Assembly (NCBI GenBank): GCA_039803925.1
Contig: JBDRZL010000001.1
Location: forward strand, 172,800-236,799
From: a candidate division WOR-3 bacterium
GTDB taxonomy: Bacteria; Hydrothermota; Hydrothermia; Hydrothermales; JAJRUZ01
Length of the DNA stretch: 64,000 bases
Direction: 5' to 3'
The position numbers and the translations under genes are program-made. The notes beneath the pieces are model-generated. The model saw only the letters and a program-made list of their open reading frames with translations, did not search any database and was not told the origin of the DNA. How positions within the stretch are numbered: position 1 is the stretch's first letter; each line of letters begins with the position of its first letter. Below are positions 1 to 64,000 of this stretch, piece after piece.

Positions 1-148
1 GCAAATCCTTGAGCACATATCAAGAAGAGGTAAGCTAGTTTATGAAAGAACTGTTGATGTTCATATAAGGAATTTGAGAAAAAAGCTTGGTGAAGCAGGA
101 AAGTTTATAAAGAATATAAAAGGAATGGGTTATAAATTTGAAGAATGA
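1..148 (+). CDS. phoB: response regulator, OmpR/PhoB family, C-terminal winged-helix fragment (5' end lies outside the window)
   Basis: The frame beginning at nt 2 reads ...[29 protein letters not shown] and stops at TGA 146-148, overlapping the ATG of the downstream histidine kinase. The motif is typical of the OmpR/PhoB DNA-binding wing. It lies immediately upstream of phoR-pstCAB-phoU. Confidence 0.55.
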
Positions 149-1866
149 AAAAGATTTTTTATAAACTCTTTTTAAGTTATTTTTTAATTCTCTCTTTCTT
201 TTCCCTTCTTATTCTAATTTCAATTTTAGGAGTAGTTAGAAATAGATATATAGATGAACTTAAAAGTCACCTCGATGATCTTATTTTTTCTTTATCTGAT
301 AGGACAGAATACTTATTAATTAACAATGATATCAAAAGTTTAAGAATATTTATTAAGGAATTCAGTAATAAGAGAGGTTTAAAAATTAGCATTTATGATA
401 AATACGGAGAATTATTTTTAGACTCTGATATTGAGGAACAGATAAAAATAATGGAAAATAAAAAACCTGAAATAGATATAGCTTTCCATGGGGAAAAAGG
501 ATTTTCTATAAGAAAAAGTGAAATTTATAAGGATAATATGATTTTTTTAGCAGTTCCCCTTTATGAAAATGATAATATAATAGGGGTCTTAAGAATAGGT
601 TTAAAAGCTCAAAGGATAGATGATTTTATTACTAATTTATATAGAAGAATAGGACTTGTAATTTTAATTCTTATTTTATTTTCTTCCATAATTTCATTAA
701 TACTTTCAAGAAACTTTACTCTTCCGCTCAGGGATTTAACAAGGGCATTCAAAAGAATATCTTCTGGAGATACTGATATAAGAATTTTTTCTGAAAGAAA
801 GGATGAATTGGGTGAATTAACAAAGAATTTTAATTTAATGGCAGTTAACATAAAGAAATCACTTGATGAAATTGAAAAGGAAAAATCGATTATTGACTCA
901 CTCTCTAAGGCACTACCTGATTTAGTTTTATTGCTTGATAAAAGAGGAGAGGTTCTTTATTTTAATGAAAAAGCAAAGGAAAATTTTCAAAGTATTGAAA
1001 AAGGCAAATTTTATTATGAGTTTATAAAGGAACCGGAATTTTTATATAAATTTGAAAAAGCACTTGAAAAAGGAGAAGCAGAAGGTGAAATCAGTTTAGA
1101 TCATAAAATTTTTTATTTAAAAATAAAAAAAATACCTGAAACAGAGAATTTTGTTATAGTTTTGACTGATATAACTGAAATGAAAAAACTTGAAGAAGTT
1201 AAAAGAGATTTTACATTAAATCTTTCCCATGAACTTAAAACGCCATTAACTTTAATAAAAGGTTATATTGAGACGATTGAAGAAGAGGAAGAGATAAAAA
1301 ATAAAAGGTACATTTCAATAATTAAAAGACACATTGAAAGACTTATAGATATGACGGAAAAAATAATTTCTCTTTCTAAGATAGAAAGTGAGGAGAAAGC
1401 TCTTCAAATTGAAAAAATTAACCTGAGAGAGATAATTGACGGAGTTTTACCCATTTTTGAAAAGCGTTTAAAAGAAAAGGAAATAGAAGTAAAGGTTTAT
1501 ATACCTTCTGATTTACCTCTTATTGAAGGAGATAGATTTAAATTAGAACAGGTTTTTATAAATCTTTTTGATAATTCTATAAAATTTACATTTAAGGGTG
1601 AAATAAATATAAAGGCAAGAAAAAAGGATAATAGGGTTTTAATTGAATTCAATGATACAGGTGAAGGTATTGATGAGAGACATTTACCAAGGATTTTTGA
1701 AAGGTTTTATGTAGGTGTAAGGGGAAGGGAAAGAGAAAAATCAGGTGCAGGTCTTGGTTTAGCAATTGTGAAACAAATAATAAATTTACACAATGGAAAA
1801 ATTAGTGTTGAAAGTAAAAAAGGGGAAGGGACGAAATTTTTAATAGAACTTCCCTTAAGGTTTTAA
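145..1866 (+). CDS. phoR: sensor histidine kinase (TM-HAMP-PAS-HisKA-HATPase), PhoR-like
   Basis: It has an N-terminal TM segment, an H-box SHELKTPLT, an N-box FDNSIKFT, and G-boxes DTGEGID and GAGLGLAIV. The start overlaps the stop of the response regulator. It is followed by pstCAB-phoU. Confidence 0.75.
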
Positions 1867-1868
1867 AT

Positions 1869-1914
1869 TTAACAGAAATTTAACAGAAATTTAAGGATTT
1901 TTTAACAGTTAAAG
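1869..1914 (+). promoter_or_regulatory. Pho box candidate: tandem TTAACA hexamers with an 11-bp period upstream of pstC
   Basis: Hexamers sit at 1869 (TTAACA), 1880 (TTAACA), 1891 (TTAAGG), 1902 (TTAACA) and 1909 (TTAAAG), each separated by about 5 nt. This matches the Bacillus-type PhoP box TT(A/T/C)ACA direct repeats with 5+/-2 spacers. It lies 15-60 nt upstream of the pstC ATG. Confidence 0.55.
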
Positions 1915-1928
1915 TATAAAAATAAAAA

Positions 1929-2822
1929 ATGAACTTTAAAAGAAAAAAATTTGAAGAAAAATTAATAAAAAGAATATTTTTTTTATTTGCTTTTCTTTCA
2001 GTAATAACAACTTTTGGAATCATATTTATACTTATTTTTGAGACAATTTCTTTTTTCAAAGAAGTATCAATAATTAGATTTTTTACAGAAAGGGAATGGA
2101 CTCCACTTTTTGCTATTAAAAAATTTGGAATCTGGCCTTTGCTCTCAGGTACATTTTTAACCTCCTTTATAGCTCTTTTAATAGCTTTCCCTATGGGAAT
2201 TTTTATTTCAATACTTATAAGTGAATATTTACATCCTAAATTGAAAGGAATTATTAAGCCACTTCTTGAAATTCTTGCAGGAATCCCGACAGTTGTTTAT
2301 GGATACTTTGCTCTTTTATATGTTACCCCCCTTTTAAAAAAGATAATACCTCAAATTTCTGGTTTTAATTCCCTTTCACCAGGGATAGTTCTTGGTATAA
2401 TGATAATCCCAACTATTGCATCAATGAGTGAAGATGCTTTTTCCCTTGTTCCGATGAGTTTAAGAGAAGCTTCCTATGCTTTGGGTGCCTCTAAGCTGGA
2501 AACAAGTTTGAAGGTTATTTTACCTGCTGCATCTTCTGGAGTTATATCTTCAGTTATTCTTGGCTTTTCAAGGGCAATTGGTGAAACCATGATAGTAACA
2601 ATTGCGGCTGGACAGAGACCTATTTTAACACTCAATCCTCTTGTTCCAATTGAGACGATTACTGCTTATATTGTTCAAGTTTCACTTGGTGATACACCAG
2701 CAGGTTCATTGGAGTATAGAACAATCTTTGCTGTTGGTATGGTATTATTTGTAATCACATTAATATTTAATATTTTGAGTCATAATTTAAGAATGAAATT
2801 TATAAAATCTTTCAGAATATGA
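1929..2822 (+). CDS. pstC: phosphate ABC transporter permease PstC
   Basis: It is a multi-TM protein with the EILAGIPTVVYGYF motif characteristic of PstC. It is the first gene of pstCAB. Confidence 0.85.
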   Translation: MNFKRKKFEEKLIKRIFFLFAFLSVITTFGIIFILIFETISFFKEVSIIRFFTEREWTPLFAIKKFGIWPLLSGTFLTSFIALLIAFPMGIFISILISEYLHPKLKGIIKPLLEILAGIPTVVYGYFALLYVTPLLKKIIPQISGFNSLSPGIVLGIMIIPTIASMSEDAFSLVPMSLREASYALGASKLETSLKVILPAASSGVISSVILGFSRAIGETMIVTIAAGQRPILTLNPLVPIETITAYIVQVSLGDTPAGSLEYRTIFAVGMVLFVITLIFNILSHNLRMKFIKSFRI

Positions 2823-3688
2823 ATGATTTAAAAAAATTAATATTACAAAAAAAGTTTAATGAAAAAATCTTTATATTAATTTCTATTTTATTTTTATCCT
2901 TTGCACTTTTAACTCTCATTCTTTTACTTACAGATATTTTTATAGATGGTTTCCCGGTTTTAAGTCTTAAATTTCTTTTAAGTTATCCGTCAAGGAAACC
3001 TGAAGAAGCAGGTATTTTATCACCTCTTGTAGGTTCACTATATGTTATGGCAGTTATGATAATTTTTATTGTTCCTGTTGGAATAGGAGCAGCTATTTAT
3101 CTTGAAGAATTTGCTCCAAAAAACTTTTTAACAAATCTAATTGAAATTAATATAGCGAATCTTGCTGGTGTTCCATCAATTATCTATGGACTTCTTGGAC
3201 TTGAAATCTTTGTTAGATTTTTTAAACTTGGTAGGTCTATCTTAGCTGGTTCTTTAACCCTTTCTCTCCTTGTTTTACCGATAGTAATAATGGCTACAAG
3301 AGAATCAATAAGACTTGTGCCATCTTCTATAAGGGAAGCAAGTTTAGCTCTTGGTGCAACTAAATGGCAGACAATTAAAAATCAGGTTTTGCCTCTTGCA
3401 ATGCCTGGAATTTTAACAGGAATTATTCTTGCTGTTTCAAGAGCAATTGGTGAAACAGCACCTCTTATAACAATTGGAGCCTTAACATACATTGCCTTTT
3501 TGCCGTCAACTCCTCTTTCACCCTTTACAGTTTTACCCATTCAAATATTTAACTGGGTTTCAAGACCTCAGAAAGCCTTTCATCATAATGCAGCAGGTGC
3601 AATAATAGTTTTACTTTTTTTAACTTTTATGTTAAACTTAACGAGCATAATTTTAAGAAATTATTATAGAAAAAAATATAAGTTATAA
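2819..3688 (+). CDS. pstA: phosphate ABC transporter permease PstA
   Basis: It is a multi-TM protein with the [18 protein letters not shown] motif. Its start overlaps the pstC stop by 4 nt. Confidence 0.85.
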
Positions 3689-3689
3689 A

Positions 3690-4442
3690 ATGATAGTTTT
3701 AAAAACAGAAAATTTAACGGTTTCTTTTGGTGATAGAATTGTTCTAAAAAATATCAATCTTGAAATAAAGAAGAATAAAATAACAGCAATAATGGGTCCT
3801 TCAGGATGTGGAAAAACGACCCTTTTAAGGTGTTTTAATAGAATGAACGATTTAATTGATGGTTTTGTATTAAAAGGTAAAGTTTTGTTTAAGGGTTTAA
3901 ATATTTATGATAATGGGGTTGAACCTTCAGAAATAAGAACAAAAATTGGAATGGTCTTTCAAAAGCCGAATCCTTTTCCAAAATCAATTTATGAAAATGT
4001 TGCTTATGGCCCAAAAATTTTAGGAATAAGGGACAAATCGAAACTTGACTTTATTGTGGAAGAGTCATTGAAAAAAGCATATTTATGGGACGAAGTTAAG
4101 GATAAATTAAAGGAAAATGCTTTAAATCTCTCAGGTGGACAGCAGCAGAGATTATGTATTGCAAGGGCACTTGCTGTGAATCCTGAGGTTTTGCTTCTTG
4201 ATGAGCCGACTTCAGCTCTTGATCCTGTTGCTGCAAATAAAATAGAGGAATTACTTGAGGAGTTAAAAAAATTTTTAACAATTGTAATTGTGACTCATAA
4301 CCCATCTCAGGCTTCAAGAATTTCAGATTACACTGCTTTTCTTTATATTGGTGAATTAATAGAATTTAATGAAACAGATAAAATTTTCACAGTTCCAAAA
4401 CATCCAAAAACTCAGGAGTATTTAAGTGGAAAGTTTGGATAA
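3690..4442 (+). CDS. pstB: phosphate ABC transporter ATP-binding protein PstB
   Basis: It has Walker [10 protein letters not shown], signature LSGGQQQRL and Walker B LLLDEP. The C-terminal sequence is PstB-like. Confidence 0.9.
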
Positions 4443-4461
4443 AAGAAGGAGGTAATTTAAA

Positions 4462-5115
4462 ATGTTTGAACAGAAATTAGAAGAACTAAAAAAAGAAATA
4501 ATAAATTATGCTTTCCTTGTAGAAAAAATGATAGAAAAAAGTATAACAGGTTTGCTTGAAAAGAGGGAGGAACTTTTAAAAGAGGTAATAGAAAAGGATG
4601 AAATCTCTGCCAATGAACTTGAAATTAAAATAGATGAACTTGTTGTCACAATAATTGCAAAATATGAACCTAAGGGAAAAGATTTAAGAATGGTATTAAT
4701 GATTTTAAAAATAAATAATGATCTTGAAAGAATGGCTGACCATGCTGTTAATATATGTGAAAGTGCTCTTTTTCTTATAGAAAGACCTCAGGTAAAACCC
4801 TATATTGACTTACCTAAAATAGCAAAAGAATCCATAACTATGCTTAAAGATAGCGTAGATTCTTTTATTGAGGAAAATCCAAAAAAAGCTAAAAGTGTAT
4901 GTGAGAGGGATTATATAGTTGATGACCTTAATAAAAAAATTTTTGGAGAACTTATAGATTATATGACCAAAGACCCTTCCACAGTGGAAAGGGGAATCCA
5001 TATAATAAGAATTTCAAATAATATAGAAAGAATAGCAGACCTTTCAACAAATATAAGTGAAGATGTAATCTTTATGGTTGAAGGGAAAGTTATAAAACAC
5101 CATAAGGAAGAATAA
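4462..5115 (+). CDS. phoU: phosphate signalling complex protein PhoU
   Basis: It is 217 aa with the two-repeat PhoU architecture (DLERMADHA and IERIADLS motifs). An AGGAGG sits 8 nt upstream of the ATG. It lies downstream of pstB. Confidence 0.85.
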   Translation: MFEQKLEELKKEIINYAFLVEKMIEKSITGLLEKREELLKEVIEKDEISANELEIKIDELVVTIIAKYEPKGKDLRMVLMILKINNDLERMADHAVNICESALFLIERPQVKPYIDLPKIAKESITMLKDSVDSFIEENPKKAKSVCERDYIVDDLNKKIFGELIDYMTKDPSTVERGIHIIRISNNIERIADLSTNISEDVIFMVEGKVIKHHKEE

Positions 5116-5116
5116 G

Positions 5117-5145
5117 TTGAAAATTTTTAAAGGAAGTCTTATAAT
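5117..5145 (+). promoter_or_regulatory. consensus sigma70-type promoter (TTGAAA-N17-TATAAT) for the Lpp-like lipoprotein gene
   Basis: TTGAAA is at 5117-5122, the spacer 5123-5139 is exactly 17 nt, and TATAAT is at 5140-5145. Confidence 0.5.
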
Positions 5146-5171
5146 AAAAATATATAAATACAAATAATTGT

Positions 5172-5202
5172 GGGGTCCGAATCCCCTTTTAAAAATAAGG
5201 AG
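5172..5202 (+). promoter_or_regulatory. 5' leader mini-hairpin GGGGTCCGAATCCCC (T-loop-like) followed 10 nt later by SD AAGGAG
   Basis: A 4-bp GC stem with 7-nt loop TCCGAAT spans 5172-5186. The SD is at 5197-5202 and the ATG at 5210. The same arrangement recurs at 24728-24740 and 63148-63160. Confidence 0.45.
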
Positions 5203-5209
5203 TAATTTA

Positions 5210-5485
5210 ATGAAGAAGCTCTTATACATACTACCAATAGCAGGACTTTTATTTATATCCTGCCAGGTCCCTGAAAATATAAAGGCACTACCTGATAAGG
5301 TGAGTGCTCTGGAAACAAAAGTTCAGGAACTTGAGAGTAAAGTTTCTGATCTTGAATCAAGAGTTAATGAATTAAAGACAATGGTAGAAGAGTTAAAACA
5401 GGAAAAAGGGTCAAAAGAAACAAAACCTCAAACTGAGACAAAAGGTGAAGCTAAACCAAAGCTCCCACCAGTAAGGAAAAAATAA
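5210..5485 (+). CDS. Lpp-like coiled-coil lipoprotein (92 aa)
   Basis: It has a lipoprotein signal peptide MKKLLYILPIAGLLFISC. It then has heptad repeats (VSALETKVQELESKVSDLESRVNELKTMVEELK) reminiscent of Braun's lipoprotein. The ORF-track start at 5168 is an N-terminal over-extension, since the ATG at 5210 has a proper SD. Confidence 0.6.
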   Translation: MKKLLYILPIAGLLFISCQVPENIKALPDKVSALETKVQELESKVSDLESRVNELKTMVEELKQEKGSKETKPQTETKGEAKPKLPPVRKK

Positions 5486-5495
5486 GGAGGTAAAA

Positions 5496-6272
5496 ATGAA
5501 AAAGATTTTAATTCTTTCAGGGTTATTCATTGCCATAATATATTTTGCTGCCTGTAATGGAGAAGAGGAAATAGCCACTCCAAATGCAAGAATAACACAG
5601 ATTCTAAATCAGGGTGGAGGATTAAGATTTGAATGGGATCCTGTTGATGGTGCCGATGGATATAGAGTTTATGTAGATGGAACACAACAGTATCAGGGAA
5701 CAAATACATATTTTGAATGGACAAATCCTGCTAAAATAATAGAAATAGTTGCTTATGCTGGTGATAAAGAATCAAATCCAAAATCTTTTAATTTTACACC
5801 TGTTTCAAGAACAGGACAGGAACTCTGGGAAAGAAGTGCTTCAGGAAACAGTGCTTATGGATGGAATTCTGATGGTATAGGAACAAGTTATTCAATTCTT
5901 GACCAAAATAATTTTTCACAATTCGATTTTTATCTTGATGATTTAACAAGTGGTTCAACTGATCCTGCAAATATATACCTGGTTAGTCCCAATTACAACG
6001 CATTCGGTAACCCATTCAATAATACTGAAACAGCTTTTGCAGTGGGAACAGCTGATATAGCACCTGCACCGGGAAACTATTATACACCAACAACACAGAA
6101 CCCCATAGTCCAGGGTGAAACGTATTTTCTCTGGATAGACCATTCAGCTAACGGTTGGTCTGATGATGATAATTTTGTAAAAATTACAATAAATTCAATA
6201 GGAAGTGACGGAAGGGTGACTTTTGATTACTGGTTCCAGAAATACGGAGGACTTCGCTGGTTAAAGCCCTGA
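5496..6272 (+). CDS. lipoprotein with an FN3/Ig-like domain, hypothetical
   Basis: It has a lipobox signal ending ...IYFAAC. An AAGGAGG sits upstream. The motif WDPVDGADGYRVYVDG suggests an FN3-like fold. Confidence 0.55.
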   Translation: MKKILILSGLFIAIIYFAACNGEEEIATPNARITQILNQGGGLRFEWDPVDGADGYRVYVDGTQQYQGTNTYFEWTNPAKIIEIVAYAGDKESNPKSFNFTPVSRTGQELWERSASGNSAYGWNSDGIGTSYSILDQNNFSQFDFYLDDLTSGSTDPANIYLVSPNYNAFGNPFNNTETAFAVGTADIAPAPGNYYTPTTQNPIVQGETYFLWIDHSANGWSDDDNFVKITINSIGSDGRVTFDYWFQKYGGLRWLKP

Positions 6273-6303
6273 TAATATAGAAATTAAAGTCCACTTTTAA
6301 TAG

Positions 6304-6334
6304 CCCCCCTCGTAATGAGGGGGGTTTTTATTTT
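6304..6334 (+). terminator. rho-independent terminator
   Basis: A perfect 8-bp GC stem CCCCCCTC/GAGGGGGG with loop GTAAT is followed by TTTTTATTTT. It lies 32 nt after the stop of the 5496-6272 gene. Confidence 0.8.
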
Positions 6335-6376
6335 AAATAAGTGAAAAAATATTTTTGTCTTTCTTAATATTAAATT

Positions 6377-7393
6377 ATGAAAAAATTATTTTTAATTGTT
6401 TTTTTCATTTTTTATGCCTGTATAAAATCACCCCATGAGGTGGGTTGGTTTCTAACTCTCAGAATACCTGGAAAATTAAAAAAAACTACTGTTTTGGATG
6501 AGGTTTCTAAAAGTGATAAATATAGAGTTATTGCCGATTCGGTTTTTAATATACAGAAAATTATTCACCCAAATCTTAACAATTATTCAGGTTTTTCAGA
6601 ATTAGCAAGAGACACTTTAAGAAGGTTTATCCCTAAGATTATAGATACAACACGGAGTGAATTTGGTTCGCTTTTATTTCTTATATACGGAGGAACAAAA
6701 TATAAAGGTAATGTTTTAAATTCACCCTGCACCTTGAAAACTAAAATTTTAGCTTTTAGTTGGAATGATATCTCAGATACTTTTGAACTTTTTAAAAAAG
6801 ACAGTGTAAAGCAAGAAGTATCAGGTAATTTCAATATAATTCACAGATTACCCTTTAATGATTTTCCAGCCGGTCCTCATCTTTTTGTTATCATTCCTCA
6901 GATTTTAACAGGAACAGCAAATTTTGATACAGTAGAAACTTTTAAAGAGGCTCTTTTTGGTGCAAGAATTCTTGGTGATAACATTTTAACATTTACCGAT
7001 ACAATTAAAAACGATAATAAAGATGTAAGAGATTTAGCAAAAGAGAACAGGATTCAAAAAATTTTTCTTCATGCAGATGTTACCCATTCTTTACCTGCAA
7101 GATTTTATTTATCCATTCAAGTTTTTACAGAAAATAGTGACACTTTTATGCCTGTTAATAATTTGCTTTTCAGGGCTTCTCCTAAAAATATAGATGGTGT
7201 ATCTATTGATAGCACAAAGTTTTCCTTTGAAATTGATATTCCAAAGGAAGTTATAGATCTTGCTAAGGATTCACTTATTTTTTACAAAGCATTTGCTATT
7301 GTGGACAGTCAGGGAAATGCCTATATAAAACCTCTTGACTTTTTAAAATTAAAAGGCTATCTTGGAATTACAGTATATACATTGGAGAGATAA
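6377..7393 (+). CDS. hypothetical secreted protein or lipoprotein
   Basis: It has an N-terminal signal peptide ending FYAC. I recognise no domain. Confidence 0.5.
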   Translation: MKKLFLIVFFIFYACIKSPHEVGWFLTLRIPGKLKKTTVLDEVSKSDKYRVIADSVFNIQKIIHPNLNNYSGFSELARDTLRRFIPKIIDTTRSEFGSLLFLIYGGTKYKGNVLNSPCTLKTKILAFSWNDISDTFELFKKDSVKQEVSGNFNIIHRLPFNDFPAGPHLFVIIPQILTGTANFDTVETFKEALFGARILGDNILTFTDTIKNDNKDVRDLAKENRIQKIFLHADVTHSLPARFYLSIQVFTENSDTFMPVNNLLFRASPKNIDGVSIDSTKFSFEIDIPKEVIDLAKDSLIFYKAFAIVDSQGNAYIKPLDFLKLKGYLGITVYTLER

Positions 7394-7395
7394 TC

Positions 7396-9738
7396 ATGAT
7401 TAAATTATTACTGATTTTTTATCCTCTCTATAATACCTTAGGGGAGAATATCCCTGTGAGTTACCCATTTGGAAGTCAGAGCATCTTTTTCAACCCTGCC
7501 ATAATTGGTTCAGAATTTAACCCTTCCTATACTATTTCACTTCTTGGAACAAACCTTGCCCTTACTAATAACGCATTATCAATATCCCTTTATAATGATA
7601 TAATGTCTGCTAATGGTGATTCACTTAATAGGGAATTAAAAGATAAAATTTTAAAATACTCAGGTAATGCATGGAAATTGAACCATCTTTCTTATTTTTC
7701 TCCTTTTTCATTTTCAATAGGAAGGTTTGCTATGGGGTTTAGATTAATTCAAGGGTCTTTTATGATGATTCCAGAACCCTGGTTAAGGCTATTATTATAT
7801 GGAAATGAACTTGATAAAGTTTACGAAGCTAATAAGAATAACACAGCACTTCAGGTTCTTAATCTTTTTGAAATAAAAACGGGTTTTGGAAACGGTATTT
7901 TCCTTGATCCAAATGAAAAATTCAGATTACTTTATGGACTTTCTTTTTCTTTCTATATTTCAGGACCCTATCTTGAATTAAGTGATATTAATGTTAAATT
8001 AAATTCCTCAAGTGATGCAATAACAGGAAATGATTTTTTAAGTATAAGAGCAGATACAAACTTTTTTAACTTTGGATATTCAATGGATTTTGGTTTTGGT
8101 TTTGAATATAAAAAACTTTTTAATTTTTCTTTTGGATTTTCCAATATAATATCAAATCTAAACTTTTCAAAAGGAGTAATTTTTAGTCACAGGGGAAATC
8201 TTGATTCCCTTTATATAGGTGAAGGAATAGATTACGACACAATTGCAACCGATGATGTGGACACAATACCCGGAGCTTTCAGTGTAAAATTACCCTTGAT
8301 TTTCAAATTTTCAAGTTTTTACAGGCATCCAGAGGATAAATACAGATTGTTTTTTGCCTATGAACAGGGTTTTAAAAACACAGCCTTTTCTACAAAAACA
8401 CCGAGAATTTCCTTGGGTAGTGAGTATTTTGTCCATCCAAGAATCCCTTTAAGAGCAGGGTTTACTTTTGGAGGTTACGAAGGTTTTGCCTTTTCTCTTG
8501 GATTTGGTATAATAAGTAGGGATATTTCATCCATAAATATAGGAATATCACAGCATAGAGGAATTTTTACAGGAAGTAGAGGAATTTCTTTATCCTTTTT
8601 AACTGAATTTCATTCACCTTTTAAGGGTAAATTTAAGTTTAGAATTATAGATTCACTTACCAATAAACCTATAGCAAATGCTGTTTTAAGGTTAATTGAT
8701 ACAAAAGATAAAAAGGTTTTTGAAGGTTTAAGCGATGTTAATGGTGAAATAAAGGGTGAAATAAAAGGAGGTAAGTATAAATTTGATGTTGAGGCAGATG
8801 ATTATTATTCAAAATCAGGTCCTTTTGTAATAAAATCCGGAGAAAAAAGAGAAGAAAAGGTTCCTTTAAAAACAAAATTTGGAATCTTAACACTTTATGT
8901 TAAGAATAAAGATAATGAAGAGCCTTTAAGTGATGTGGATGTTACTATTCAATATAAAGAAAAAACTACAAAGGTAAAAACAGATAGAACAGGAACTCTA
9001 AAATTTAAACTGGAAAAAGGAGAATATACATTCAGGTTTGAACACCCTGATTATGTTCTCAAAACTGAAAGAATTTCCATAGAACCGGGAACAGTTAAAG
9101 AGGTAGATGTTTTCCTTTCAACAAAATGGGGAATTGTGAAAGGTAAGGTTTTTAATGCTCAAACAATGGAAACTCTTTCAGGTGATATAGAAATTTACCC
9201 TGAAAATAAAGATAGTTTAATTCAAAAAATTGTATCTCCTTCTGAGGGAACTTATGAGGTAAAACTCCTTGAAGGTATTTATCTATTTAAAGTAAAAGTT
9301 CCCAATTATATACCACAGGCAGCTTATGTTCAGGTTAAAGGTGGAGCTGTTTTAATAAAAGATTTTCCTATGTTAAAGGAAAAAATGGTATTTACCTTTA
9401 GAAATATATATTTTGATTTTAACAAAGCAACAATTAGACCTGAATCTTATCCTATACTTGATTCAATTTCTATAATGCTAAAGGATAATCCTACAATAAT
9501 TGTTGAAATAGGTGGTCATACTGATGAAAGGGGTTCAAATGCATACAATAAAAAATTGAGCCAGGGAAGAGCTGATGCTGTCAGGATTTATTTTATTGAT
9601 AAACATGGAATAGATCCATCAAGATTAATAGCAATTGGTTACGGAGAAGATAGACCTGTTATAAGAAATGCAAAAACTGAAGATGAACACCAGATGAATA
9701 GAAGGGTTGAATTTAAAATACTGGGAGAAAAGAAATAA
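7396..9738 (+). CDS. OmpA-family outer-membrane protein with three CarbopepD_reg-like beta-sandwich repeats
   Basis: The C-terminal OmpA_C-like domain reads NIYFDFNKATIRPES...GHTDERGSNAYNKKLSQGRADAV...NRRVEFKIL. Three internal repeats have the pattern FKFRIIDSLTNKPI...VLRLID, VDVTIQYKEKTT and GKVFNAQT. The start abuts the upstream gene stop. Confidence 0.7.
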   Translation: MIKLLLIFYPLYNTLGENIPVSYPFGSQSIFFNPAIIGSEFNPSYTISLLGTNLALTNNALSISLYNDIMSANGDSLNRELKDKILKYSGNAWKLNHLSYFSPFSFSIGRFAMGFRLIQGSFMMIPEPWLRLLLYGNELDKVYEANKNNTALQVLNLFEIKTGFGNGIFLDPNEKFRLLYGLSFSFYISGPYLELSDINVKLNSSSDAITGNDFLSIRADTNFFNFGYSMDFGFGFEYKKLFNFSFGFSNIISNLNFSKGVIFSHRGNLDSLYIGEGIDYDTIATDDVDTIPGAFSVKLPLIFKFSSFYRHPEDKYRLFFAYEQGFKNTAFSTKTPRISLGSEYFVHPRIPLRAGFTFGGYEGFAFSLGFGIISRDISSINIGISQHRGIFTGSRGISLSFLTEFHSPFKGKFKFRIIDSLTNKPIANAVLRLIDTKDKKVFEGLSDVNGEIKGEIKGGKYKFDVEADDYYSKSGPFVIKSGEKREEKVPLKTKFGILTLYVKNKDNEEPLSDVDVTIQYKEKTTKVKTDRTGTLKFKLEKGEYTFRFEHPDYVLKTERISIEPGTVKEVDVFLSTKWGIVKGKVFNAQTMETLSGDIEIYPENKDSLIQKIVSPSEGTYEVKLLEGIYLFKVKVPNYIPQAAYVQVKGGAVLIKDFPMLKEKMVFTFRNIYFDFNKATIRPESYPILDSISIMLKDNPTIIVEIGGHTDERGSNAYNKKLSQGRADAVRIYFIDKHGIDPSRLIAIGYGEDRPVIRNAKTEDEHQMNRRVEFKILGEKK

Positions 9739-9744
9739 TTTAAG

Positions 9745-12714
9745 TTAATCTTTTAAAATTTTTTCCGGGTTAAAGAAGGGATTTTCTTCAAATCCAGTCC
9801 GATAAATATCACTTTTTATTCTATTTTTCAAGTCTTCAAATATATATATATAATTTTTAAGAAGAAACTTCACCGCATCGTATCTTTCAATTTTTTTACA
9901 TATCTTTAAAAGTTCTCTTAATATGATAATATGTAAGATAGGTATAGGGTATTTAAAAATTTCTTCAAATAGAAGTTTCAAATCCTCACTTAATCTTGTG
10001 CTTTCCTTAATTTTCTTAATTGCTTTAATGTAAAACTTCTGGTAAAAGGGGAAATTTGGATTTTCTTCTATTTCTCCTATATCTATTTTTTTAAAAAACT
10101 CTTCATTTGTATTAAGAAAAATCGTAAAAAATATATAAGGATCCCTTAGGAATGAAAGATTTAAATCTAAAGTAGTTGCTTCGTTTCCTTCAAGAAGAGA
10201 TTTAATATTCTTAAAATAAAAAATATATGGAAGGTTTTCAAATTTTTGAGAAAAAGATAGTCCTATTTTAAAAGCAGAATTGAATAAATTCTCATTTTTC
10301 AAAAATATACCCAGGAAAGCTTTTATTTTAAGAACATCAATTAAATTTTCAAAGTTCATTTCCATATAAGAAGATTTTTCTGCATCAAGAATAGTGTTTA
10401 AGGAATCTTCAAGATTTCCTGTCCAGAATAAAAGGTCAGAAAGTTTCAATTTAAATTCAGAAAGAAAAACTCCCTTCTTTTTAAGTTCATTACTTGCTCT
10501 TCTCATAAAAATAAGCGAATCAAAGAATAGACCTTCTTTCTGGTAAAGAAAAGACCATGTTATATTAACTTTAGCTGAGGTAATTTCATCTTTAATTTTT
10601 ATATCCCTCAAAAATTTTTTTGCAGATTCAAGACTTCCCCTTTCAATATAAGACTTTGAGAGATAAAGATTAATTTCATTCCATTTTTCATCTTTTTCCT
10701 CTGTCAGAAGTAGTGCTTTGTGAAAATGTTGAATAGATTTTTCAAAATCTTTGGCAAGAAAAGAATATACTCCTTTCAGGAAAAAGTAATCACCCATATC
10801 AAGGGGTTTTACTTTATAGTTTTTTATAACTTCATCATCTATTTTTTCAAAAATAAAATTCGGTATAAAACCCGTCCCTTCTCTTAAAAGTTTTTTTAAA
10901 CTCTTTATACCGTATTTCCATGCTTTATCATATTCTCTCGCCTTTAAAGAGTTTATAAAAACAAAATAAGGGTTCTCTTCAGCCCAGGGACTATCTAAAA
11001 CAGCATCAACAATTTCTTTATGAATCCTTTCTTTAATTAAATCGGGTAATGATTCATAGATTACTTCTCTAACAAGTGGATTAACAAATAAAATTCTATT
11101 GTTTTCAATTCTTAAAATATCATTTAAAATAAGTTTGTCTAAATTTTTTTCTATTTTGTGAGAGAAGTATTCTGAAAGAGGAGAATCAAGGTCAAGTTCA
11201 GTAACAGCACTTAATATTTCCAATAAATCTCTCTCTCCTTCAGTAAGTTCCTGAATCGGTGATAGAACAATACTTATTAAAGAAAGTGGAAGTTCAGGTT
11301 TTTCTTTGATATCTTTTTTCCTTACTTTTAAACTTTTTAAATACTGAGTTATAAATAGAGGGATACCCCCGGTTTTTGGGTGAATTTCAAGAATTATCTC
11401 TGGACTTACATCAGGGAAGTATTTTAATATTAATTCTTTTGTTTCATCATAATCAAAAGCTCTCAAATTGATTCTATAAACATTTTTAGGATCTAAAGAT
11501 ATTGGTAAGACTCTCCCTGTTAAAATAATCAGGGTTTTTTCAATTTTTGATTTTAAAAAGTTTATAAATTCAATTGTAAAAGGGTCAGTTCTATCTATAT
11601 CATCAAAAAATATAATAAGGTTACCTTTTTTATTGCATATAACTCTTAAAAGATCAAATAAAAGATATTTAAGTTTTTCTCTATTAGGTTTTTCTTCTAT
11701 TCTCTCAAAAAAATAAGAAAAGCTTTTTAAAAAAGTTTCAAGATATCTTTTTATAAATTTAAATTCCTCTTTATTTAAGGAATTCTCAATAAATAACCTG
11801 AAAGGGTAGAGCGGTTCGTTAGAATATATATCACTTCCTTTAAGTTTTATAATAAAACCTTTATCTTTTAATTTTTTTAAATAATTTTCTGTAAGAAATG
11901 TTTTTCCAATCCCTGCTTCACCTGTTATTATTACACTTTTAGTTTCTCCCTTTTCCCATTCACCTATAATTGCTTCTAATCTTCCCTTAACATCACTTCT
12001 TTCTATATAGGGAACTTGGAATTCCTCATAAATAATTTCCTTCCTTTCAGAAATCAAAGTATAAACATCAATTCTATCAAATTTTCCTTTTAACTTGATT
12101 TTTCCCATATGTTCAAATTCATAAAAATTCATAGCAGTTTCGTATATATCAACACAAACATATTTTCTGTTATTAAAGAGAGTAGAAAGTCTTGCAGAGG
12201 TATTCACACAATCACCAAGAGCTGTTATAGACATGCTATTTCCTGATTCAATTTCTCCAAAGAATGCCCATCCAGAACATATTCCTATACCATATTCACA
12301 TAAATCTGAAAAATTTTTTTTAATTAACTCTTCAACTTTAAAAGAAAAATCAATAACTTTAAAAATAAGGTCTCTTTCAAATTCATTATAACCAAATATA
12401 AAAAGTCCGCCTTCAAAATGATTGAATTTCTCAAAAAAACCATCATAATTAACACATAATTCATCAATTTTTTTTAAAAAATAGTGGAACTTAGAAATTA
12501 AAAGAGCATTTATTTTTGTTTTCCATTTTAGACTCAGAAAGAAAGAAATAACATATTTTTTTCTAAGATAAATTGCAATTTTTTCTTTATCAGGAACAAT
12601 AACTTTTACATCTTTTAGTTTTAAACCACAATATGTACAAAAGTTATAGATATCTCTAACATAAGATTTACATCTCTTACATTGAATTCTATTTTCAGTT
12701 TCTATCACTTTCAA
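9745..12714 (-). CDS. zinc-ribbon / class III nucleotidyl cyclase-homology domain / STAND (AAA_16) ATPase / TPR-repeat protein
   Basis: An N-terminal CxxC...CxxC ribbon precedes a CHD with GIGICSGWAFFGEIESG and ITALGDCVNTSARL (Asn/Arg motif retained, metal-binding Asp positions replaced). Walker A IITGEAGIGKTFL follows. The C-terminal ~450 aa are TPR-like. Its start overlaps the stop of the upstream HEAT-repeat gene. Confidence 0.65.
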   Translation of the reverse strand: MKVIETENRIQCKRCKSYVRDIYNFCTYCGLKLKDVKVIVPDKEKIAIYLRKKYVISFFLSLKWKTKINALLISKFHYFLKKIDELCVNYDGFFEKFNHFEGGLFIFGYNEFERDLIFKVIDFSFKVEELIKKNFSDLCEYGIGICSGWAFFGEIESGNSMSITALGDCVNTSARLSTLFNNRKYVCVDIYETAMNFYEFEHMGKIKLKGKFDRIDVYTLISERKEIIYEEFQVPYIERSDVKGRLEAIIGEWEKGETKSVIITGEAGIGKTFLTENYLKKLKDKGFIIKLKGSDIYSNEPLYPFRLFIENSLNKEEFKFIKRYLETFLKSFSYFFERIEEKPNREKLKYLLFDLLRVICNKKGNLIIFFDDIDRTDPFTIEFINFLKSKIEKTLIILTGRVLPISLDPKNVYRINLRAFDYDETKELILKYFPDVSPEIILEIHPKTGGIPLFITQYLKSLKVRKKDIKEKPELPLSLISIVLSPIQELTEGERDLLEILSAVTELDLDSPLSEYFSHKIEKNLDKLILNDILRIENNRILFVNPLVREVIYESLPDLIKERIHKEIVDAVLDSPWAEENPYFVFINSLKAREYDKAWKYGIKSLKKLLREGTGFIPNFIFEKIDDEVIKNYKVKPLDMGDYFFLKGVYSFLAKDFEKSIQHFHKALLLTEEKDEKWNEINLYLSKSYIERGSLESAKKFLRDIKIKDEITSAKVNITWSFLYQKEGLFFDSLIFMRRASNELKKKGVFLSEFKLKLSDLLFWTGNLEDSLNTILDAEKSSYMEMNFENLIDVLKIKAFLGIFLKNENLFNSAFKIGLSFSQKFENLPYIFYFKNIKSLLEGNEATTLDLNLSFLRDPYIFFTIFLNTNEEFFKKIDIGEIEENPNFPFYQKFYIKAIKKIKESTRLSEDLKLLFEEIFKYPIPILHIIILRELLKICKKIERYDAVKFLLKNYIYIFEDLKNRIKSDIYRTGFEENPFFNPEKILKD

Positions 12715-15334
12715 ATCTCCTTAATCCCATAGTTGCTGCCAGTTTTACAGAAGAATCAGAATCCTTAATAAGTTCCTCTAAATAACTTTTGATTTTTTCT
12801 GTTTTATATTTTGATAAAACTCTTACTAATTCTGTTCTTATTCCAGAAGGATATTTAGGTTTCTTTAAAAATGTTTTTTCAAATAAAATCTTTTCTATAA
12901 AAGGGTACACCTTTTCAGGTGAATGTTTCATTACAAAATTAAAAGCAGGAATTACAAGTTCGTTAAAATCTTCTTTTTCAATTGTTTCTTTAATAAACTT
13001 AGAGATTACATCCACACTTTTTTCAGTCCCTATTTTTAAAAGTGTTCTTATACATTCTATCTTGACTTCCTTTCCAGGATATTCAATGTAAACCTCAATA
13101 ATATCATCTTCAACTTTTGGATTATTAATTTTTGATAAAGCTCTGAGTACCTCTAATCTTACTATATCCTGACCGGTTTTTAAAAATTTTACTAAAAGAG
13201 GTAAACCTTCTTCATCTTTACTTTCCCCAAGTATAAACACTATATCTCTTTGTGTTTTCCAGTTTTCTTCTTCAAGAGCTTCATAAAATTCCTTCCTATA
13301 ATCTGGTGGAAAAGCTGCAAGAATTTTAGCTATTCTTCTTCTGATAGCAATATTTTCAATTTCTGGAAATATCTCTTTAAGCGCATTAAATCCTTCCTTA
13401 CCTGAAGAAAGAAGTGCCTCTTTCACTTCTATTTCTGTATCTTCATCCCATAGAGCTGTTAGAAGCATCCTTAAGGCAAATTGAGTACCTACTTTTCCAA
13501 GTGCTCTTATTGCCATTTTTTTCTTTGATTCTGAATCAAGTAAATCTCTAAAAGTTTTCTGTATATCTTCAACAATAAAATCTTTCCCCTTTATCTTTGC
13601 AATTTCTACAATTTTTTCAAGACCATCAATATATGAAAAGATAACAGCTGGATGTTCCTCTTCTTGTATTTTTGATTTTATAAGATTTATTAATTTTTCA
13701 AGTGGTCCAAGTTTATCTGACTTTATAAAGGACACTGCTAAAGCAGCAATAGCACTAACAGCTGAACTTCTTTCATTTTCGTCTCCTTTGTTCAGTTTTT
13801 CTAAGAGTGGTTCAAGGACAAGATCCATTTCAGAGGCACCAATTCCCTCTTCAAGTTCCTTTTCCATAAATTTCAATTTCTTTTCACCTGTTATAACAAG
13901 TCTTTTTTCTCTTGTAACTCTTTCAAGCATTTCCAACTCTTTATCCTGATAGGAAATCTCACTCTTAGTGTATACTTTCCTTTTTTCAAGAATATCCTTA
14001 ATTGTATCAGGTACAGTTGTATCTCCTTCTTTTATACCAGATAAAAGAGAAATAAGTTCTTCATCCTTCATTTCCTCAAGAACTTTCCTTATTGATTGGG
14101 CAATTTCCCTGTGTTTTTCTGATTCTTGAAGGAACCTTCTTTTTAAAGAGGGAGATAAAATTTTAAGGATTTGTGAAACAATAAGTGAAAGGCCTGAAAA
14201 TCCTTCTTCTCCATATTTTTCAAGTAAATAATAGGCAACTATTTTTAAAGCAGAAACAATACTTAAAATTTTGGAACTATCGAAATCCTCTTTAAGATCA
14301 ATTCCAACCATTTTTAAAAAGATATCCCTTATTTCCTTTTCTTTTTCTTCATCCTTTAATTCCTCAATTTTATTAAAAATTTTATCAATTTTTTCTTCAA
14401 TTTCAGAACCAGCCCGAACTTCTTCATAAATATTAGGTGAAACAATTCCTTCATAATCTTTTTCTTCTTTAAAAGCACTTACACCTTCTGTTTCAAAGGG
14501 AATTAAAAAACTCGGAATTTTATTCAAAATTTCTTTCCTTTTATCTTCAGGGACAAATGATAAAATATCACTTCTTTTTTCCCTTGGTATTTCAGAAAGA
14601 ATAAGTAAAAAATCACTTTCATCCATAGAAACCATTATCTCTCTGATTTTATTTTTGATTTCTTCATCTTTCAAAAATTCAGACAGGAGATTTTCGCCTC
14701 CTTCCATCATTATTGAAGAAAAGATTTTTGATAACTGAAGAGGATTAATTTTTTTAGCATTTTTGAAAAGATTTTTAGTCTTAGTAAGCATATCTTCTCC
14801 TGGTATTGATTTTATAAGATTTAAAGGATTATCAGTGTTTTCTATTTCTTTCAAAACTGACTCAAGGTCAAACTTTATTTCTTTATCAGTGGTAGATGAG
14901 CTCAAGGTAAACTTCACTTCATTGAATCTGATTTTTTCTATATTTTTTTGAAGCAGAAATTCTGTTGGATCCTGTGTTTCTAAAAATTTTTTTGCCGGAA
15001 GAGTAAAAACCTCAAAAAATCCTTTTATATCTTCTTGGGTAACATCTCTGTCAATTGATACACTCTCAATTTTATATCTTGATAGCTGTTTTGATAAAGA
15101 TAGAATTGCAGGAATTTTACTTATATCCATTCTTGTTTCCTCAAATAGAATTATATTTTCAAAGAAATAAATTGATAATGTTTTGTATTTAGTTGGAAAT
15201 TTTTTTATAACCTCTAAAAACTGTTCTGCTAATCTCGTAAAAGCAGGGTGTCCGGGTGGATACATTTTTGAATAATTTAAACCAACCCCCATTTGTTTTA
15301 AAAGTTCTACTAATAAATTTTCAATTTGCTCCAT
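12695..15334 (-). CDS. HEAT/PBS-lyase-like repeat protein, hypothetical
   Basis: At 879 aa it is alpha-helical and the C-terminal half has repeated HEAT-like units (e.g. NNPKVEDDIIEVYIEYPG..., SSVKLAATMGLRRF). It is translationally coupled to both flanking cyclase-domain genes. Confidence 0.5.
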   Translation of the reverse strand: MEQIENLLVELLKQMGVGLNYSKMYPPGHPAFTRLAEQFLEVIKKFPTKYKTLSIYFFENIILFEETRMDISKIPAILSLSKQLSRYKIESVSIDRDVTQEDIKGFFEVFTLPAKKFLETQDPTEFLLQKNIEKIRFNEVKFTLSSSTTDKEIKFDLESVLKEIENTDNPLNLIKSIPGEDMLTKTKNLFKNAKKINPLQLSKIFSSIMMEGGENLLSEFLKDEEIKNKIREIMVSMDESDFLLILSEIPREKRSDILSFVPEDKRKEILNKIPSFLIPFETEGVSAFKEEKDYEGIVSPNIYEEVRAGSEIEEKIDKIFNKIEELKDEEKEKEIRDIFLKMVGIDLKEDFDSSKILSIVSALKIVAYYLLEKYGEEGFSGLSLIVSQILKILSPSLKRRFLQESEKHREIAQSIRKVLEEMKDEELISLLSGIKEGDTTVPDTIKDILEKRKVYTKSEISYQDKELEMLERVTREKRLVITGEKKLKFMEKELEEGIGASEMDLVLEPLLEKLNKGDENERSSAVSAIAALAVSFIKSDKLGPLEKLINLIKSKIQEEEHPAVIFSYIDGLEKIVEIAKIKGKDFIVEDIQKTFRDLLDSESKKKMAIRALGKVGTQFALRMLLTALWDEDTEIEVKEALLSSGKEGFNALKEIFPEIENIAIRRRIAKILAAFPPDYRKEFYEALEEENWKTQRDIVFILGESKDEEGLPLLVKFLKTGQDIVRLEVLRALSKINNPKVEDDIIEVYIEYPGKEVKIECIRTLLKIGTEKSVDVISKFIKETIEKEDFNELVIPAFNFVMKHSPEKVYPFIEKILFEKTFLKKPKYPSGIRTELVRVLSKYKTEKIKSYLEELIKDSDSSVKLAATMGLRRFESDRN

Positions 15335-15941
15335 GTAAGACTACCTCCCTTAAAATGTAAAAATTAAAATTATCAAAGCTTCTTTTTTCAAGCATATCTC
15401 CTTCAAAAATTTTCTCTGGTTCTCCTATTAAACCGATTTCTCCTTCTTTTACAATTGTTTTTAAATCATTAATTTTATTAATAAAATCAGAAATAAGTAT
15501 TAAATATGCCTTTTCTCCTGTTTTAACCGGAAAAACTATTGTGTTACCATATCCACCAAACATATGCATTCTGAAATTTACTTTCAAAAGTTTTGAGTTA
15601 AAAAAATCCTTTATATCTTTTAAAAAGCTAAAAAATTCAGCTTTTTCAAATTTTTTTACAAGTCCCCATAAAATTTCAATCTCGTCACCTATATATTGGT
15701 TAACATATCCTCCATTTTTTTCTGCTATATTTCTTAAATTGGAAAATAAAAGAGAAAGATTTATTTTTAAGTCAAAAAGTTCTATTTTTTCTGTTAGATG
15801 AGTAAATCCTATTATATCCATTCTAAAAACCAGAAGTTCCTTTTCCGTAAAATCTTTACTAATGAAAAAACCACAATTCTGGCAGAAAAAACCTTTTCTA
15901 TCAATTTCCGAACCGCATCTTAAGCATACCTCATAATACAT
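15321..15941 (-). CDS. zinc-ribbon plus small class III nucleotidyl cyclase-homology domain protein
   Basis: A CLRCGSEIDRKGFFCQNCG ribbon is followed by LLVFRMDIIGFTHL and GGYVNQYIGDEIEILWG. These match the CHD metal-binding Asp motifs, while the distal Asn/Arg motif is degenerate (ISDFINKINDL). It is the first gene of a three-gene minus-strand operon. Confidence 0.55.
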   Translation of the reverse strand: MYYEVCLRCGSEIDRKGFFCQNCGFFISKDFTEKELLVFRMDIIGFTHLTEKIELFDLKINLSLLFSNLRNIAEKNGGYVNQYIGDEIEILWGLVKKFEKAEFFSFLKDIKDFFNSKLLKVNFRMHMFGGYGNTIVFPVKTGEKAYLILISDFINKINDLKTIVKEGEIGLIGEPEKIFEGDMLEKRSFDNFNFYILREVVLHGAN

Positions 15942-16084
15942 TAATTAAAATTTTAAAGTTTTTTATAAAAAAAATCAACTATAAAATTTTTATCTTCTTC
16001 TAATTTATCTTCTTCTAAAAAAGGGCTCAAAAACAAAATAAAAAATTATAAAAATAAAAAATACAACATAAAAAATTTTTATCA

Positions 16085-17968
16085 TTATTTTTTCCTTTTT
16101 GTTATAATTACAAAAACACCACCTATGAATAATAAAAATGTTCCAAACCAAACGAGCTGTATAAGAGGATTATAAAAAACTTGAATATAGACAGTTTTAT
16201 CTTCTTCCCATCCCTGAATAACTGCATAAATATCTCCATTTAAAAGGGGCAATACATCCATTTCAGCTGATGGTTGTTCCCAGTTATGATAAAACCTTAA
16301 AGCAGGTGAAAGTTTTCCTTTTATTCTTCCTGAGTTTTTAACTAAAAAATCTCCTCTAACTTCATCATAATTCTGTCCTGAAGCCATGGATAATTCAATA
16401 TACTCAATTTCAAAATTTTTAAAATTAACACTTTCTCCTTTTTTAACTACAAATTCTTTTTCTTCTTTAAATCCATAAGAAGAAATAATACCAATTGCTG
16501 AAAGAACAATACCAAAATGAATAAGAAAAGAACCAGTTTTCCTTACAAAATATTCATTTAATTTTAATTCTCCAATTTTAATATCATGTATATAACGATA
16601 AATATTTGAAACAAAGGCAAAGGCTGAAACTCCGTATCCAAGAAAGGCTCCTGGATGTTTTGATATTTTTATAAACACAAAAAATGAAACTAAAAGGAAA
16701 GCTAAAAAGGAAATTAAAAAGAAAAATTTTGAAGAATTTTTGTATGTAAAGGGATAAATAGCTAAAAGTATAAGAATTATAATGAAAAATGGACCTGTAG
16801 CCCTTACAAAAAATAGAGGAGTAACTTCAATCTTTTGACCGAGAATTAAGCCTGTAATAATTGGGTAAAAGGTTCCAATAAGGGTTACTATGGTTATAGC
16901 AATAAGGGAAAAAAGTAAAATTAAAATCAAACCTTCGAGCCCAAAAATGCTGAATTTTTCTCCTTCATCTTTTAATTTTCCTCTATATTTAAATAAAGCA
17001 AAAAATAGAAAGAATAAATTCAAAAGAACAAAAGAACCAAAATATGGTCCAAGTTCACTTTCTGCAAAAGCATGAACTGATGAAAGAGCCCCACTTCTTG
17101 TAATATAGGTTCCTGTAACAACAAGTATAAAGGTAATTATTATTAAAGAAAGGTTCCATAATTTTAACATTTTTTTTGTTTCCTGAATAAAAAGGGTATG
17201 GACAAAGGCAGTTGCAGTTAACCATGGAAGAAAAGAAGCGTTTTCAACCGGATCCCACGCCCAGTATCCACCCCATCCAAGCTCAACATATGCCCATCTT
17301 CCTCCAAGAACAATACCTATGGATAAAAATAGCCAAGATATAAGGGTCCATTTTCTTATTTCCAAAGAAAAGTCTTTTCTTTCACCTTTGAGAAAAACTG
17401 CTATTGCATAACTTAAAGGAATGGTAAAACCAACAAATCCAAAATATATGGCAACAGGATGAATAAGCATCCATATATTCTGGAGCAGAGGATTTAAACC
17501 TCTTCCATCTGGAGGAGTAAAAGGAAGTGTCCTAAATGGATTTGTTAAAAAGAAAGTTATAAATGTGAAAAAGAGAATAACAATTGAAATAACAGTGTAA
17601 GAAATTAATCTATGTAAGTTTTCTGATTTTGCTGAAAAGATATAAATCAAAAAATAAATTGAAAGTATTAAAATCCAGAAAAGCATTGAACCATCCATTC
17701 CAGCCCAGAAAGCAGAAAATTTGTAGATAAAGGGAAGAGTTTTTGAGGTGTAGTTTGCAACATATGTTACCCTGAAATCTGAAGTTAAAAGAAGATACCA
17801 TAGACAAAGGGAAGATAAAATTATAAAGGAAGAACCTAAAAAAATAGCCCTTTTACCGGATTCAAAAAAAAGTAAATCCTTTCTTTTAAATCCAATAATA
17901 AATAAAATAGCTGCTAAAAGAAAGGATAAAAAAGATCCAAATAAAGAAGAATATCCAAGTTCAATCAT
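16085..17968 (-). CDS. ccmF: cytochrome c-type biogenesis protein CcmF (system I heme lyase family)
   Basis: It is a 627-aa polytopic membrane protein. It carries the Trp-rich WWD motif WGGYWAWDPVENASFLPWL. Confidence 0.75.
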   Translation of the reverse strand: MIELGYSSLFGSFLSFLLAAILFIIGFKRKDLLFFESGKRAIFLGSSFIILSSLCLWYLLLTSDFRVTYVANYTSKTLPFIYKFSAFWAGMDGSMLFWILILSIYFLIYIFSAKSENLHRLISYTVISIVILFFTFITFFLTNPFRTLPFTPPDGRGLNPLLQNIWMLIHPVAIYFGFVGFTIPLSYAIAVFLKGERKDFSLEIRKWTLISWLFLSIGIVLGGRWAYVELGWGGYWAWDPVENASFLPWLTATAFVHTLFIQETKKMLKLWNLSLIIITFILVVTGTYITRSGALSSVHAFAESELGPYFGSFVLLNLFFLFFALFKYRGKLKDEGEKFSIFGLEGLILILLFSLIAITIVTLIGTFYPIITGLILGQKIEVTPLFFVRATGPFFIIILILLAIYPFTYKNSSKFFFLISFLAFLLVSFFVFIKISKHPGAFLGYGVSAFAFVSNIYRYIHDIKIGELKLNEYFVRKTGSFLIHFGIVLSAIGIISSYGFKEEKEFVVKKGESVNFKNFEIEYIELSMASGQNYDEVRGDFLVKNSGRIKGKLSPALRFYHNWEQPSAEMDVLPLLNGDIYAVIQGWEEDKTVYIQVFYNPLIQLVWFGTFLLFIGGVFVIITKRKK

Positions 17969-18009
17969 AGAAAATTATAATATATTTTAAATTAAAATTC
18001 AATTTAAAA

Positions 18010-18975
18010 TTAGAAATTTTCATTTATATAAGTTTCAGCCATCATTGCTGCAATTGCTCCATCTGAAGCTGCTGTAATTGCTTGTCTCAGAGTCGTATTC
18101 CTTACATCTCCAGCTGCATAAATTCCTGGAATAGAAGTTTCCATTTTCTCATTTGTAATCACAGCTTTTCTTTCATCAAGAGGTGTTAAGCCTTCAAGAA
18201 TTTCAGAATTTGGCATAAGTCCAATGAATATAAAAACAGCAGAAACAGGCATTTCCCATACTTCTTCGGTTATTACATTCTTTAAAACAATACCTTCAAC
18301 TTTTTTTTCACCTTTTATTTCTTCAACAACAGTATTAAGAATGAACTCAATTTTAGGATTATTTTTAGCCCTTTCAATATAAATCTTCTGGGCTCTGAAT
18401 TTATCTCTTCTATGAACAATATAAACTTTTTTTGCAAATCTTGTTAAATAGATACCTTCTGTTACAGCAGAATCTCCTCCCCCAACCACAACAATCTCCT
18501 TATCTTTAAAAAATGGACCATCACATACAGCACAATTTGAAACACCTCTTCCCATAAGTTCTAATTCACCTTTTATACCAAGTCTTTTATGATGTGCTCC
18601 TGTTGCAACGATTATGGCTTTTGTTATCCATTCGCCTCTATCAGTGATGACTTTTTTATAACCTTTATCAAGTAATTCAATTTTATTAGCCTTTTCCATA
18701 AGTATTTTTGCTCCGAAATTTTCAGCATGTTTTCTCATTAAATTTATAAGTTCGCTTGCTTTAATTCCATCTGGAAAACCTGGATAATCTTCTATCCATT
18801 CAGTAAGGGAAAGCTGCCCTCCGATTGTTTCCTTTTCAAGAATTATTGTTTTTAAATTTGCTCTTGCTGCATATAAGCCAGCTGAAAGCCCTGCAGGACC
18901 TGCTCCGAGAATAATTATATCAGCCCTTCTATCTTTTATTTGCTCAGAAACTCCACCAAATTTTATTTCAAGCAT
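18010..18975 (-). CDS. trxB: thioredoxin-disulfide reductase
   Basis: The FAD site is IIILGAGPAGLSAGLYA. The redox-active motif is CAVCDG, and an NADPH GGGDSA motif is present. The length (321 aa) fits. Confidence 0.85.
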   Translation of the reverse strand: MLEIKFGGVSEQIKDRRADIIILGAGPAGLSAGLYAARANLKTIILEKETIGGQLSLTEWIEDYPGFPDGIKASELINLMRKHAENFGAKILMEKANKIELLDKGYKKVITDRGEWITKAIIVATGAHHKRLGIKGELELMGRGVSNCAVCDGPFFKDKEIVVVGGGDSAVTEGIYLTRFAKKVYIVHRRDKFRAQKIYIERAKNNPKIEFILNTVVEEIKGEKKVEGIVLKNVITEEVWEMPVSAVFIFIGLMPNSEILEGLTPLDERKAVITNEKMETSIPGIYAAGDVRNTTLRQAITAASDGAIAAMMAETYINENF

Positions 18976-18977
18976 TT

Positions 18978-19973
18978 TTACCCTCCTTTTGTTTGAAAAG
19001 GATATTTTGTATAAACATCGTAAAATTCTAAAATATTTTTTTTATTTTTATGAAGGTAATAACTTCTTATACCAACCATAACAGCATTATCTCCGCAGTA
19101 TTCTAATGGAGGAAATAAAACCTTATCAAAGTTTTCATAAAATATTTCTCTTAGTCTATCATTTGCTGCTACACCCCCTACAACTGAAATTGTTAAATTT
19201 TTTAAATTAAGAACATGTATAGCTTCTTTAACTTTTTCCAGTATATGTTGAAAAACAGTTTCCTGGAAAGAGGCTGCAATATTGGATTTTAAATTTTCAA
19301 ATTCCTCTGGATTTATCTTCTCAATATACCTTATTAATGCAGTTTTTAAACCACTGAAGCTGAAAGTAAAGGGTTTAGTTTGTGGAAGGGGAAATTTGAT
19401 AAAATTTTTATCACCTTTTTTAGCAAGTTCAGAAAGCCTCTTTGCTCCTGGATATTTAAAACCAAAAAGTCTTGCAGCCTTATCAAGACATTCACCTCCT
19501 GCATCATCAAGTGTTCCACCAAGATATTTTATTTCATTTATGTCTTGAAGTAGAAACAGCTCTGTATGCCCTCCTGAAACAAGAAGGGAAAGTAAAGGAA
19601 ATTCTGGTTCTCTATCTATAAAAACAGAAAAAAGATGTGCTTCAAGGTGATCTATTCCGTAAAAGGGAACTTGTAAAGAAGAAGCGAGTGATTTACCAAA
19701 GATATAACCTACAAGGAGAGAGCCTATAAGACCTGGTCCCTGGGTTGCTGCAACTAAATTTATATCTTTTGTATCAATCTTAGCAATTTCAAGGGCAAGT
19801 TTAAGTGATGGGACAATTATTTCCATGTGGGTTCGTGAGGAAAATTCAGGCATTACACCCCCAAACTCAATTCCTGAAATATGAGAGGATAAAATGTGGG
19901 ATTTTACTTTTTTATTTTGTAAAATAGCAACCGAAGTTTCATCACAGGAGGTTTCAAAGGAAAGAATAAACAT
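18978..19973 (-). CDS. tsaD: tRNA N6-adenosine threonylcarbamoyltransferase TsaD
   Basis: The N-terminus is FILSFETSCDETSVAIL. His motifs GIDHLEAH are present. The length is 331 aa. Confidence 0.85.
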   Translation of the reverse strand: MFILSFETSCDETSVAILQNKKVKSHILSSHISGIEFGGVMPEFSSRTHMEIIVPSLKLALEIAKIDTKDINLVAATQGPGLIGSLLVGYIFGKSLASSLQVPFYGIDHLEAHLFSVFIDREPEFPLLSLLVSGGHTELFLLQDINEIKYLGGTLDDAGGECLDKAARLFGFKYPGAKRLSELAKKGDKNFIKFPLPQTKPFTFSFSGLKTALIRYIEKINPEEFENLKSNIAASFQETVFQHILEKVKEAIHVLNLKNLTISVVGGVAANDRLREIFYENFDKVLFPPLEYCGDNAVMVGIRSYYLHKNKKNILEFYDVYTKYPFQTKGG

Positions 19974-20067
19974 TTTTATATATAAAAGTAAAAATTTTAA
20001 AAATCAATATTTAAAATTCCACTGAATTTGAAAATCAATATTTTTTGGCTTATAATTTTTAAAATGC

Positions 20068-21027
20068 ATGTTAATAAATTATCTATTTTTGCAAAATTTC
20101 AGAAAATTTGAAAAGAAAGAATTTTTCTTTAAAGAAGGAGTAAATCTTATTACAGGACCAAATGGAGCAGGGAAAACAACAATTCTTGAAGCAATACACC
20201 TTCTCAGCTATCCGAGAAACTTGAAAGGAGCAAGTAATTCTGAAATTATTAAAAAAGGTAAAGAATTTTCCCTAATCCTCTGTAAGGGAAATTCAAAAAA
20301 TGGAAAATACGAAATAAAACTTGAAATAGAAAAAGATAAAAAAAATCTTTACTTAAATAATAAAAAAGTTCCATCCTATTCCTATGTCTTTAAAAAATTA
20401 CCCACAATTTTTTTTCATTCAAAAAAAGAAATAATATTCTGGAGTAAAAGTGAACTCCTCAGAGAAATAAATTACCTTATCTCCCTTTTGGATAATGAAT
20501 ATTTTAAAATCTTACTTAATTACAACAGGATTCTTGAACAAAGAAATAAATATCTTAAAAATATTAAAGAAAATATAGACCCTTTTAAGAAATTGCTTCA
20601 AGATAATGGAAAAATATTACAGAGTAAACGTATAATATATATTAAAAAAATAGAGGAAGTTATGAAAAACTATTTAAATGTTTTTATTAATTATGAACCT
20701 TCAGTTTTGGATTATGATTTTGAAAAGGAGAAAGAAAAAGGTTTTACTCTTTTTGGTATTTCGAGGGATAAAATTACTTTTTTAAAAGATGGTTTTGAGT
20801 TAAAGACGCAGTGTTCGGAGGGTGAAAAAAGGATTTTTTTGTTTTATTTTTATATTGCTATTGCTGAAATGATGAAAGAAAGTGGAAATTTACCCTTACT
20901 TTTATTAGATGACCCTTTTTCAATTCTTGATTTTAATCTTGTGAAAGATTTTATTGGAAAATGGGAAGGTCAGATTATTATTACATCCCTGAAGGATCTT
21001 GATATAAAAAATAAAATAGTTTTGTAA
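20068..21027 (+). CDS. recF: DNA replication and repair protein RecF
   Basis: The N-terminus is LFLQNFRKFE and Walker A is GPNGAGKTT. A Walker B-like LLLLDDPFSILD is present. It is followed by DUF721 and gyrB. Confidence 0.75.
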   Translation: MLINYLFLQNFRKFEKKEFFFKEGVNLITGPNGAGKTTILEAIHLLSYPRNLKGASNSEIIKKGKEFSLILCKGNSKNGKYEIKLEIEKDKKNLYLNNKKVPSYSYVFKKLPTIFFHSKKEIIFWSKSELLREINYLISLLDNEYFKILLNYNRILEQRNKYLKNIKENIDPFKKLLQDNGKILQSKRIIYIKKIEEVMKNYLNVFINYEPSVLDYDFEKEKEKGFTLFGISRDKITFLKDGFELKTQCSEGEKRIFLFYFYIAIAEMMKESGNLPLLLLDDPFSILDFNLVKDFIGKWEGQIIITSLKDLDIKNKIVL

Positions 21028-21028
21028 A

Positions 21029-23219
<2,191 letters not shown>

Positions 23220-23265
23220 TTACCATTTAATTATTGAAATTTTTACTTTTTCTTTTTATAATTTT

Positions 23266-23943
23266 ATGATGAAAAATATTCTATCTGAAGAGGAGATAAT
23301 TAGGATAATTGAGGAAAAGTTGCCTGAAATCATAGAAAAATATCCCTCTGTAAGATTAAAAATTGAAGAATTGATTGAAAAAAAAGCTGCCACAAAAGAG
23401 GAAATAAAAGAAATACTCCTTGAACTGAAAGCACAAAGAGAAGAAAATAGTAAAAGATTTGAAGAAATTAATAAAAAATTTGAAGTTCTTACATTAAAAA
23501 TGGAGAATGGATTTAAGGTTTTAAGAGACACAATCTCAGCTATTGGTTCAAGGTGGGGAGTAGGAGCTGAGGAAGCTTTTAGAAAAGGATTTGAAGAAGT
23601 TCTTTCAAAACTTGATTATAAAGTTATAAAATGGAGAAGATTTGACAAAAATTCTGAATTTTTTATATATCCAAGGACAGCTGAGATAGATATATTAATA
23701 AAAAACAAAAAGAAAATAGCAATAGAGGTAAAATCATCTTTAACCCTTGGAGATATTGAAAGTTTTGAAAGGTCAGTGAGATTTTATGAAAAGGAAGAAG
23801 GGGAAAAAATTGATGAAAAGATAATTGTTGCAATTTTTCCTTATCCAGAAACAGAAGAATATGCAAGAAATTTAAATATAAAGTTAATTAAAGGAATTGA
23901 AAAAGGAAGAGAATACTTTGAAAACCTTTACTCTTTCATTTAG
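23266..23943 (+). CDS. hypothetical protein with an N-terminal coiled coil and a C-terminal PD-(D/E)XK-like nuclease fold
   Basis: The coiled-coil N-terminus is K/E-rich. The C-terminus has the pattern AEIDILIKNKKKIAIEVKS (D...E.K), consistent with a restriction-endonuclease-like core. Confidence 0.4.
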   Translation: MMKNILSEEEIIRIIEEKLPEIIEKYPSVRLKIEELIEKKAATKEEIKEILLELKAQREENSKRFEEINKKFEVLTLKMENGFKVLRDTISAIGSRWGVGAEEAFRKGFEEVLSKLDYKVIKWRRFDKNSEFFIYPRTAEIDILIKNKKKIAIEVKSSLTLGDIESFERSVRFYEKEEGEKIDEKIIVAIFPYPETEEYARNLNIKLIKGIEKGREYFENLYSFI

Positions 23944-23974
23944 ATAAGGAGAAAAAGTGAACCTTGAAGCACCC

Positions 23975-23994
23975 ATCCCCTTAAATAAGGGGAT
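23975..23994. other. GC-rich perfect hairpin ATCCCCTT-AAAT-AAGGGGAT in a convergent intergenic region
   Basis: It is an 8-bp perfect stem read directly from the sequence. It lies 32 nt after the stop of the 23266-23943 gene and has no flanking T-run. Confidence 0.4.
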
Positions 23995-24076
23995 AACACA
24001 TTAATTTCTATCTACCCTCCTTTAGGTGAAAAAACCTATTTAAAGCCTAAAAGTATAATCACACAAAAAAAATAAA

Positions 24077-24104
24077 GGGGGGATTGTTACCCCCCCCTTA
24101 TTTA
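24077..24104. terminator. bidirectional rho-independent terminator between convergent genes
   Basis: A GGGGGG-ATTGTTA-CCCCCCC(C) stem-loop is flanked by A-run AAAAAAAATAAA on one side and TTATTT on the other. It lies 20 nt downstream of the pilin stop on the minus strand. Confidence 0.75.
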
Positions 24105-24124
24105 AATTTATACCTTTTTATATT

Positions 24125-24703
24125 TTATTGACCGGATGTAAGCACAAGACCTATATTTGCTTTGGAACCAAACCCACCAATAGCATAAGCCTGAGCTGCA
24201 TGGGTCGCAGTTGTTGGAGTCCATCCACCACCGGGAAGGAGATCATAAGAACCATACTGAATCATTCCTGCACTACTTATATCCCAGGTACCGTCAAAAA
24301 TACCGTCTCTACCATCATCAACACCACCAGGACCACTTTCAAATGCATTAGTCGCAGCCCTTACAGGGTTATGGAAGTCCACAGGTAATAAAATTGGACC
24401 CCCACTATTATCAGGTTTTGTAGCAGCGGCAATTCCAGCCACACTTGTATTATCGTTACCACGAGGTAAACCAACTTCTTGTCTTGCATTTGCCACAGTT
24501 GAGGAAAAATTTACCGGATAGTATCCTTCTGTATATGTAGAAAAAGCTTCAACAGCAGTCTGGGCTGTTTTCATATTACTTTGAACTGCTGCATCTTTTG
24601 CCTTTGACACCATCGCTATGAAGTTTGGTATGGCTATAGCAGCCAGTATACCTATGATCACCACCACGATGAGTAGCTCTATCAGGGTAAAACCTTTTTT
24701 CAT
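24125..24703 (-). CDS. type IV pilin / pseudopilin-like protein (major pilin candidate)
   Basis: The N-terminus MKKGFTLIELLIVVVIIGILAAIAIPNF is the prepilin cleavage/methylation motif. The protein is 192 aa, Gly/Ala/Thr-rich and has no Cys. The true start is at 24703 with SD AGGAGG; the ORF-track start at 24742 is an over-extension. GC content and third-position codon usage are much higher than in neighbouring genes. Confidence 0.8.
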   Translation of the reverse strand: MKKGFTLIELLIVVVIIGILAAIAIPNFIAMVSKAKDAAVQSNMKTAQTAVEAFSTYTEGYYPVNFSSTVANARQEVGLPRGNDNTSVAGIAAATKPDNSGGPILLPVDFHNPVRAATNAFESGPGGVDDGRDGIFDGTWDISSAGMIQYGSYDLLPGGGWTPTTATHAAQAYAIGGFGSKANIGLVLTSGQ

Positions 24704-24727
24704 TTTTTTACCTCCTTTTATTTCACA

Positions 24728-24740
24728 GGGATTCGAACCC
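24728..24740 (-). promoter_or_regulatory. 5' leader mini-hairpin (minus strand GGGTTCGAATCCC) 10 nt upstream of SD AAGGAGG of the pilin gene
   Basis: This is the same T-loop-like motif and the same spacing to the SD as at 5172-5186 and 63148-63160. Confidence 0.45.
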
Positions 24741-24770
24741 AAACAAACTCAATTTTCAATTTAAAAATAA

Positions 24771-24786
24771 TGCAAAATTCATTCCA
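24771..24786 (-). promoter_or_regulatory. sigma54 (-24/-12) promoter candidate for the pilin gene
   Basis: The minus strand reads TGGAATGAATTTTGCA. GG and GC are spaced as in the consensus TGGCAC-N5-TTGCA, with the -12 element TTTGCA. It lies about 70 nt upstream of the pilin ATG. Confidence 0.5.
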
Positions 24787-24828
24787 GTATCAAATCTTTT
24801 ATTTTTCCTATAATTTTCATTGATTTTT

Positions 24829-24867
24829 TTTGCATTTTGCAAATGATTTTTGCAATTTGCAAATCAT
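24829..24867. promoter_or_regulatory. repeated or palindromic TTGCAA(A)T motifs, candidate enhancer (bEBP/PilR-like) binding region
   Basis: The minus strand reads ATGATTTGCAAATTGCAAAAATCATTTGCAAAATGCA. It is an imperfect 25-bp inverted repeat (ATGATTT...AAATCAT) containing three TTGCAA cores. It lies 45-95 bp upstream of the sigma54 candidate and overlaps the stop of the upstream gene. Confidence 0.4.
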
Positions 24868-25685
24868 CTTTTAGGAATAATGGACTCTACTGTATCCCCC
24901 CTTATTATGTAATAACCATCGTAAGGGTGTTTGGGTATTTCTTTTATATATCCCTTTTCTAAAAGTTCTCTAAGAGATAAGGGTGAGTATCCCTCTTTTT
25001 CTTTGAATTTTTTTATTAAAATATTTAAGTCTCTCATATGTATTTTCATTATTGTTCTTTTTATGTAATCCTTTGCAATTTCTTTTTCTACTTCACTTTT
25101 TACACTGTTATACATATACTCCCATAATTTAAGAGCTATTTCAAGATTTTTTAATTTTTTATAATAGGTAAAAGCATAAAATCTATAACAAACAGGTGGA
25201 GCATCTTTTTTAAATGTTGATAGTTTAAAAAATATTCCAGCAGTTTTATAATCCTTAAAAAAAACATAATTTAAAAAACCCATCCAGAAAGGGTATTCCC
25301 ACTTTTCAGGATTCTTATACATAGCTTTCATAAGCAGTTTTTTAACACTTAATTTATCTTTTAAATGATGAGCAATATTAACAGAACCAAATGTATAGGC
25401 ATGAAGAAATTTTTCATCAAGGTCTGTTATAATATCTGTAATAGGATATAAATAGGGGAATTGGAGGTCTGTTTGAAGATGATGTCCATAATATTGAATA
25501 AAAAGCAACCAGAAATAATCTGATAAAGTATTCCTGTGGTCAAGGGCTATATATTTTAAAATTTCACCCTTTGGAAGATAAAGAATTTCCTCTACTTTTT
25601 CTTTTACACCTCTTATTTCATCAAGTCTATAAGAAAGGTTTATAACAATTAAAAATAAAAGAAAAACATAAAAAAATTTTTTCAT
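24864..25685 (-). CDS. hypothetical secreted protein
   Basis: It has an N-terminal signal peptide MKKFFYVFLLFLIVINLS. I recognise no domain. It is the last gene of the pilin2-ABC cluster. Confidence 0.5.
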   Translation of the reverse strand: MKKFFYVFLLFLIVINLSYRLDEIRGVKEKVEEILYLPKGEILKYIALDHRNTLSDYFWLLFIQYYGHHLQTDLQFPYLYPITDIITDLDEKFLHAYTFGSVNIAHHLKDKLSVKKLLMKAMYKNPEKWEYPFWMGFLNYVFFKDYKTAGIFFKLSTFKKDAPPVCYRFYAFTYYKKLKNLEIALKLWEYMYNSVKSEVEKEIAKDYIKRTIMKIHMRDLNILIKKFKEKEGYSPLSLRELLEKGYIKEIPKHPYDGYYIIRGDTVESIIPKR

Positions 25686-26449
25686 TTAAACTCTTTTTTT
25701 TCAAAAATTAGAGATGAAATATAAAGTAAAAGAATTATATAAATAAGTCCATAGGAAGTGGAAAAAAGGAAATATTCTTTTTTAGGAATTTCACCATAAA
25801 CGATATTATTTTTTATATTAAAATGCTCAAGATTGGGTAAAAAGTAATATAGAAAATAACTTATAATTTTCAAAAAAAGCGATTTAGAAATCTCTGAAAA
25901 AAGCTTTAAGGACTCAATTAGGTGTCCTATAACATAAAAAATAAAACCCATAAAAGCAGAAAAAATAACCCCTGTAAAAGTTGAAAAGAAAATAAGTATT
26001 GAGATTATTATAGAAATTTCAAAAATAAAAGGATAAAGAGCTATAAAAATCTTTAAATCAAATTTCCCATCAGTTAAAAATATTAATATTTGATGAAAAA
26101 TTGACATACCAATTATATTTATCAATATAAGAACTAAAAAACCAAAAAATTTTCCTATGATTATCTCCCTTCTTTCCACAGGTGTTGTAACAATAAGATA
26201 AATCGTTCTTTTATCAAATTCCTTATGTAATAGAGAACCACCTACAATTATAACAAGTATAGTATTAAAAAATGTGATTGCAGAAAGCCCAAAATCCCTT
26301 ATTATTTTTGATTGTTCACCAACAGATAAGGGATAAAGGAAAAAAGAAATAAAAAGCAATGAAAAACCAAAAATAACAATTATAAAAAATATTTTCTGCC
26401 TTACAAGCTCCTTAAAAGTATTTTTTGCAATTGCAATTATTCCCTTCAT
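25682..26449 (-). CDS. ABC-2 family transporter permease
   Basis: It is a 6-TM hydrophobic protein whose start overlaps the stop of the ABC ATPase. The topology is ABC-2 type. Confidence 0.6.
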   Translation of the reverse strand: MKGIIAIAKNTFKELVRQKIFFIIVIFGFSLLFISFFLYPLSVGEQSKIIRDFGLSAITFFNTILVIIVGGSLLHKEFDKRTIYLIVTTPVERREIIIGKFFGFLVLILINIIGMSIFHQILIFLTDGKFDLKIFIALYPFIFEISIIISILIFFSTFTGVIFSAFMGFIFYVIGHLIESLKLFSEISKSLFLKIISYFLYYFLPNLEHFNIKNNIVYGEIPKKEYFLFSTSYGLIYIILLLYISSLIFEKKEFK

Positions 26450-27351
26450 TTCCCTTTCACCATTTCAACAAACCACTCTTCAAGGGTATATAGTTCAGGA
26501 GTAATTCTTATAATTTTTAAATTTTTTTCCTTTTCAAAAAGTTCTCTTAAAACTTTCTCTATATTCTCATCCAGAAGTTTCAAAACAATTTCATCACCCT
26601 TTTTTTCAAAATTTTTGCCCTTTAAATTTTCTTCATTAACATTTTTCAAAACTATCTCATAACTTTTAACTCTCTCCCTTAATATTTCACTTAAAGGACC
26701 CTCTTTTATTATTTCACCACTGAAAATTAAAATTACCCTGTCACATATTTCCTCAGCATCTGAAAGAATATGGGAGGAAAAAAATATAGTTTTACCTTTT
26801 GTTTTTTGCTCATAAATAAGCTCTTTTATTTCTTTTCTACCAATTGGATCAAGCCCTGTTAAAGGCTCATCAAGAATTAAAAATTCAGGGTCTCTTATGA
26901 GACTGCTTGCTATTCCTACTCTCTGAAGCATTCCCCTTGAATAAGTCCTTATCCTTTTATGTCCATCTCCTTTTAAACCAACTATTTCAAGGAGTTCATT
27001 TATTTTTTCTTTTAATACTTTCTTATTAATTCCGTAAAGCTCACCAATTAATTCAAGAAATTCATAACCTGAAAGATGGTCATAAAAATAAGGCTGTTCT
27101 GGCAAAAAACCTATTTTCTTCCTTACATTTTTGTCCCCTGGTTTTAAATCAAAAATTTTTACTTCCCCTTCATCATATTTCAAAAGTCCTGTTAAAATTT
27201 TTATTGTAGTTGTTTTTCCAGCACCATTTGGTCCCAAAAAACCAACAATTTCCCCTTTTTCTATATTAAAGGATATAGAATTCAAAACTTTTCTTTTTTT
27301 AAACCCGATAAGGAAATGTTTTGTTAAATTTTTTACCTCAACAATATTCAT
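26446..27351 (-). CDS. ABC transporter ATP-binding protein (ABC-2 exporter type)
   Basis: Walker A is GPNGAGKTT and the signature is YSRGMLQRVGIA. Walker B is ILDEP and an H-loop is present. Confidence 0.8.
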   Translation of the reverse strand: MNIVEVKNLTKHFLIGFKKRKVLNSISFNIEKGEIVGFLGPNGAGKTTTIKILTGLLKYDEGEVKIFDLKPGDKNVRKKIGFLPEQPYFYDHLSGYEFLELIGELYGINKKVLKEKINELLEIVGLKGDGHKRIRTYSRGMLQRVGIASSLIRDPEFLILDEPLTGLDPIGRKEIKELIYEQKTKGKTIFFSSHILSDAEEICDRVILIFSGEIIKEGPLSEILRERVKSYEIVLKNVNEENLKGKNFEKKGDEIVLKLLDENIEKVLRELFEKEKNLKIIRITPELYTLEEWFVEMVKGK

Positions 27352-27367
27352 TTTAAATTATTATATT

Positions 27368-27886
27368 TTAAGGAAGAATTAAATCAAGGGGACCTTTTAA
27401 TCCATAGGCAGTTATCACATATTTAGAAGCAACTTCTCCTTCAGTTGCAATATTTCCATCTTCCTTAAATCCTGTATAATAAACACACCCTATTGGCGGA
27501 ACAGGAGGTGGACCTGAAAAAAGATTGTCTAAAGCATTTTCATCGGGAAAAAAAGGATTTTTAAAACTCTCATGGGGGAGAAGAAGAGCATTCTGAGAAA
27601 AAGGCGGCTTTCTTCTTCCATCAGCAATGGATTTTTCTCCATCTGGATGACTTACTAAAGAAGGATTAACATCCTTAACCTTTGTATCAATACCACCTGG
27701 ATATTGACCAAGCGATGTAACAGAAAAAATTTCAACAACAGTATGAAGTATATGCATATTATTTTTTAAAGAGGCTTCCCTTGCGTTATTAACAAGTCTT
27801 ATATAATTTACTATTCCTATACTTGAAAGTATTCCAATTATAACAACCACAATCAAAAGTTCAACAAGGGTAAATCCCTTTTTCAT
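27368..27886 (-). CDS. type IV pilin / pseudopilin-like protein, paralog of 24125-24703
   Basis: The N-terminus is MKKGFTLVELLIVVVIIGILSSIG. Its C-terminal region resembles pilin 1 (SGPPPV..VYYTGF..ITAYGLKG versus ESGPGGV..YAIGGFGSK). Unlike pilin 1 it uses the AT-rich codon set. Confidence 0.75.
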   Translation of the reverse strand: MKKGFTLVELLIVVVIIGILSSIGIVNYIRLVNNAREASLKNNMHILHTVVEIFSVTSLGQYPGGIDTKVKDVNPSLVSHPDGEKSIADGRRKPPFSQNALLLPHESFKNPFFPDENALDNLFSGPPPVPPIGCVYYTGFKEDGNIATEGEVASKYVITAYGLKGPLDLILP

Positions 27887-27919
27887 CCTTTAAATTCTAT
27901 GAATATTAATAAAAAAAAT

Positions 27920-29212
27920 TCAATCAGAAACATTTACAAAAATTTTGATGGAATAAAAGGGAAAAGGAGAATAATTTTGAGGATAAAAGAAATTTCCCCC
28001 CATAGGTTGATTATAAGAAAAAGAAAGCATAAAATAGGAATAAAAATTACCTTCAAGACTTAAATTAAATAAATAATTTTTATCAAAAGAATTAAAACTG
28101 CCTTTTAAATAGATTAAATAATTTTTTTCAAGATTCTTTAAAAAAAATAATTTTAAAGAAAAACTGTAAAGCTTATGATTAAAAGAACTTGATTTTAAAT
28201 TTTTATATTTTAAAAAAATTCTTATTTTATCAAATAATTCTATTGAATCACAGGTAAATATTGATAGAAAGTTACCAGAGTAGAGGAGAGGTTTTATAGT
28301 AAAGGGTAAAGTGATAAAAAGGTCCTTTGTATTGAAGTATTCAAGTTCTAAATTTAAACCTGTTATTTTGTTTTTGTAATTTAGGGAGATTTTAAAGCCT
28401 CTTTTTCTAACAGGACTTTTATAATTTAATGTTTCTCTTAAACTATCAAAAGGTAAGGGAAATATTAGTTTTTGAATAAAGTAAGAGAATTTTAGAAATT
28501 TTATATTTAAACCTGTATCAACAATATATCTTTCTCCTTCTTTTGATTCTTTACCTTGTTCAATATTTGTGAAAGCAAAAGGCAGAGATAAATTAACTTT
28601 AAAATTTTTAAAGTTCCTTTTGTTTTCTAAATAAAAATTATAATTAGAAAATTCAAAGGTGTAATATAGATTTTTAAAGAGATTATAGAATTTTATACTG
28701 TATTTATTTTTTTTGATAAATCCTTTTTCTTCAGAAAATAAGATATAAAAGAAAAGTAATTTAAGGGAGATAGAGTAATTTTTTAAAGAATATTCTTTTT
28801 GAAATGGGTTTGCATCAAAATTGGAAAGTTTAAAGTATAAGGGGATTGATTTTGATTTTAAAAGAAAATAATAGTTATGTTTAGAAAAATTATAATTTTC
28901 TCTATTTTTAAGAAGGGAAAAATATAAAAGAGATTTAATTTTTCCATTAAAAAAGGGTAAAAAACTTGAAATACTGTTTTGTTCAGTATTCAAAATGGTT
29001 CTGTAAAGTAAAAATCTTGTCATAATTCCTTCAGAATCAGGTTCAATAAATTCATAATTAAAATTTTTATAAGAAAAATTAGGTGAAAAGTCATTTATAG
29101 AATCTATATAAATATAAGGCAAAAAAAGTGGGTTGAAAAGGGATAGGGGACAACCTGAAAAAAAATCTACCTCGTGAACAGAAAGATAAAAGGAAAATAG
29201 AAAAATTAACAT
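27920..29212 (-). CDS. hypothetical outer-membrane (beta-barrel-like) protein
   Basis: It is 430 aa, extremely rich in N/Y/F/K/S. Hydrophobic and polar residues alternate in a way typical of beta-strand barrels. It is the first gene of the pilin2-ABC cluster. Confidence 0.4.
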   Translation of the reverse strand: MLIFLFSFYLSVHEVDFFSGCPLSLFNPLFLPYIYIDSINDFSPNFSYKNFNYEFIEPDSEGIMTRFLLYRTILNTEQNSISSFLPFFNGKIKSLLYFSLLKNRENYNFSKHNYYFLLKSKSIPLYFKLSNFDANPFQKEYSLKNYSISLKLLFFYILFSEEKGFIKKNKYSIKFYNLFKNLYYTFEFSNYNFYLENKRNFKNFKVNLSLPFAFTNIEQGKESKEGERYIVDTGLNIKFLKFSYFIQKLIFPLPFDSLRETLNYKSPVRKRGFKISLNYKNKITGLNLELEYFNTKDLFITLPFTIKPLLYSGNFLSIFTCDSIELFDKIRIFLKYKNLKSSSFNHKLYSFSLKLFFLKNLEKNYLIYLKGSFNSFDKNYLFNLSLEGNFYSYFMLSFSYNQPMGGNFFYPQNYSPFPFYSIKIFVNVSD

Positions 29213-29390
29213 TTTTTATTTTAAGAAAAATAAAAACCTTTTTGATAATAATAAAACTACTTTATAAGGCTACTTTTCCTCATTAAAAAGAAAATTAGAA
29301 AAGGAAAACAAAAAGAATCCCTGATAGAGAAGAAAATAAATAAGATTCTAAGAATTTTATCAAGTTAACATAAGATACATTATCTTTACT

Positions 29391-29924
29391 TTAAGATTTC
29401 TTTCTCAAAATTATTGAATCCTCACCATCAATCTCTTTAACTCTTACATCCACTATCTCATCCCTTGAAGTTGGTATTTTTCTGCCAAAATAATCAGGAT
29501 GAATTGGTAATTCACGATGACCTCTATCCACCATCACTAAAAGCTCTATCTTTTTCGGTCTTCCATAATCAAGTAAAACATCTATAGCACACCTTATTGT
29601 TCTTCCTGTAAATATAACATCATCTACAAGTATAATCTTTCTGTCTTCAACAGAAAATGGAATGTTTGTTTCCTTAACCTCCGGCTGCTCATATAACTTC
29701 ATTAAATCATCCCTGTAAAAGGTTATATCCACAGTCCCCATATTTATTTCCTTATTTAACCTTTCTTCAAGCAAAACTTTAATCCTTTTTGCAATATAAA
29801 CACCTCTTGTTTGTATACCAACAAGATCAATATCACCTTCAGAATGCCTCTCAAGAATTTCAAAACATAACCTCTCAATTATCCTTGAAAATTCATTAGA
29901 ATCAACAAGTTTTTTTTCTGTCAT
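29391..29924 (-). CDS. pyrR: bifunctional pyrimidine operon regulator / uracil phosphoribosyltransferase PyrR
   Basis: It is 177 aa. The PRPP-binding motif is IILVDDVIFTGRTIRCAIDVL. The length and end motifs are typical of PyrR. Confidence 0.8.
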   Translation of the reverse strand: MTEKKLVDSNEFSRIIERLCFEILERHSEGDIDLVGIQTRGVYIAKRIKVLLEERLNKEINMGTVDITFYRDDLMKLYEQPEVKETNIPFSVEDRKIILVDDVIFTGRTIRCAIDVLLDYGRPKKIELLVMVDRGHRELPIHPDYFGRKIPTSRDEIVDVRVKEIDGEDSIILRKKS

Positions 29925-31630
29925 TTGTTTTTAACCTCCTTTATTTCAATACCAAGTTCCTTGAGCTGCTCTTTATAAACAGATGATGGACAACCCTCAA
30001 GAAGACCTATACCCTGTGCTGTCTTCGGAAAAGCTATAACATCCCTTATACTCTTTTCTTTACCCAAAATCATTATTATTCTATCAAAACCAAGAGCAAT
30101 ACCTCCATGGGGAGGTGCTCCAAAAGATAAAGCCTTTAAAAGAAACCCAAATCTTTCCTCTATCTCCTCATCAGTGTATCCAAGAAACCTAAAAATCTCT
30201 CTTTGCAACTCAGGGCTACTTATCCTTATACTTCCGGAACCAATCTCAAAACCATTCAAAACAAGATCATAAGCCCTTGATTTTGCCTTTAAAGGCTCAA
30301 ATTTCCAGTTTTCATCCTTAGGCATAGTAAAAGGATGATGCGCAGGAACTATAACACCTTCTTCATTTTTTTCAAAAAGAGGAAAATCAATTACCCACAA
30401 AAATTTAAACTCATCTTTTAAATCAATATTTTTTAACTCTTCAATAACTTTTTCTCTCAATAAAGAACACCACTTAAAAATCTTATCCTCATCTCCAGCA
30501 ATCACAAACCTTACTCCCTCAAAAGAAAAATCAGACTTTTTAAAAAATTTCTTAAATGGACCTTTTAATTCTCCTCCTTCCAAAACAACCCAACCTAATC
30601 CAGGAAGACCTTCTTTTTTAAGCTCTTCCTCTAAACCATCAATAAATTTTCTTGAAAATTTGTAAGGAAAAAATATACTTTTAACATATTTATAATTTTT
30701 GAAAATTTCTAATTGCCCCAGAAGATTTTTGTAATCTTCAAATTTATAATCATACCTCAAATCTGGCTTATCAGATGCATATAACTCAATTACTTTTTCG
30801 TAAGTCATTCTCTCAAAAGGTATTTTTAATTCTTTTTTAAAAATTTTTTTAAAAACTTCATAAAATATTATTTCAACACAGTAAAAAATATCTTCTTCAG
30901 TTATAAAACTCATTTCTATATCGAGTTGTGTGAATTCTGGTTGTCTATCTTTTCTGAAGTCTTCGTCTCTAAAGCATCTTGCAAACTGGAAATATCTATC
31001 AAACTGAGATACCATTAAAATCTGTTTATACATCTGTGGTGATTGGGTAAGGGCGTAAAATTTTCCTTTATGGAGTCTTGATGGAACCAAAAAATCCCTT
31101 GCACCTTCTGGTGTGCTTTTTGAGAGGTATGGAGTTTCAACCTCAATGAATCCCATTTCGATTAAAGTTTTAGTCATTATAAATTTAACCTGGCTTCTCA
31201 GTTTAAAAACTTCTTTCTTCTTCTTGCTTCTTAAGTCAAGAAATCTGTATGATAGCTTTGTTTCCTCAAAAACTTCTTTCTCCTCATCAGGTAAAAAAGG
31301 AAGTATATTAGATTTTGAAAAAATTTCAATTTCTTGAGCAAGAACTTCAACATCACCTGTTTTCATATCAGGATTTTTATCCTTATCTGGTCTTTCTCTT
31401 ACTATACCTTTTACTTTTAATGTTGAATAAAGGGGTAAATTTTTAATTTTATTTTTTATTTCTTCATTTTCAACTACAATCTGAACCTCTCCTTCTCTAT
31501 CCTCAAGAACAAAAAATGAAATCTTACCTATTTCTCTCTTTCTTTTTAACCATCCACATAAAGTGATATCTTTTCCTATATATTTACTATCAACTTCACC
31601 GCAGTAGCAAACTCTCATTTCAGTTTTCAT
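29921..31630 (-). CDS. aspS: aspartate--tRNA ligase
   Basis: It has an N-terminal OB fold. The class II motifs FRDEDFRKDRQPEFTQLDIE and GGIALGFDRIIMIL are present. The length is 569 aa. Confidence 0.9.
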   Translation of the reverse strand: MKTEMRVCYCGEVDSKYIGKDITLCGWLKRKREIGKISFFVLEDREGEVQIVVENEEIKNKIKNLPLYSTLKVKGIVRERPDKDKNPDMKTGDVEVLAQEIEIFSKSNILPFLPDEEKEVFEETKLSYRFLDLRSKKKKEVFKLRSQVKFIMTKTLIEMGFIEVETPYLSKSTPEGARDFLVPSRLHKGKFYALTQSPQMYKQILMVSQFDRYFQFARCFRDEDFRKDRQPEFTQLDIEMSFITEEDIFYCVEIIFYEVFKKIFKKELKIPFERMTYEKVIELYASDKPDLRYDYKFEDYKNLLGQLEIFKNYKYVKSIFFPYKFSRKFIDGLEEELKKEGLPGLGWVVLEGGELKGPFKKFFKKSDFSFEGVRFVIAGDEDKIFKWCSLLREKVIEELKNIDLKDEFKFLWVIDFPLFEKNEEGVIVPAHHPFTMPKDENWKFEPLKAKSRAYDLVLNGFEIGSGSIRISSPELQREIFRFLGYTDEEIEERFGFLLKALSFGAPPHGGIALGFDRIIMILGKEKSIRDVIAFPKTAQGIGLLEGCPSSVYKEQLKELGIEIKEVKNK

Positions 31631-32720
31631 CTTTTTTCCTCCATATTATATAAACATCTGACTTAAAAATCTTTATATCCTTTATCTCAAAATTTTTCAT
31701 AAATTTTTTAAGACCCAACCCTGTCAATGGTGAAATTCCGTCACCTGCTATTTTCCCGGAATAGGATGCATGAATCTCATCAAAAAGTCCTGCTTTTAAA
31801 AAGGCTGATAAAACAGTACTACCTCCTTCAACAAGTAATGAAGTTATATTCATTTTATAAACTTTTTTAATAAAATTTCTTAAATTAACTCTTCCTTTTC
31901 CTTTAATTTTAATTAAAAAATCATAATTATTCCCCTTATAATCCTCTGAAACAACTATAAACCCCTTTTCATCCTTAAAGAAATTCTGATTTTTAAATTC
32001 AAAATTTTCTTTTCCCCATAAGATAAATCTGTAAGGTTTCCTGAAGGAAAAAACTTCTCTTGGAGTTAAAAGAGGGTTATCTTTTAAAAAAGTTCCTTTA
32101 CCTACAACTATAGCATCATAATTTCCTCTTAAATAATGAACAAATTCTCTTTCCTCTTCGCTTGAAATCCATTTAGATGTTCCATCATTCAAGGCAATTT
32201 TGCCATCTAATGTCATTGCAAATTTTAAAGTTATGTATGGTCTCTTTTTAGTCTTATAAGTAAAGTAAAACCTGTTAAGCTCCTTACATTCCTTTTCCAG
32301 AATTCCTGTTATTACTTTTATATTATTTTTCTTTAAATATTCTATCCCTTTTCCATTCACCCTTTCATCAGGATCAATATTTCCTATAATAACCTCCTTA
32401 ATTTTCTTTTCAACAATATATGGAGCACAAGGGGGTGTTCTACCATAATGAACACAGGGTTCAAGGTTTATATAAAGAGTTGCACCTTCTATATCTGAAG
32501 GTAAATAATCAAGAGCTATTCTCTCTGCATGTTTTGTTCCAGGACCCATGTGATAGCCAGTTGATATAACTCTTCCCTTTTTTACCACAAGGGCACCTAC
32601 CAAAGGATTCGGAGATACTCTACCCTCACCTAATCTTGCTATTTCTAAAACTTTTTTCATATAAAATTCATCAGGAGAAAAATTTTCATCTTTTCTTTCT
32701 ATAAAATCAAAAATATTCAC
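31620..32720 (-). CDS. ribD: bifunctional riboflavin biosynthesis protein RibD (deaminase/reductase)
   Basis: The CMP/dCMP-type deaminase motifs HAERIAL and PCVHYGRTPPC are present. A C-terminal RibG-type reductase domain follows. Confidence 0.85.
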   Translation of the reverse strand: MNIFDFIERKDENFSPDEFYMKKVLEIARLGEGRVSPNPLVGALVVKKGRVISTGYHMGPGTKHAERIALDYLPSDIEGATLYINLEPCVHYGRTPPCAPYIVEKKIKEVIIGNIDPDERVNGKGIEYLKKNNIKVITGILEKECKELNRFYFTYKTKKRPYITLKFAMTLDGKIALNDGTSKWISSEEEREFVHYLRGNYDAIVVGKGTFLKDNPLLTPREVFSFRKPYRFILWGKENFEFKNQNFFKDEKGFIVVSEDYKGNNYDFLIKIKGKGRVNLRNFIKKVYKMNITSLLVEGGSTVLSAFLKAGLFDEIHASYSGKIAGDGISPLTGLGLKKFMKNFEIKDIKIFKSDVYIIWRKKDEN

Positions 32721-32735
32721 AATTTAATTTTTAGT

Positions 32736-34841
32736 TTAGAATCTTATTGTGAGAGGAACCCATACAGCTATAGGATTTCCGTTCTGGTCTTTTGCAGGTT
32801 CAAATATGTAACCCTTTGCAGCTTCAACAGCAGAATTATCAAGAAAATCATAACCACTACTCCTTGTAACCTTTACATCTTTTACTCTTCCGGCTTCATC
32901 AACAAGTACCCTTAAATACACAACTCCCCTTGCACCCAGCTTCTTTGCAATATCTGGATAACTGGGCTTTACCTCCTGTTTTACCACAGGCATAATAGTT
33001 GGAATAAGAGTTTGAGGCGGTGGGGTCTCTTCTATTTTTTCTTCTTTTGGTGCTTCACTTACTTCTTCTTTTTTCTCCTCAACTGGAGGAGCCTCTACTT
33101 TTTTTGCAGCTTCCTCTGCTATTCTTTTTTGTAAAAGTTCTTCAGCTGTTATCTCAGGTTGAGTAACTTTCACTGGTTTTGGCTCTTCAGGTATAGCTTT
33201 TAATTCTTCTTTTTCTATTTTTCTCTCAGAAATAGCCTCAGTTTCAGGCTTTGGCATTTCCCTTTTTATTTCAAAACTCACCCTTTCAGTTCTACTTGCT
33301 GAAGGAATCCATACAAGGTCAAGGTTAGAAATAAGAATACCGGAAGCATAGTTCTCTATATTCTTAATCCTGTTAGAAAATGCAAAGATTTCCTGAGGAA
33401 CTATAAGGGGGGTGATAGGTAACTCTTTCTGAAGTATCATTTGCAGAGAGGATAGCATCTTTTTTGCATTTTTTCTATTTAAAGTCATCCTTGAAAGGTT
33501 TAAAAGAGAATCCACCTTTTTATTGCTATAACCCATAAAATTAAAAATTCCACCACTCTCCAATAAAGGACTTAGATCTACTTTTTCATTGAGAGGATAG
33601 GAAAGTATAAAAGCATCAAAATCTGAAGATATAAGTTTTGATACAAATTCAATAGGTGGAAGTGCAAGGAGATTAATTTTGACAAAGCCTGTGTTTTCCA
33701 GGTCACTTTTTATATTTTCAGCTAATTTCATATATAATTCCTGTGTGTTATCATACAAAATGTTAATCTGAAAAGGTTTTCTTTTTGTATATCCATATCT
33801 TGATAAAATAGAAACTACTTCATTAGAGTTTGATTTTTCTAAGTCTTTTAAGGTGCTATCATAAGCCCAGATTGAAGGAGGGATAATTGATTTTGCTTTA
33901 ACAGCGTATCCTTTAAAAACACTATCAATTATATTATCAACATTTAATATACCTGATACAACTTTTCTGAATTCAAGGCTATTAAAAGGCTCTTTTTTTA
34001 AATTCCATCCTATAAAAATAACCCTGTTTGATTCATAATTCTTTATCTTTCCTTTATCAAAATCCTTTAACCCGTGTAGTATAACTTCAGGAATTAAAGA
34101 AAAACCAATATCAATTAGATCCATCTTCAATGCTTCGGCTACATCTTCTGGAGTATCATATATTTTAAAAACTATTCTATCTACAAAACCTGTTTTTTCA
34201 AAAAATTCATTAAACTTCTCAAGAACAAGTCTATCACCTTTTATGTAATCAACAACTTTATAAGGACCATTACCAATAGGTTTAATTGAAAATTCAGAAT
34301 TTCTTACATCCGGAACATCCCTTAATATATGTTCAGGTAAAGGATATATTTCACAGTCAATTAATTGGGAAGAATAAGTATGAGTGAATTCAATTTTGAG
34401 TACATAATCAGAAATCTTTTCTATGTTCTTTACAAATCTGAAATTACCTTTTAATAAAGAATTTGAATTTGGAGAAGTTATCAGTTTATAGGCAAATATA
34501 AAATCTGAAGCAGTCACAGGTTTTCCATCATGCCATTTTGCATCCTTCCTTAGATAAAAAGTAATCGTTTTAAGATCTTCTGAAAATTCCCATTCTGAAG
34601 CTATACCGGGATATACTTTATTTTTCTCAACTCTTATAAGGGGATAGTAAATTAAATCAAAAATTGAATTATCCTGTCTTGTTGAAGGAAATGCGGGAAT
34701 AAGTGATTCAAAATCCTGTGTAATACCAATCGCAAGAACACCGCCTTTTTCAGGGTTTTGGGGTAATTCTCTCCCTATCCTGATGCAGGAATACATTAAT
34801 GTTGAAAAAACTAAAATTATCACACCTATTAAATTCCTCAT
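32736..34841 (-). CDS. ABC transporter substrate-binding protein (family 5, Opp/Dpp/Nik-like) fused to a Pro/Glu-rich linker and a TonB C-terminal-like domain
   Basis: It has a lipoprotein-like signal (…LMYSC) and an SBP_bac_5-type N-terminal 520 aa (GIASEWEFSEDLKTITFYLRKDAKWHDGKPVT). A PEEPKPVKV.../EEKKEE linker follows. The terminal ~85 aa (SYPDIAKKLGARGVVYLRVLVDEAGRVKDVKVTRSSGYDFLDNSAVEAAKGYIFEP...) match the TonB_C fold signature. Confidence 0.6.
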   Translation of the reverse strand: MRNLIGVIILVFSTLMYSCIRIGRELPQNPEKGGVLAIGITQDFESLIPAFPSTRQDNSIFDLIYYPLIRVEKNKVYPGIASEWEFSEDLKTITFYLRKDAKWHDGKPVTASDFIFAYKLITSPNSNSLLKGNFRFVKNIEKISDYVLKIEFTHTYSSQLIDCEIYPLPEHILRDVPDVRNSEFSIKPIGNGPYKVVDYIKGDRLVLEKFNEFFEKTGFVDRIVFKIYDTPEDVAEALKMDLIDIGFSLIPEVILHGLKDFDKGKIKNYESNRVIFIGWNLKKEPFNSLEFRKVVSGILNVDNIIDSVFKGYAVKAKSIIPPSIWAYDSTLKDLEKSNSNEVVSILSRYGYTKRKPFQINILYDNTQELYMKLAENIKSDLENTGFVKINLLALPPIEFVSKLISSDFDAFILSYPLNEKVDLSPLLESGGIFNFMGYSNKKVDSLLNLSRMTLNRKNAKKMLSSLQMILQKELPITPLIVPQEIFAFSNRIKNIENYASGILISNLDLVWIPSASRTERVSFEIKREMPKPETEAISERKIEKEELKAIPEEPKPVKVTQPEITAEELLQKRIAEEAAKKVEAPPVEEKKEEVSEAPKEEKIEETPPPQTLIPTIMPVVKQEVKPSYPDIAKKLGARGVVYLRVLVDEAGRVKDVKVTRSSGYDFLDNSAVEAAKGYIFEPAKDQNGNPIAVWVPLTIRF

Positions 34842-34852
34842 TTTACACCTCC

Positions 34853-35662
34853 TTATTTACTCCTATATTTTAAAGCAAATATATTATAATTTGTAAAATT
34901 TAATGGATTAACAGGAAAACCTTCACTCCATATCTCAAAATGTAAATGTGGTCCTGTACTTTTACCTGTATTCCCGACCCTCCCTATTATTTCACCTTTT
35001 CTTACCCATTCTCCCTTTTTAACTTTTATCTCCATTAAGTGTCCATAAAAAGTCTTTATACCTCCACTGTGTTCTATCCACAGATAAAGTCCATAATTTT
35101 CATCAATTCCTTTTTCCTTAACTATTCCATCAAAAGGTGCTCTAACAGGTGTTCCAGATGAAGAAACTATATCAATACCAGGATGAAGAGGTGAATAAAA
35201 ATTACTTATAATACCCTTCACAGGTAAATCAAAAGATAGGGCACTCCTTTTTGGTTCCTTATCTTTATTTTCAGATATTTCAGATTGCACAAAATCTAAG
35301 TTTTCCTTAATATTTTTTAATTCAGTTTTTAAAACTTCTTCAGGTTTTAAAAGATTTTCAAGCTTCTTTGAAAAAAGTATAAATTTTTCAAGTTTTGATT
35401 CAAGTTCTTTTATTTTTTTTTCTTGAATTTTTACTTTATTTGCTTCATATTCAAGCATTTTCATCTTTACAAAATTTCCAAGCATCCATAAAGAAAAAAA
35501 TGTTATTGAACTTAAAACAACTAAAATAAATATTGATAAAACTTTTAAAAATTTTATTAAAGAGGGAGATAAATAAAAGTCTTTAACTTGAGAAGCACCG
35601 TCAGGTATTATTTTTAAAAAAACCCCTTTTTCTTTTTTATTCAAGTGAAGGAGGCTCCTCAA
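34853..35662 (-). CDS. M23 family metallopeptidase (EnvC/LytM-like) with an N-terminal coiled coil
   Basis: It has a TM/signal segment followed by a coiled coil. The M23 motifs are HPGIDI, GLYLWIEHSGGIKTFYGHL and HLHFEIW. Confidence 0.8.
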   Translation of the reverse strand: MRSLLHLNKKEKGVFLKIIPDGASQVKDFYLSPSLIKFLKVLSIFILVVLSSITFFSLWMLGNFVKMKMLEYEANKVKIQEKKIKELESKLEKFILFSKKLENLLKPEEVLKTELKNIKENLDFVQSEISENKDKEPKRSALSFDLPVKGIISNFYSPLHPGIDIVSSSGTPVRAPFDGIVKEKGIDENYGLYLWIEHSGGIKTFYGHLMEIKVKKGEWVRKGEIIGRVGNTGKSTGPHLHFEIWSEGFPVNPLNFTNYNIFALKYRSK

Positions 35663-36629
35663 TTATAGCTTTTAAAAGAGCATATGTTTCTTTTAAATCT
35701 TTCAACAAAATTAAAGAAGAAGGGGAATGTGTGTATCTTATTGGAATTGTTATTGCTATTGATGGAATCCCACCTCTTGCAGTTTGAATTGAGAAAGCAT
35801 CTGTCACTCCCCAGCTCCCAGCATCCCTTTGAACCTTAATACCTCTTTTTTCAGCAAGTTTTTCAAGATAATTTACAAGTTTTAACGGAAAAACAGTTCT
35901 TAAATCCATAACCCTTATGCCTGCTCCTCCACCAAGTCTGAATGACCTTTCAGGTTCAGTATAAGTATCACCTGTAGTTGAAACATCGATAGTAAATACA
36001 AAATCAGCATTTAAGTAATCAGCAAAAACTCTTGCACCCCTCAAACCAAGTTCTTCTTGAACATTAAATACAAAATATATGTCCTGTTCTAAATTTTTTA
36101 TATCCTTTATTAATTTTATTAATAAACTTACACCGGCTCTATTATCTAAATTCCTTGCTATCACTTTATCATCCTGCACTATAAAGTTAGAAGAAATAAC
36201 AGCAGGTTCACCAACAGGAACAAGGTTTAAAGCTTCTTCTCTTGAAGAACAACCTATATCTATGATTATTTCCTCAAATCCTTTTATTTCCTCTTTTTTC
36301 CAGTTTTTACCACTAAAAATTCCTATCACACCATTTCTAAAAATTACTCTGTGGCCTGTGTAAAGATGCGGATAAACCCTTCCTAAGGGGGAACATTTTA
36401 TAAATCCTCTTTTATCAGCATCCACACAGGCAATACCTATCTCATCAATATGAGCACTAAAAGCAAGAGAGGGTTTCCTTCCTTCATGATGAAAAATAAG
36501 GTTACCAAATCTATCTTCAATTAACTTTAAATTTTCATCTTTAATTAGTTCCTTTATTTTTTCCCTTACTTTTTCCTCAAATCCAGATGGACCAAAAGTT
36601 TCACACAATTCCTTTAAAATTTTCTCCAT
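35637..36629 (-). CDS. M42 family aminopeptidase (FrvX/TET-like)
   Basis: Motifs HIDEIG and DNRAGV are present. Co-catalytic metal ligands are conserved. It is 330 aa. Confidence 0.75.
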   Translation of the reverse strand: MEKILKELCETFGPSGFEEKVREKIKELIKDENLKLIEDRFGNLIFHHEGRKPSLAFSAHIDEIGIACVDADKRGFIKCSPLGRVYPHLYTGHRVIFRNGVIGIFSGKNWKKEEIKGFEEIIIDIGCSSREEALNLVPVGEPAVISSNFIVQDDKVIARNLDNRAGVSLLIKLIKDIKNLEQDIYFVFNVQEELGLRGARVFADYLNADFVFTIDVSTTGDTYTEPERSFRLGGGAGIRVMDLRTVFPLKLVNYLEKLAEKRGIKVQRDAGSWGVTDAFSIQTARGGIPSIAITIPIRYTHSPSSLILLKDLKETYALLKAIIEEPPSLE

Positions 36630-37626
36630 ACATTTCCTCCAAAGTTTTTAAAAGAAGCTTTTTTGTATTGATTAAATCCTCTTCATATAAAAGTGAGGCT
36701 TTTGAATGAATATATCTGCATGGAACAGCTATTACACAAGATTTTACTCCTTTATTTGTCAAAGAAATAACTCCTGCATCCGTTGCTCCAGTTAAAGGTA
36801 TTTTCCACTGAAATTTAATATTATTTTTAAAAGCTGCCTTTTCTATATATTTAATTAAAACTTCATCAACTATAAGAGATCTATCCATTTTTGTTATAAC
36901 AGGTCCCCCTCCCATCTTCGGGTAATACTCCTCCTCTGGGTGATATGGTTCAAAAGCAAAAGTTCCTTCAAGAATAAAGGCAAGATCAATATTTTTTCTT
37001 TTTGAAGCAATCCTTGCACCCATAAGACCTGTTTCCTCCTGAGTTGTAAATATTAAAACAGAATCACAGGGTAAAGTATCATCAAGGATTAAAGAAAGAA
37101 GAATAGAACTACCTGCTCTATCATCAAAAGCTTTTCCCTTATAAACTCCTTTTCCAATTTCTTCAAATTTAGTCAAAAAAACACCTTCTTCACCTATATC
37201 TACTTTTCCTTTTGCTTCCTCTTTTGAGTAAACACCTATATCTATTACAAGTTTTTCATAGGTATATTCTATGCTGTTTTTTTTGTGTGGTGGAAGGCTC
37301 GAAATCACACCTTTAACACCATTTAAAAGTTCAACCTCAGTTCCTGGTAATATTTCAGCTTCAAGTCCTCCAAGAGGTTTAAATTTTAAAAAACCATCCT
37401 GGGTATAACCTGTAATTATAAAACCAACCTCATCAATATGAGCCAGAATCGCAATGTTTAAATCTGTTTTATTTTCTCCCTTTTTGTATACATAAATATT
37501 ACCAAAAAAATCCTCTTCATAATTAATCCCTTTTTCCTCCAGTCTTTTTTTAATAAAATTTCTAACTTCTTCCTCTCTTCCAGGAGGCCCTTTTAATTCT
37601 GATAATTCTTTTAAATACTCAATCAT
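36601..37626 (-). CDS. M42 family aminopeptidase (second, tandem paralog)
   Basis: Motifs HIDEVGF and DDRAGS are present. It is 341 aa. It overlaps the downstream M42 paralog by 29 nt. Confidence 0.75.
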   Translation of the reverse strand: MIEYLKELSELKGPPGREEEVRNFIKKRLEEKGINYEEDFFGNIYVYKKGENKTDLNIAILAHIDEVGFIITGYTQDGFLKFKPLGGLEAEILPGTEVELLNGVKGVISSLPPHKKNSIEYTYEKLVIDIGVYSKEEAKGKVDIGEEGVFLTKFEEIGKGVYKGKAFDDRAGSSILLSLILDDTLPCDSVLIFTTQEETGLMGARIASKRKNIDLAFILEGTFAFEPYHPEEEYYPKMGGGPVITKMDRSLIVDEVLIKYIEKAAFKNNIKFQWKIPLTGATDAGVISLTNKGVKSCVIAVPCRYIHSKASLLYEEDLINTKKLLLKTLEEMYGENFKGIV

Positions 37627-40505
37627 CTATTTTTTAAAGTTTTTTTTAAAGAATCTATCTTATTTTTAAAGGGCTCAGGTAGATTACGCATCCTCTCGGT
37701 AAGTTTTATAATCTCTCTCAATTTTTGTGTATCACCTTTCAGATTATATAGGGTCAAAAAGTCCATTATTAAGAAGGGATCAGCAAATCTAAAACTCAAA
37801 GCTTTATTAAAATTCTCCTCTGCTTTATTTAAATCTTTAAGTCCCAAATAACTTTCACCAATCACCCTATAAATCTCAGGAGCCTGAGCTTCTTTTAAAA
37901 TATCCTGAGCCTTCAATAAACCTTTTTCATATTCACCTTTCCTATTATAAAGATCAGCAAGAGTGAGTTTCACTGCAATCCAAGCTCTTTCCTCCTCAGG
38001 TTCACCTGATTTAACATCACCCTGGAAAAGTTCAGAAAATTCAAACTCTTTAATAGCCTTTTCAATTTCTCCAATACTCTGATAATAAAGACCAAGAACT
38101 ATTGCAAGAGAACGATACTGACCAAGTAATCTATCATGAGTTAAATCCTTAAAAACACTTTCATCTTTTTTACCATCTTTCAATATCCCTCTGTATCTAA
38201 ACCTATTATGTAAAAAGTCCTCTGTTTTACTAACATCCATACCTGTTCCAAATGGTGATGTAATTTCCTGTTTGAAAGGTGTAACTCTATAAACCATACC
38301 TTCAAGTAAAAGATAATCTTGAAAATCCCTGTAAGATTTTCTTTCACAGGTCATAGAAAAAAATAAAGGTGGTTTAGGCAATTTGTTTTTACCTTTTTCA
38401 ATTACTTCCTTCATAAATTCTCTTCCATCCCATAAGAAAATTTCAGGTATTGAAACCCCTGTGGGTAATGTTCTTGTTTTCGTATTTTCATTAAATTCAT
38501 AGCCAAATACACCAGCAATAATATCCCTTATCATTATATCTCTCACAAGAACAATATCTTTTTCTGTTCTGAAAGGAATAAGTTTTTTTATTTCATCCTC
38601 TGTAAAATGAATAGGAACTCCCCATCTCTTGAGCTGAATGTTATACCAGTCAGTATTTAAAAGAGAAAGGTTAGCAACAATAACACTCTTCTTATAACCA
38701 AATAAAATCTGTAAAGCCCATAGGGGAAATGTATCATTATCACCGTTTGTAAATACTATTCCACCATCATCAACACAGGAAAGTAAATTATAAGAGTAAT
38801 CTTCAGCAATATAATTTTTACTTCTATCAACTTTATGATAGAAAGCACTTATCTGCCAGATTGGAATAAAAATTGAAAAGATAATAAAGATATATTTTAA
38901 ATAAACACTGAATTTTTCTTTTAAATTTTCAAAAGAAAGTCTTATTATTTCAAAAAGTCCAAATCCAGCATAGAGACCAAAGAAAAAGTATCCAGGAATA
39001 AAAAAGTAATCCCTATCTCTAACCTCTGTAGGAATTGAGTTTAAAAGTTGTAAGAAACTTGGGTTATTTAAATCAAATATTGATAAAACTTCTCTTATTC
39101 TTTGAGAATATAAAAATTTGGGAAACTGCTTTATGAAATTTAGAAAATCTATTAGAGTTGAAGGGTAATTTAAATTTAATTGAACTATTAAACCAAGAGT
39201 TCCTATTATAAAAGCTCCACCAAAAAGAACAAAACTTTTCCAGTCAGAATATATATGCGAAATTATACCTATTATTCCAAGTATTACAATTAAGGGGATA
39301 AACTGCCAGGAAAAATAATAAAAAAATCCCCATATTTGATCTATAAAAGACCAGAATTGATTATAAACAGGAGTTGAAAAAAACTCACCTTGTCTTACAT
39401 TACTTGTCCTTCTTGGATAAATATTCATAGGTTCGTATTGTTTCCTTGATAAAACATCCCAGAAAGATTGCCATGTTTTTGGTTCAACCTGATTTATTGG
39501 AGTATCAAATCTTGACCTTATCAAAAGATAAAATTCAGGTGTAACTCCAATAATTATAAAAATTAAAGCAAAACCCCTTGCATCAAGAAAGAGTTTTGTA
39601 TATATGAAAGTTATAAGTAATAAAAAGATTGTGGAAACAAAAATTAAAATTTTCCACTGCTGAAATATTGAAACCAAGGACAAAATAAATAGAATAAAAT
39701 AAATTATTTCAAAAGAATTAAAAAGAAATTTTTTATTATGCTTTTTCCATATGGAAGTATAAGAAAATAAAGAACCTGTAATTATAAAAAGAAGAAGAGC
39801 CTTCAAACTGAAAGGCTCATATGTTGCCCTTAAAGCTCCTGCAAGAAGCAAAAAAATCCCTATACTGGATAAAAATTCTATATTAAAAATTTCTTCTTTT
39901 TTGATAACTGCAATGAAAATAAGCAAAACAGGAATTATAATAAGAGAAAGTAAATGAATTCCAGAACTTAAAGATAATAAGTAAAAAGCTGTTATAATAT
40001 ACCTAAGGGAATCATTTTTATCTTTTTTCTCCCACCAGAGAAAAAGTAAATACACTGAAAGAGTAATAAATAAGGTTGAAGGAACATAAGTCTCAGCTTC
40101 TATTCCACTCCACCAGGTTGTAAAGGTAAAGGGTGCACATAAAGAACCCATAAAAGCTGAGAAATGCTTTAAAATATCAGGTAGCTTTTTAGAAACCCTG
40201 TTAAAGATTTTATATAAAAGTAAATAGCCAATTCCTGCTGAAAATGCTCCTGAAAGAATAGCAGCAAGAGTAATTTTCTGGACTACATTTAAAAAGGGTA
40301 TAGGGAGCAGAGAAAAGAATCTCCCTACAATAACATAAAAAGGTGTTCCTGGAGGATGAGGTATTCCAAGAATCCAGGAAGTTGCCAAAAATTCACCCAC
40401 ATCCCAGAAAACAATTGTTGGAGCCGTTGTTTTAAGATAAATAACAAAAGTTATTATAAAAGATAAAGAGAAAAAAATTTTTTTTGTTAAATTTTTATTT
40501 TCCAT
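37623..40505 (-). CDS. large polytopic membrane protein with C-terminal TPR repeats (GT-C / DUF2723-like glycosyltransferase candidate)
   Basis: At 960 aa it has more than 12 predicted TM helices. The N-terminal loop reads WDVGEF...GIPHPPGTPFY. The C-terminal ~150 aa are TPR-like. Confidence 0.45.
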   Translation of the reverse strand: MENKNLTKKIFFSLSFIITFVIYLKTTAPTIVFWDVGEFLATSWILGIPHPPGTPFYVIVGRFFSLLPIPFLNVVQKITLAAILSGAFSAGIGYLLLYKIFNRVSKKLPDILKHFSAFMGSLCAPFTFTTWWSGIEAETYVPSTLFITLSVYLLFLWWEKKDKNDSLRYIITAFYLLSLSSGIHLLSLIIIPVLLIFIAVIKKEEIFNIEFLSSIGIFLLLAGALRATYEPFSLKALLLFIITGSLFSYTSIWKKHNKKFLFNSFEIIYFILFILSLVSIFQQWKILIFVSTIFLLLITFIYTKLFLDARGFALIFIIIGVTPEFYLLIRSRFDTPINQVEPKTWQSFWDVLSRKQYEPMNIYPRRTSNVRQGEFFSTPVYNQFWSFIDQIWGFFYYFSWQFIPLIVILGIIGIISHIYSDWKSFVLFGGAFIIGTLGLIVQLNLNYPSTLIDFLNFIKQFPKFLYSQRIREVLSIFDLNNPSFLQLLNSIPTEVRDRDYFFIPGYFFFGLYAGFGLFEIIRLSFENLKEKFSVYLKYIFIIFSIFIPIWQISAFYHKVDRSKNYIAEDYSYNLLSCVDDGGIVFTNGDNDTFPLWALQILFGYKKSVIVANLSLLNTDWYNIQLKRWGVPIHFTEDEIKKLIPFRTEKDIVLVRDIMIRDIIAGVFGYEFNENTKTRTLPTGVSIPEIFLWDGREFMKEVIEKGKNKLPKPPLFFSMTCERKSYRDFQDYLLLEGMVYRVTPFKQEITSPFGTGMDVSKTEDFLHNRFRYRGILKDGKKDESVFKDLTHDRLLGQYRSLAIVLGLYYQSIGEIEKAIKEFEFSELFQGDVKSGEPEEERAWIAVKLTLADLYNRKGEYEKGLLKAQDILKEAQAPEIYRVIGESYLGLKDLNKAEENFNKALSFRFADPFLIMDFLTLYNLKGDTQKLREIIKLTERMRNLPEPFKNKIDSLKKTLKNR

Positions 40506-43155
40506 AATGTTCCTCTACAAGGTTTTTATCTTCTTCTTCAATTACAGCATGTGCTGCTGATAATCTTGCAATAGGAACCCTAAAAGGTGAACAGGAAACA
40601 TAAGTGAGACCTATTCTATGACAGAACTTCACTGACTCAGGGTCCCCTCCGTGTTCTCCGCAAATTCCTATTTTTAAATTTGGATTTGCTTTTTTACCTT
40701 TTTCAACTCCAATTTTCATAAACTCACCAACACCTTCTTGATCAAGAGTTTTAAAGGGATCATCTTTTAAAATTTTTTTATCAATATAATAGGGCAAAAA
40801 CTTTCCTATATCATCTCTTGAAAAACCAAAAACTGTTTGTGTCAGATCATTGGTTCCAAAGGAGAAAAATTCAGCAACCTGTGCTATTTCATCTGCTGTT
40901 ATACATGCTCTCGGTATTTCAATCATTGTTCCAACTTTGTAATCAATCTTGATACCTTCCTTTTCCATAACTTCCTTTGCAACCCTATCCACAGTTTCCT
41001 TCTGTAAAACTAACTCTTCTTTTATACCTACAAGTGGAATCATAACTTCAGGTATTGCTTTTATTCCTTCCTTTATTGCCTTAGCTGCTGCTTCAAAAAT
41101 TGCCCTTGCTTGCATTTCAGTAATTTCTGGATAGGTTATACCAAGTCTACAACCCCTGTGACCAAGCATTGGGTTCATTTCCTTTAAACTTTCTGCAATC
41201 TTCTTTATTTCCTTAGCAGTTTTTCCAGTTCTTTTTGCTAATTTTCTTATTGACGCTTCATCTTTTGGTAAGAATTCATGTAAAGGAGGATCAAGCGTTC
41301 TAATAGTTACAGGATAACCGTCCATTTCCTTGAAAATTAAATAAAAATCCTCTCTCTGAAGAGGTAAAAGCTTTTCCAAAGCTCTTTTTCTCTCTTCTTC
41401 ATTTTCAGCAAGGATCATTTCCTGCATTGTGTATATTCTTTCTCCTTCAAAAAACATATGCTCTGTTCTGCATAAACCTATACCCTCTGCTCCAAATTCC
41501 CTTGCCTTCCTTGCATCACGAGGAGTATCTGCATTTGCTCTTACTCCTAATCTTCTTATTTTATCTGCAAATTTTAAAAGCTCTTCAAGTTCAGGAAAAA
41601 TTTCAGGTTCAATAAGATCAGCCTTTCCTTCATAGACTTTTCCAGTATTTCCATCAATGCTTATATAATCACCCTCTCTCAAAATTTTTCCATTAACTTC
41701 CATAAATTTACCTTTTTCATCAACATGAAGGGCTTCACAACCAACAACACATGGTTTTCCCATTCCCCTTGCTACAACTGCTGCATGTGAAGTCATACCT
41801 CCCCTTGCTGTCAAAATACCTTTTGCCCTAACCATCCCATGTATATCATCAGGAGAAGTTTCAACTCTTACAAGTATAACAGGTTCTCCTTTTTCAGCCA
41901 TTTCCATTGCATCGTCGGCTGTAAAATAAATTTTTCCTACTGCTGCTCCCGGAGATGCGGGAAGTCCAACTGCAATTGCTGAATTTTTCTTTTCAAATTC
42001 AGGTGAAATTTGCGGATGTAAAAGCTTTTCAAGGTCTTCTGGTGAAACCCTTTTAAGAGCTGTTTTTTCATCAATTATTCCTTCTTTAACCATACTTACA
42101 GCAATCTTAACTTGAGCTCGTGGTGTTCTTTTTCCCACTCTTGTTTGAAGAAAGTAAACCTTACCTTTTTCAACTGTAAATTCCATATCCTGCATATCCT
42201 TATAATGTCTTTCAAGTTTTTCAAAAATTTCCACTAATTGATTATAAATTTCAGGTTTTCTATGTTTTAATTCTGAAAGTGGAAGAGGAGTCCTTATTCC
42301 TGCTACAACATCTTCACCCTGAGCATTAAACAAAAACTCACCAAAAACTTCCTTTTCTCCTGTTGAAGGGTTCCTTGAAAAAGCAACTCCTGTTCCTGAA
42401 TCTTCACCCATATTTCCAAAAACCATTGCTTGAACATTACATGCAGTTCCCCAGTCATCGGGTATTTTGTATATTCTCCTGTATTCAATTGCTCTTTTAT
42501 TATTCCATGACTCAAAAACTGCAATAATTGCTTTCCATAACTGATCATATGGATCCTGTGGAAAATCTATTTTTTTCTCCTCTTTTACAAGTTTTTTAAA
42601 GCTTTCTACAACTTCTTTCCAGTCCTCAGCTTTTAATTCATTATCATATTTAACATTTTTTTCTCTTTTTTTCTCCTCTATTATTTCCTCAAATTTTTTC
42701 CTGTCTATGCCTAAAACAATATCTGAAAACATCATAATAAACCTTCTATAGGAATCATAGGCAAACCTTTCATCTTTTGTTTTTTCTGCAAGTCCCTTTA
42801 CCGTTTCATCGTTAAGACCAAGATTTAAAACTGTATCCATCATTCCTGGCATTGAAGCCCTTGCACCTGACCTCACAGAAACAAGAAGAGGATTCTCAGG
42901 GTCTCCAAATTTTTTTCCTGTTCTTTTTTCAAGAAGCCTTAAAGCATTCTCTACTTCTTCTTTTAAACCTTCAGGGAGTTTACCCTCTTTAAAGTAATAT
43001 ACACAGGCTTCAGTTGATATTGTAAATCCGGGCGGAACACTTATTCCTATTCTTGTCATTTCATGAAGATTTGCACCTTTTCCCCCCAAAAGGTCTTTCA
43101 TCTGAGCATTTCCTTCTGCTTGATTATCTCCAAAAGAATAAACAAACTTTTTCAT
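40495..43155 (-). CDS. ppdK: pyruvate, phosphate dikinase
   Basis: It is 886 aa. The N-terminus is FGDNQAEGNAQMKDLLGGKGANLHEM. The phosphohistidine domain reads GGMTSHAAVVARGMGKPCVVG. A C-terminal PEP-utilising domain follows. Confidence 0.9.
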   Translation of the reverse strand: MKKFVYSFGDNQAEGNAQMKDLLGGKGANLHEMTRIGISVPPGFTISTEACVYYFKEGKLPEGLKEEVENALRLLEKRTGKKFGDPENPLLVSVRSGARASMPGMMDTVLNLGLNDETVKGLAEKTKDERFAYDSYRRFIMMFSDIVLGIDRKKFEEIIEEKKREKNVKYDNELKAEDWKEVVESFKKLVKEEKKIDFPQDPYDQLWKAIIAVFESWNNKRAIEYRRIYKIPDDWGTACNVQAMVFGNMGEDSGTGVAFSRNPSTGEKEVFGEFLFNAQGEDVVAGIRTPLPLSELKHRKPEIYNQLVEIFEKLERHYKDMQDMEFTVEKGKVYFLQTRVGKRTPRAQVKIAVSMVKEGIIDEKTALKRVSPEDLEKLLHPQISPEFEKKNSAIAVGLPASPGAAVGKIYFTADDAMEMAEKGEPVILVRVETSPDDIHGMVRAKGILTARGGMTSHAAVVARGMGKPCVVGCEALHVDEKGKFMEVNGKILREGDYISIDGNTGKVYEGKADLIEPEIFPELEELLKFADKIRRLGVRANADTPRDARKAREFGAEGIGLCRTEHMFFEGERIYTMQEMILAENEEERKRALEKLLPLQREDFYLIFKEMDGYPVTIRTLDPPLHEFLPKDEASIRKLAKRTGKTAKEIKKIAESLKEMNPMLGHRGCRLGITYPEITEMQARAIFEAAAKAIKEGIKAIPEVMIPLVGIKEELVLQKETVDRVAKEVMEKEGIKIDYKVGTMIEIPRACITADEIAQVAEFFSFGTNDLTQTVFGFSRDDIGKFLPYYIDKKILKDDPFKTLDQEGVGEFMKIGVEKGKKANPNLKIGICGEHGGDPESVKFCHRIGLTYVSCSPFRVPIARLSAAHAVIEEEDKNLVEEHYGK

Positions 43156-43174
43156 AAGTTAAATTAAATAATCC

Positions 43175-43191
43175 TTCGGAGTTGAACCGAA
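43175..43191 (-). promoter_or_regulatory. leader hairpin variant (minus strand TTCGG-TTCAACT-CCGAA) abutting SD AAGGA of ppdK
   Basis: It is a 5-bp stem with a 7-nt T-loop-like loop. It lies 20 nt upstream of the ppdK ATG and is related to the GGTTCGAATCC motif. Confidence 0.3.
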
Positions 43192-43222
43192 TTTAATTTT
43201 TAAGAATTAATTTTAAAACGGT

Positions 43223-44089
43223 TTACTCTTTAAATTCAAATCTATTTTTTCCCTTATTCTTTGCTAAATAAAGTGCTTTATCTGCTCTTTTTATACATTC
43301 TTCAATATTCTCCTTTTCTTTACAGGAACTTATCCCTATTGATACAGTGACCCTCTCCCCTATTTCCTCTTGTGAACTTTCTCTTGTTTTATTCAATATA
43401 TCCTCAGCAATTTTAATAACTTCATCTTTTTTAAAATCTGGTAAAATAATTAAAAATTCTTCTCCTCCCCATCTTATAACAAATCCCCTATCTTCTAACT
43501 CTCTTAATATCCTTGAAATAAAAACCAAAAGGCTGTCTCCTGTATCATGACCATAAATATCATTGAATCTTTTAAAGTTATCAATATCAATAAAAAGAAT
43601 AAAAATTTCTTCTGCTTTTAAAAGAACTTCCTTTATCTTCTGATAGAAAGCTCTTCTTGTAAAAAGTCCAGTTAACTCATCCCTTAAAGCCATTTCTTCA
43701 AGTCTTAAAATTTTTTCTCTCTCCTCTTTTGCTATATAGTAAAGTCTTTTGCTTACATTTAAAATCTGTTTTGTGCTTTCATCAAGTGTTATTTCTTGAG
43801 TGGTAAAAATCAAGTTATAAATTCCAACTCCAATTTCGTCTCCAATTTTTAATCTTTCCCTTTTTATTCTCTGACCATTTAAAAATGTTCCATTTGTGCT
43901 ACCAAGATCCTCTATAAAAATAGAATCTTCTTTTAAAAAAATTTTACAATGTTTTCTTGAAACAAGGGAATCATCAAGAACAAGGTCATTCTCTGGATTT
44001 CTGCCTATTAAAATCTCATTTTTTTTTATCGGAAAAATTTTTAAAATTTCTTCTCCTTTTTTAATAATCAGATTAAAGGACTTTCCCAT
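43223..44089 (-). CDS. FHA domain-containing diguanylate cyclase (GGDEF family)
   Basis: The FHA domain reads ILIGRNPENDLVLDDSLVSRKHCKI...GSTNGTFLNG. The GGDEF domain has DELTGLFTRRAF and the active-site variant RWGGEEF. Confidence 0.75.
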   Translation of the reverse strand: MGKSFNLIIKKGEEILKIFPIKKNEILIGRNPENDLVLDDSLVSRKHCKIFLKEDSIFIEDLGSTNGTFLNGQRIKRERLKIGDEIGVGIYNLIFTTQEITLDESTKQILNVSKRLYYIAKEEREKILRLEEMALRDELTGLFTRRAFYQKIKEVLLKAEEIFILFIDIDNFKRFNDIYGHDTGDSLLVFISRILRELEDRGFVIRWGGEEFLIILPDFKKDEVIKIAEDILNKTRESSQEEIGERVTVSIGISSCKEKENIEECIKRADKALYLAKNKGKNRFEFKE

Positions 44090-44109
44090 TATATTGTTTT
44101 AAATAATTT

Positions 44110-45567
44110 CTACCCCTTTACAACTCCAAAAGGTTTTAATCTTGCAACCTTTTTTGAAATTCCTGCTCTATCAACAACATCCACCACAATATCAAGGTCT
44201 TTGTAAGCATCAGGAATTTCCTCTTCCATTGTATCTCTTGATGCTGCTCTTATTTTAACTCCAATTTTTAAAAGTTCAGCCTCTATATTCCTCCCTTTTG
44301 AAGCTCTTACTGCTGCTGCTCTTGAAAGAACTCTTCCTGCACCATGACAAGTTGAACCAAAGGATTTTTCCATCGCAGTTTTTGTTCCAACAAGTATATA
44401 TGAACCCGTCCCCATACTTCCTGGAATTAAAACCGGTTGACCTATCTCTTTATAAACTTCTGGTATTTCAGGATGATGAGGAGGAAAAGCTCTTGTGGCT
44501 CCTTTTCTGTGTACCCAAACCCATCTTTCTTTTCCGTTTATAACATGTTTTTCTCTTTTTGCTATGTTATGGGCAACATCATAAACCATATGTATTCCAA
44601 GTTCTTCGGAACTTTTTCCAAAAACTTTCTCAAAACTTTCTCTTACCCAGTGTGCAATCATCTGTCTGTTACACCAAGCAAAATTTGCAGCAGCGGTCAT
44701 CGCCTTAATATAATCCTTTGCTTCCTTCGAATTAATTGGAGCACAGGCAAGCTGTTTATCAGGAAGGTCAATATTATATTTCCTCATGGCATTTAACATT
44801 ATTTTTATAAAATCATCAGCTATTTGATGACCGAACCCTCTTGAACCACAGTGAATCATTAAACATACCTGCCCTAAAAAAAGACCCATCTTTTTAGCAG
44901 ACTCTTCATCAAAAATTTTTTCTACAACCTGAAGCTCAAGAAAGTGATTCCCTGAGCCAAGAGTTCCAAGTTGTGGCATACCCCTTTCTCTTGCTTTCTT
45001 TGAAACTGGCAAAGGATCCGCTCCAGGCATTGCTCCATATGATTCAGTTCTTTTTAAGTCTTCCTCTGTTCCAAATCCCTTTTTAACAGCCCATTTTGCT
45101 CCTAAAACCATTACATCCTCCAAATCTTTTTCACTTACTCTTAATTTACCCTTTGCTCCAACTCCTGAAGGTATATTGACGAAAAGAGCATCAAGTAATT
45201 TATCAAGATACGGTTCTACTTCTTCTTTTTTTAAATTTGTTCTTAATACTCTTACTCCGCAATTTATATCATAACCAACACCACCTGGTGAAATTACTCC
45301 TTCATTTTCGTCCATTGCAGCAACACCCCCTATTGGGAATCCATATCCCCAGTGAATATCAGGCATTGCAAGAGAAGCCTTTAAAATTCCGGGTAAGTGG
45401 GCTACATTTGCAACCTGTTCAGGAGCTTTATCCTGAACTATACTTTCCATTAGTTTTTTTGTAGCAAAAATAATTCCAGGAACCCTCATTCCAGGTTTGT
45501 AATTTTTGGGAATTTCAAATGTAACATCATCAATTTGATTTAAAGGTCCTTTCCAGACTTCTGACAT
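44110..45567 (-). CDS. rtcB: RNA-splicing ligase RtcB
   Basis: It is 485 aa. Motifs GSGNHF, HCGSRGFGHQIADD and HRKGATRA are present. Confidence 0.85.
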   Translation of the reverse strand: MSEVWKGPLNQIDDVTFEIPKNYKPGMRVPGIIFATKKLMESIVQDKAPEQVANVAHLPGILKASLAMPDIHWGYGFPIGGVAAMDENEGVISPGGVGYDINCGVRVLRTNLKKEEVEPYLDKLLDALFVNIPSGVGAKGKLRVSEKDLEDVMVLGAKWAVKKGFGTEEDLKRTESYGAMPGADPLPVSKKARERGMPQLGTLGSGNHFLELQVVEKIFDEESAKKMGLFLGQVCLMIHCGSRGFGHQIADDFIKIMLNAMRKYNIDLPDKQLACAPINSKEAKDYIKAMTAAANFAWCNRQMIAHWVRESFEKVFGKSSEELGIHMVYDVAHNIAKREKHVINGKERWVWVHRKGATRAFPPHHPEIPEVYKEIGQPVLIPGSMGTGSYILVGTKTAMEKSFGSTCHGAGRVLSRAAAVRASKGRNIEAELLKIGVKIRAASRDTMEEEIPDAYKDLDIVVDVVDRAGISKKVARLKPFGVVKG

Positions 45568-45607
45568 TTTTTACCTCCTTTTTAATTATGGGATTAATTA
45601 TAAAGCA

Positions 45608-46438
45608 CTAACTTGAAATTTTTAAAAGAAAATCAATAAATTCTCTCTCTAAATTTTTATAATCTTTAAAAACTTTAATTTCAACTCCATTAATAACTTC
45701 CACAGGTTTTAGTTCTGTTGTTGTTCCTGTAAGAAAAACACCATCAGCATCAAATAAATCCCATAAATAAACTCTATTTTCAATAACTTTAAAACCTTTA
45801 TTTTTTAAAAATTCAATAAACCTTTTTCTTGTCACACCTGGTAATATACCATTAAGCTTGGGAGTGAAAAATACTTGATTTTTAAAATAAAAAATGTTGG
45901 TTGATGAACCTTCTTTTATAGAGCCGTCCTCTTCAAAAAATAAGGCCTCATCATATCCCCTTTTCTTTGCCTGGAACTTTGCCATAACATTTGGTAATAA
46001 ATTTATCGTTTTAATATCAGCCCTTTTCCATCTTATTTCAGGATAAAATATTATCTTAAATTTTTCAGGAATTTCAGGAATTTTTTGAGCAAAAATTAAA
46101 TAATTGGGCTCTGGTTTTGCTTTAACAAAATGCTCTCTTTCTGTTGAACCACCTGTTACCTGAATATAAATTGAGCATTCATCACTTTTGAATTTTTTAG
46201 CAACCTTTAGACATATTTTTTTCCATTCATCCCTGTTTAATGGATTTTTAATCATAATCTCATTCAATCCTTTTTCCATTCTTTCCATATGGTCATCAAA
46301 ACAAATTAAAACTTTTTTACTGTATTTTATAACCTCATAAACAGATTCACCGAAATTAAAACCTCTATCTTTTAAAAAATTATAATAATTTTTACTTTTT
46401 ACAAATTTCCCATTATAAAAAATCAGCTCAGAACCCAT
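45608..46438 (-). CDS. class IV (fold type IV) aminotransferase (BCAT / D-amino-acid aminotransferase / ADC lyase-like)
   Basis: It is 276 aa. C-terminal motifs LPGVTRKRFIEF and GVFLTGTTTELKPV are typical of fold-type IV PLP enzymes. Confidence 0.55.
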   Translation of the reverse strand: MGSELIFYNGKFVKSKNYYNFLKDRGFNFGESVYEVIKYSKKVLICFDDHMERMEKGLNEIMIKNPLNRDEWKKICLKVAKKFKSDECSIYIQVTGGSTEREHFVKAKPEPNYLIFAQKIPEIPEKFKIIFYPEIRWKRADIKTINLLPNVMAKFQAKKRGYDEALFFEEDGSIKEGSSTNIFYFKNQVFFTPKLNGILPGVTRKRFIEFLKNKGFKVIENRVYLWDLFDADGVFLTGTTTELKPVEVINGVEIKVFKDYKNLEREFIDFLLKISS

Positions 46439-47217
46439 ATATGATTTACAGGAATTGAGCCTTTGCCTATTTCAAAAGAATATTTTATTGCTCCTTCAAT
46501 AAATTTTTTGGCTCTTGAAATAGAATCAAAAGGTGAGAAACCAAGAGCAAGATTCGCTGCAATACTTGCAGAAAAAGTGCACCCGGCTCCATGAAATTTT
46601 TTTCCCTTTATAATTTTTTTCCCTTCAAGAAGCTCAAAATTTTTTCCGTCATATACAACATCAATAGCCTTATCACCAAAATGTCCCCCTTTTATAACCA
46701 CATATTTTGGCCCCATACTTTTTAAGATTTCAGAAGCTTTTTTTGCATTTTCTATACTTTCTATTTTTATTCCTGTAAAATTTTCAGCTTCCCATCTGTT
46801 TGGTGTTAAAATAAGAGAAAGTGGAAAAAGCTTTTCAATTAAAGCATTTTTTGCATCTTCAAGAAGTAATCTATCTCCTGAACCTGCAAAAACAACAGGA
46901 TCAAGTACATAATTTTTTAAATTAAAAAATTTTATTCTATCTGCAACAACTTCTATTATTTCCTTTGAATAAAGCATACCTGATTTAAAGGCTTTAATTT
47001 GAAAATCCCTTGCAACCATATCTATCTGATCTTTTACAATCTCAGGGTCAATACCCTGAATAGATTTAACCCCCTCTGTATTCTGTGAAGTTATAGCAGT
47101 GATAACTGAGAGTCCAAAAGTTTTATGAACAGCAAAGGTTTTTAAATCTGCCTGAATTCCTGCTCCACCACCACTATCACTACCTGCTATGGTAAGAACG
47201 ACAGGATATTTATTCAA
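46423..47217 (-). CDS. thiD: hydroxymethylpyrimidine/phosphomethylpyrimidine kinase
   Basis: The N-terminus VLTIAGSDSGGGAGIQADLKTF and the ribokinase-like fold indicate ThiD. It is 264 aa. Confidence 0.8.
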   Translation of the reverse strand: MNKYPVVLTIAGSDSGGGAGIQADLKTFAVHKTFGLSVITAITSQNTEGVKSIQGIDPEIVKDQIDMVARDFQIKAFKSGMLYSKEIIEVVADRIKFFNLKNYVLDPVVFAGSGDRLLLEDAKNALIEKLFPLSLILTPNRWEAENFTGIKIESIENAKKASEILKSMGPKYVVIKGGHFGDKAIDVVYDGKNFELLEGKKIIKGKKFHGAGCTFSASIAANLALGFSPFDSISRAKKFIEGAIKYSFEIGKGSIPVNHIWVLS

Positions 47218-47812
47218 AACTTATTTCCTTTTCCTCTGTTATTATACCCTTATATAAAAAAGAAACCTGTCTTAATGCAGCATAAAAATCAAATTCATTT
47301 ATTGCTGATATGGCATCCATAGGAACAATTACTTTATAACCATGTAAAGCAGCAGAACCAGCAGTATGTAAAACACAGATATTTGCAACAGTTCCTGTTA
47401 CTATAACATTTTTTACATTATTTATCCTTAAAAGATGGTCAAGGGAGGTTCCAAAAAAGGCATCGTATCTAAGTTTCCTAATAACATAATCTCCTTTTTC
47501 AGGTTTTAACTCATCAATTATTTCAGAACCCCATGTTTCCTTAACAGCATGTTTTCCCCATATAGGGAATTCAATATCCTCTTCCTCATGATAATCCTGT
47601 GTATAAAAAATCTTAACTCTTTTATTTCTTGCTTTTTTTATTAAATTCTTTATAACAGGAATAGTTTTTTTTGCATCAGGAACAAAAAGAGCTCCTTTTT
47701 CATCCACAAAATCATTTTGCATATCAACAATAATTAAAGAAGTTTCATCAGACTTTAATAAAATACTCCTTTTTACCTCAATCTCAGGAACTAAAACTTC
47801 TTTAGTTCTCAT
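47210..47812 (-). CDS. isochorismatase-family cysteine hydrolase (nicotinamidase PncA-like)
   Basis: The motif LIIVDMQNDF and a catalytic Cys in VANICV are present. It is 200 aa. Confidence 0.7.
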   Translation of the reverse strand: MRTKEVLVPEIEVKRSILLKSDETSLIIVDMQNDFVDEKGALFVPDAKKTIPVIKNLIKKARNKRVKIFYTQDYHEEEDIEFPIWGKHAVKETWGSEIIDELKPEKGDYVIRKLRYDAFFGTSLDHLLRINNVKNVIVTGTVANICVLHTAGSAALHGYKVIVPMDAISAINEFDFYAALRQVSFLYKGIITEEKEISFE

Positions 47813-47847
47813 ATTTAAAATAAAATAGAGATAAAATATATAAGATA

Positions 47848-47874
47848 GGGATTTGAACCCTTTGATAAATCAAA
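47848..47874 (-). promoter_or_regulatory. leader motif variant GGGTTCAAATCCC (minus strand) adjacent to the perfect palindrome TTTGATAAATCAAA
   Basis: GGGATTTGAACCC occupies 47848-47860 on the plus strand, 36 nt upstream of the isochorismatase-family gene ATG. The palindrome at 47861-47874 overlaps the stop of the upstream small ORF. Confidence 0.3.
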
Positions 47875-48073
47875 CAGATTTCAACTTATCCTTTATTGGC
47901 TTTAAAAATTCCTCCGCATTCTTTAAATAGGGATTAACTTTTAATGCTTTTTCTATAATTTTTTTTCTTTCCTCCTCTGTTTGAGCCTTTAAATATTTTT
48001 CTCTCAATTTTTTTATTTTCCATTTTCTGTGTTTTTTTCGATTTAATTCAGTTTCTTTTATTCTTCCTTTCAT
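47870..48073 (-). CDS. small highly basic hypothetical protein (67 aa)
   Basis: It is a K/R/E-rich ORF occupying the gap between PBP1A and the isochorismatase-family gene. I see no recognisable family, and it may not be expressed. Confidence 0.3.
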   Translation of the reverse strand: MKGRIKETELNRKKHRKWKIKKLREKYLKAQTEEERKKIIEKALKVNPYLKNAEEFLKPIKDKLKSV

Positions 48074-48116
48074 AGTATAAATTATAAAAAATTTTTTTCA
48101 AAAATTCAATATTTTT

Positions 48117-50159
48117 TTACAATTTTCCCCTTTTGAGAGGAGACCTTTCTTTTAAATGTTTTGAGCATAAAACTTTTGGTTCTTTTCCTTCAATATAAAT
48201 TTCAACCCTTTTCTTTGGGCAAAACTCTGTAGCAAGTTCTCCTGTTTCAGTGCAAACTGTGGCATAAATAATTCCTCCAGGTTTTTTAAAATCAACAGTA
48301 TCAGGAATTCCAAGAATTTCGTTTGATCTCTTCATAAAAAGAGACCATATAGGTAAAGCAAGAACAGCTCCTGTAGCTCTATCAAAAATTGTCATAACTG
48401 AATCAAAACCTACCCATACTCCACATAAAATTTTAGGTGTAAAACCGATAAACCAGGTATCTGTATATTTATCAGTTGTTCCAGTCTTCCCAGCAGCAAT
48501 TCCTTTAAAACCGTAATCTTTTGCATAATAAGCTGTTCCATACTGGAAAGTGGATTTCATCATATCTACTAAAATATAGACTTCCCTTTCATCAAAAACT
48601 TTTTCTGGTTCATATGTAAATTTTTCAATTATATTACCATTAGAAAGTTCTATTTCATTTATCAAATGCATCTTTTTCCTTTTTCCTAAATTGGCAATAG
48701 TAAGATAACTTTCACACATCTCCCACAAAGAAAGACTGGGGGAACCAAGAGCTATTGAAAGAACAGGAGGTATATAACCTTTTATACCCAGTCTGTTGGC
48801 AAACTCAATTACTGATTCTGGCCCAATCTTTTCAAGAATATGAACTGTAGCCAGGTTTCTTGAATGAGCAAGGGCATCCCTAACTGTAATAAGACCCATA
48901 AACTGGTCATCAAAATTCCTTGGTTTCCATGGTTTCCCTGAACCATCATCTTCTATAACATAAGGTAAATCCTCAACCGGATCACCAGGAAAAATCCCTG
49001 AATTAATTGCTGTAAGATATATAAAGGGTTTAAAAGCTGAACCTACCTGTCTTTTAGCCTGAATTGCCCTGTTAAACTGCGACTTTAAAAAGTTTCTTCC
49101 ACCTATAAGAGCAAGAACATCACCTGTCTCTACATCAACTGCAATCATAGCGACTTCCAGTTTTAAAGAATCAGATTTTTTATATCTTCCTTTATAGTAG
49201 GTTCTTACTCTTTTATCATAAATAGGTAAAATAGAATCAACAATTTTCTCTGCTATTTTCTGCAATCTTAAATCCATTGAAAGTTTTACTTTAACTCCTT
49301 CCTTGTAAAGAAAATCTTCTCCGTAAAGAGAATTAATATATTTACGAACCTCCTCAAAATAATATCTTCCTATACTTTTAACAGATTCCTTATCCTTATC
49401 TTGTTTCTGAGGTAAAGGCTCCTTTAAAGCTTTTTCATAAGTTTTTTTATCTATAACTTTATTTTCATAAAGAACTTTAAGGACAAAGTCTCTTCTTTTT
49501 TTAGAAAGTTCCGGATTTTTAAAAGGAGAATAAATGTTTGCATTTTTGGGAATAGCAGCAAGTAAAGCAGCTTCAGCCCATGTTACATTTTTCGGAGATT
49601 TACCAAAAAAATGTTTACATGCTGTTTTTATACCGTATATACCTTCTCCAAAGTAAATCTGATTTAAATATCTTTCAAGAATCTCATTTTTTGTAAAGGT
49701 TTTCTCTATTATTAAAGCTAAAACAATCTCTTTTATTTTTCTTTCAAGTGTTTTCTCAAAAGTAAGAAACATATTTCTTGCTAATTGCTGTGTGATTGTT
49801 GATGCACCCTGTGTGTACTTACCTTCTTTTATATTTACAAAGAATGCTTTAATTAATCGTAAAAAATCTATACCAAAATGCTTGTAAAATCTTTTATCCT
49901 CAAGTGTTATAAAAGCTTTCTGTATTAAAGGAGAAATTGAATCAAGGGGCACAGGTTCTCTTTTTTCTGTAAAAAATTCATAAACTATCTTCCCCTCCCT
50001 GTCATATACATAGGTGACCTTATCCGGTTTATAAAAATATATCATCTCAAGAGGAGGTAAATCCCTTGATAAATAAAAATAGAAACCAAGGAAAATTCCA
50101 GTTGTTAAAATTATAAAAATAATTAAAAAACTAATCCAATTCTTTGAAAACAATTTCAT
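48117..50159 (-). CDS. mrcA: penicillin-binding protein 1A (bifunctional glycosyltransferase/transpeptidase)
   Basis: The GT51 motifs are FITLEDKRFYKHFGIDF and GASTITQQLARN. The transpeptidase motifs are SAFKP (SxxK) and KTGTT. Confidence 0.85.
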   Translation of the reverse strand: MKLFSKNWISFLIIFIILTTGIFLGFYFYLSRDLPPLEMIYFYKPDKVTYVYDREGKIVYEFFTEKREPVPLDSISPLIQKAFITLEDKRFYKHFGIDFLRLIKAFFVNIKEGKYTQGASTITQQLARNMFLTFEKTLERKIKEIVLALIIEKTFTKNEILERYLNQIYFGEGIYGIKTACKHFFGKSPKNVTWAEAALLAAIPKNANIYSPFKNPELSKKRRDFVLKVLYENKVIDKKTYEKALKEPLPQKQDKDKESVKSIGRYYFEEVRKYINSLYGEDFLYKEGVKVKLSMDLRLQKIAEKIVDSILPIYDKRVRTYYKGRYKKSDSLKLEVAMIAVDVETGDVLALIGGRNFLKSQFNRAIQAKRQVGSAFKPFIYLTAINSGIFPGDPVEDLPYVIEDDGSGKPWKPRNFDDQFMGLITVRDALAHSRNLATVHILEKIGPESVIEFANRLGIKGYIPPVLSIALGSPSLSLWEMCESYLTIANLGKRKKMHLINEIELSNGNIIEKFTYEPEKVFDEREVYILVDMMKSTFQYGTAYYAKDYGFKGIAAGKTGTTDKYTDTWFIGFTPKILCGVWVGFDSVMTIFDRATGAVLALPIWSLFMKRSNEILGIPDTVDFKKPGGIIYATVCTETGELATEFCPKKRVEIYIEGKEPKVLCSKHLKERSPLKRGKL

Positions 50160-51423
50160 ATATATACCTTCCCCTTTTTATACCCCATTTTTTTTCCCTT
50201 TTTACATATTCTGAAAGAATCTTCTCTAAATCCTTTATACTATTTACCTCTTTTCCCTCAATATGAATTATATTATCTTTCTCCCTGAGACCAATTCTTG
50301 CTGCATAACTTCCACTTTTTATATTTTTTAAAATAAGAGAACCCCTGTGCTCTTCAATTGTTGCACCAAGCATTTTAATAACACCTTCATATCGTGATAT
50401 AGGTGCAAGATTGATTACCTCTTTATTTTTTCTTCTCTCTACTGTTATAACTACATTTTCATCACTTCTTAAAAGGTCTACTATTTTTTTATAATCAGAA
50501 TAATTTTTTATAACATTTCTTCCAATTTTTACAATTACATCTCCTTTCTCTATCCCTGATTTTTGAGCAGGACTCCCTTCCAGAACAGATATAACTTTTA
50601 TACCTTTTTCATCAGGTTTCACTTCAATACCAAGAAATCCCCTTGGGTAATAAGAATACTTTTTTAAGTAAAAAAGAACATTTTTTAAAATATTTGAAGG
50701 AATAGCAAAACCTATACCTTCAAAACCACCAGATTTTGATACTATAAAAGTATTCATCCCTATTACTTCACCCTTTGAATTGAGTAAAGGACCACCTGAA
50801 TTTCCTGGATTTATTGCAGCATCTGTTTGTATCATTCCTCTGTAAATTCTTTCACCTTCTCCTTTAAAAGTTCTGTTAAGCGCACTTATAACACCCACTG
50901 TAACTGTTGGCTCAACATCTTCCCATAGGTAACCAAAGGGATTACCCATTGCTATTGCCCACTCTCCCCTTTCCAGTTTATCAGAATCAGCAAATAAAAG
51001 ATAGGGTAAATTCTTTTCATTAATTTTTAAAAGAGCAATGTCGAGCGAATAATCAGAACCAATAACTTTTGCAACAAAATTTCTTCCATCAGGTAATGTA
51101 ACAATTATACTATCAGAATTACTGATAACATGTTCATTTGTAAGAATTAAACCATCTTCTGAAATTATAAAACCCGAGCCCTGTGAAGAAATTTTCTCTT
51201 TATACTCTGGAAAATCAAAAAATTCAAAAAAATCTCTGAAAAAAGGGTCATTTATTATTGAGGGTGCAAGAGAAACATACCTTGTTTTAAAGCATGTAAT
51301 TGAAACAACAGAATTTTGAGCCTTTTTAACAGCATTGATTATGGCATTTTCTCTTGATTCACTTATCTCCTTTTGAAATATTAAAAATAAAATTAAAAGA
51401 AAAGAATTTAAAAAAAAACTCAT
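50131..51423 (-). CDS. htrA: Do/HtrA family serine protease with PDZ domains
   Basis: It has a signal peptide. The catalytic triad context is TNEHVI, DIALLKI and GNSGGPLLN. Two PDZ-like regions lie in the C-terminus. Confidence 0.85.
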   Translation of the reverse strand: MSFFLNSFLLILFLIFQKEISESRENAIINAVKKAQNSVVSITCFKTRYVSLAPSIINDPFFRDFFEFFDFPEYKEKISSQGSGFIISEDGLILTNEHVISNSDSIIVTLPDGRNFVAKVIGSDYSLDIALLKINEKNLPYLLFADSDKLERGEWAIAMGNPFGYLWEDVEPTVTVGVISALNRTFKGEGERIYRGMIQTDAAINPGNSGGPLLNSKGEVIGMNTFIVSKSGGFEGIGFAIPSNILKNVLFYLKKYSYYPRGFLGIEVKPDEKGIKVISVLEGSPAQKSGIEKGDVIVKIGRNVIKNYSDYKKIVDLLRSDENVVITVERRKNKEVINLAPISRYEGVIKMLGATIEEHRGSLILKNIKSGSYAARIGLREKDNIIHIEGKEVNSIKDLEKILSEYVKREKKWGIKRGRYIYEIVFKELD

Positions 51424-52115
51424 TTACTTATAAGTGATTCCCAGTCTTCAAGAAATCTTTTAAGCCCTATATCTGTTAAAGGATGTTTTAACATTTTATC
51501 AAGAACTTCTGGGGGAACAGTTACAATATCAGCTCCAGTAAGTGAAGCTTCTATCACATGAATTGGATGCCTTACACTTGCTACAAGGAGTTCAGCATCA
51601 AAATCATAGATTGAAAAAACTTGTGAAAGAACTCTCACAACTTCCATTCCTTCGTTTGAAATATCATCAAGCCTTCCTATGAAAGGTGATATATACCTTG
51701 CACCAGCTTTTACTGAAAGTAAACCCTGTGAAGGTGAAAAAATAAGGGTCATATTAACATTAATTCCCTCTGAAGAAAGCTTTTTTGTTGCCTTTAAACC
51801 TTCTTCTCCAAAAGGTACTTTTACAACAATATGTTTATGAACCTTTGACAATTCCTTTCCTTCTTTAACCATTCCATCAGAATCAGTGGCAATTACTTCT
51901 GCTGAAACAGGTCCATCCACTATTTCACATATTTCTTTTAATATTTCCTTACCCTTTTCAAAAAGCTCTCTTTTATCCTTAGCTTTAAAATCTGGATAAA
52001 GTCTTTTAATTTCCTTTGAAAGAAGACTTGGATTTGTGGTTGCTCCATCAATTATTCCAAGTAATTTAAATTTTTTAAGTTCTTCAAGATTTGAACTATC
52101 AAGAAAAATTTTCAT
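51420..52115 (-). CDS. tal: transaldolase / fructose-6-phosphate aldolase (short form)
   Basis: Motifs IDGATTNPSLL and VVKVPFGEEGLKA (Schiff-base Lys) are present. It is 231 aa. Confidence 0.8.
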   Translation of the reverse strand: MKIFLDSSNLEELKKFKLLGIIDGATTNPSLLSKEIKRLYPDFKAKDKRELFEKGKEILKEICEIVDGPVSAEVIATDSDGMVKEGKELSKVHKHIVVKVPFGEEGLKATKKLSSEGINVNMTLIFSPSQGLLSVKAGARYISPFIGRLDDISNEGMEVVRVLSQVFSIYDFDAELLVASVRHPIHVIEASLTGADIVTVPPEVLDKMLKHPLTDIGLKRFLEDWESLISK

Positions 52116-53427
52116 TTCTTATTTCTCCTTCCTTAAAAGGATTGGAACCTTTTTTAGTAAAAATTTTAATTGAAAAATATATAAAAATTAAAGCAGAAAT
52201 AAAACTTAATATGTTAATTAAAAACAGTAAAAAAATTATTTCATTGTTTGATTTAATTATAACATAAGGAATTGTCAAAATCAAAAGCCACATAAGTAAT
52301 ATATTAAAAACAAAATTTTCTCTCTGAATTGCAAAAAATATCCTTGAAAAAAATCTTGTTAAAAGATGAAGTAAAAGAGAAAGGGAGAGCAATAAAAATT
52401 CTGATGTGTAAAAAGTAAATTTATTTTTTGGGAAAAACAAATAAAGAAAGGTTTTCCCTCCGAATATTACAAGAATTGTAAAAGCTAAAACTGATGTAAA
52501 AATTAAAATAAGTGAATAAAAAATTGTTTTGAAAAATTTTTTTCTTTTACCTTCATAATAAGAACTTGCCACATGGGGATAAACTGGAACAAAATAGGAA
52601 TTGAAAAATAACCTTACTGACTGAAAAATTGAAATTTCGGCGGTTAAATTACCAATTAAAGTATCAGAGATATTCTTAATTTTCATAAGTATTATGGGAT
52701 AATTGTAAAAACCTTGGAAAACTGTATTGGAAAAACTCATTGAAAAAATGCCTTCTTTTAAAAAATTGAAATTTGCTTTAAATCTAAAACCTTTTTTTAA
52801 GTAAATAAAATATAAAACAAAGAAAAGAAAATTTGAAAATTCAGAAATAATGTATGGGATTATGAAAATGGGGATTTTATCAATTCCCTTTAAAAAGAAT
52901 AAAAAACCAAAAATTAAAAATATTAAGCCTCTAATAAAAGTAAGTAAACTGAAAAGGTAAAAAAGTTTTTTTCCGAGAAGAATACCCCTACCTATTAATG
53001 AGATGGTTGAAAAAAAATGAGCTAAAAAGGCACATAGAAAAAGGAAAAAACTGTTATTAAACAATTTTTTTAAAAGCAAATCTTTAAAAACAAAGAAAAA
53101 AATAAAAGAAAAAATAAAGGTCAAAAAAACATAAGTAAAAGTTTCATCAAGTAAATCACTGAGCTTTTTATATTCATTTTTAGCTTTCAATTCAGTTATT
53201 TTTCTTGTTAAATAGTCCCTAAATCCTGAACCAAGAAAAAAGGAAGAAAAGGTATAGAAAGAATAAAAAATACCAAGTACTCCTACTCCTTCAGCGCTCA
53301 CAATTTTGCCTACAAAGGATAAATAAAGAAAATAAAATACAGAATTTGAAAAAAGTCCAAAGGTTGACCATACTGTTCCACCAATTAGTCCTTTTGTGAA
53401 TAAAATTTTTTGTAAGATTTCCTTCAA
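52099..53427 (-). CDS. polysaccharide/oligosaccharide flippase-like membrane protein (MOP superfamily, Wzx/MurJ-like)
   Basis: It is 442 aa with about 12 to 14 TM helices. No catalytic motifs are evident, so this is a topology-based call. Confidence 0.4.
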   Translation of the reverse strand: MKEILQKILFTKGLIGGTVWSTFGLFSNSVFYFLYLSFVGKIVSAEGVGVLGIFYSFYTFSSFFLGSGFRDYLTRKITELKAKNEYKKLSDLLDETFTYVFLTFIFSFIFFFVFKDLLLKKLFNNSFFLFLCAFLAHFFSTISLIGRGILLGKKLFYLFSLLTFIRGLIFLIFGFLFFLKGIDKIPIFIIPYIISEFSNFLFFVLYFIYLKKGFRFKANFNFLKEGIFSMSFSNTVFQGFYNYPIILMKIKNISDTLIGNLTAEISIFQSVRLFFNSYFVPVYPHVASSYYEGKRKKFFKTIFYSLILIFTSVLAFTILVIFGGKTFLYLFFPKNKFTFYTSEFLLLSLSLLLHLLTRFFSRIFFAIQRENFVFNILLMWLLILTIPYVIIKSNNEIIFLLFLINILSFISALIFIYFSIKIFTKKGSNPFKEGEIRNENFS

Positions 53428-54017
53428 TCTTCCTTATAATAACCCATTGATAAACCAAAGGAAAAATTAATACCCTTTAAAGGATTTGAAATTATAAAGT
53501 CTGAAAAATCTGGCCTATCAAGAAAATATCCTGAAGAATAAATTCCTTCCATTCTTAAATATAAGGTAAAAATTCCTGGCATTTCTCTTGTTAAATTTAT
53601 GTTAAACTCAACACCACCCTTTATCACTGGATAAACATAATTTCTATAACTTTTACCTTTAAGTATAAGTTCCTGAAAACTTGTTCCTATTCCGACAATT
53701 GGATAAATACCAAGAATATCTGACTTAAGTAAGTTTGCTCCTCCATCAAGTATTCCTGTCTGAATGTAAAATCTGTTTAACTTATTATCTGAAACAAATT
53801 TATTTTGATGAAAAAGTAAACGCAAAAAAACTTTACCTGGGTTATAAAAACCACCACCAAATCCGTAGCCAAGGGAATAGTTTTTAACCTCCTCAGAATT
53901 CAAAAGTTTAATCTCATTGTTTATACCTTTCAAATCAAGATACTCTGAACCTGATTCAAGGTAAAGGGAAATACAGGAAACTAAAAATAAATTTAAAACA
54001 ATTATTAATTTTTTCAT
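53424..54017 (-). CDS. outer-membrane lipoprotein / small beta-barrel, hypothetical
   Basis: The likely start is M17, MKKLIIVLNLFLVSCIS (lipobox), immediately after the upstream stop. It has Y/G/F-rich beta-strand-like repeats and a C-terminal aromatic. Confidence 0.45.
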   Translation of the reverse strand: MKKLIIVLNLFLVSCISLYLESGSEYLDLKGINNEIKLLNSEEVKNYSLGYGFGGGFYNPGKVFLRLLFHQNKFVSDNKLNRFYIQTGILDGGANLLKSDILGIYPIVGIGTSFQELILKGKSYRNYVYPVIKGGVEFNINLTREMPGIFTLYLRMEGIYSSGYFLDRPDFSDFIISNPLKGINFSFGLSMGYYKED

Positions 54018-54661
54018 TCTATGCCTCCTAAAATTATAAGTGCTCCACCAAGCAAAATTGCCCATATGCCTTCAGGTGGAAAAAAACCAGAGTAACCCAT
54101 CGTTAAATACGGCCCTTGAAGCCATCTTTCAAAGGAAAATTGATAACCCAAGGAAAAATTTAAACAGGGAGAAAATTTACTTTTTTCTCTTTTAAGAATT
54201 TCCTTTGAAAATGTAAACGAAATTTGAAATCCACCCCTTAAATAGGGATAAAAAATAGTTGTAAAATCATTTTTGTAAACCCCATAGGCTTCAGAACTAA
54301 ATATTCCAAGACCTATACCAGCATAGGGATAAATATAAGGTCTCATTCTGTAAAAGGGTAAAACACCAAAATTTATAGAACCCTGTAAATAAGTAAATTT
54401 TGTTTCAACAGCTTTGTATGTATCAGGAGGCGCATATAGCTCTGCCCCACCTTTCCATGTATAACCACCTTGAAAGGAAGCAAAAATTATTGCATTTTGA
54501 TCCCTTGATATAGCATCAAAGGAAAGACCTATCATAGGATCTTCAGGATAGGGGGCCTTTATACTCTTTATATCATCTTTTATAAAAGGTATATCTCCCC
54601 TGTAAAGGGATATAGAACATCCCATTAAGTTTAAAAAAATTAAAAAATTTAATTTTTTCAT
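54014..54661 (-). CDS. outer-membrane small beta-barrel, hypothetical (paralogous to 53424-54017)
   Basis: The start at 54661, MKKLNFLIFLNLMGCSISL, is preceded by a GGAGG SD. Its G/Y-rich alternating pattern is similar to the downstream paralog. Confidence 0.45.
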   Translation of the reverse strand: MKKLNFLIFLNLMGCSISLYRGDIPFIKDDIKSIKAPYPEDPMIGLSFDAISRDQNAIIFASFQGGYTWKGGAELYAPPDTYKAVETKFTYLQGSINFGVLPFYRMRPYIYPYAGIGLGIFSSEAYGVYKNDFTTIFYPYLRGGFQISFTFSKEILKREKSKFSPCLNFSLGYQFSFERWLQGPYLTMGYSGFFPPEGIWAILLGGALIILGGIE

Positions 54662-54751
54662 TTTATCACCTCCCAAATAATTAAATAGCAAATATTATTC
54701 CATTTTAATTTTAAAAAAATTGCACAATTTTAATTCAAATAGTTATAAAAA

Positions 54752-56173
54752 CTATTCTATTTTTATTACAACAATTTTTTCTTCTAAAAAATCCCTTATA
54801 GCATATTTGGGTCCTTCCCTTCCAAGACCTGAACCCTTCATTCCACCATAGGGCATATGATCAACTCTGAAAGATGGAATATCATTTATAATAACTCCTC
54901 CAACTTCAATCTCCTTTGCAAGTTTTAATGCTCTCGTTAAATCATTAGTTAAAATACCGCATTGAAGACCATATTCAGAATTATTTACCCTTAAAACAAG
55001 TTCTTCTTCTGTTTCAAATTCATTACAAACAGCAAGTGGAGCAAAAGCTTCTTTTGCACAAACCTCACTATCTTCAGGAGCATCTACTATAAGTATCGGA
55101 TAAAAAAATGAACCTTCTCTTTTTAATTCTGGTAAAACCTTAGCACCTCTTCGAATTGCCCTTTTAACCCATTCTTCTGCTCTTTTTGCAGCTTCCTCTG
55201 AAATCATAGGTCCTACATCTGTATCTTCTTTTAATTGATCCCCAACTTTCAAATTTTTGATTGCATTCAGAAAGTCATTAATAAATTCATCCTTAATTTT
55301 CTTTTCTACATAAACTCTTTGAATTGATATACAAACCTGACCTGCAAGAGAATATGCACCTTTTATTATTCTTTCGAGGATTTTTCTGTAATCAAAATCT
55401 GAGAAAATACAGAGGGCTGAATTTGAACCGAGTTCAAAGGTCTTCTTTTTTAAACCCGCTATAAGAGATATTCTTTCGCCTACTTCTTTTGAACCAGTAA
55501 AAGTTATATGTCTTATTCTTTCATCCTTACACAAAGTTTCACCTACACTACTTCCACCACCTGTCAAAAAAGCAAAACCTTCTGCTGGAAAACCTGCTTC
55601 AAGAATTATTTCTGTTAGAATTTTCCCTGTTTTAGGGGTATAGCTTGATGGTTTAAAGATTATACTACATCCTGCTGCAATTGCTGGAGCAATTTTATGT
55701 AGAGCAAGGTTAAGAGGAAAATTAAAAGGAGTAATAGCAAGAACAATGGGATCAGGTTCCATTATTGTAAAAGCTATTCTTCCTTTTCCAAATTCAGAGG
55801 CATCCATTGGTATAAATTCTCCATAAATTCTTTTTGCTTCTTCAGCTGAAAAATTAATTGTTTCAAGTGCTCTTTTGGTTTCTATTCTAGCCTCATTAAT
55901 TGTTTTTCCAGATTCTATTGAGATTGTTTTTGCAAGCTCTTCAAACTTTTTTTCAATTAATTCTTTAACTTTCATAAGAATTTTATATCTTTCAAAAGAA
56001 GTAAGTTTTTTAATTTTTTCTCTATTTTTATGGACAAAATCAATTGCCCTTTCTATCTGTATATGAGTGGCTTCAGGAAATTCATATACAATTTCCTTTG
56101 TCCCTTTTTTATAAACAGGAAAATATTTTTCACCTTCCTGCCATTTTCCTTCAAAAAAAATTTTTTCTTTCAT
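54752..56173 (-). CDS. NAD(P)-dependent aldehyde dehydrogenase family protein
   Basis: Motifs FTGSKEVGERI and ELGSNSA are present. The catalytic Cys context is AGQVCISIQRVYV. The likely start at 56173 (MKEKIFFEGKWQ) has an AAGGAGG SD, so the ORF-track start at 56227 is an over-extension. Confidence 0.8.
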   Translation of the reverse strand: MKEKIFFEGKWQEGEKYFPVYKKGTKEIVYEFPEATHIQIERAIDFVHKNREKIKKLTSFERYKILMKVKELIEKKFEELAKTISIESGKTINEARIETKRALETINFSAEEAKRIYGEFIPMDASEFGKGRIAFTIMEPDPIVLAITPFNFPLNLALHKIAPAIAAGCSIIFKPSSYTPKTGKILTEIILEAGFPAEGFAFLTGGGSSVGETLCKDERIRHITFTGSKEVGERISLIAGLKKKTFELGSNSALCIFSDFDYRKILERIIKGAYSLAGQVCISIQRVYVEKKIKDEFINDFLNAIKNLKVGDQLKEDTDVGPMISEEAAKRAEEWVKRAIRRGAKVLPELKREGSFFYPILIVDAPEDSEVCAKEAFAPLAVCNEFETEEELVLRVNNSEYGLQCGILTNDLTRALKLAKEIEVGGVIINDIPSFRVDHMPYGGMKGSGLGREGPKYAIRDFLEEKIVVIKIE

Positions 56174-56219
56174 TTTTGCCTCCTTGATTGAAAAAAAATT
56201 ATAATTAAAGATTAAATAA

Positions 56220-57380
56220 ATGGGCAATCTAAAAATTATAAAAGTTGAAAGTAAAAAGGATTTAGAGATTTTTATAGATACTCAAAAAGAAATCTATAAA
56301 GGACTTCCTCTTGTTGGTTATATTGAACCTTTAAAGATTCTGGAAAAAGAGCATTTAAACAAGAAAGGAAAAAATCCCTTATTTAAAAAAGCAAAAGTTG
56401 AATACTTTGTTGCCCTTAGAAATGATAAACCTGTTGGAAGAATAAGTGCATATAAGGCAAATCATAAAGTTTTTGGTGTTGATGAAAAAATAACCGGTTT
56501 TTTTGGACATTTTGAATCAATTCCTGACCAAGAAGTAGCAGATGCACTTCTTGAAGAGGCTGAAAAATTTTTAAAAAAAGAGGGTTCTAAATTAATTATT
56601 GGACCAGCAAGTTTTGCCTATGATGGAGTATATGGGGTTCAGATCAAAGGTTTCGAATACCTTCCCATGGTAATGACACCATGGAACCCGGAATATTATG
56701 CAGACCTTATAGAGGAAAAAGGTTATAAAAAAATTATTGATTTTTTTGCCTGGTTCATACCTTTGTATATTATACATCCAAGGTTATCAAAAATAGTGAA
56801 TGCTGAGGAAAGGTTATATAAGGAAAATGGTATTAAAATTAGGAGAGCCAATTTAAAAGATTTTAAAAATGAACTTCAGAGAGTGAGAGAAGTTTATAAT
56901 AAAGCATGGGAAAATAACTGGGGAACTGTTCCTCTTGATGAGGAAGATATGGAATATATAGCAGAAGAACTAAAACCTGTTATACTTCCAGATGCAGCAC
57001 TTATAGCAGAAGTAAAAGATGAGCCAGTTGGCGTTGCAATAGGAATTCCAAATTTTCTTGAAGCCATAAGAGATTTTAGAGGAAGTTTAAATCCCATGAA
57101 TGTTTTAAAATTAATATGGAGATTAAACAAAATTCCTTTTTCATCAAAAATTCCAAGATTAAAATCAGGAAGGTTACTTATACTTGGAGTAAAAAAGGAA
57201 TATCAGGAAGGAGCTGGTGTTCTAATGGCAGCAAAAATCCTCTTAAAGGGTTATAAACTGGGTTATAGGTATGGAGAAGGCTCACTTACTCTTGAGAATA
57301 ATTTAGAAATAAATAATTTAATTAAAAGATTGGGTGGATTGCCCTATAAGGTTTTTAGAGTTTTTTATAAAGAAATATGA
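56220..57380 (+). CDS. hypothetical protein (GNAT/FemAB-like fold suspected)
   Basis: It is a 386-aa soluble protein. I recognise no firm motifs. It lies divergent from the ALDH gene. Confidence 0.4.
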   Translation: MGNLKIIKVESKKDLEIFIDTQKEIYKGLPLVGYIEPLKILEKEHLNKKGKNPLFKKAKVEYFVALRNDKPVGRISAYKANHKVFGVDEKITGFFGHFESIPDQEVADALLEEAEKFLKKEGSKLIIGPASFAYDGVYGVQIKGFEYLPMVMTPWNPEYYADLIEEKGYKKIIDFFAWFIPLYIIHPRLSKIVNAEERLYKENGIKIRRANLKDFKNELQRVREVYNKAWENNWGTVPLDEEDMEYIAEELKPVILPDAALIAEVKDEPVGVAIGIPNFLEAIRDFRGSLNPMNVLKLIWRLNKIPFSSKIPRLKSGRLLILGVKKEYQEGAGVLMAAKILLKGYKLGYRYGEGSLTLENNLEINNLIKRLGGLPYKVFRVFYKEI

Positions 57381-57631
57381 TGGAAATTTTTGAATGTAAA
57401 AGTTGTGGTTCTTTAATTGGTATTCAGGGAGAAAAAGAGCCTTTATTCTGTCCCTTATGTAGGGGTAAAATGATAAAAATTGAACTTGATGTTGACTTGA
57501 AAGTAAAAATCAAATGTCCTGAATGCGAAAATATATTCTTTGTAAAGGAAAACTTTTCTCCCTATAAATGTGCTTTTTGCAATTTCACCTTCATTTCTTC
57601 CCCTTTCCGTAAATTTGAAGAAAGACTCTAA
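57377..57631 (+). CDS. small zinc-ribbon protein
   Basis: Its 84 aa carry four CxxC pairs (CKSCG, CPLCRG, CPECEN, CAFCN). Its start overlaps the upstream stop. Confidence 0.45.
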   Translation: MMEIFECKSCGSLIGIQGEKEPLFCPLCRGKMIKIELDVDLKVKIKCPECENIFFVKENFSPYKCAFCNFTFISSPFRKFEERL

Positions 57632-58599
57632 TAAAGAATACTAAATATCTGTATTCTTGAATTCATCTGTTCTACCACATAAACTTTTTTATTTCTTATA
57701 AAAATTCCCGCTGGTAACCTGAATTCACCTGGATTCCACCCTATTCCCTCTATACCAAGATATACGTTTCCGTACTTATCAAAAATTTGAATTCTGTGTA
57801 AGAAGGAATCTGTTACATAAATATACCCTTTTTCATCTACTGCTATACCTTTTGGCCTTACAAAAAAACCTGGTGCATTACCAGATTTACCGAAAACATT
57901 AATAACCTCTCCTTTTGGGTTTAAAATCTGAACTCTAAAATTCCCCCATTCACATACATAAATATTTCCTTCTGAATCAAGATTTATTCCAGTTGGATAA
58001 AGAAATTCTCCTGGTTTATTTCCTTTTCTTCCGATTGTATAAAGAAATTGACCCTCAAAGCTAAAAACCTGAATTGCCATGAGACTGTCATCAAGCACAT
58101 ATATCTTTTTTCTGTAATCGTCGACAGTAAGATTAACCGGTTTATAAAGCCCCTTTTTAATAACTAAATTTCCCTCAAATTCAGGTATTTTTATTCCATA
58201 AACTGCTTTTGCACCTGGATCAGCAACAAAAAGCATATTAAGTGCCTCGGAAAAGGCAACTCCTGTGGGTCTTGTGAATCTAAAACTTCTTGTTCCCTGA
58301 TACCATTTAACTATTTTGTTTTTTTGATCTATAAAAACTATAGCAGCAAAACCAGGGTCAGCCACATAAATTCTTTCTTTACTATCAACAAAAATTCCGA
58401 AAGGATATTTTAAAAGTCTTGTTTTTTTTATTCCGAGAATTTTATCTACTGTTCTTTTTATTATATTTCCCTCTCCTACAATATCCTCTTTAGTAAATAA
58501 GATTCCCTCATATTTTATTTTTGCTTCTTCAGGAGGGGGTGGCCATACAAACTCTTTTTTTTCCTGAGAAATTAAAATTAAAAATACTAAAAAATTCAT
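57628..58599 (-). CDS. NHL-repeat beta-propeller protein, secreted
   Basis: It has a signal peptide. About six NHL-like repeats are present (YVADPG, LFVADPG, IYVLDD, IYVCEWGNFRVQIL, IYVTDSFLHRIQIF, VYVVEQMNSRIQIF). It is the last gene of the multiheme cytochrome cluster. Confidence 0.75.
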   Translation of the reverse strand: MNFLVFLILISQEKKEFVWPPPPEEAKIKYEGILFTKEDIVGEGNIIKRTVDKILGIKKTRLLKYPFGIFVDSKERIYVADPGFAAIVFIDQKNKIVKWYQGTRSFRFTRPTGVAFSEALNMLFVADPGAKAVYGIKIPEFEGNLVIKKGLYKPVNLTVDDYRKKIYVLDDSLMAIQVFSFEGQFLYTIGRKGNKPGEFLYPTGINLDSEGNIYVCEWGNFRVQILNPKGEVINVFGKSGNAPGFFVRPKGIAVDEKGYIYVTDSFLHRIQIFDKYGNVYLGIEGIGWNPGEFRLPAGIFIRNKKVYVVEQMNSRIQIFSILY

Positions 58600-59222
58600 C
58601 TTTTAACCTCCGGTTTATGGGGATTATGGCATTTAATACAATCATCACCTTCAAAATGAAAATCAATTTTATGACAGTTATTACATAAATCCAAATTTTT
58701 TAAAAGCTTAGATTTACCTCTATGAAGTTTATGACAATCTATACAGGCTAAACTCAAATGTTTCCCTGAAAAAAGTTCAATCTCTAAATGACATTTTTCA
58801 CAAAAAATAGGATCAATACTTCTTAAAAGGTATTTATAATTCCTTTCATGAGGATCATGGCAGGTTGTGCACTTAATTTCTCTCTCTTTTTCATCAATAG
58901 CATATTTTCTAATGGGGTGATTGTCTTCTTTATAGTTAATTCCTAAAAAAATAGAAGAAGTATCAGGAATTTCATAAAATTTTGCTATATTGCTATATAA
59001 AGTTATAAGATAATTTTTATCAGTATGACAGTTCATACAGGTAAGGGAAACATAGTCAAAATCTTTAAAGTTTTCTTTTAATTCATCATCTGGTATTATT
59101 TTAATAAGAAAAGGACCTTTTGAGTTATGGGATGAATGACAAAATTTACATATCCTCTCTCCTTCTCTATTTCTAAAATCATGAGGAAAATTGACTAAAA
59201 TTAAAAAGAAAAAGAGTTTCAT
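58596..59222 (-). CDS. multiheme c-type cytochrome (7 CxxCH)
   Basis: The heme motifs are CKFCH, CMNCH, CTTCH, CEKCH, CIDCH, CNNCH and CIKCH. It has an N-terminal signal peptide. Confidence 0.85.
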   Translation of the reverse strand: MKLFFFLILVNFPHDFRNREGERICKFCHSSHNSKGPFLIKIIPDDELKENFKDFDYVSLTCMNCHTDKNYLITLYSNIAKFYEIPDTSSIFLGINYKEDNHPIRKYAIDEKEREIKCTTCHDPHERNYKYLLRSIDPIFCEKCHLEIELFSGKHLSLACIDCHKLHRGKSKLLKNLDLCNNCHKIDFHFEGDDCIKCHNPHKPEVKR

Positions 59223-60049
59223 TTCTTATGGCATACAGAACATACAGGTTTATTTGGCCATTTTAAATGAAATCCAAATTTTGTGCCATGAGAGTTGTGA
59301 CAGCTATTACAAAAGATACCTTTTTTATCACCAGGGTGATTTGCAACAGGATGATGGATACCGTATAGTTCCTTTTCATGACAAATTATGCAGAGAGAAT
59401 TGATTTTAGTTTTTAAAAATTTATCCTCCATAGAAGAATGCGGATCATGACATATAACACAATCACCTCTTGCATAGGGACTGTGAAGATAAAAACCTTC
59501 TTCAATTTCATGGCATTCTTTACAAACTTTTTCTGAATTTGGTCTATCAAAAATACTTTTATGACAGTTATCGCAAGCTAATTCCTCAAAGGGTGGATGA
59601 AATCTTAGACCTTTATCAAATTTTTCCTTATGACAGGTAAAACAGTCAAGTTCTTCACTTTTTGAAACTTTTTTATATGTTATTGAATGGCAATTTTTAC
59701 AAAATTTTTCCACTTCTGATTTATGAAAATTATATAATTTTGCATCAACTTTGAAGTTTTCAGAAGGAAGTGAATAAATAATAAGAGTCTGTGATTCAGT
59801 TTTATTATTTTTTTCATAATAAAGAGTTATTTCATTTTTACCATTTTTAAGTTCTACTATAAAATGTTTTATATTTTCAGCTCTAAAAGTATCGTAAATA
59901 ATTTCTGGTTTTAAAAGCCATGCTTTATCAGCTTCAAGGATTATTCTTATAAATCTATCCTTAACAAAGATAGCTGATGGGGGTGTTAAAACTGCAAAAA
60001 AAAGTAAATAAATCAATATTCCGCCTTTCCGTGACATGCAGGTCCGCAT
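59219..60049 (-). CDS. multiheme c-type cytochrome (8 CxxCH) with an N-terminal heme-free domain
   Basis: The heme motifs are CKNCH, CFTCH, CDNCH, CKECH, CVICH, CIICH, CNSCH and CSVCH. The start is probably M5 (MSRKGG, at 60037) rather than 60049. Confidence 0.85.
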   Translation of the reverse strand: MRTCMSRKGGILIYLLFFAVLTPPSAIFVKDRFIRIILEADKAWLLKPEIIYDTFRAENIKHFIVELKNGKNEITLYYEKNNKTESQTLIIYSLPSENFKVDAKLYNFHKSEVEKFCKNCHSITYKKVSKSEELDCFTCHKEKFDKGLRFHPPFEELACDNCHKSIFDRPNSEKVCKECHEIEEGFYLHSPYARGDCVICHDPHSSMEDKFLKTKINSLCIICHEKELYGIHHPVANHPGDKKGIFCNSCHNSHGTKFGFHLKWPNKPVCSVCHKK

Positions 60050-60897
60050 ATTCCTCCTTTTTTATTTTTTTCAAATTTAAAAGTCAATATATAATCATTG
60101 GGACCAAACTTTTTTCCACCTTCAACAAAAAATGGATTATCCGAATAATGGGGATTATGACACAAAGAACAGGTTATTCCCTTATCCTTTTTGACGTGAA
60201 ATTCATGTAAATTTAATCCATTTTTTTTAAAATTAGTTTTTTCTGAAAAAATAGATTCTGGATCATGACAGTTAAAACAGAGTTCATATTGAAGGTATGT
60301 AAAGGTAGTGTAAAGTTTATTTGGATACATTGAATTAAGAAGAAGAGGAAATTGAGAAGAGTGGGGATTATGACAGTTTATACAATTTTCTAAAGGAGGA
60401 TGTTTATATTTTTTTATCTTATAAAAATTTTCCATTTCTGTATGGCATTTAAAACAGAGAGTATTTACCTGATTTAATAAATAAGATTTAGAATTATTAC
60501 CGTGAACATCATGACAATCCTTACAATTACCCTCAATAAAGGGATTATGGATACTTATCAAATTTTTTAAAATTTCTTTATGACAGTTTGAGCAAAGATA
60601 AGGAAGTTTTTCCTTAAGAAGATGATTGATAGGGGAAGAGTGAGGATTATGGCAGATAGAACAGTCCTCATTCACAGGTGGATGTTTCGATGAAGATTTA
60701 TCAGAATGGCAGGATAAACATAGTTCAGTAACATTTTCAATCTTTTTAAATGGGTGTTTTCCGACAAGTTCATGACACGAAGAACAATCTTCTTTTGCAG
60801 GTGGATGGAGAACTTTTTCCTCAATTAATAAATCATGACAACCCTTTTTAATACAATTTTCCTGCTGAAAAATTAAAAATAATAAAATAATTTTCAT
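60013..60897 (-). CDS. multiheme c-type cytochrome (9 CxxCH plus CX3CH and CX4CH candidates)
   Basis: The canonical motifs are CSSCH, CLSCH, CSICH, CSNCH, CKDCH, CFKCH, CINCH, CFNCH and CSLCH. There is also an N-terminal CIKKGCH (CX4CH) and a C-terminal CGPACH (CX3CH). Confidence 0.85.
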   Translation of the reverse strand: MKIILLFLIFQQENCIKKGCHDLLIEEKVLHPPAKEDCSSCHELVGKHPFKKIENVTELCLSCHSDKSSSKHPPVNEDCSICHNPHSSPINHLLKEKLPYLCSNCHKEILKNLISIHNPFIEGNCKDCHDVHGNNSKSYLLNQVNTLCFKCHTEMENFYKIKKYKHPPLENCINCHNPHSSQFPLLLNSMYPNKLYTTFTYLQYELCFNCHDPESIFSEKTNFKKNGLNLHEFHVKKDKGITCSLCHNPHYSDNPFFVEGGKKFGPNDYILTFKFEKNKKGGICGPACHGKAEY

Positions 60898-62471
60898 TTT
60901 AATTTTATATTTCTTTTAACTAAAAAGTGGAAAATTATATTACTTTCACTTTCAGGATATATTAAATAAATATAAGTAAAACCTAAACTTAAAATCAAAT
61001 CCCCATAATTTCTTTCAAAAGCTATTTTTAAATCATTTTCAAATTTCTCACTGAAATAAAATTTTTCCTCCAGAGTGAACATATTGAATAATCTTAAAGG
61101 AGCACTGAAAGAAATTCTTATAAATTCCTTTCTTGTTAAGGAATACTCTGTTTTAATGTATTCATTTACATAACTGAAATTAAAGGGAATTTCTTTTGTG
61201 TTAAATTCTACTCTTGTATGATACTTTATCCAAGTGTTTATATTATTATTTATTCTGGTGATATCTCTGAAATAATAAAAATTTAAGGATAAAAGGTATC
61301 TTTTTGAATTATAACTTAAATTGATTCCTGAATAATAACCGTATTTTTTTTCATTTTTTAAAATCCATGTGTCATTAAAGGTTTTATAATATAAATCAAC
61401 AAAAAATCTCAAATTTTCAAAAATTAAAAAATTTTTTTGTTCATATAAATTACCTTCTTTTAATAGATAGCCCCATCCATTTCCTTCAGGGTTCTGTGAA
61501 AAAAATACTGAAAATCCTGGTGAAATTGTAAGTGTTCTTGGTAAATTTAAAAATTTTAAATAGAAAGTCTGAGAAAAATCCTCATAAAAATTTTTTCCTT
61601 CTTTCAGGGAATTTGTTTGAAAACCTAATGTGGTATTAGAAATAAATCTTTCTGAAAAGAATTTTTTAAATGAGGTATTTAAAAAGTTAGTGGTTGTAAA
61701 TTTTGATCTATTGAAAGAATAGTACATATCAAAAAAGTAATTTCTATTTTTAAAAATATGATATACAAAACTTGAGTTTATGTATGTAAATGAGTTCCTG
61801 AAAAAGTATTTCGTATCCCACTTAAAATTAATATCACCTTTTTTATAGTTATAATTAAAATTAAAATTTTCTATATTCTGGTATAGGCTTTTAAATTCTC
61901 TATTGTAATATAAAGAAAAAGTATTTTCTTTAAAGGAATAATTTGAGGTGAATGCTAAACTTTTTTTATTAAAACTATTTTCTTTTCCCCAGGAATATGA
62001 GAAATTTAAATTAGGAAAATTTCTAATTAATAGTCCCTGCGAGATTATATAAGTTAAAGTTTTTCTTTCAAAAATTATTTTGTCCTCTTTTTTAAAATCT
62101 TCTTTTTTTACAGTAAATTTAAAAGGAAACTTAGATTTTTCTAATAAATTAAGATTAAATAAAAAAGGAGCTTTTAAAAAATTTTTTTCTTCTATACCAT
62201 AAAGATTTTTATTCCAGCTCTGCCATAAAAGGTATGTTTTAAGATTGTAATTTAATAATTCTCTCTTATAAATAAAACCATTAATAAATAAATTTATTGA
62301 ATTTTCATAATCTTTATAAAATGGTTTTGTAAGAGTGTTTTTAAAATTCCCATTTACATAATACCTTTCTGAAAGAAAATATAGATTAAATTTTGTAATT
62401 CCTGCATTCAAAAATGATATTAAAAATAAAGAGGGGAGGATTTTTATCCCCCCCTCTTTAAAGACTATCAC
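60894..62471 (-). CDS. porin-like outer-membrane beta-barrel candidate of a porin-cytochrome complex
   Basis: It is 525 aa with a signal-peptide-like N-terminus (KILPSLFLISFLNAG). It is extremely N/Y/F/K/S-rich with an alternating beta-strand pattern. It sits between the tetraheme and deca-heme cytochrome genes. Its 5' coding end overlaps the terminator hairpin at 62428-62460. Confidence 0.5.
   Translation of the reverse strand: MIVFKEGGIKILPSLFLISFLNAGITKFNLYFLSERYYVNGNFKNTLTKPFYKDYENSINLFINGFIYKRELLNYNLKTYLLWQSWNKNLYGIEEKNFLKAPFLFNLNLLEKSKFPFKFTVKKEDFKKEDKIIFERKTLTYIISQGLLIRNFPNLNFSYSWGKENSFNKKSLAFTSNYSFKENTFSLYYNREFKSLYQNIENFNFNYNYKKGDINFKWDTKYFFRNSFTYINSSFVYHIFKNRNYFFDMYYSFNRSKFTTTNFLNTSFKKFFSERFISNTTLGFQTNSLKEGKNFYEDFSQTFYLKFLNLPRTLTISPGFSVFFSQNPEGNGWGYLLKEGNLYEQKNFLIFENLRFFVDLYYKTFNDTWILKNEKKYGYYSGINLSYNSKRYLLSLNFYYFRDITRINNNINTWIKYHTRVEFNTKEIPFNFSYVNEYIKTEYSLTRKEFIRISFSAPLRLFNMFTLEEKFYFSEKFENDLKIAFERNYGDLILSLGFTYIYLIYPESESNIIFHFLVKRNIKLK
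62428..62460 (-). terminator. intrinsic terminator/attenuator downstream of the tetraheme cytochrome gene
   Basis: The minus strand reads AAGAGGGGGGGGAT-AAAAA-TCCTCCCCTCTTTATTTTTAAT. It is a 9 to 10-bp GC stem followed by a T-rich tract. It lies 34 nt after the cytochrome stop, inside codons 4-15 of the annotated porin-like ORF. Confidence 0.6.
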
Positions 62472-62493
62472 TTTATTCTATTAAACTATATTA

Positions 62494-63126
62494 TTACTTT
62501 CTGTGACAATCAAGACAAATCTGGCTATTGGTTGTATCACCTCTCAGGAATCTATATGCAGGTAAGAAAACATTTGTATTGTGTGGGTCATGACATGTGG
62601 CACAGGTCATAACTGAATCAGCACCTGCCTGCTGGGCTGAAAAATTATAAAGAGGATAAGGCCAACCACTTGGAGGGTTAAACTCTGTACTCGGAAGAAT
62701 TCCTGGTGCAACATCCATATCTACGGGGTGAGAGTAAATAAGAGAATCATTAGTTCCGCTTGTTACATCAGGTGGATTCTGAACAGCAGTTCCCACAGGT
62801 CTGGGACCATATGAATAGAGTGTTCCCATATCAGCTGCAGTCTGAGTTCCATCATGACAGGATAAACAGGCGTAGGTTATCCAGGATGCTCTTGTCATGG
62901 GGTCAGTATATGTTCCGTTATAAAGGGCAGTTATTGTTGGAACATATGCTCTGTTCCAGAGATAATAAAAGTTCTGATTGGGATTAGCATTGTGAGGGGT
63001 ATGACAGTAAATGCATACCTGTCCTACATTGGGTCTATTGAAGTCATGTCTACTTCCCACTACTGTTGCATGGAGCCAAATAAAAAAGGCTCCAAGACTT
63101 ATTATTGCTATTATATATTTTTGCAT
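62494..63126 (-). CDS. tetraheme c-type cytochrome, secreted (210 aa)
   Basis: It has a signal peptide. The heme motifs are CIYCH, CLSCH, CATCH and CLDCH. AAGGAGGG sits 2 nt from the ATG. GC and C-ending codon usage are markedly higher than in flanking genes. Confidence 0.85.
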   Translation of the reverse strand: MQKYIIAIISLGAFFIWLHATVVGSRHDFNRPNVGQVCIYCHTPHNANPNQNFYYLWNRAYVPTITALYNGTYTDPMTRASWITYACLSCHDGTQTAADMGTLYSYGPRPVGTAVQNPPDVTSGTNDSLIYSHPVDMDVAPGILPSTEFNPPSGWPYPLYNFSAQQAGADSVMTCATCHDPHNTNVFLPAYRFLRGDTTNSQICLDCHRK

Positions 63127-63147
63127 ATGTCCCTCCTTTTTTATTAA

Positions 63148-63160
63148 GGATTCGAACCTA
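63148..63160 (-). promoter_or_regulatory. 5' leader mini-hairpin (minus strand AGGTTCGAATCCT) 8 nt upstream of SD AAGGAGGG of the tetraheme cytochrome gene
   Basis: This is the same motif and spacing as at 5172-5186 and 24728-24740. Confidence 0.45.
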
Positions 63161-63194
63161 AAATTATAATTAATAATTTTTAGGTCTATTAATT

Positions 63195-63223
63195 ATATTA
63201 AACAATCTTTTAAAAAATTTCAA
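63195..63223 (-). promoter_or_regulatory. sigma70-type promoter candidate (TTGAAA-N17-TAATAT) for the tetraheme cytochrome gene
   Basis: On the minus strand, TTGAAA is at 63223-63218, the spacer is 17 nt, and TAATAT is at 63200-63195. Confidence 0.4.
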
Positions 63224-63270
63224 TAATTCAACATCTTGAAAAAAGTATCAAAAAATAGTATAATTCTATA

Positions 63271-63516
63271 ATGAATTTAAATCTTAAAATATTTTTGATT
63301 TCTCTTTTTATATTTTTATTGAATATACCTTTTGGTATCTGGAGAAGTAAAACTAAAAAATTTTCTCTAAGCTGGTTTCTTTCTATACACCTTACAATTC
63401 CAATTATTTTTTTAATGAGGATGAAATCTGGAATCGGGTTTATACCTTTGAGTATTCCTATTTTCATTTTTGCTTTCTTCTTTGGTCAATTTGTGGGGTC
63501 AAAAATTTTAAGATGA
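63271..63516 (+). CDS. small hydrophobic membrane protein, hypothetical
   Basis: It is 81 aa with two predicted TM helices. Its stop overlaps the ATG of the downstream DCC-family gene (ATGA), which suggests coupling. The competing minus-strand ORF 63228-63467 has no SD. Confidence 0.4.
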   Translation: MNLNLKIFLISLFIFLLNIPFGIWRSKTKKFSLSWFLSIHLTIPIIFLMRMKSGIGFIPLSIPIFIFAFFFGQFVGSKILR

Positions 63517-63851
63517 CTCTTATATATGATGGAACTTGTAATTTCTGTAAAAAAACAGTTTCTGTGATTAAAAAATTCGGTTTTAGAAAAAGAATCAATT
63601 TTATAAGTTCAAAAGATAAGAAAGAACTTAAAAAAATTCATTTTACTCAAGATTCTATCTTAAAAGATTTTGTAGTTATAACTGATGGGAAAAGAATTTT
63701 AAAAGGCTTTTATGTTTTCAGATCTCTAATCGATATTATTCCTTTTTTTATCTTTTTTCAATTTCTTTTTCATTTACCTTTATTAAATTTAATTGGCGAA
63801 AAAATTTATTTAATTATATCAAAGAACAGAAAATGTATAATTAAGTCTTAA
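63513..63851 (+). CDS. thiol-disulfide oxidoreductase, DCC family (DUF393)
   Basis: The N-terminal IYDGTCNFCKK matches the YDGxCxxC signature of DCC proteins. It is 112 aa. Confidence 0.6.
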   Translation: MTLIYDGTCNFCKKTVSVIKKFGFRKRINFISSKDKKELKKIHFTQDSILKDFVVITDGKRILKGFYVFRSLIDIIPFFIFFQFLFHLPLLNLIGEKIYLIISKNRKCIIKS

Positions 63852-63999
63852 AAAATACTTTTATTATTGTTGCTATTACCGCATAAATAAACCACATTGA
63901 AAAAGAAACTAAAATCCCTTTTTTCCTTTCAATCTCGCCTATATGATGAAGGGCAAGTCCATATAGGAAAACTGACCATAGAGTAAAAAAACCAGCCTG
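63816..63999 (-). CDS. C-terminal fragment of a hydrophobic (membrane) protein whose start lies beyond the window end
   Basis: The frame is open from the window end to TGA (plus 63816-63818). It encodes ...QAGFFTLWSVFLYGLALHHIGEIERKKGILVSFSMWFIYAVIATIIKVFF.... It overlaps the convergent DCC-family gene by about 36 nt. Confidence 0.25.
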
Positions 64000-64000
64000 T

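Follow-up and report, generated by a model that had tools for sequence, protein, structure and literature searches.

A block of six genes in an uncultured, heat-loving WOR-3 bacterium is best explained, with moderate confidence, as a compact extracellular cytochrome nanowire system of the OmcE type combined with a porin-cytochrome-like conduit. We read it as a nanowire locus with a conduit-like core because a full-length OmcE homologue stands beside the barrel and propeller signature, and a cytochrome of the MtrC/OmcB type is absent. In published omcE clusters the OmcE subunit is accompanied by multiheme cytochromes, by beta-propeller proteins and by a large beta-barrel, and homologues are judged nanowire-competent by this neighbourhood as an operational criterion (bioRxiv 10.1101/2025.10.22.684050); the same pattern occurs in three unrelated OmcE-like loci (L008, L009 and L010). 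A sequence-only reading had proposed a porin-cytochrome cluster; its interpretation as extracellular electron transfer (EET) and its barrel with multiheme core are supported, but a classical Pcc/Mtr module describes the locus less well, given the OmcE-type subunit and the lack of a surface lipoprotein cytochrome.

Gene order and its conservation

All six open reading frames lie on the minus strand between positions 57628 and 63126 of the window, the entire 64-kb stretch of DNA analysed (Table 1). Genes A and B are separated by 22 nt, and the remaining junctions overlap by 4 nt (B-C), 37 nt (C-D), 4 nt (D-E) and 4 nt (E-F), bearing out the earlier description of co-directional genes with short or overlapping junctions; the overlap of the start of C with the end of B suggests translational coupling. 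Within the window, CXXCH motifs are confined to the four cytochrome genes of the cluster (A, C, D and E), and gene A has a GC content of 41%, compared with 30% for the window. CcmF is encoded within the window, while no inner-membrane quinol dehydrogenase is encoded near the cluster and no glycosylation genes adjoin it.

The block recurs in identical order in four further loci (L001, L002, L004 and L006), mostly named WOR-3 (Caldifarciminota). Gene by gene, the encoded proteins are 31-82% identical to those of the window, and the genes flanking the block differ in L001 and L004. Because this order is kept at all four, the cluster is not a chance assembly; conserved synteny is what the sequence-only reading had recommended searching for.

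Table 1. Genes and expression signals of the cluster, in window positions.
Feature	Position	Strand	Description
Promoter candidate	63192-63163	-	TTAATA-18-TATAAT; 10/12 in consensus scan
Shine-Dalgarno of gene A	63137-63132	-	AGGAGG, strong, 5 nt before ATG; direct sequence reading
Gene A	62494-63126	-	210 aa, 4 CXXCH
Terminator-like hairpin and T-run	62417..62460	-	15-bp GC-rich stem, 7 GC pairs; placed at 62460-62427 by the terminator scan
Gene B	60894-62471	-	525 aa, without Cys
Gene C	60013-60897	-	294 aa, 9 CXXCH + CX4CH + CX3CH
Gene D	59219-60049	-	276 aa, 8 CXXCH
Gene E	58596-59222	-	208 aa, 7 CXXCH
Gene F	57628-58599	-	323 aa, NHL beta-propeller

The OmcE-type tetraheme cytochrome and its expression signals

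Gene A is, as judged from its sequence, an OmcE-family tetraheme c-type cytochrome and a full-length homologue of the nanowire subunit. Searched against the PDB with phmmer, it matched the G. sulfurreducens OmcE filament over its full length (7tfs_A, E = 1.1e-14) and the D. soudanensis OmcE (9yuq_N, E = 1.5e-14); the profile of its family (A4) raised these to 1.4e-56 and 1.1e-50 respectively, and the next match after the OmcE chains covered a single paired-CXXCH unit. Across the 103 sequences of the family the four CXXCH motifs and the distal histidines His27, 45, 133 and 182 are conserved at 99-100%; these histidines align with those of OmcE, so that all eight heme-iron ligands are kept, and the N-terminal His-Asp motif is shared with both solved OmcE filaments. 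A is only about 30% identical to OmcE itself, and its AF2 model returned no structural match in the PDB; the two AF2 models, those of B and A, are of low confidence (pLDDT 50 and 52). A Sec signal peptide, probably cleaved after LHA at residue 20, agrees with the earlier description of the tetraheme protein as secreted.

We consider gene A the putative major subunit of the nanowire. In OmcE wires the interfacial heme is ligated by histidines of two adjacent subunits (PMC12954529); were A to polymerise in the same manner, with its interface heme ligated by a histidine of the neighbouring subunit, a continuous chain of hemes would result.

The signals around gene A are consistent with a highly expressed major subunit and lower expression of the accessory genes. 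The promoter is no more than a candidate, since promoter-like matches in this AT-rich DNA are not enriched over shuffles. The hairpin begins about 30 nt past the stop codon of A, within the signal-peptide codons of B, and has a folding energy of -25.2 kcal/mol (z = -4.16); equivalent hairpins in L001, L002, L004 and L006 range from -22 to -26 kcal/mol (z -3.7 to -5.3), and the element is therefore present in 5/5 orthologous loci, with stem sequences that differ among them. It probably acts as an attenuator that keeps A in large excess over B-F, and the strong ribosome-binding site and the conserved hairpin together would give far more A than B-F; such an output would resemble that of a major pilin relative to its assembly genes. 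The hairpin agrees with the earlier observation that the tetraheme gene is separately terminated. That reading placed the tetraheme gene and the NHL propeller outside the classical modules, yet they are the most informative parts of the locus.

The putative barrel, the larger cytochromes and the propeller

Gene B encodes a protein with a signal peptide and a high content of F, N and Y, predicted to be nearly all beta-strand. It has no match in Pfam or NCBIfam and is, in sequence, an orphan restricted to its lineage; by sequence it shows no similarity to MtrB or OmbB, and an hhalign comparison with the putative barrel from a different OmcE-like locus detected no homology (probability 0.8%). When its AF2 model was searched with Foldseek the matches were nearly all outer-membrane barrels, with MtrB among the best and the PapC usher also present. 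B is therefore supported as the secreted, barrel-like protein originally described, neither helical nor cytoplasmic, and we tentatively model it as a large outer-membrane beta-barrel of about 22-26 strands, with a putative role as socket, sheath or secretion pore. Such a barrel would anchor or export the filament, sheathe cytochrome C, or both.

Cytochrome C probably binds 11 hemes, rather than the approximately 10 first counted, because the CX4CH and CX3CH motifs are kept in all orthologues besides the nine CXXCH; the counts of eight for D and seven for E agree with their motifs. C matched MtrA of the solved MtrCAB complex (6r2q_A, E = 9.7e-15), contains five Paired_CXXCH_1 units and scored 38 bits against the MtrC/MtrF domain II/IV model (cut-off 30), but 97.7 bits against the DmsE decaheme model, under the cut-off of 192. 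On sequence evidence it is an MtrA/DmsE-like cytochrome and a candidate for a barrel-inserted wire. D also matched MtrA (6r2q_A, E = 1.5e-12); its eight CXXCH motifs follow a conserved N-terminal domain of about 90 aa that is devoid of heme motifs. Together C and D may act as MtrA-like heme wires, conducting electrons out of the periplasm as far as the barrel or across it.

Gene E consists of a compact and complete OmcE-like tetraheme module (residues 11-147) followed by a C-terminal three-heme extension. Its orthologues (A5) aligned with the OmcE-like family over 136 columns (hhalign probability 98.7%, E = 3.6e-16), covering all four CXXCH and all four distal histidines, whereas the controls C and D aligned over only 30-34 columns, in the case of D a single paired-CXXCH unit. 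E has 15 histidines for its seven hemes, and L008 and L009 also encode large cytochromes with an N-terminal OmcE-like module. As an OmcE-like module with three additional hemes, E could be a base or cap subunit; we regard it as a candidate minor subunit of the filament (base, adaptor or cap), which may use the same subunit interface to dock at one end of the filament, either connecting it with the conduit or capping it.

Gene F matched Pfam NHL (E = 2.3e-20), in agreement with the secreted NHL beta-propeller proposed before, as well as the six-bladed propeller model DUF5128, and is related to the propellers of the OmcE-like clusters L009 (35% identity, E = 6e-60) and L008 (32%, 2e-41). It has no lipobox, and its orthologues have 0-2 cysteines, none at the lipobox position. 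F is a putative assembly or scaffold factor that would help to assemble or organise the filament, a role already suggested for propellers in omcE and omcS clusters. C, E and F have atypically short signal peptides.

Alternative explanations and relation to known systems

An ordinary Pcc/Mtr-like conduit, in which B is the porin, C, D and E are periplasmic or surface cytochromes and A is a soluble, non-polymerising carrier, is possible but rather unlikely. The MtrA matches of C and D, the resemblance of the B model to MtrB and other barrels, and a barrel-cytochrome-cytochrome order like that of ombB-omaB-omcB would all suit it, and OmcE-like tetrahemes are so widespread (3061 matches) that some probably do not form filaments. 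Against this, A is akin to both solved OmcE filaments over its full length, His-Asp motif and distal ligands included, its propeller and barrel neighbourhood fits the published nanowire criterion, the cluster encodes no surface lipoprotein cytochrome of the MtrC/OmcA/OmcB type, and the second OmcE-like module, in E, would have no obvious role. It is improbable that the locus makes a nanowire for which B is a usher-like secretion or anchor pore with no cytochrome threaded through it, C, D and E forming a periplasmic relay or store that charges the filament. The omcE preprint and work on the osc cluster do suggest that the barrel serves, in porin-like fashion, for secretion or anchoring, and both the PapC match and the lack of sequence similarity of B to MtrB or OmbB are compatible with this, but the 4-nt overlap of C with B, the MtrA-like size and heme pattern of C, and the high rank of MtrB among structural matches are points in favour of a threaded barrel, although both roles are compatible with the data.

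A periplasmic redox enzyme complex (nitrite, hydroxylamine, sulfite or tetrathionate reductase) unconnected with EET is very improbable, and is effectively refuted by the absence of CXXCK or any other catalytic-heme motif from the cluster cytochromes. Weak, sub-threshold matches to octaheme nitrite reductase, tetrathionate reductase, NrfB and NrfH models fell far under curated cut-offs or had E values of 0.006 or worse, and we treat the NrfA-like and octaheme matches as noise; the best full-length matches were to OmcE and MtrA, and a barrel and propeller are foreign to such enzymes.

The closest counterparts of the proposed nanowire locus are the omcE clusters of Desulfuromonadia (GSU0618, PDB 7TFS; DSOUD_2954, PDB 9YUQ), which encode the same OmcE-family tetraheme with identical heme-ligand positions and likewise adjoin a large putative outer-membrane barrel, an NHL-type beta-propeller and multiheme cytochromes. 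The published minimal cluster has two lipoprotein propellers and two cytochromes, whereas the WOR-3 locus has one propeller without a lipobox, three cytochromes (one MtrA-like with approximately 11 hemes, one with 8 hemes and an additional domain, and an OmcE-like paralogue with 7 hemes) and a terminator embedded in the signal-peptide codons of the barrel. According to the summary of Shen et al. (2025) in PMC13194489, the osc cluster of G. sulfurreducens follows the same logic, placing a filament cytochrome beside channel-like OscEFG and the beta-propeller-like OscD, but its subunit is the hexaheme OmcS rather than an OmcE-like tetraheme, and it includes a PPIase chaperone, OscH, with no equivalent in the six-gene block. 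Relative to MtrCAB of Shewanella (PDB 6R2Q) and OmaB/OmbB/OmcB of Geobacter, the locus adds an OmcE-type subunit and a propeller, while its C falls under the DmsE/MtrA family cut-off, its B lacks sequence similarity to MtrB, and a surface lipoprotein cytochrome is missing. Clusters of Desulfovibrio ferrophilus IS5 similarly co-express multiheme cytochromes with NHL propellers as a proposed outer-membrane conduit, but their description includes no barrel and concerns electron uptake (PMC5815863). The archaeal nanowires PcECN and AvECN also have tetraheme subunits and are insulated filaments of thermophiles; the A4 profile had no sequence match among archaeal filament chains in the PDB, and the cell envelopes differ because archaea lack an outer membrane.

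Whether OmcE and OmcS filaments matter physiologically is disputed (PMC11077965). Inner and outer membranes are both present in the only WOR-3 isolate; this sole cultured strain, which is not known to carry the cluster, reduced neither ferric citrate nor ferrihydrite (PMC12285271). The complete system would exchange electrons, in one direction or the other, between the respiratory chain and a partner that is insoluble or lies at a distance, for example a mineral, sulfur or a second cell. Five phyla are given for omcE clusters in the preprint (bioRxiv 10.1101/2025.10.22.684050), and WOR-3 (Caldifarciminota) is not among them; it would thus be a new phylum for the recently described loci that combine an OmcE-type nanowire with a conduit, and, if our interpretation is correct, this uncultured bacterium would possess a conductive filament and an outer-membrane socket that feeds it electrons.

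Layout and conservation of the gene block

Six co-directional open reading frames (ORFs), genes A to F, occupy the minus strand at 57628-63126, exactly as the sequence-only reading had described them (see table). A gap of 22 nt separates A from B, and the remaining junctions are overlaps of 4 nt (B-C), 37 nt (C-D), 4 nt (D-E) and 4 nt (E-F). Pfam searches returned Paired_CXXCH_1 units in A, C, D and E and NHL repeats in F, and outside these four cytochrome genes no ORF of the 64-kb window carries a CXXCH motif. The window also encodes a CcmF cytochrome-maturation protein, an OmpA-family protein and a TonB C-terminal domain, which together fit an outer-membrane bacterium able to make c-type cytochromes. 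The CcmF-type gene (System I heme lyase) is some 40 kb away from the cytochrome genes. The surroundings of the six genes encode no inner-membrane quinol dehydrogenase, and an Rfam scan of the whole window returned no structured RNAs.

Coordinates of the gene block and of other features in the window and in comparison loci
Feature	Coordinates	Strand	Description
Gene A	62494-63126	-	210 aa, 4 CXXCH
Gene B	60894-62471	-	525 aa, cysteine-free
Gene C	60013-60897	-	294 aa, 9 CXXCH, one CX4CH and one CX3CH
Gene D	59219-60049	-	276 aa, 8 CXXCH
Gene E	58596-59222	-	208 aa, 7 CXXCH
Gene F	57628-58599	-	323 aa, NHL repeats
Hairpin after A	62460-62427		15-bp GC-rich stem and T-run
Signal-peptide codons of B	62417-62471	-	encode the hairpin
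Large overlapping ORFs	9745-15334	-	989 aa with AAA_16 ATPase domain; 879-aa HEAT-repeat protein
ORF adjoining CcmF gene	15321-15941		206 aa, no Pfam match
CcmF-type gene	16085-17968	-	System I heme lyase
Pilin-like ORFs	24125-24742; 27368-27886	-	type IV pilin N_methyl motif
TMEM260-like gene	37623-40505	-	960-aa protein O-mannosyltransferase
Small-barrel-like ORFs	53424-54691	-	213 and 225 aa, overlapping, signal peptides, no Pfam match
ORFs converging on cluster end	56220-57631	+	386 aa, no Pfam match; 84-aa double zinc ribbon
Extra gene pair, L004	14856-18827		adjoins six-gene block
Extra gene pair, L006	3878-6858		adjoins six-gene block
A orthologue, L004	9338-9892		called as 184 aa, 2 CXXCH; apparent frameshift
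D orthologue, L004	12426-13187		apparent frameshift
Hairpin after OmcE-like gene, L008	10851-10884	+	14-bp GC-rich stem, terminator-like

Gene A is 95% identical to a protein from a metagenome-assembled genome (MAG) named 'candidate division WOR-3 bacterium', and has an 82%-identical homologue from 'Candidatus Hydrothermales bacterium'. Gene B is 99% identical to a deposited WOR-3 MAG protein annotated 'hypothetical protein'; an exact-sequence look-up of B found no identical entry. WOR-3 MAG sequences already deposited are nearly identical to the window (99%). Current NCBI taxonomy places the WOR-3 and Hydrothermales names in phylum Caldifarciminota, order Caldifarciminales. A check for conserved synteny, which the sequence-only reading had proposed, recovered all six genes in the same order in four other loci: a WOR-3 MAG (L001/L003), a JGI metagenome (L002), Logan assemblies (L004/L005) and a Hydrothermales MAG (L006), with per-gene identities to the window of 31% to 82%. 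Since gene order is kept and the flanking genes in L001 and L004 differ from those of the window, the block is a functional unit that has been conserved, not a set of genes brought together by chance.

Several features adjoin the block or its counterparts. In L004 and L006 an extra gene pair, absent from the window, encodes a weakly NHL-like protein of 349-365 aa without Pfam match and a cytochrome of 644-708 aa with 11-12 hemes; the L004 region also holds a 7-heme protein and nuo genes. The A and D orthologues of L004 (Logan assembly ERR14788553) appear frameshifted, the true C-terminus of A (...TICTTCHIK) being readable in another frame, through either assembly error or pseudogenisation. Near the cluster in the window are the two small-barrel-like ORFs, of which L002 and L006 hold counterparts in the same place, about 200-223 aa long and without Pfam match; as in B, a few polar residues end the chain beyond the last aromatic strand. 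The two ORFs converging on the cluster end have size- and position-matched counterparts in L002 and L006, and none in L001 and L004. Elsewhere in the window, the pilin-like ORFs lie near an ABC-2 transporter pair, and the two large overlapping ORFs have no clear function. The window encodes a TMEM260-like protein O-mannosyltransferase; glycosylation has been reported for G. sulfurreducens OmcE, and any link between the two would be hypothetical.

Gene A and the OmcE family

When A was searched as a single sequence against all PDB chains it gave two strong full-length matches, both to subunits of solved OmcE filaments: 7tfs_A, from the filament of G. sulfurreducens OmcE (E = 1.1e-14, residues 19-210 aligned with 31-232), and 9yuq_N, an OmcE homologue from Desulfuromonas soudanensis whose structure was determined on bundled nanowires (E = 1.5e-14). 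A profile built from A plus 106 homologues strengthened these matches to 1.4e-56 and 1.1e-50 respectively. The next match was MtrA at 8e-8, confined to one paired-CXXCH unit, and the same profile matched OmcS (6ef8) only marginally, over one short stretch (E = 2.9e-4).

The conserved core of OmcE homologues comprises four CxxCH motifs and four histidines (bioRxiv 10.1101/2025.10.22.684050), and OmcE wires feature an interfacial heme that takes one histidine from each of two adjacent subunits (2026 review, PMC12954529). In an alignment of A, 100 four-heme homologues and the two solved OmcE subunits, the four CXXCH motifs of A are 99-100% conserved, and all 107 aligned family members have them. 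With 210 aa, A also falls within the size of about 200-230 aa expected of the family. His27, His45, His133 and His182, the presumed distal heme ligands, are likewise 99-100% conserved and coincide with OmcE (7TFS) histidines; His19, a signal-peptide residue, shows no such conservation. An AlphaFold2 (AF2) model of A (107 sequences, no hemes) reached a pLDDT of 52 and found no match in the PDB with Foldseek, a poor result that is expected of a coil-rich heme protein. Judged by its sequence, A is a bona fide OmcE-family protein, and its polymerisation is putative.

Gene A is also set apart by its expression signals. A strong Shine-Dalgarno sequence (AGGAGG) stands 5 nt upstream of its ATG, and about 30 nt past its stop codon lies a GC-rich hairpin with a T-run (-25.2 kcal/mol, z = -4.2). 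A hairpin follows A in the four other loci too, with differing stem sequences and similar stability (-22 to -26 kcal/mol, z -3.7 to -5.3). In the window, the stretch of B that codes for the signal peptide contains the hairpin, whose G-run specifies Gly-Gly and whose C-run and T-run specify the hydrophobic core. Deposited annotations of B are of 525 aa or 505 aa, the shorter form starting at a TTG past the hairpin without a signal peptide; the position of the hairpin explains why some NCBI annotations begin B 20 residues further on and lack the signal peptide. Base composition separates A as well (GC 41%, GC3 0.29) from B-F (GC3 about 0.18), against a window mean GC of 30%, and B, at 22%, has the lowest GC of the six genes. 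Candidate causes are codon bias from high expression, the amino-acid make-up of the proteins, or an evolutionary history of its own for A. The ribosome-binding site, hairpin and composition fit, by analogy with pilus operons, a highly expressed major subunit followed by accessory genes expressed through read-through, and are not proof of it. Among distant OmcE-like loci fetched for comparison, L008 has a terminator-like hairpin after its OmcE-like gene and L009 has none; a terminator at this position is not universal. AT-rich inverted repeats upstream of A, considered as operator sites, were dropped because they are not conserved in orthologous loci.

Genes accompanying the OmcE homologue

Gene C is roughly the size of MtrA, and it starts within the last 4 nt of B, an arrangement suggestive of translational coupling. 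All orthologues of C keep its CX4CH and CX3CH motifs, which makes 11 the probable number of its hemes. Both C and D match MtrA of the MtrCAB complex (6r2q_A; 9.7e-15 and 1.5e-12) but fall well below the curated cut-off of the DmsE decaheme model (97.7 and 59.4 bits against 192.2), and are best described as MtrA-like heme wires and not as orthologues. A generic MtrC domain II/IV match was found in C at 38 bits. With the OmcA/MtrC family model (cut-off 209 bits), A scored 15.8 bits and C, D and E had no match at all; C, D and E also contain no lipobox; thus, no surface lipoprotein cytochrome of the MtrC/OmcA or OmcB type is present in the block.

Gene E is of a different kind. In profile-profile comparison of its orthologues with the OmcE-like family, residues 11-147 of E aligned with the whole OmcE module (136 columns, probability 98.7%, E = 3.6e-16), with every one of the four CXXCH motifs and four distal histidines included; the remainder of E is a C-terminal extension with three further hemes. 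C and D matched only a single paired-CXXCH unit of 30-34 columns in the same test, so the alignment of E is a specific one. In L008 and L009, the large cytochromes that close the clusters likewise start with an OmcE-like module (E about 4e-14). What starts and ends OmcE filaments is a question raised in a recent preprint (bioRxiv 10.1101/2025.10.22.684050), and a protein with an OmcE-like module and extra hemes, such as E, is a plausible filament base, adaptor or cap. The putative signal peptides of C, E and F are unusually short.

Gene B carries an N-terminal signal peptide and is rich in Phe (13%), Asn (12%) and Tyr (9%). It had no match in Pfam, NCBIfam or a PDB profile search, and its relatives number four by word-indexed search and three by exhaustive profile search of 1.84 billion representative proteins, which makes B a lineage-restricted orphan. 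An AF2 model from five sequences (pLDDT 50, and hence of use for fold class only) consists almost entirely of beta-hairpins, with about 22 strands at residues 134-505 and a few more earlier. Nearly all Foldseek matches of this all-beta meander were large barrels (TonB-dependent receptors, LptD, PapC) at TM-scores of 0.2-0.3. On the basis of this model, B is likely to belong to the large outer-membrane barrels. When the B family was compared by hhalign with the putative barrels of 655 aa from L009-type clusters, only a co-linear N-terminal stretch aligned (probability 0.8%, E = 0.068), and a short 'FPF' motif shared with the 616-aa protein of L008 is not significant.

OmcE homologues have been termed 'potentially nanowire-forming' where they lie beside a large outer-membrane beta-barrel and a beta-propeller lipoprotein (bioRxiv 10.1101/2025.10.22.684050). 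In the window, the OmcE homologue A lies in the same block as the putative barrel B and the NHL propeller F, the latter clearly homologous to the propellers of L009 (35% identity, E = 6e-60) and L008 (32%, E = 2e-41); neither F nor its orthologues contain a lipobox cysteine. Minimal omcE clusters have been described in which OmcE and a large barrel are joined by two multiheme cytochromes and two propeller lipoproteins (bioRxiv 10.1101/2025.10.22.684050), from which the window differs in having three multiheme cytochromes and one propeller. The comparison loci L008, L009 and L010 each combine an OmcE-like gene with small multiheme cytochromes, a 616-655-aa protein without Pfam match, NHL propellers and a large multiheme cytochrome. 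The L008 cluster, in an unrelated 4.7-Mb genome, also has a SurA-like PPIase that recalls OscH of the omcS cluster. The window block itself shows neither an OmcS-type hexaheme subunit nor an OscH-like PPIase chaperone of the osc cluster, and Pfam found no rotamase domain in the six proteins.

Interpretation and significance for WOR-3

The reading with the best support, which we regard as probable, is that of a nanowire locus of the OmcE type whose core resembles a porin-cytochrome system. A would form the filament subunit; B would be an outer-membrane barrel serving as anchor or secretion pore, and/or as sheath; C and D would act as MtrA-like relay wires, E as an OmcE-like adaptor or cap, and F as an assembly or organising propeller. 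The sequence-only reading had proposed a porin-cytochrome cluster for extracellular electron transfer: the putative barrel and multiheme core bear this out in part, but the tetraheme protein and propeller that it treated as extras are diagnostic components. Were A a non-polymerising tetraheme cytochrome, the locus would be a plain conduit, to which the putative barrel and MtrA-like proteins could belong; we consider this possible and rather unlikely, the full-length alignment of A with two filament subunits and the presence of F favouring a nanowire locus. That B is only an usher-like pore has a small chance of being correct: PapC among its structural matches speaks for this, and the MtrA-like gene that overlaps its end speaks against it. 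A periplasmic reductase is effectively excluded, as the block lacks the requirements of the catalytic multiheme enzymes (NrfA, octaheme nitrite or tetrathionate reductase, HAO, MccA). The sequence-only reading had named catalytic motifs of nitrite or hydroxylamine reductases as evidence against itself; we found no CXXCK or other catalytic motif and no family-level match, such matches as there were being at noise level (far under cut-off, or E >= 0.006).

Extending the nanowire reading, the locus might encode a complete, self-contained 'wire plus socket', in which E, as dedicated base or cap, nucleates or ends the filament and links it electrically to an MtrAB-like B-C conduit, the fused modules of L008 and L009 having the same role; in thermophilic WOR-3 bacteria it might serve respiration of insoluble elemental sulfur. 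This is tentative and on balance improbable; if true, it would explain both the anchoring and the charging of cytochrome nanowires. Even in Geobacter, what OmcE and OmcS filaments do physiologically is disputed (PMC11077965, PMC13194489). The only WOR-3 isolate, strain sy37 (class Hydrothermia), is bounded by an inner and an outer membrane, shows pili in negative stain, respires O2 and elemental sulfur, the latter by an unidentified mechanism without any known reductase, and did not reduce ferric citrate or ferrihydrite (PMC12285271). Any tie between the cluster and sulfur respiration is speculative.

Structures of cytochrome nanowires exist for only a few organisms, and WOR-3 (Caldifarciminota) is a thermophile-rich, almost uncultured phylum. 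The omcE clusters described so far come from five phyla, WOR-3 not among them (bioRxiv 10.1101/2025.10.22.684050). The locus is a variant of this recently described cluster type in a phylum where it was previously unreported, and carries OmcE-type clusters into WOR-3. It comprises an orphan putative barrel, an MtrA-like cytochrome set, an OmcE-like heptaheme paralogue and a conserved terminator after the gene for the putative major subunit. The paralogue and terminator offer leads on filament anchoring, initiation and termination, and subunit stoichiometry. With six genes in 5.5 kb, the block is among the most compact candidate nanowire-plus-conduit units, and hence attractive for heterologous expression and dissection of assembly. 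In a survey of 181 WOR-3 MAGs the words 'heme', 'iron' and 'nanowire' do not occur (PMC12542636); the locus therefore implies a putative, unrecognised extracellular electron exchange in hot-spring and vent communities.

Follow-up and report, generated by a model that had tools for sequence, protein, structure and literature searches.

Does the small tetrahaem cytochrome gene near one end of this locus encode the subunit of an extracellular cytochrome filament? A sequence-only reading of the window, i.e., the whole 64,000-nucleotide stretch analyzed here from a candidate division WOR-3 bacterium, had speculatively proposed as much, describing a secreted tetrahaem cytochrome at the head of a conduit cluster as a candidate OmcE-like filament subunit. 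The gene is an ORF of 210 aa with an ATG start, a signal-peptide-like N-terminus and four CXXCH motifs, which bears out the first part of that description.

62494..63126, minus strand: gene of an OmcE-family tetrahaem c-type cytochrome, putative nanowire subunit (ORF, phmmer and family profile)

A phmmer search of the PDB with the 210-aa protein returned OmcE filaments as the only significant matches, namely, 7tfs_A (E = 1.1e-14, residues 19-210 of the query against 31-232) and 9yuq_N (E = 1.5e-14, full length). 7TFS is the cryo-EM OmcE nanowire of G. sulfurreducens and 9YUQ the OmcE bundle of D. soudanensis; identity is 30% to the former protein over 193 aligned residues and 29% to the latter. 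With a family profile built from 109 homologues, both structures were matched end to end (7TFS, 2.3e-56; 9YUQ, 6.3e-50), and the next match was local (7e-7). Structures of c3 and c7 cytochromes were absent from the PDB matches of the profile even at E<=1, as were the archaeal structures 8E5F and 8E5G, which the single sequence did not retrieve at E<=10 either. OmcS aligned with the profile over a local stretch of 25 residues only (E = 0.0013). Judged by its sequence, then, the 210-aa protein is an OmcE homologue.

Among curated models, Pfam Cytochrome_C7 scored 30.1 bits on residues 162-209, Cytochrom_c3_2 scored 21.2 bits, below its cut-off, on residues 171-208, and Mtrc-MtrF (PF22113) scored 17.1 bits, under the 30-bit cut-off. 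The OmcE-like family is named by no Pfam or NCBIfam model, so that its genes carry the label 'cytochrome c3 family protein', as relatives of our protein do in database records, and escape metagenomic surveys of electroactive potential.

The N-terminus, MQKYIIAIISLGAFFIWLHA/TVVG... (the slash marks the predicted cut), is hydrophobic and resembles a signal peptide. The mature product has exactly 8 His and 8 Cys, all 8 Cys lying within CXXCH motifs. The export signal and the haem-binding residues are arranged as follows.

63067..63126, minus strand: predicted Sec signal peptide, residues 1-20, cut LHA/TVVGSRH (inferred by eye and from the OmcE alignment)
63046..63048 and 62992..62994, minus strand: H27 and H45, distal-ligand candidates near motif 1, aligned to TKH and TPH of OmcE
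63001..63015, minus strand: haem motif 1, CIYCH (C38-H42), invariant in the 109 homologues and aligned to CVFCH of OmcE
62854..62868, minus strand: haem motif 2, CLSCH (C87-H91), followed by an invariant D92 (homologue alignment)
62728..62730, minus strand: distal His H133 (SHP), invariant, aligned with NDHP of both solved OmcE proteins
62581..62604, minus strand: haem motif 3, CATCH (C175-H179), with distal His H182 (CATCHDPH; homologue alignment)
62503..62517, minus strand: haem motif 4, CLDCH (C204-H208), 2 residues short of the C-terminus, as in OmcE (CLGCHKK)

The four CXXCH motifs and H27, H45, H133 and H182 are invariant across the 109 sequences, and all align with both solved OmcE proteins. 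OmcE of D. soudanensis has 8 His in total, each paired with a His of the query in the alignment. As it has exactly eight, all of them are ligands; and since all eight haem-ligand His are kept in the query, whichever of them crosses the subunit interface is kept too. Counted from the predicted cut, the first ligand His falls at mature position 7, the same as in OmcE (GAA/SIKNTKH) and in D. soudanensis OmcE (AMA/VIKDTKH). H19, located inside the predicted signal peptide, is variable, being Y or Q in relatives. An AF2 monomer computed from the 109-sequence alignment and lacking haems was a poor model (mean pLDDT 55.7); a Foldseek search of the PDB with it returned 7TFS only, with no significance (E = 0.12, TM 0.33).

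The OmcE-like gene is the first of a same-strand set that continues with genes for a beta-barrel, for three multihaem cytochromes of 9, 8 and 7 haems, and for an NHL beta-propeller, in agreement with its proposed place at the head of a conduit cluster.

60894..62471, minus strand: predicted large outer-membrane beta-barrel of ~505-525 aa
60013..60897, minus strand: 294-aa cytochrome with 9 CXXCH, resembling DmsE/MtrA-type decahaems (Pfam Paired_CXXCH_1, 8e-40)
59219..60049, minus strand: 276-aa cytochrome with 8 CXXCH (ORF and motif count)
58596..59222, minus strand: 208-aa cytochrome with 7 CXXCH (ORF and motif count)
57628..58599, minus strand: 323-aa NHL-repeat beta-propeller with a conserved N-terminal VWPPPPE..KI.Y (Pfam NHL, 2e-20)

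The start codon of the barrel gene is uncertain because the GTG start called for it overlaps a terminator described below. In sequence, the barrel resembles neither MtrB nor any curated family. Its comparison with the canonical barrel family by hhalign gave a probability of 82-91%, and hmmsearch with the barrel found a canonical barrel as best non-self match among 4257 ORFs (E = 0.0011). Phmmer against the ORFs of the loci retrieved the orthologue only, and the canonical barrel HMM gave nothing significant for the window barrel, even with filters off. Homologues were few, numbering six, all lineage-specific, in a search of 5.8 billion proteins and three in an exhaustive profile search of 1.84 billion representatives. 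These searches point to a highly divergent, lineage-specific barrel, shorter than the canonical one, whose link to the canonical family we consider of moderate strength. The 294-aa cytochrome scored 97.7 bits against NCBIfam decahem_SO, under the 192-bit cut-off, and matched the post-barrel cytochromes of other loci with phmmer E values of 1e-52 to 1e-74. In canonical clusters a 13-haem cytochrome follows the barrel; the 9-CXXCH protein resembles it, and the order of barrel and then 13-haem-like cytochrome is kept in the window. The propeller has clear homologues in other clusters (E down to 3e-63), and comparison of the N-termini showed that it does not have the lipobox cysteine that they carry. 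No glycosyltransferase island was found after the window cluster.

The cluster is conserved in five relatives; in those at 95, 82, 74 and 59% identity, it is kept as a unit with differing flanks, and in each of the five related loci it has a single OmcE-like gene. In one other locus (L084), Rieske/cyt b/NapC-type genes, which may stand for an inner-membrane quinol oxidase, lie beside the cluster. Farther afield, NHL homologues lie <=10 kb from an OmcE-like gene in 73 of 80 loci, and one barrel family accompanies OmcE-like genes in 51 of these 80. Many canonical clusters hold at least two OmcE-like paralogues, including 5-haem forms. The module of OmcE, NHL propeller and barrel occurs in metagenome-assembled genomes labelled as >15 phyla. 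In Petersen et al. (bioRxiv 10.1101/2025.10.22.684050), likely nanowire OmcE homologues are told from other tetrahaems by whether a large beta-barrel and a beta-propeller are encoded nearby; the minimal cluster described there combines OmcE and a barrel with propellers and a pair of multihaem cytochromes. The window has such a large barrel in the neighbourhood, with multihaem cytochromes alongside, and in its gene content the six-gene set is the published omcE cluster in compact form. Clusters of omcE have been reported from five phyla, and the phylum of WOR-3/Hydrothermales (Caldifarciminota) lies outside those five.

We then asked whether the gene bears the marks of a very abundant protein, as had been claimed. 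One of them is its own terminator.

62417..62460, minus strand: intrinsic terminator directly 3' of the subunit gene, with a 15-bp GC-rich stem, a 4-nt loop and a T-run (folding)

Taken as 62460..62427, it has a dG of -27.8 kcal/mol (z = -4.4 versus shuffles), and all five orthologous loci have it, 5 of the 15 pairs showing compensatory changes. In other phyla, a terminator of the same type follows 27 of 87 OmcE-like genes (31%) versus 3 of 202 accessory genes (1-2%; p = 6e-13). Upstream of the gene lie the following signals.

63132..63137, minus strand: Shine-Dalgarno AGGAGG, 5 nt from the ATG, kept in the five orthologous loci
63147..63159, minus strand: 5'-leader element A-GGTTCGAATCC-T, resembling a tRNA T-arm, conserved in the five orthologous loci; this is the leader hairpin of the sequence-only reading
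63192..63163, minus strand: nearer promoter candidate TTAATA-N18-TATAAT, 10/12 consensus bases (consensus scoring)
63223..63195, minus strand: promoter candidate TTGAAA-N17-TAATAT, 9/12 consensus bases (consensus scoring)

The promoter that had been called near-consensus, TTGAAA-N17-TAATAT, is thus outscored by a closer site, and promoter-like sites are barely enriched in this AT-rich region of 30% GC (15 versus 9.2 +/- 3.1 in shuffles). Footprinting over the five orthologues revealed no single conserved -35/-10 pair and did not settle the choice between the two candidates; in the 95% relative, a 21-nt deletion runs through the proximal one. The Shine-Dalgarno sequence is strong, yet ordinary for this DNA, its duplex energy of -12.3 kcal/mol ranking 9 among 52 ORFs. 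As for the leader, the sequence GGTTCRA(A/G)TCC is conserved in the five orthologous loci, but the hairpin does not hold up: the conserved stem has 3 bp only, with one covarying pair, and the hairpin does not stand out from shuffled versions, 26 of 200 of which are equally stable (z = -1.2). ARAGORN gives no tRNA there, arguing against a tRNA remnant, and Rfam has nothing above gathering scores, its sub-threshold matches being driven by the terminator.

The preference for C-ending codons is real but modest. Third-position C (C3 = 0.186) is the highest of 52 ORFs (window mean 0.078, sd 0.028); at synonymous sites, the share of C is 0.26 versus 0.155 in two-fold Y-ending codons (p = 0.017) and 0.196 versus 0.089 in four-fold codons (p = 0.001). 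In the 82%-identical orthologue, the preference is unexceptional against the neighbouring genes. Of the proposed marks of abundance, the strong terminator and the C bias therefore stand, whereas promoter and hairpin are weak and the Shine-Dalgarno sequence is not distinctive. The pilin gene that had been noted about 38 kb away is a true type IV pilin gene (24125..24703, minus strand), but, lying 37.8 kb from the subunit gene among unrelated housekeeping genes, it is regarded here as irrelevant to the cluster.

What kind of tetrahaem cytochrome is this? One answer would be a soluble periplasmic electron shuttle of the c7/c3 type with all ligands supplied within the chain, as the Pfam Cytochrome_C7 and Cytochrom_c3_2 matches and the 'cytochrome c3 family protein' records of relatives might suggest. 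Those matches, however, span only the last doubled-CXXCH stretch, in the C-terminal ~40-50 residues. Cytochromes c7 have ~70 aa and c3 ~110 aa; the mature protein, with 190 aa that are mostly coil, is far larger. The profile matched OmcE end to end at 2e-56 and no c3/c7 chain of the PDB at E<=1, so that at the sequence level there is no sign of the compact c7/c3-like fold that had been named as counting against a filament, and the identity was rejected on this ground. Together with the conserved synteny with barrel and propeller, this makes a periplasmic shuttle highly improbable. The protein might also sit at the tip of a filament, terminate it or be another minor part of it, with the gene for the major subunit at some other place in the genome, of which we see 64 kb. 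Many canonical clusters do hold two or more OmcE-like paralogues, 5-haem forms among them, and Petersen et al. (10.1101/2025.10.22.684050) describe a possible 'stopper' paralogue with nine His, the number found in our precursor. The ninth, however, is the non-conserved H19 of the predicted signal peptide, the gene is the sole OmcE-like gene of its cluster in all five related loci, and it stands first and carries the subunit-type terminator; we find such a minor role very unlikely.

More weight belongs to a third alternative, in which an OmcE-family protein does not polymerize but acts as a monomeric or small-oligomer cytochrome at the cell surface. It would sit where MtrC does in MtrCAB, on the outside of a porin-cytochrome conduit made up of the barrel and the MtrA-like 9-haem cytochrome. 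The sub-threshold similarity of the 294-aa cytochrome to the DmsE/MtrA decahaem family (97.7 bits) fits this role. Solved OmcE filaments come only from G. sulfurreducens and D. soudanensis; bundled filaments that would fit OmcE have been seen in G. metallireducens. Petersen et al. (10.1101/2025.10.22.684050) caution that tetrahaems resembling OmcE are widespread and that not every one of them need polymerize. The low-confidence AF2 monomer and its insignificant match to 7TFS likewise leave room for it. Against it, the mature protein has exactly 8 His, with the N-terminal one as far from the predicted cut as in both solved filaments, and the cluster context is the very one used to pick nanowire-type homologues. 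In addition, the strong, conserved terminator would uncouple expression of the subunit from that of the other cluster genes, which suits a protein made in large excess over the conduit. We think a non-polymerizing surface cytochrome rather unlikely.

The filament reading remains the one that we favor: a Sec-exported OmcE-family tetrahaem cytochrome, copies of which probably make up an 'insulated' extracellular cytochrome filament as its repeating unit. Counting against it are the poor AF2 model, the identity of only ~30% to the solved proteins, the divergence of the barrel and the missing lipobox of the propeller. Homology to both solved OmcE filaments, the retained haem ligands and the cluster context make the protein a credible candidate for a filament subunit of known kind, in WOR-3/Hydrothermales. 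The precursor would be exported and its signal peptide removed, and four haems would be joined covalently at the four CXXCH motifs. Subunits may then stack head to tail, one of the four non-CXXCH His supplying the second His ligand to a haem of the next subunit, which would yield a continuous haem chain. By analogy with His16 of OmcS, the bridging residue is most likely H27 (mature His7), on the N-terminal arm. The five downstream genes would make up the cell-envelope part. In this arrangement, the large outer-membrane barrel may serve as secretion pore, anchor or MtrB-like sheath, the three multihaem cytochromes, of which the 9-haem one is MtrA/DmsE-like, would take electrons across the periplasm and through the barrel, and the NHL propeller could be an assembly or scaffold factor. 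The strong terminator after the subunit gene would result in far more subunit mRNA than accessory mRNA, by analogy with pilin and fimbrial operons.

The presence of the module in >15 phyla, with the subunit typically followed by its own terminator, suggests a general, transferable nanowire cassette. We give roughly even odds to the proposal that OmcE-type conductive filaments are made in WOR-3/Hydrothermales (Caldifarciminota) by an uncultured, probably thermophilic bacterium that relies on a pared-down form of this cassette with six genes. Besides the subunit, whose gene is set apart by a terminator, this form would comprise three small multihaem cytochromes, one propeller that is not lipidated and a lineage-specific barrel of reduced length. 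If the protein polymerizes, OmcE-type nanowires reach a deep-branching uncultured lineage so far not linked to extracellular electron transfer, and the cluster would be among the smallest complete wire gene sets, with six genes in ~5.5 kb and no glycosylation island. Such a compact set would lend itself to heterologous reconstitution and to studying the way in which the filament is secreted or anchored by barrel and propeller.

Among known systems, OmcS of G. sulfurreducens (6EF8), a hexahaem filament, and the archaeal PcECN and AvECN (8E5F, 8E5G) are insulated filaments in which stacked bis-His haems alternate with T-shaped ones, and inter-subunit His ligation occurs in both OmcS and OmcE. 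We propose the same functional class for the protein described here; it has no meaningful sequence similarity to these filaments and is of the OmcE type. With MtrCAB and other porin-cytochrome (Pcc) conduits, the cluster shares a large outer-membrane barrel gene beside that of a DmsE/MtrA-like multihaem cytochrome. It differs from MtrCAB in that the outer cytochrome is OmcE-like rather than MtrC/OmcA-like, an NHL propeller is included, and the barrel is unlike MtrB by sequence.

The closest likeness is to the OmcE proteins themselves. OmcE of G. sulfurreducens (GSU0618; 7TFS) is also a tetrahaem cytochrome of similar length (232-aa precursor versus 210), in which the four CXXCH motifs and four distal His come in the same order and at the same spacing; a ligand His likewise lies 7 residues past the cut, and the C-terminus reads CxxCH(K/R)K. 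Its gene, too, is found with those of a large beta-barrel, of one or more beta-propeller proteins and of multihaem cytochromes. Nevertheless, ~70% of the residues differ, and our protein, from WOR-3/Hydrothermales rather than Desulfuromonadia, has shorter loops and no counterpart of the 'TGTNPPTMKTGDVT' insertion of OmcE. In the cluster described here the barrel directly follows the subunit, one propeller stands in place of two, three smaller cytochromes replace the pair with 11 and 13 haems, and no glycosyltransferase island comes after. OmcE of D. soudanensis WTL (DSOUD_2954; 9YUQ), which forms bundled antiparallel filaments, has 8 His in the mature protein, as does ours. Both belong to the minimal, glycosylation-free cluster type that Petersen et al. 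(10.1101/2025.10.22.684050) associate with marine, alkaliphilic and thermophilic genera.

The gene at 62494..63126 (minus strand) is exactly one ORF of 210 codons plus a stop, in a window of 29.9% GC. Its product has a hydrophobic N-terminus, with a predicted signal-peptide cut between LHA and TVVG, and four CXXCH motifs (CIYCH, CLSCH, CATCH, and CLDCH), in agreement with the sequence-only reading, which had described a small secreted tetraheme cytochrome. After the predicted cut, the mature protein contains exactly 8 Cys and 8 His residues, by sequence just enough for four covalently attached bis-His hemes. Its nearest database relatives, at 95% and 82% identity, are encoded in MAGs that carry the names candidate division WOR-3 and Candidatus Hydrothermales, the latter now placed under Caldifarciminales, phylum Caldifarciminota, in the NCBI taxonomy. 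The OmcE family (query and all homologues) has no Pfam or NCBIfam model of its own; only the C-terminus of the query scored above a curated cutoff, against a generic doubled-CXXCH domain. Public records accordingly name OmcE homologues "cytochrome c3 family protein."

A phmmer search of all PDB sequences returned two significant matches to the query, both full-length. The first, at E=1.1e-14, is the OmcE nanowire of Geobacter sulfurreducens solved by cryo-EM (7TFS chain A). The second (9YUQ, E=1.5e-14) comprises 16 chains of a 218-aa protein deposited as "putative multiheme cytochrome c"; it is the bundled nanowire that OmcE forms in Desulfuromonas soudanensis WTL (Petersen et al., bioRxiv 10.1101/2025.10.22.684050). 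A family profile of 109 sequences (the query plus 108 homologues) matched both end to end (7TFS, 2.3e-56; 9YUQ, 6.3e-50); its third-best PDB match was local, over 40 residues (7e-7). Columns invariant in the 109-sequence alignment are the four CXXCH motifs, H27, H45, H133, H182, W57, Y69, D92, and P134. Direct alignment with the two solved OmcE proteins (30% and 29% identity) placed the four extra His residues of the query opposite the OmcE motifs TKH, TPH, NDHP, and (K/D)VH. As D. soudanensis OmcE has only eight His residues, all are heme ligands, and each is matched in the query. An AF2 monomer without hemes was a poor model (pLDDT 55.7), and Foldseek comparison of it with the PDB gave a single, nonsignificant match, to 7TFS (E=0.12, TM 0.33), to which we give no weight. 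The sequence-level evidence settles family membership, though not polymerization, and the query is almost certainly a member of the OmcE family, as the earlier proposal of an OmcE-like protein had it.

Part of what holds an OmcE filament together is a His that ligates a heme of the adjacent subunit. Judging by the alignment, this inter-subunit His, whichever of the four it is, is retained in the query. By analogy with OmcS His16, which we take to be an inter-subunit ligand, N-terminal H27 would be the expected bridging residue. The N-terminal ligand His lies seven residues past the predicted signal-peptidase site in the query and in both solved OmcE proteins.

Several signals around the gene had been read as marks of a very abundant protein, and its own terminator is the best supported of them. 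The hairpin has a 15-bp stem (dG -27.8 kcal/mol, z = -4.4) and is kept at every one of the five orthologous loci; 5 of its 15 base pairs show compensatory changes. In fetched loci of relatives (L003 to L082), a strong hairpin with a T-run lies within 90 nt after 27 of 87 OmcE-like genes (31%), across many phyla, against 2 of 127 NHL genes and 1 of 75 multiheme genes (1 to 2%; OmcE-like versus accessory genes, Fisher p=6e-13). Such enrichment is expected for a major structural subunit produced far in excess of the machinery that assembles it, and the hairpin and T-run mark the subunit gene with a pilin-like transcriptional signature. As called mechanically, the next ORF, of 525 aa, overlaps the hairpin at its 5' end (62427..62471, minus strand, in the window, where the called start is a GTG at 62471; 10661..10720 in L001, a relative's locus). 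Translated, the hairpin resembles a short signal peptide (ILPSLFLISFLNAG), in a frame that is likewise open in the 82% relative. Either the true start of the 525-aa ORF is a more downstream codon, or the terminator is part of its coding sequence, or read-through is controlled.

The proposed near-consensus promoter and leader hairpin fared poorly. The promoter, TTGAAA-N17-TAATAT, has 9/12 consensus positions and a nearer candidate, TTAATA-N18-TATAAT, has 10/12; promoter-like sites are barely enriched in the AT-rich spacer (15 versus 9.2 ± 3.1), and comparison of five orthologous upstream regions singled out neither candidate. The leader hairpin folds no more stably than shuffled controls do (z = -1.2), and comparative folding left a 3-bp stem only, with one covarying pair (A-U/G-C). 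The best-conserved upstream sequence in five loci (the window, L085, L001, L083, and L084) is the following:

63147..63159, minus strand, leader element GGTTCRA(A/G)TCC

This element, about 10 to 20 nt before the Shine-Dalgarno site, may mark the mRNA 5' end or a protein-binding site. It resembles a tRNA T-arm and T-loop; the window contains no tRNA. The Shine-Dalgarno sequence itself, AGGAGG 5 nt from the ATG, is real and kept in orthologues, but it is not distinctive, since its predicted anti-SD pairing ranks only 9th of 52 ORFs. The claimed preference for C-ending codons holds in part: the gene has more third-position C than any other of the 52 ORFs (0.186 versus 0.078 ± 0.028), with an approximately twofold excess at synonymous sites (two-fold Y-ending codons, p=0.017; four-fold codons, p=0.001), but amino-acid composition contributes, and in the 82% orthologue the preference is not exceptional among its neighbors.

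The subunit gene does head a cluster, as suggested. Five same-strand genes follow, coding for the 525-aa protein, cytochromes of 294, 276, and 208 aa (9, 8, and 7 CXXCH motifs, respectively), and a 323-aa NHL β-propeller (57628..58599, minus strand); the cluster's four cytochromes are the only multiheme ORFs in the 64 kb. The NHL protein keeps the family N-terminal motif VWPPPPE..KI.Y and, unlike homologues in other phyla, has no lipobox cysteine. All exported proteins of the cluster have unusually short hydrophobic N-termini. The six-gene unit occurs in unchanged order in relatives with 95, 82, 74, and 59% subunit identity, and because its flanks differ among them, it behaves as a module.

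The 525-aa protein has no Pfam or NCBIfam match, and sequence searches gave only lineage-specific homologues: six in a set of 5.8 billion proteins, three in one of 1.84 billion representatives. Profile-profile comparison linked it to the larger, canonical barrels of omcE clusters elsewhere (82 to 91% probability, P 1e-5 to 1e-7), with a common N-terminal motif (nGfiYh..fLny versus tgyIyHPnfL). A reverse hmmsearch of 4257 ORFs ranked canonical barrels top (best E=0.0011), and AF2 with six sequences predicted about 24 to 26 β-strands in one unbroken series (pLDDT 70 to 89 over residues 100 to 460). On the profile match, the reverse search, and the modeled strands, we accept it as a predicted large outer-membrane barrel, probably a divergent, shortened member of the omcE-cluster family.

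Relatives were scanned with one genome per species, giving 474, of which the best 80 loci were analyzed. Labels among these 80 include Acidobacteriota (Geothrix fermentans), Planctomycetota, Bacteroidota, Calditrichota, Chlorobiota, Nitrospirota, Campylobacterota, Aquificota, Deferribacteres, Verrucomicrobia, KSB1, Gemmatimonadota, Desulfobacterota, and others. Of the 80, 73 encode a homologue of the window's NHL protein within 10 kb, and one family of 580- to 965-aa heme-less proteins occurs in 51 (31 of 40 among loci of at least 15 kb). A frequent order, found also in a Geobacter MAG, is OmcE-like, NHL, 5-heme protein, barrel, NHL, 11-heme, 13-heme. The window's 294-aa cytochrome matches the 13-heme protein that follows the barrel in other clusters (E 1e-52 to 1e-74), so the barrel-then-cytochrome adjacency is preserved.

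Individual loci add further observations. A MAG labeled Thermoplasmata archaeon (JBHHWA010000004.1) carries an OmcE-like gene, then a 584-aa ORF, an NHL propeller, and an 11-heme cytochrome; an outer-membrane-type cluster is unexpected on an archaeon-binned contig and could reflect misbinning or lateral transfer. In the 59% orthologous locus (L084, JGI 3300002481, 385..7834), divergent genes beside the cluster encode Rieske, cytochrome b, multiheme cytochrome, and NapC/NirT-type cytochrome proteins, with a 635-aa multiheme cytochrome also encoded there. These genes are a candidate quinol-oxidizing feed into the wire; the window ends at 64000, before any equivalent region would appear. L001 encodes a 644-aa 11-heme cytochrome near its cluster (3878..6858).

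The pilin noted at about 38 kb proved to be a true type IV pilin, 37.8 kb from the subunit gene, but no link was seen and the genes around it are unrelated. Two proteins in the window have the type IV pilin N-methylation motif:

24125..24703, minus strand, the type IV pilin
27368..27886, minus strand, second protein with the motif

No pilus assembly genes adjoin either, and ABC-transporter genes lie between them. At 0.43, the GC content of the first exceeds that of every other window ORF. A 960-aa protein with a TMEM260-like protein O-mannosyltransferase domain (E=2e-34) is encoded 22 kb from the cluster (37623..40505, minus strand). Geobacter OmcE is glycosylated.

That the query actually forms filaments is a reasonable expectation, which we hold with some reserve. 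We give distinctly less credence to the main rival, in which an OmcE-like cytochrome at the cell surface caps an MtrAB-like conduit without polymerizing; the 9-heme cytochrome is DmsE/MtrA-like and could make such a conduit with the barrel. The two readings are compatible, as a filament could be mounted on an MtrAB-like conduit, a model also discussed in the literature. A role as a minor or cap subunit is unlikely because the ninth His of the query lies inside the signal peptide and is not conserved. A periplasmic c7/c3 cytochrome, the outcome that would have contradicted the filament proposal, was rejected at the sequence level: the family profile matched no c3 or c7 cytochrome in the PDB at E<=1, nor any archaeal nanowire protein.

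An OmcE-type nanowire subunit is an already known kind of protein; the novelty lies in the host lineage. Petersen et al. (bioRxiv 10.1101/2025.10.22.684050) name five phyla, none of them WOR-3/Caldifarciminota, and, with MAG labels taken as given, the module looks to be spread far wider than reported. These authors regard as likely nanowires only the OmcE homologues with a large outer-membrane β-barrel and a β-propeller lipoprotein nearby, and their smallest clusters comprise OmcE, a barrel, two propellers, and two multiheme cytochromes. With three multiheme cytochromes and one propeller instead, the window holds a compact variant of the omcE cluster.
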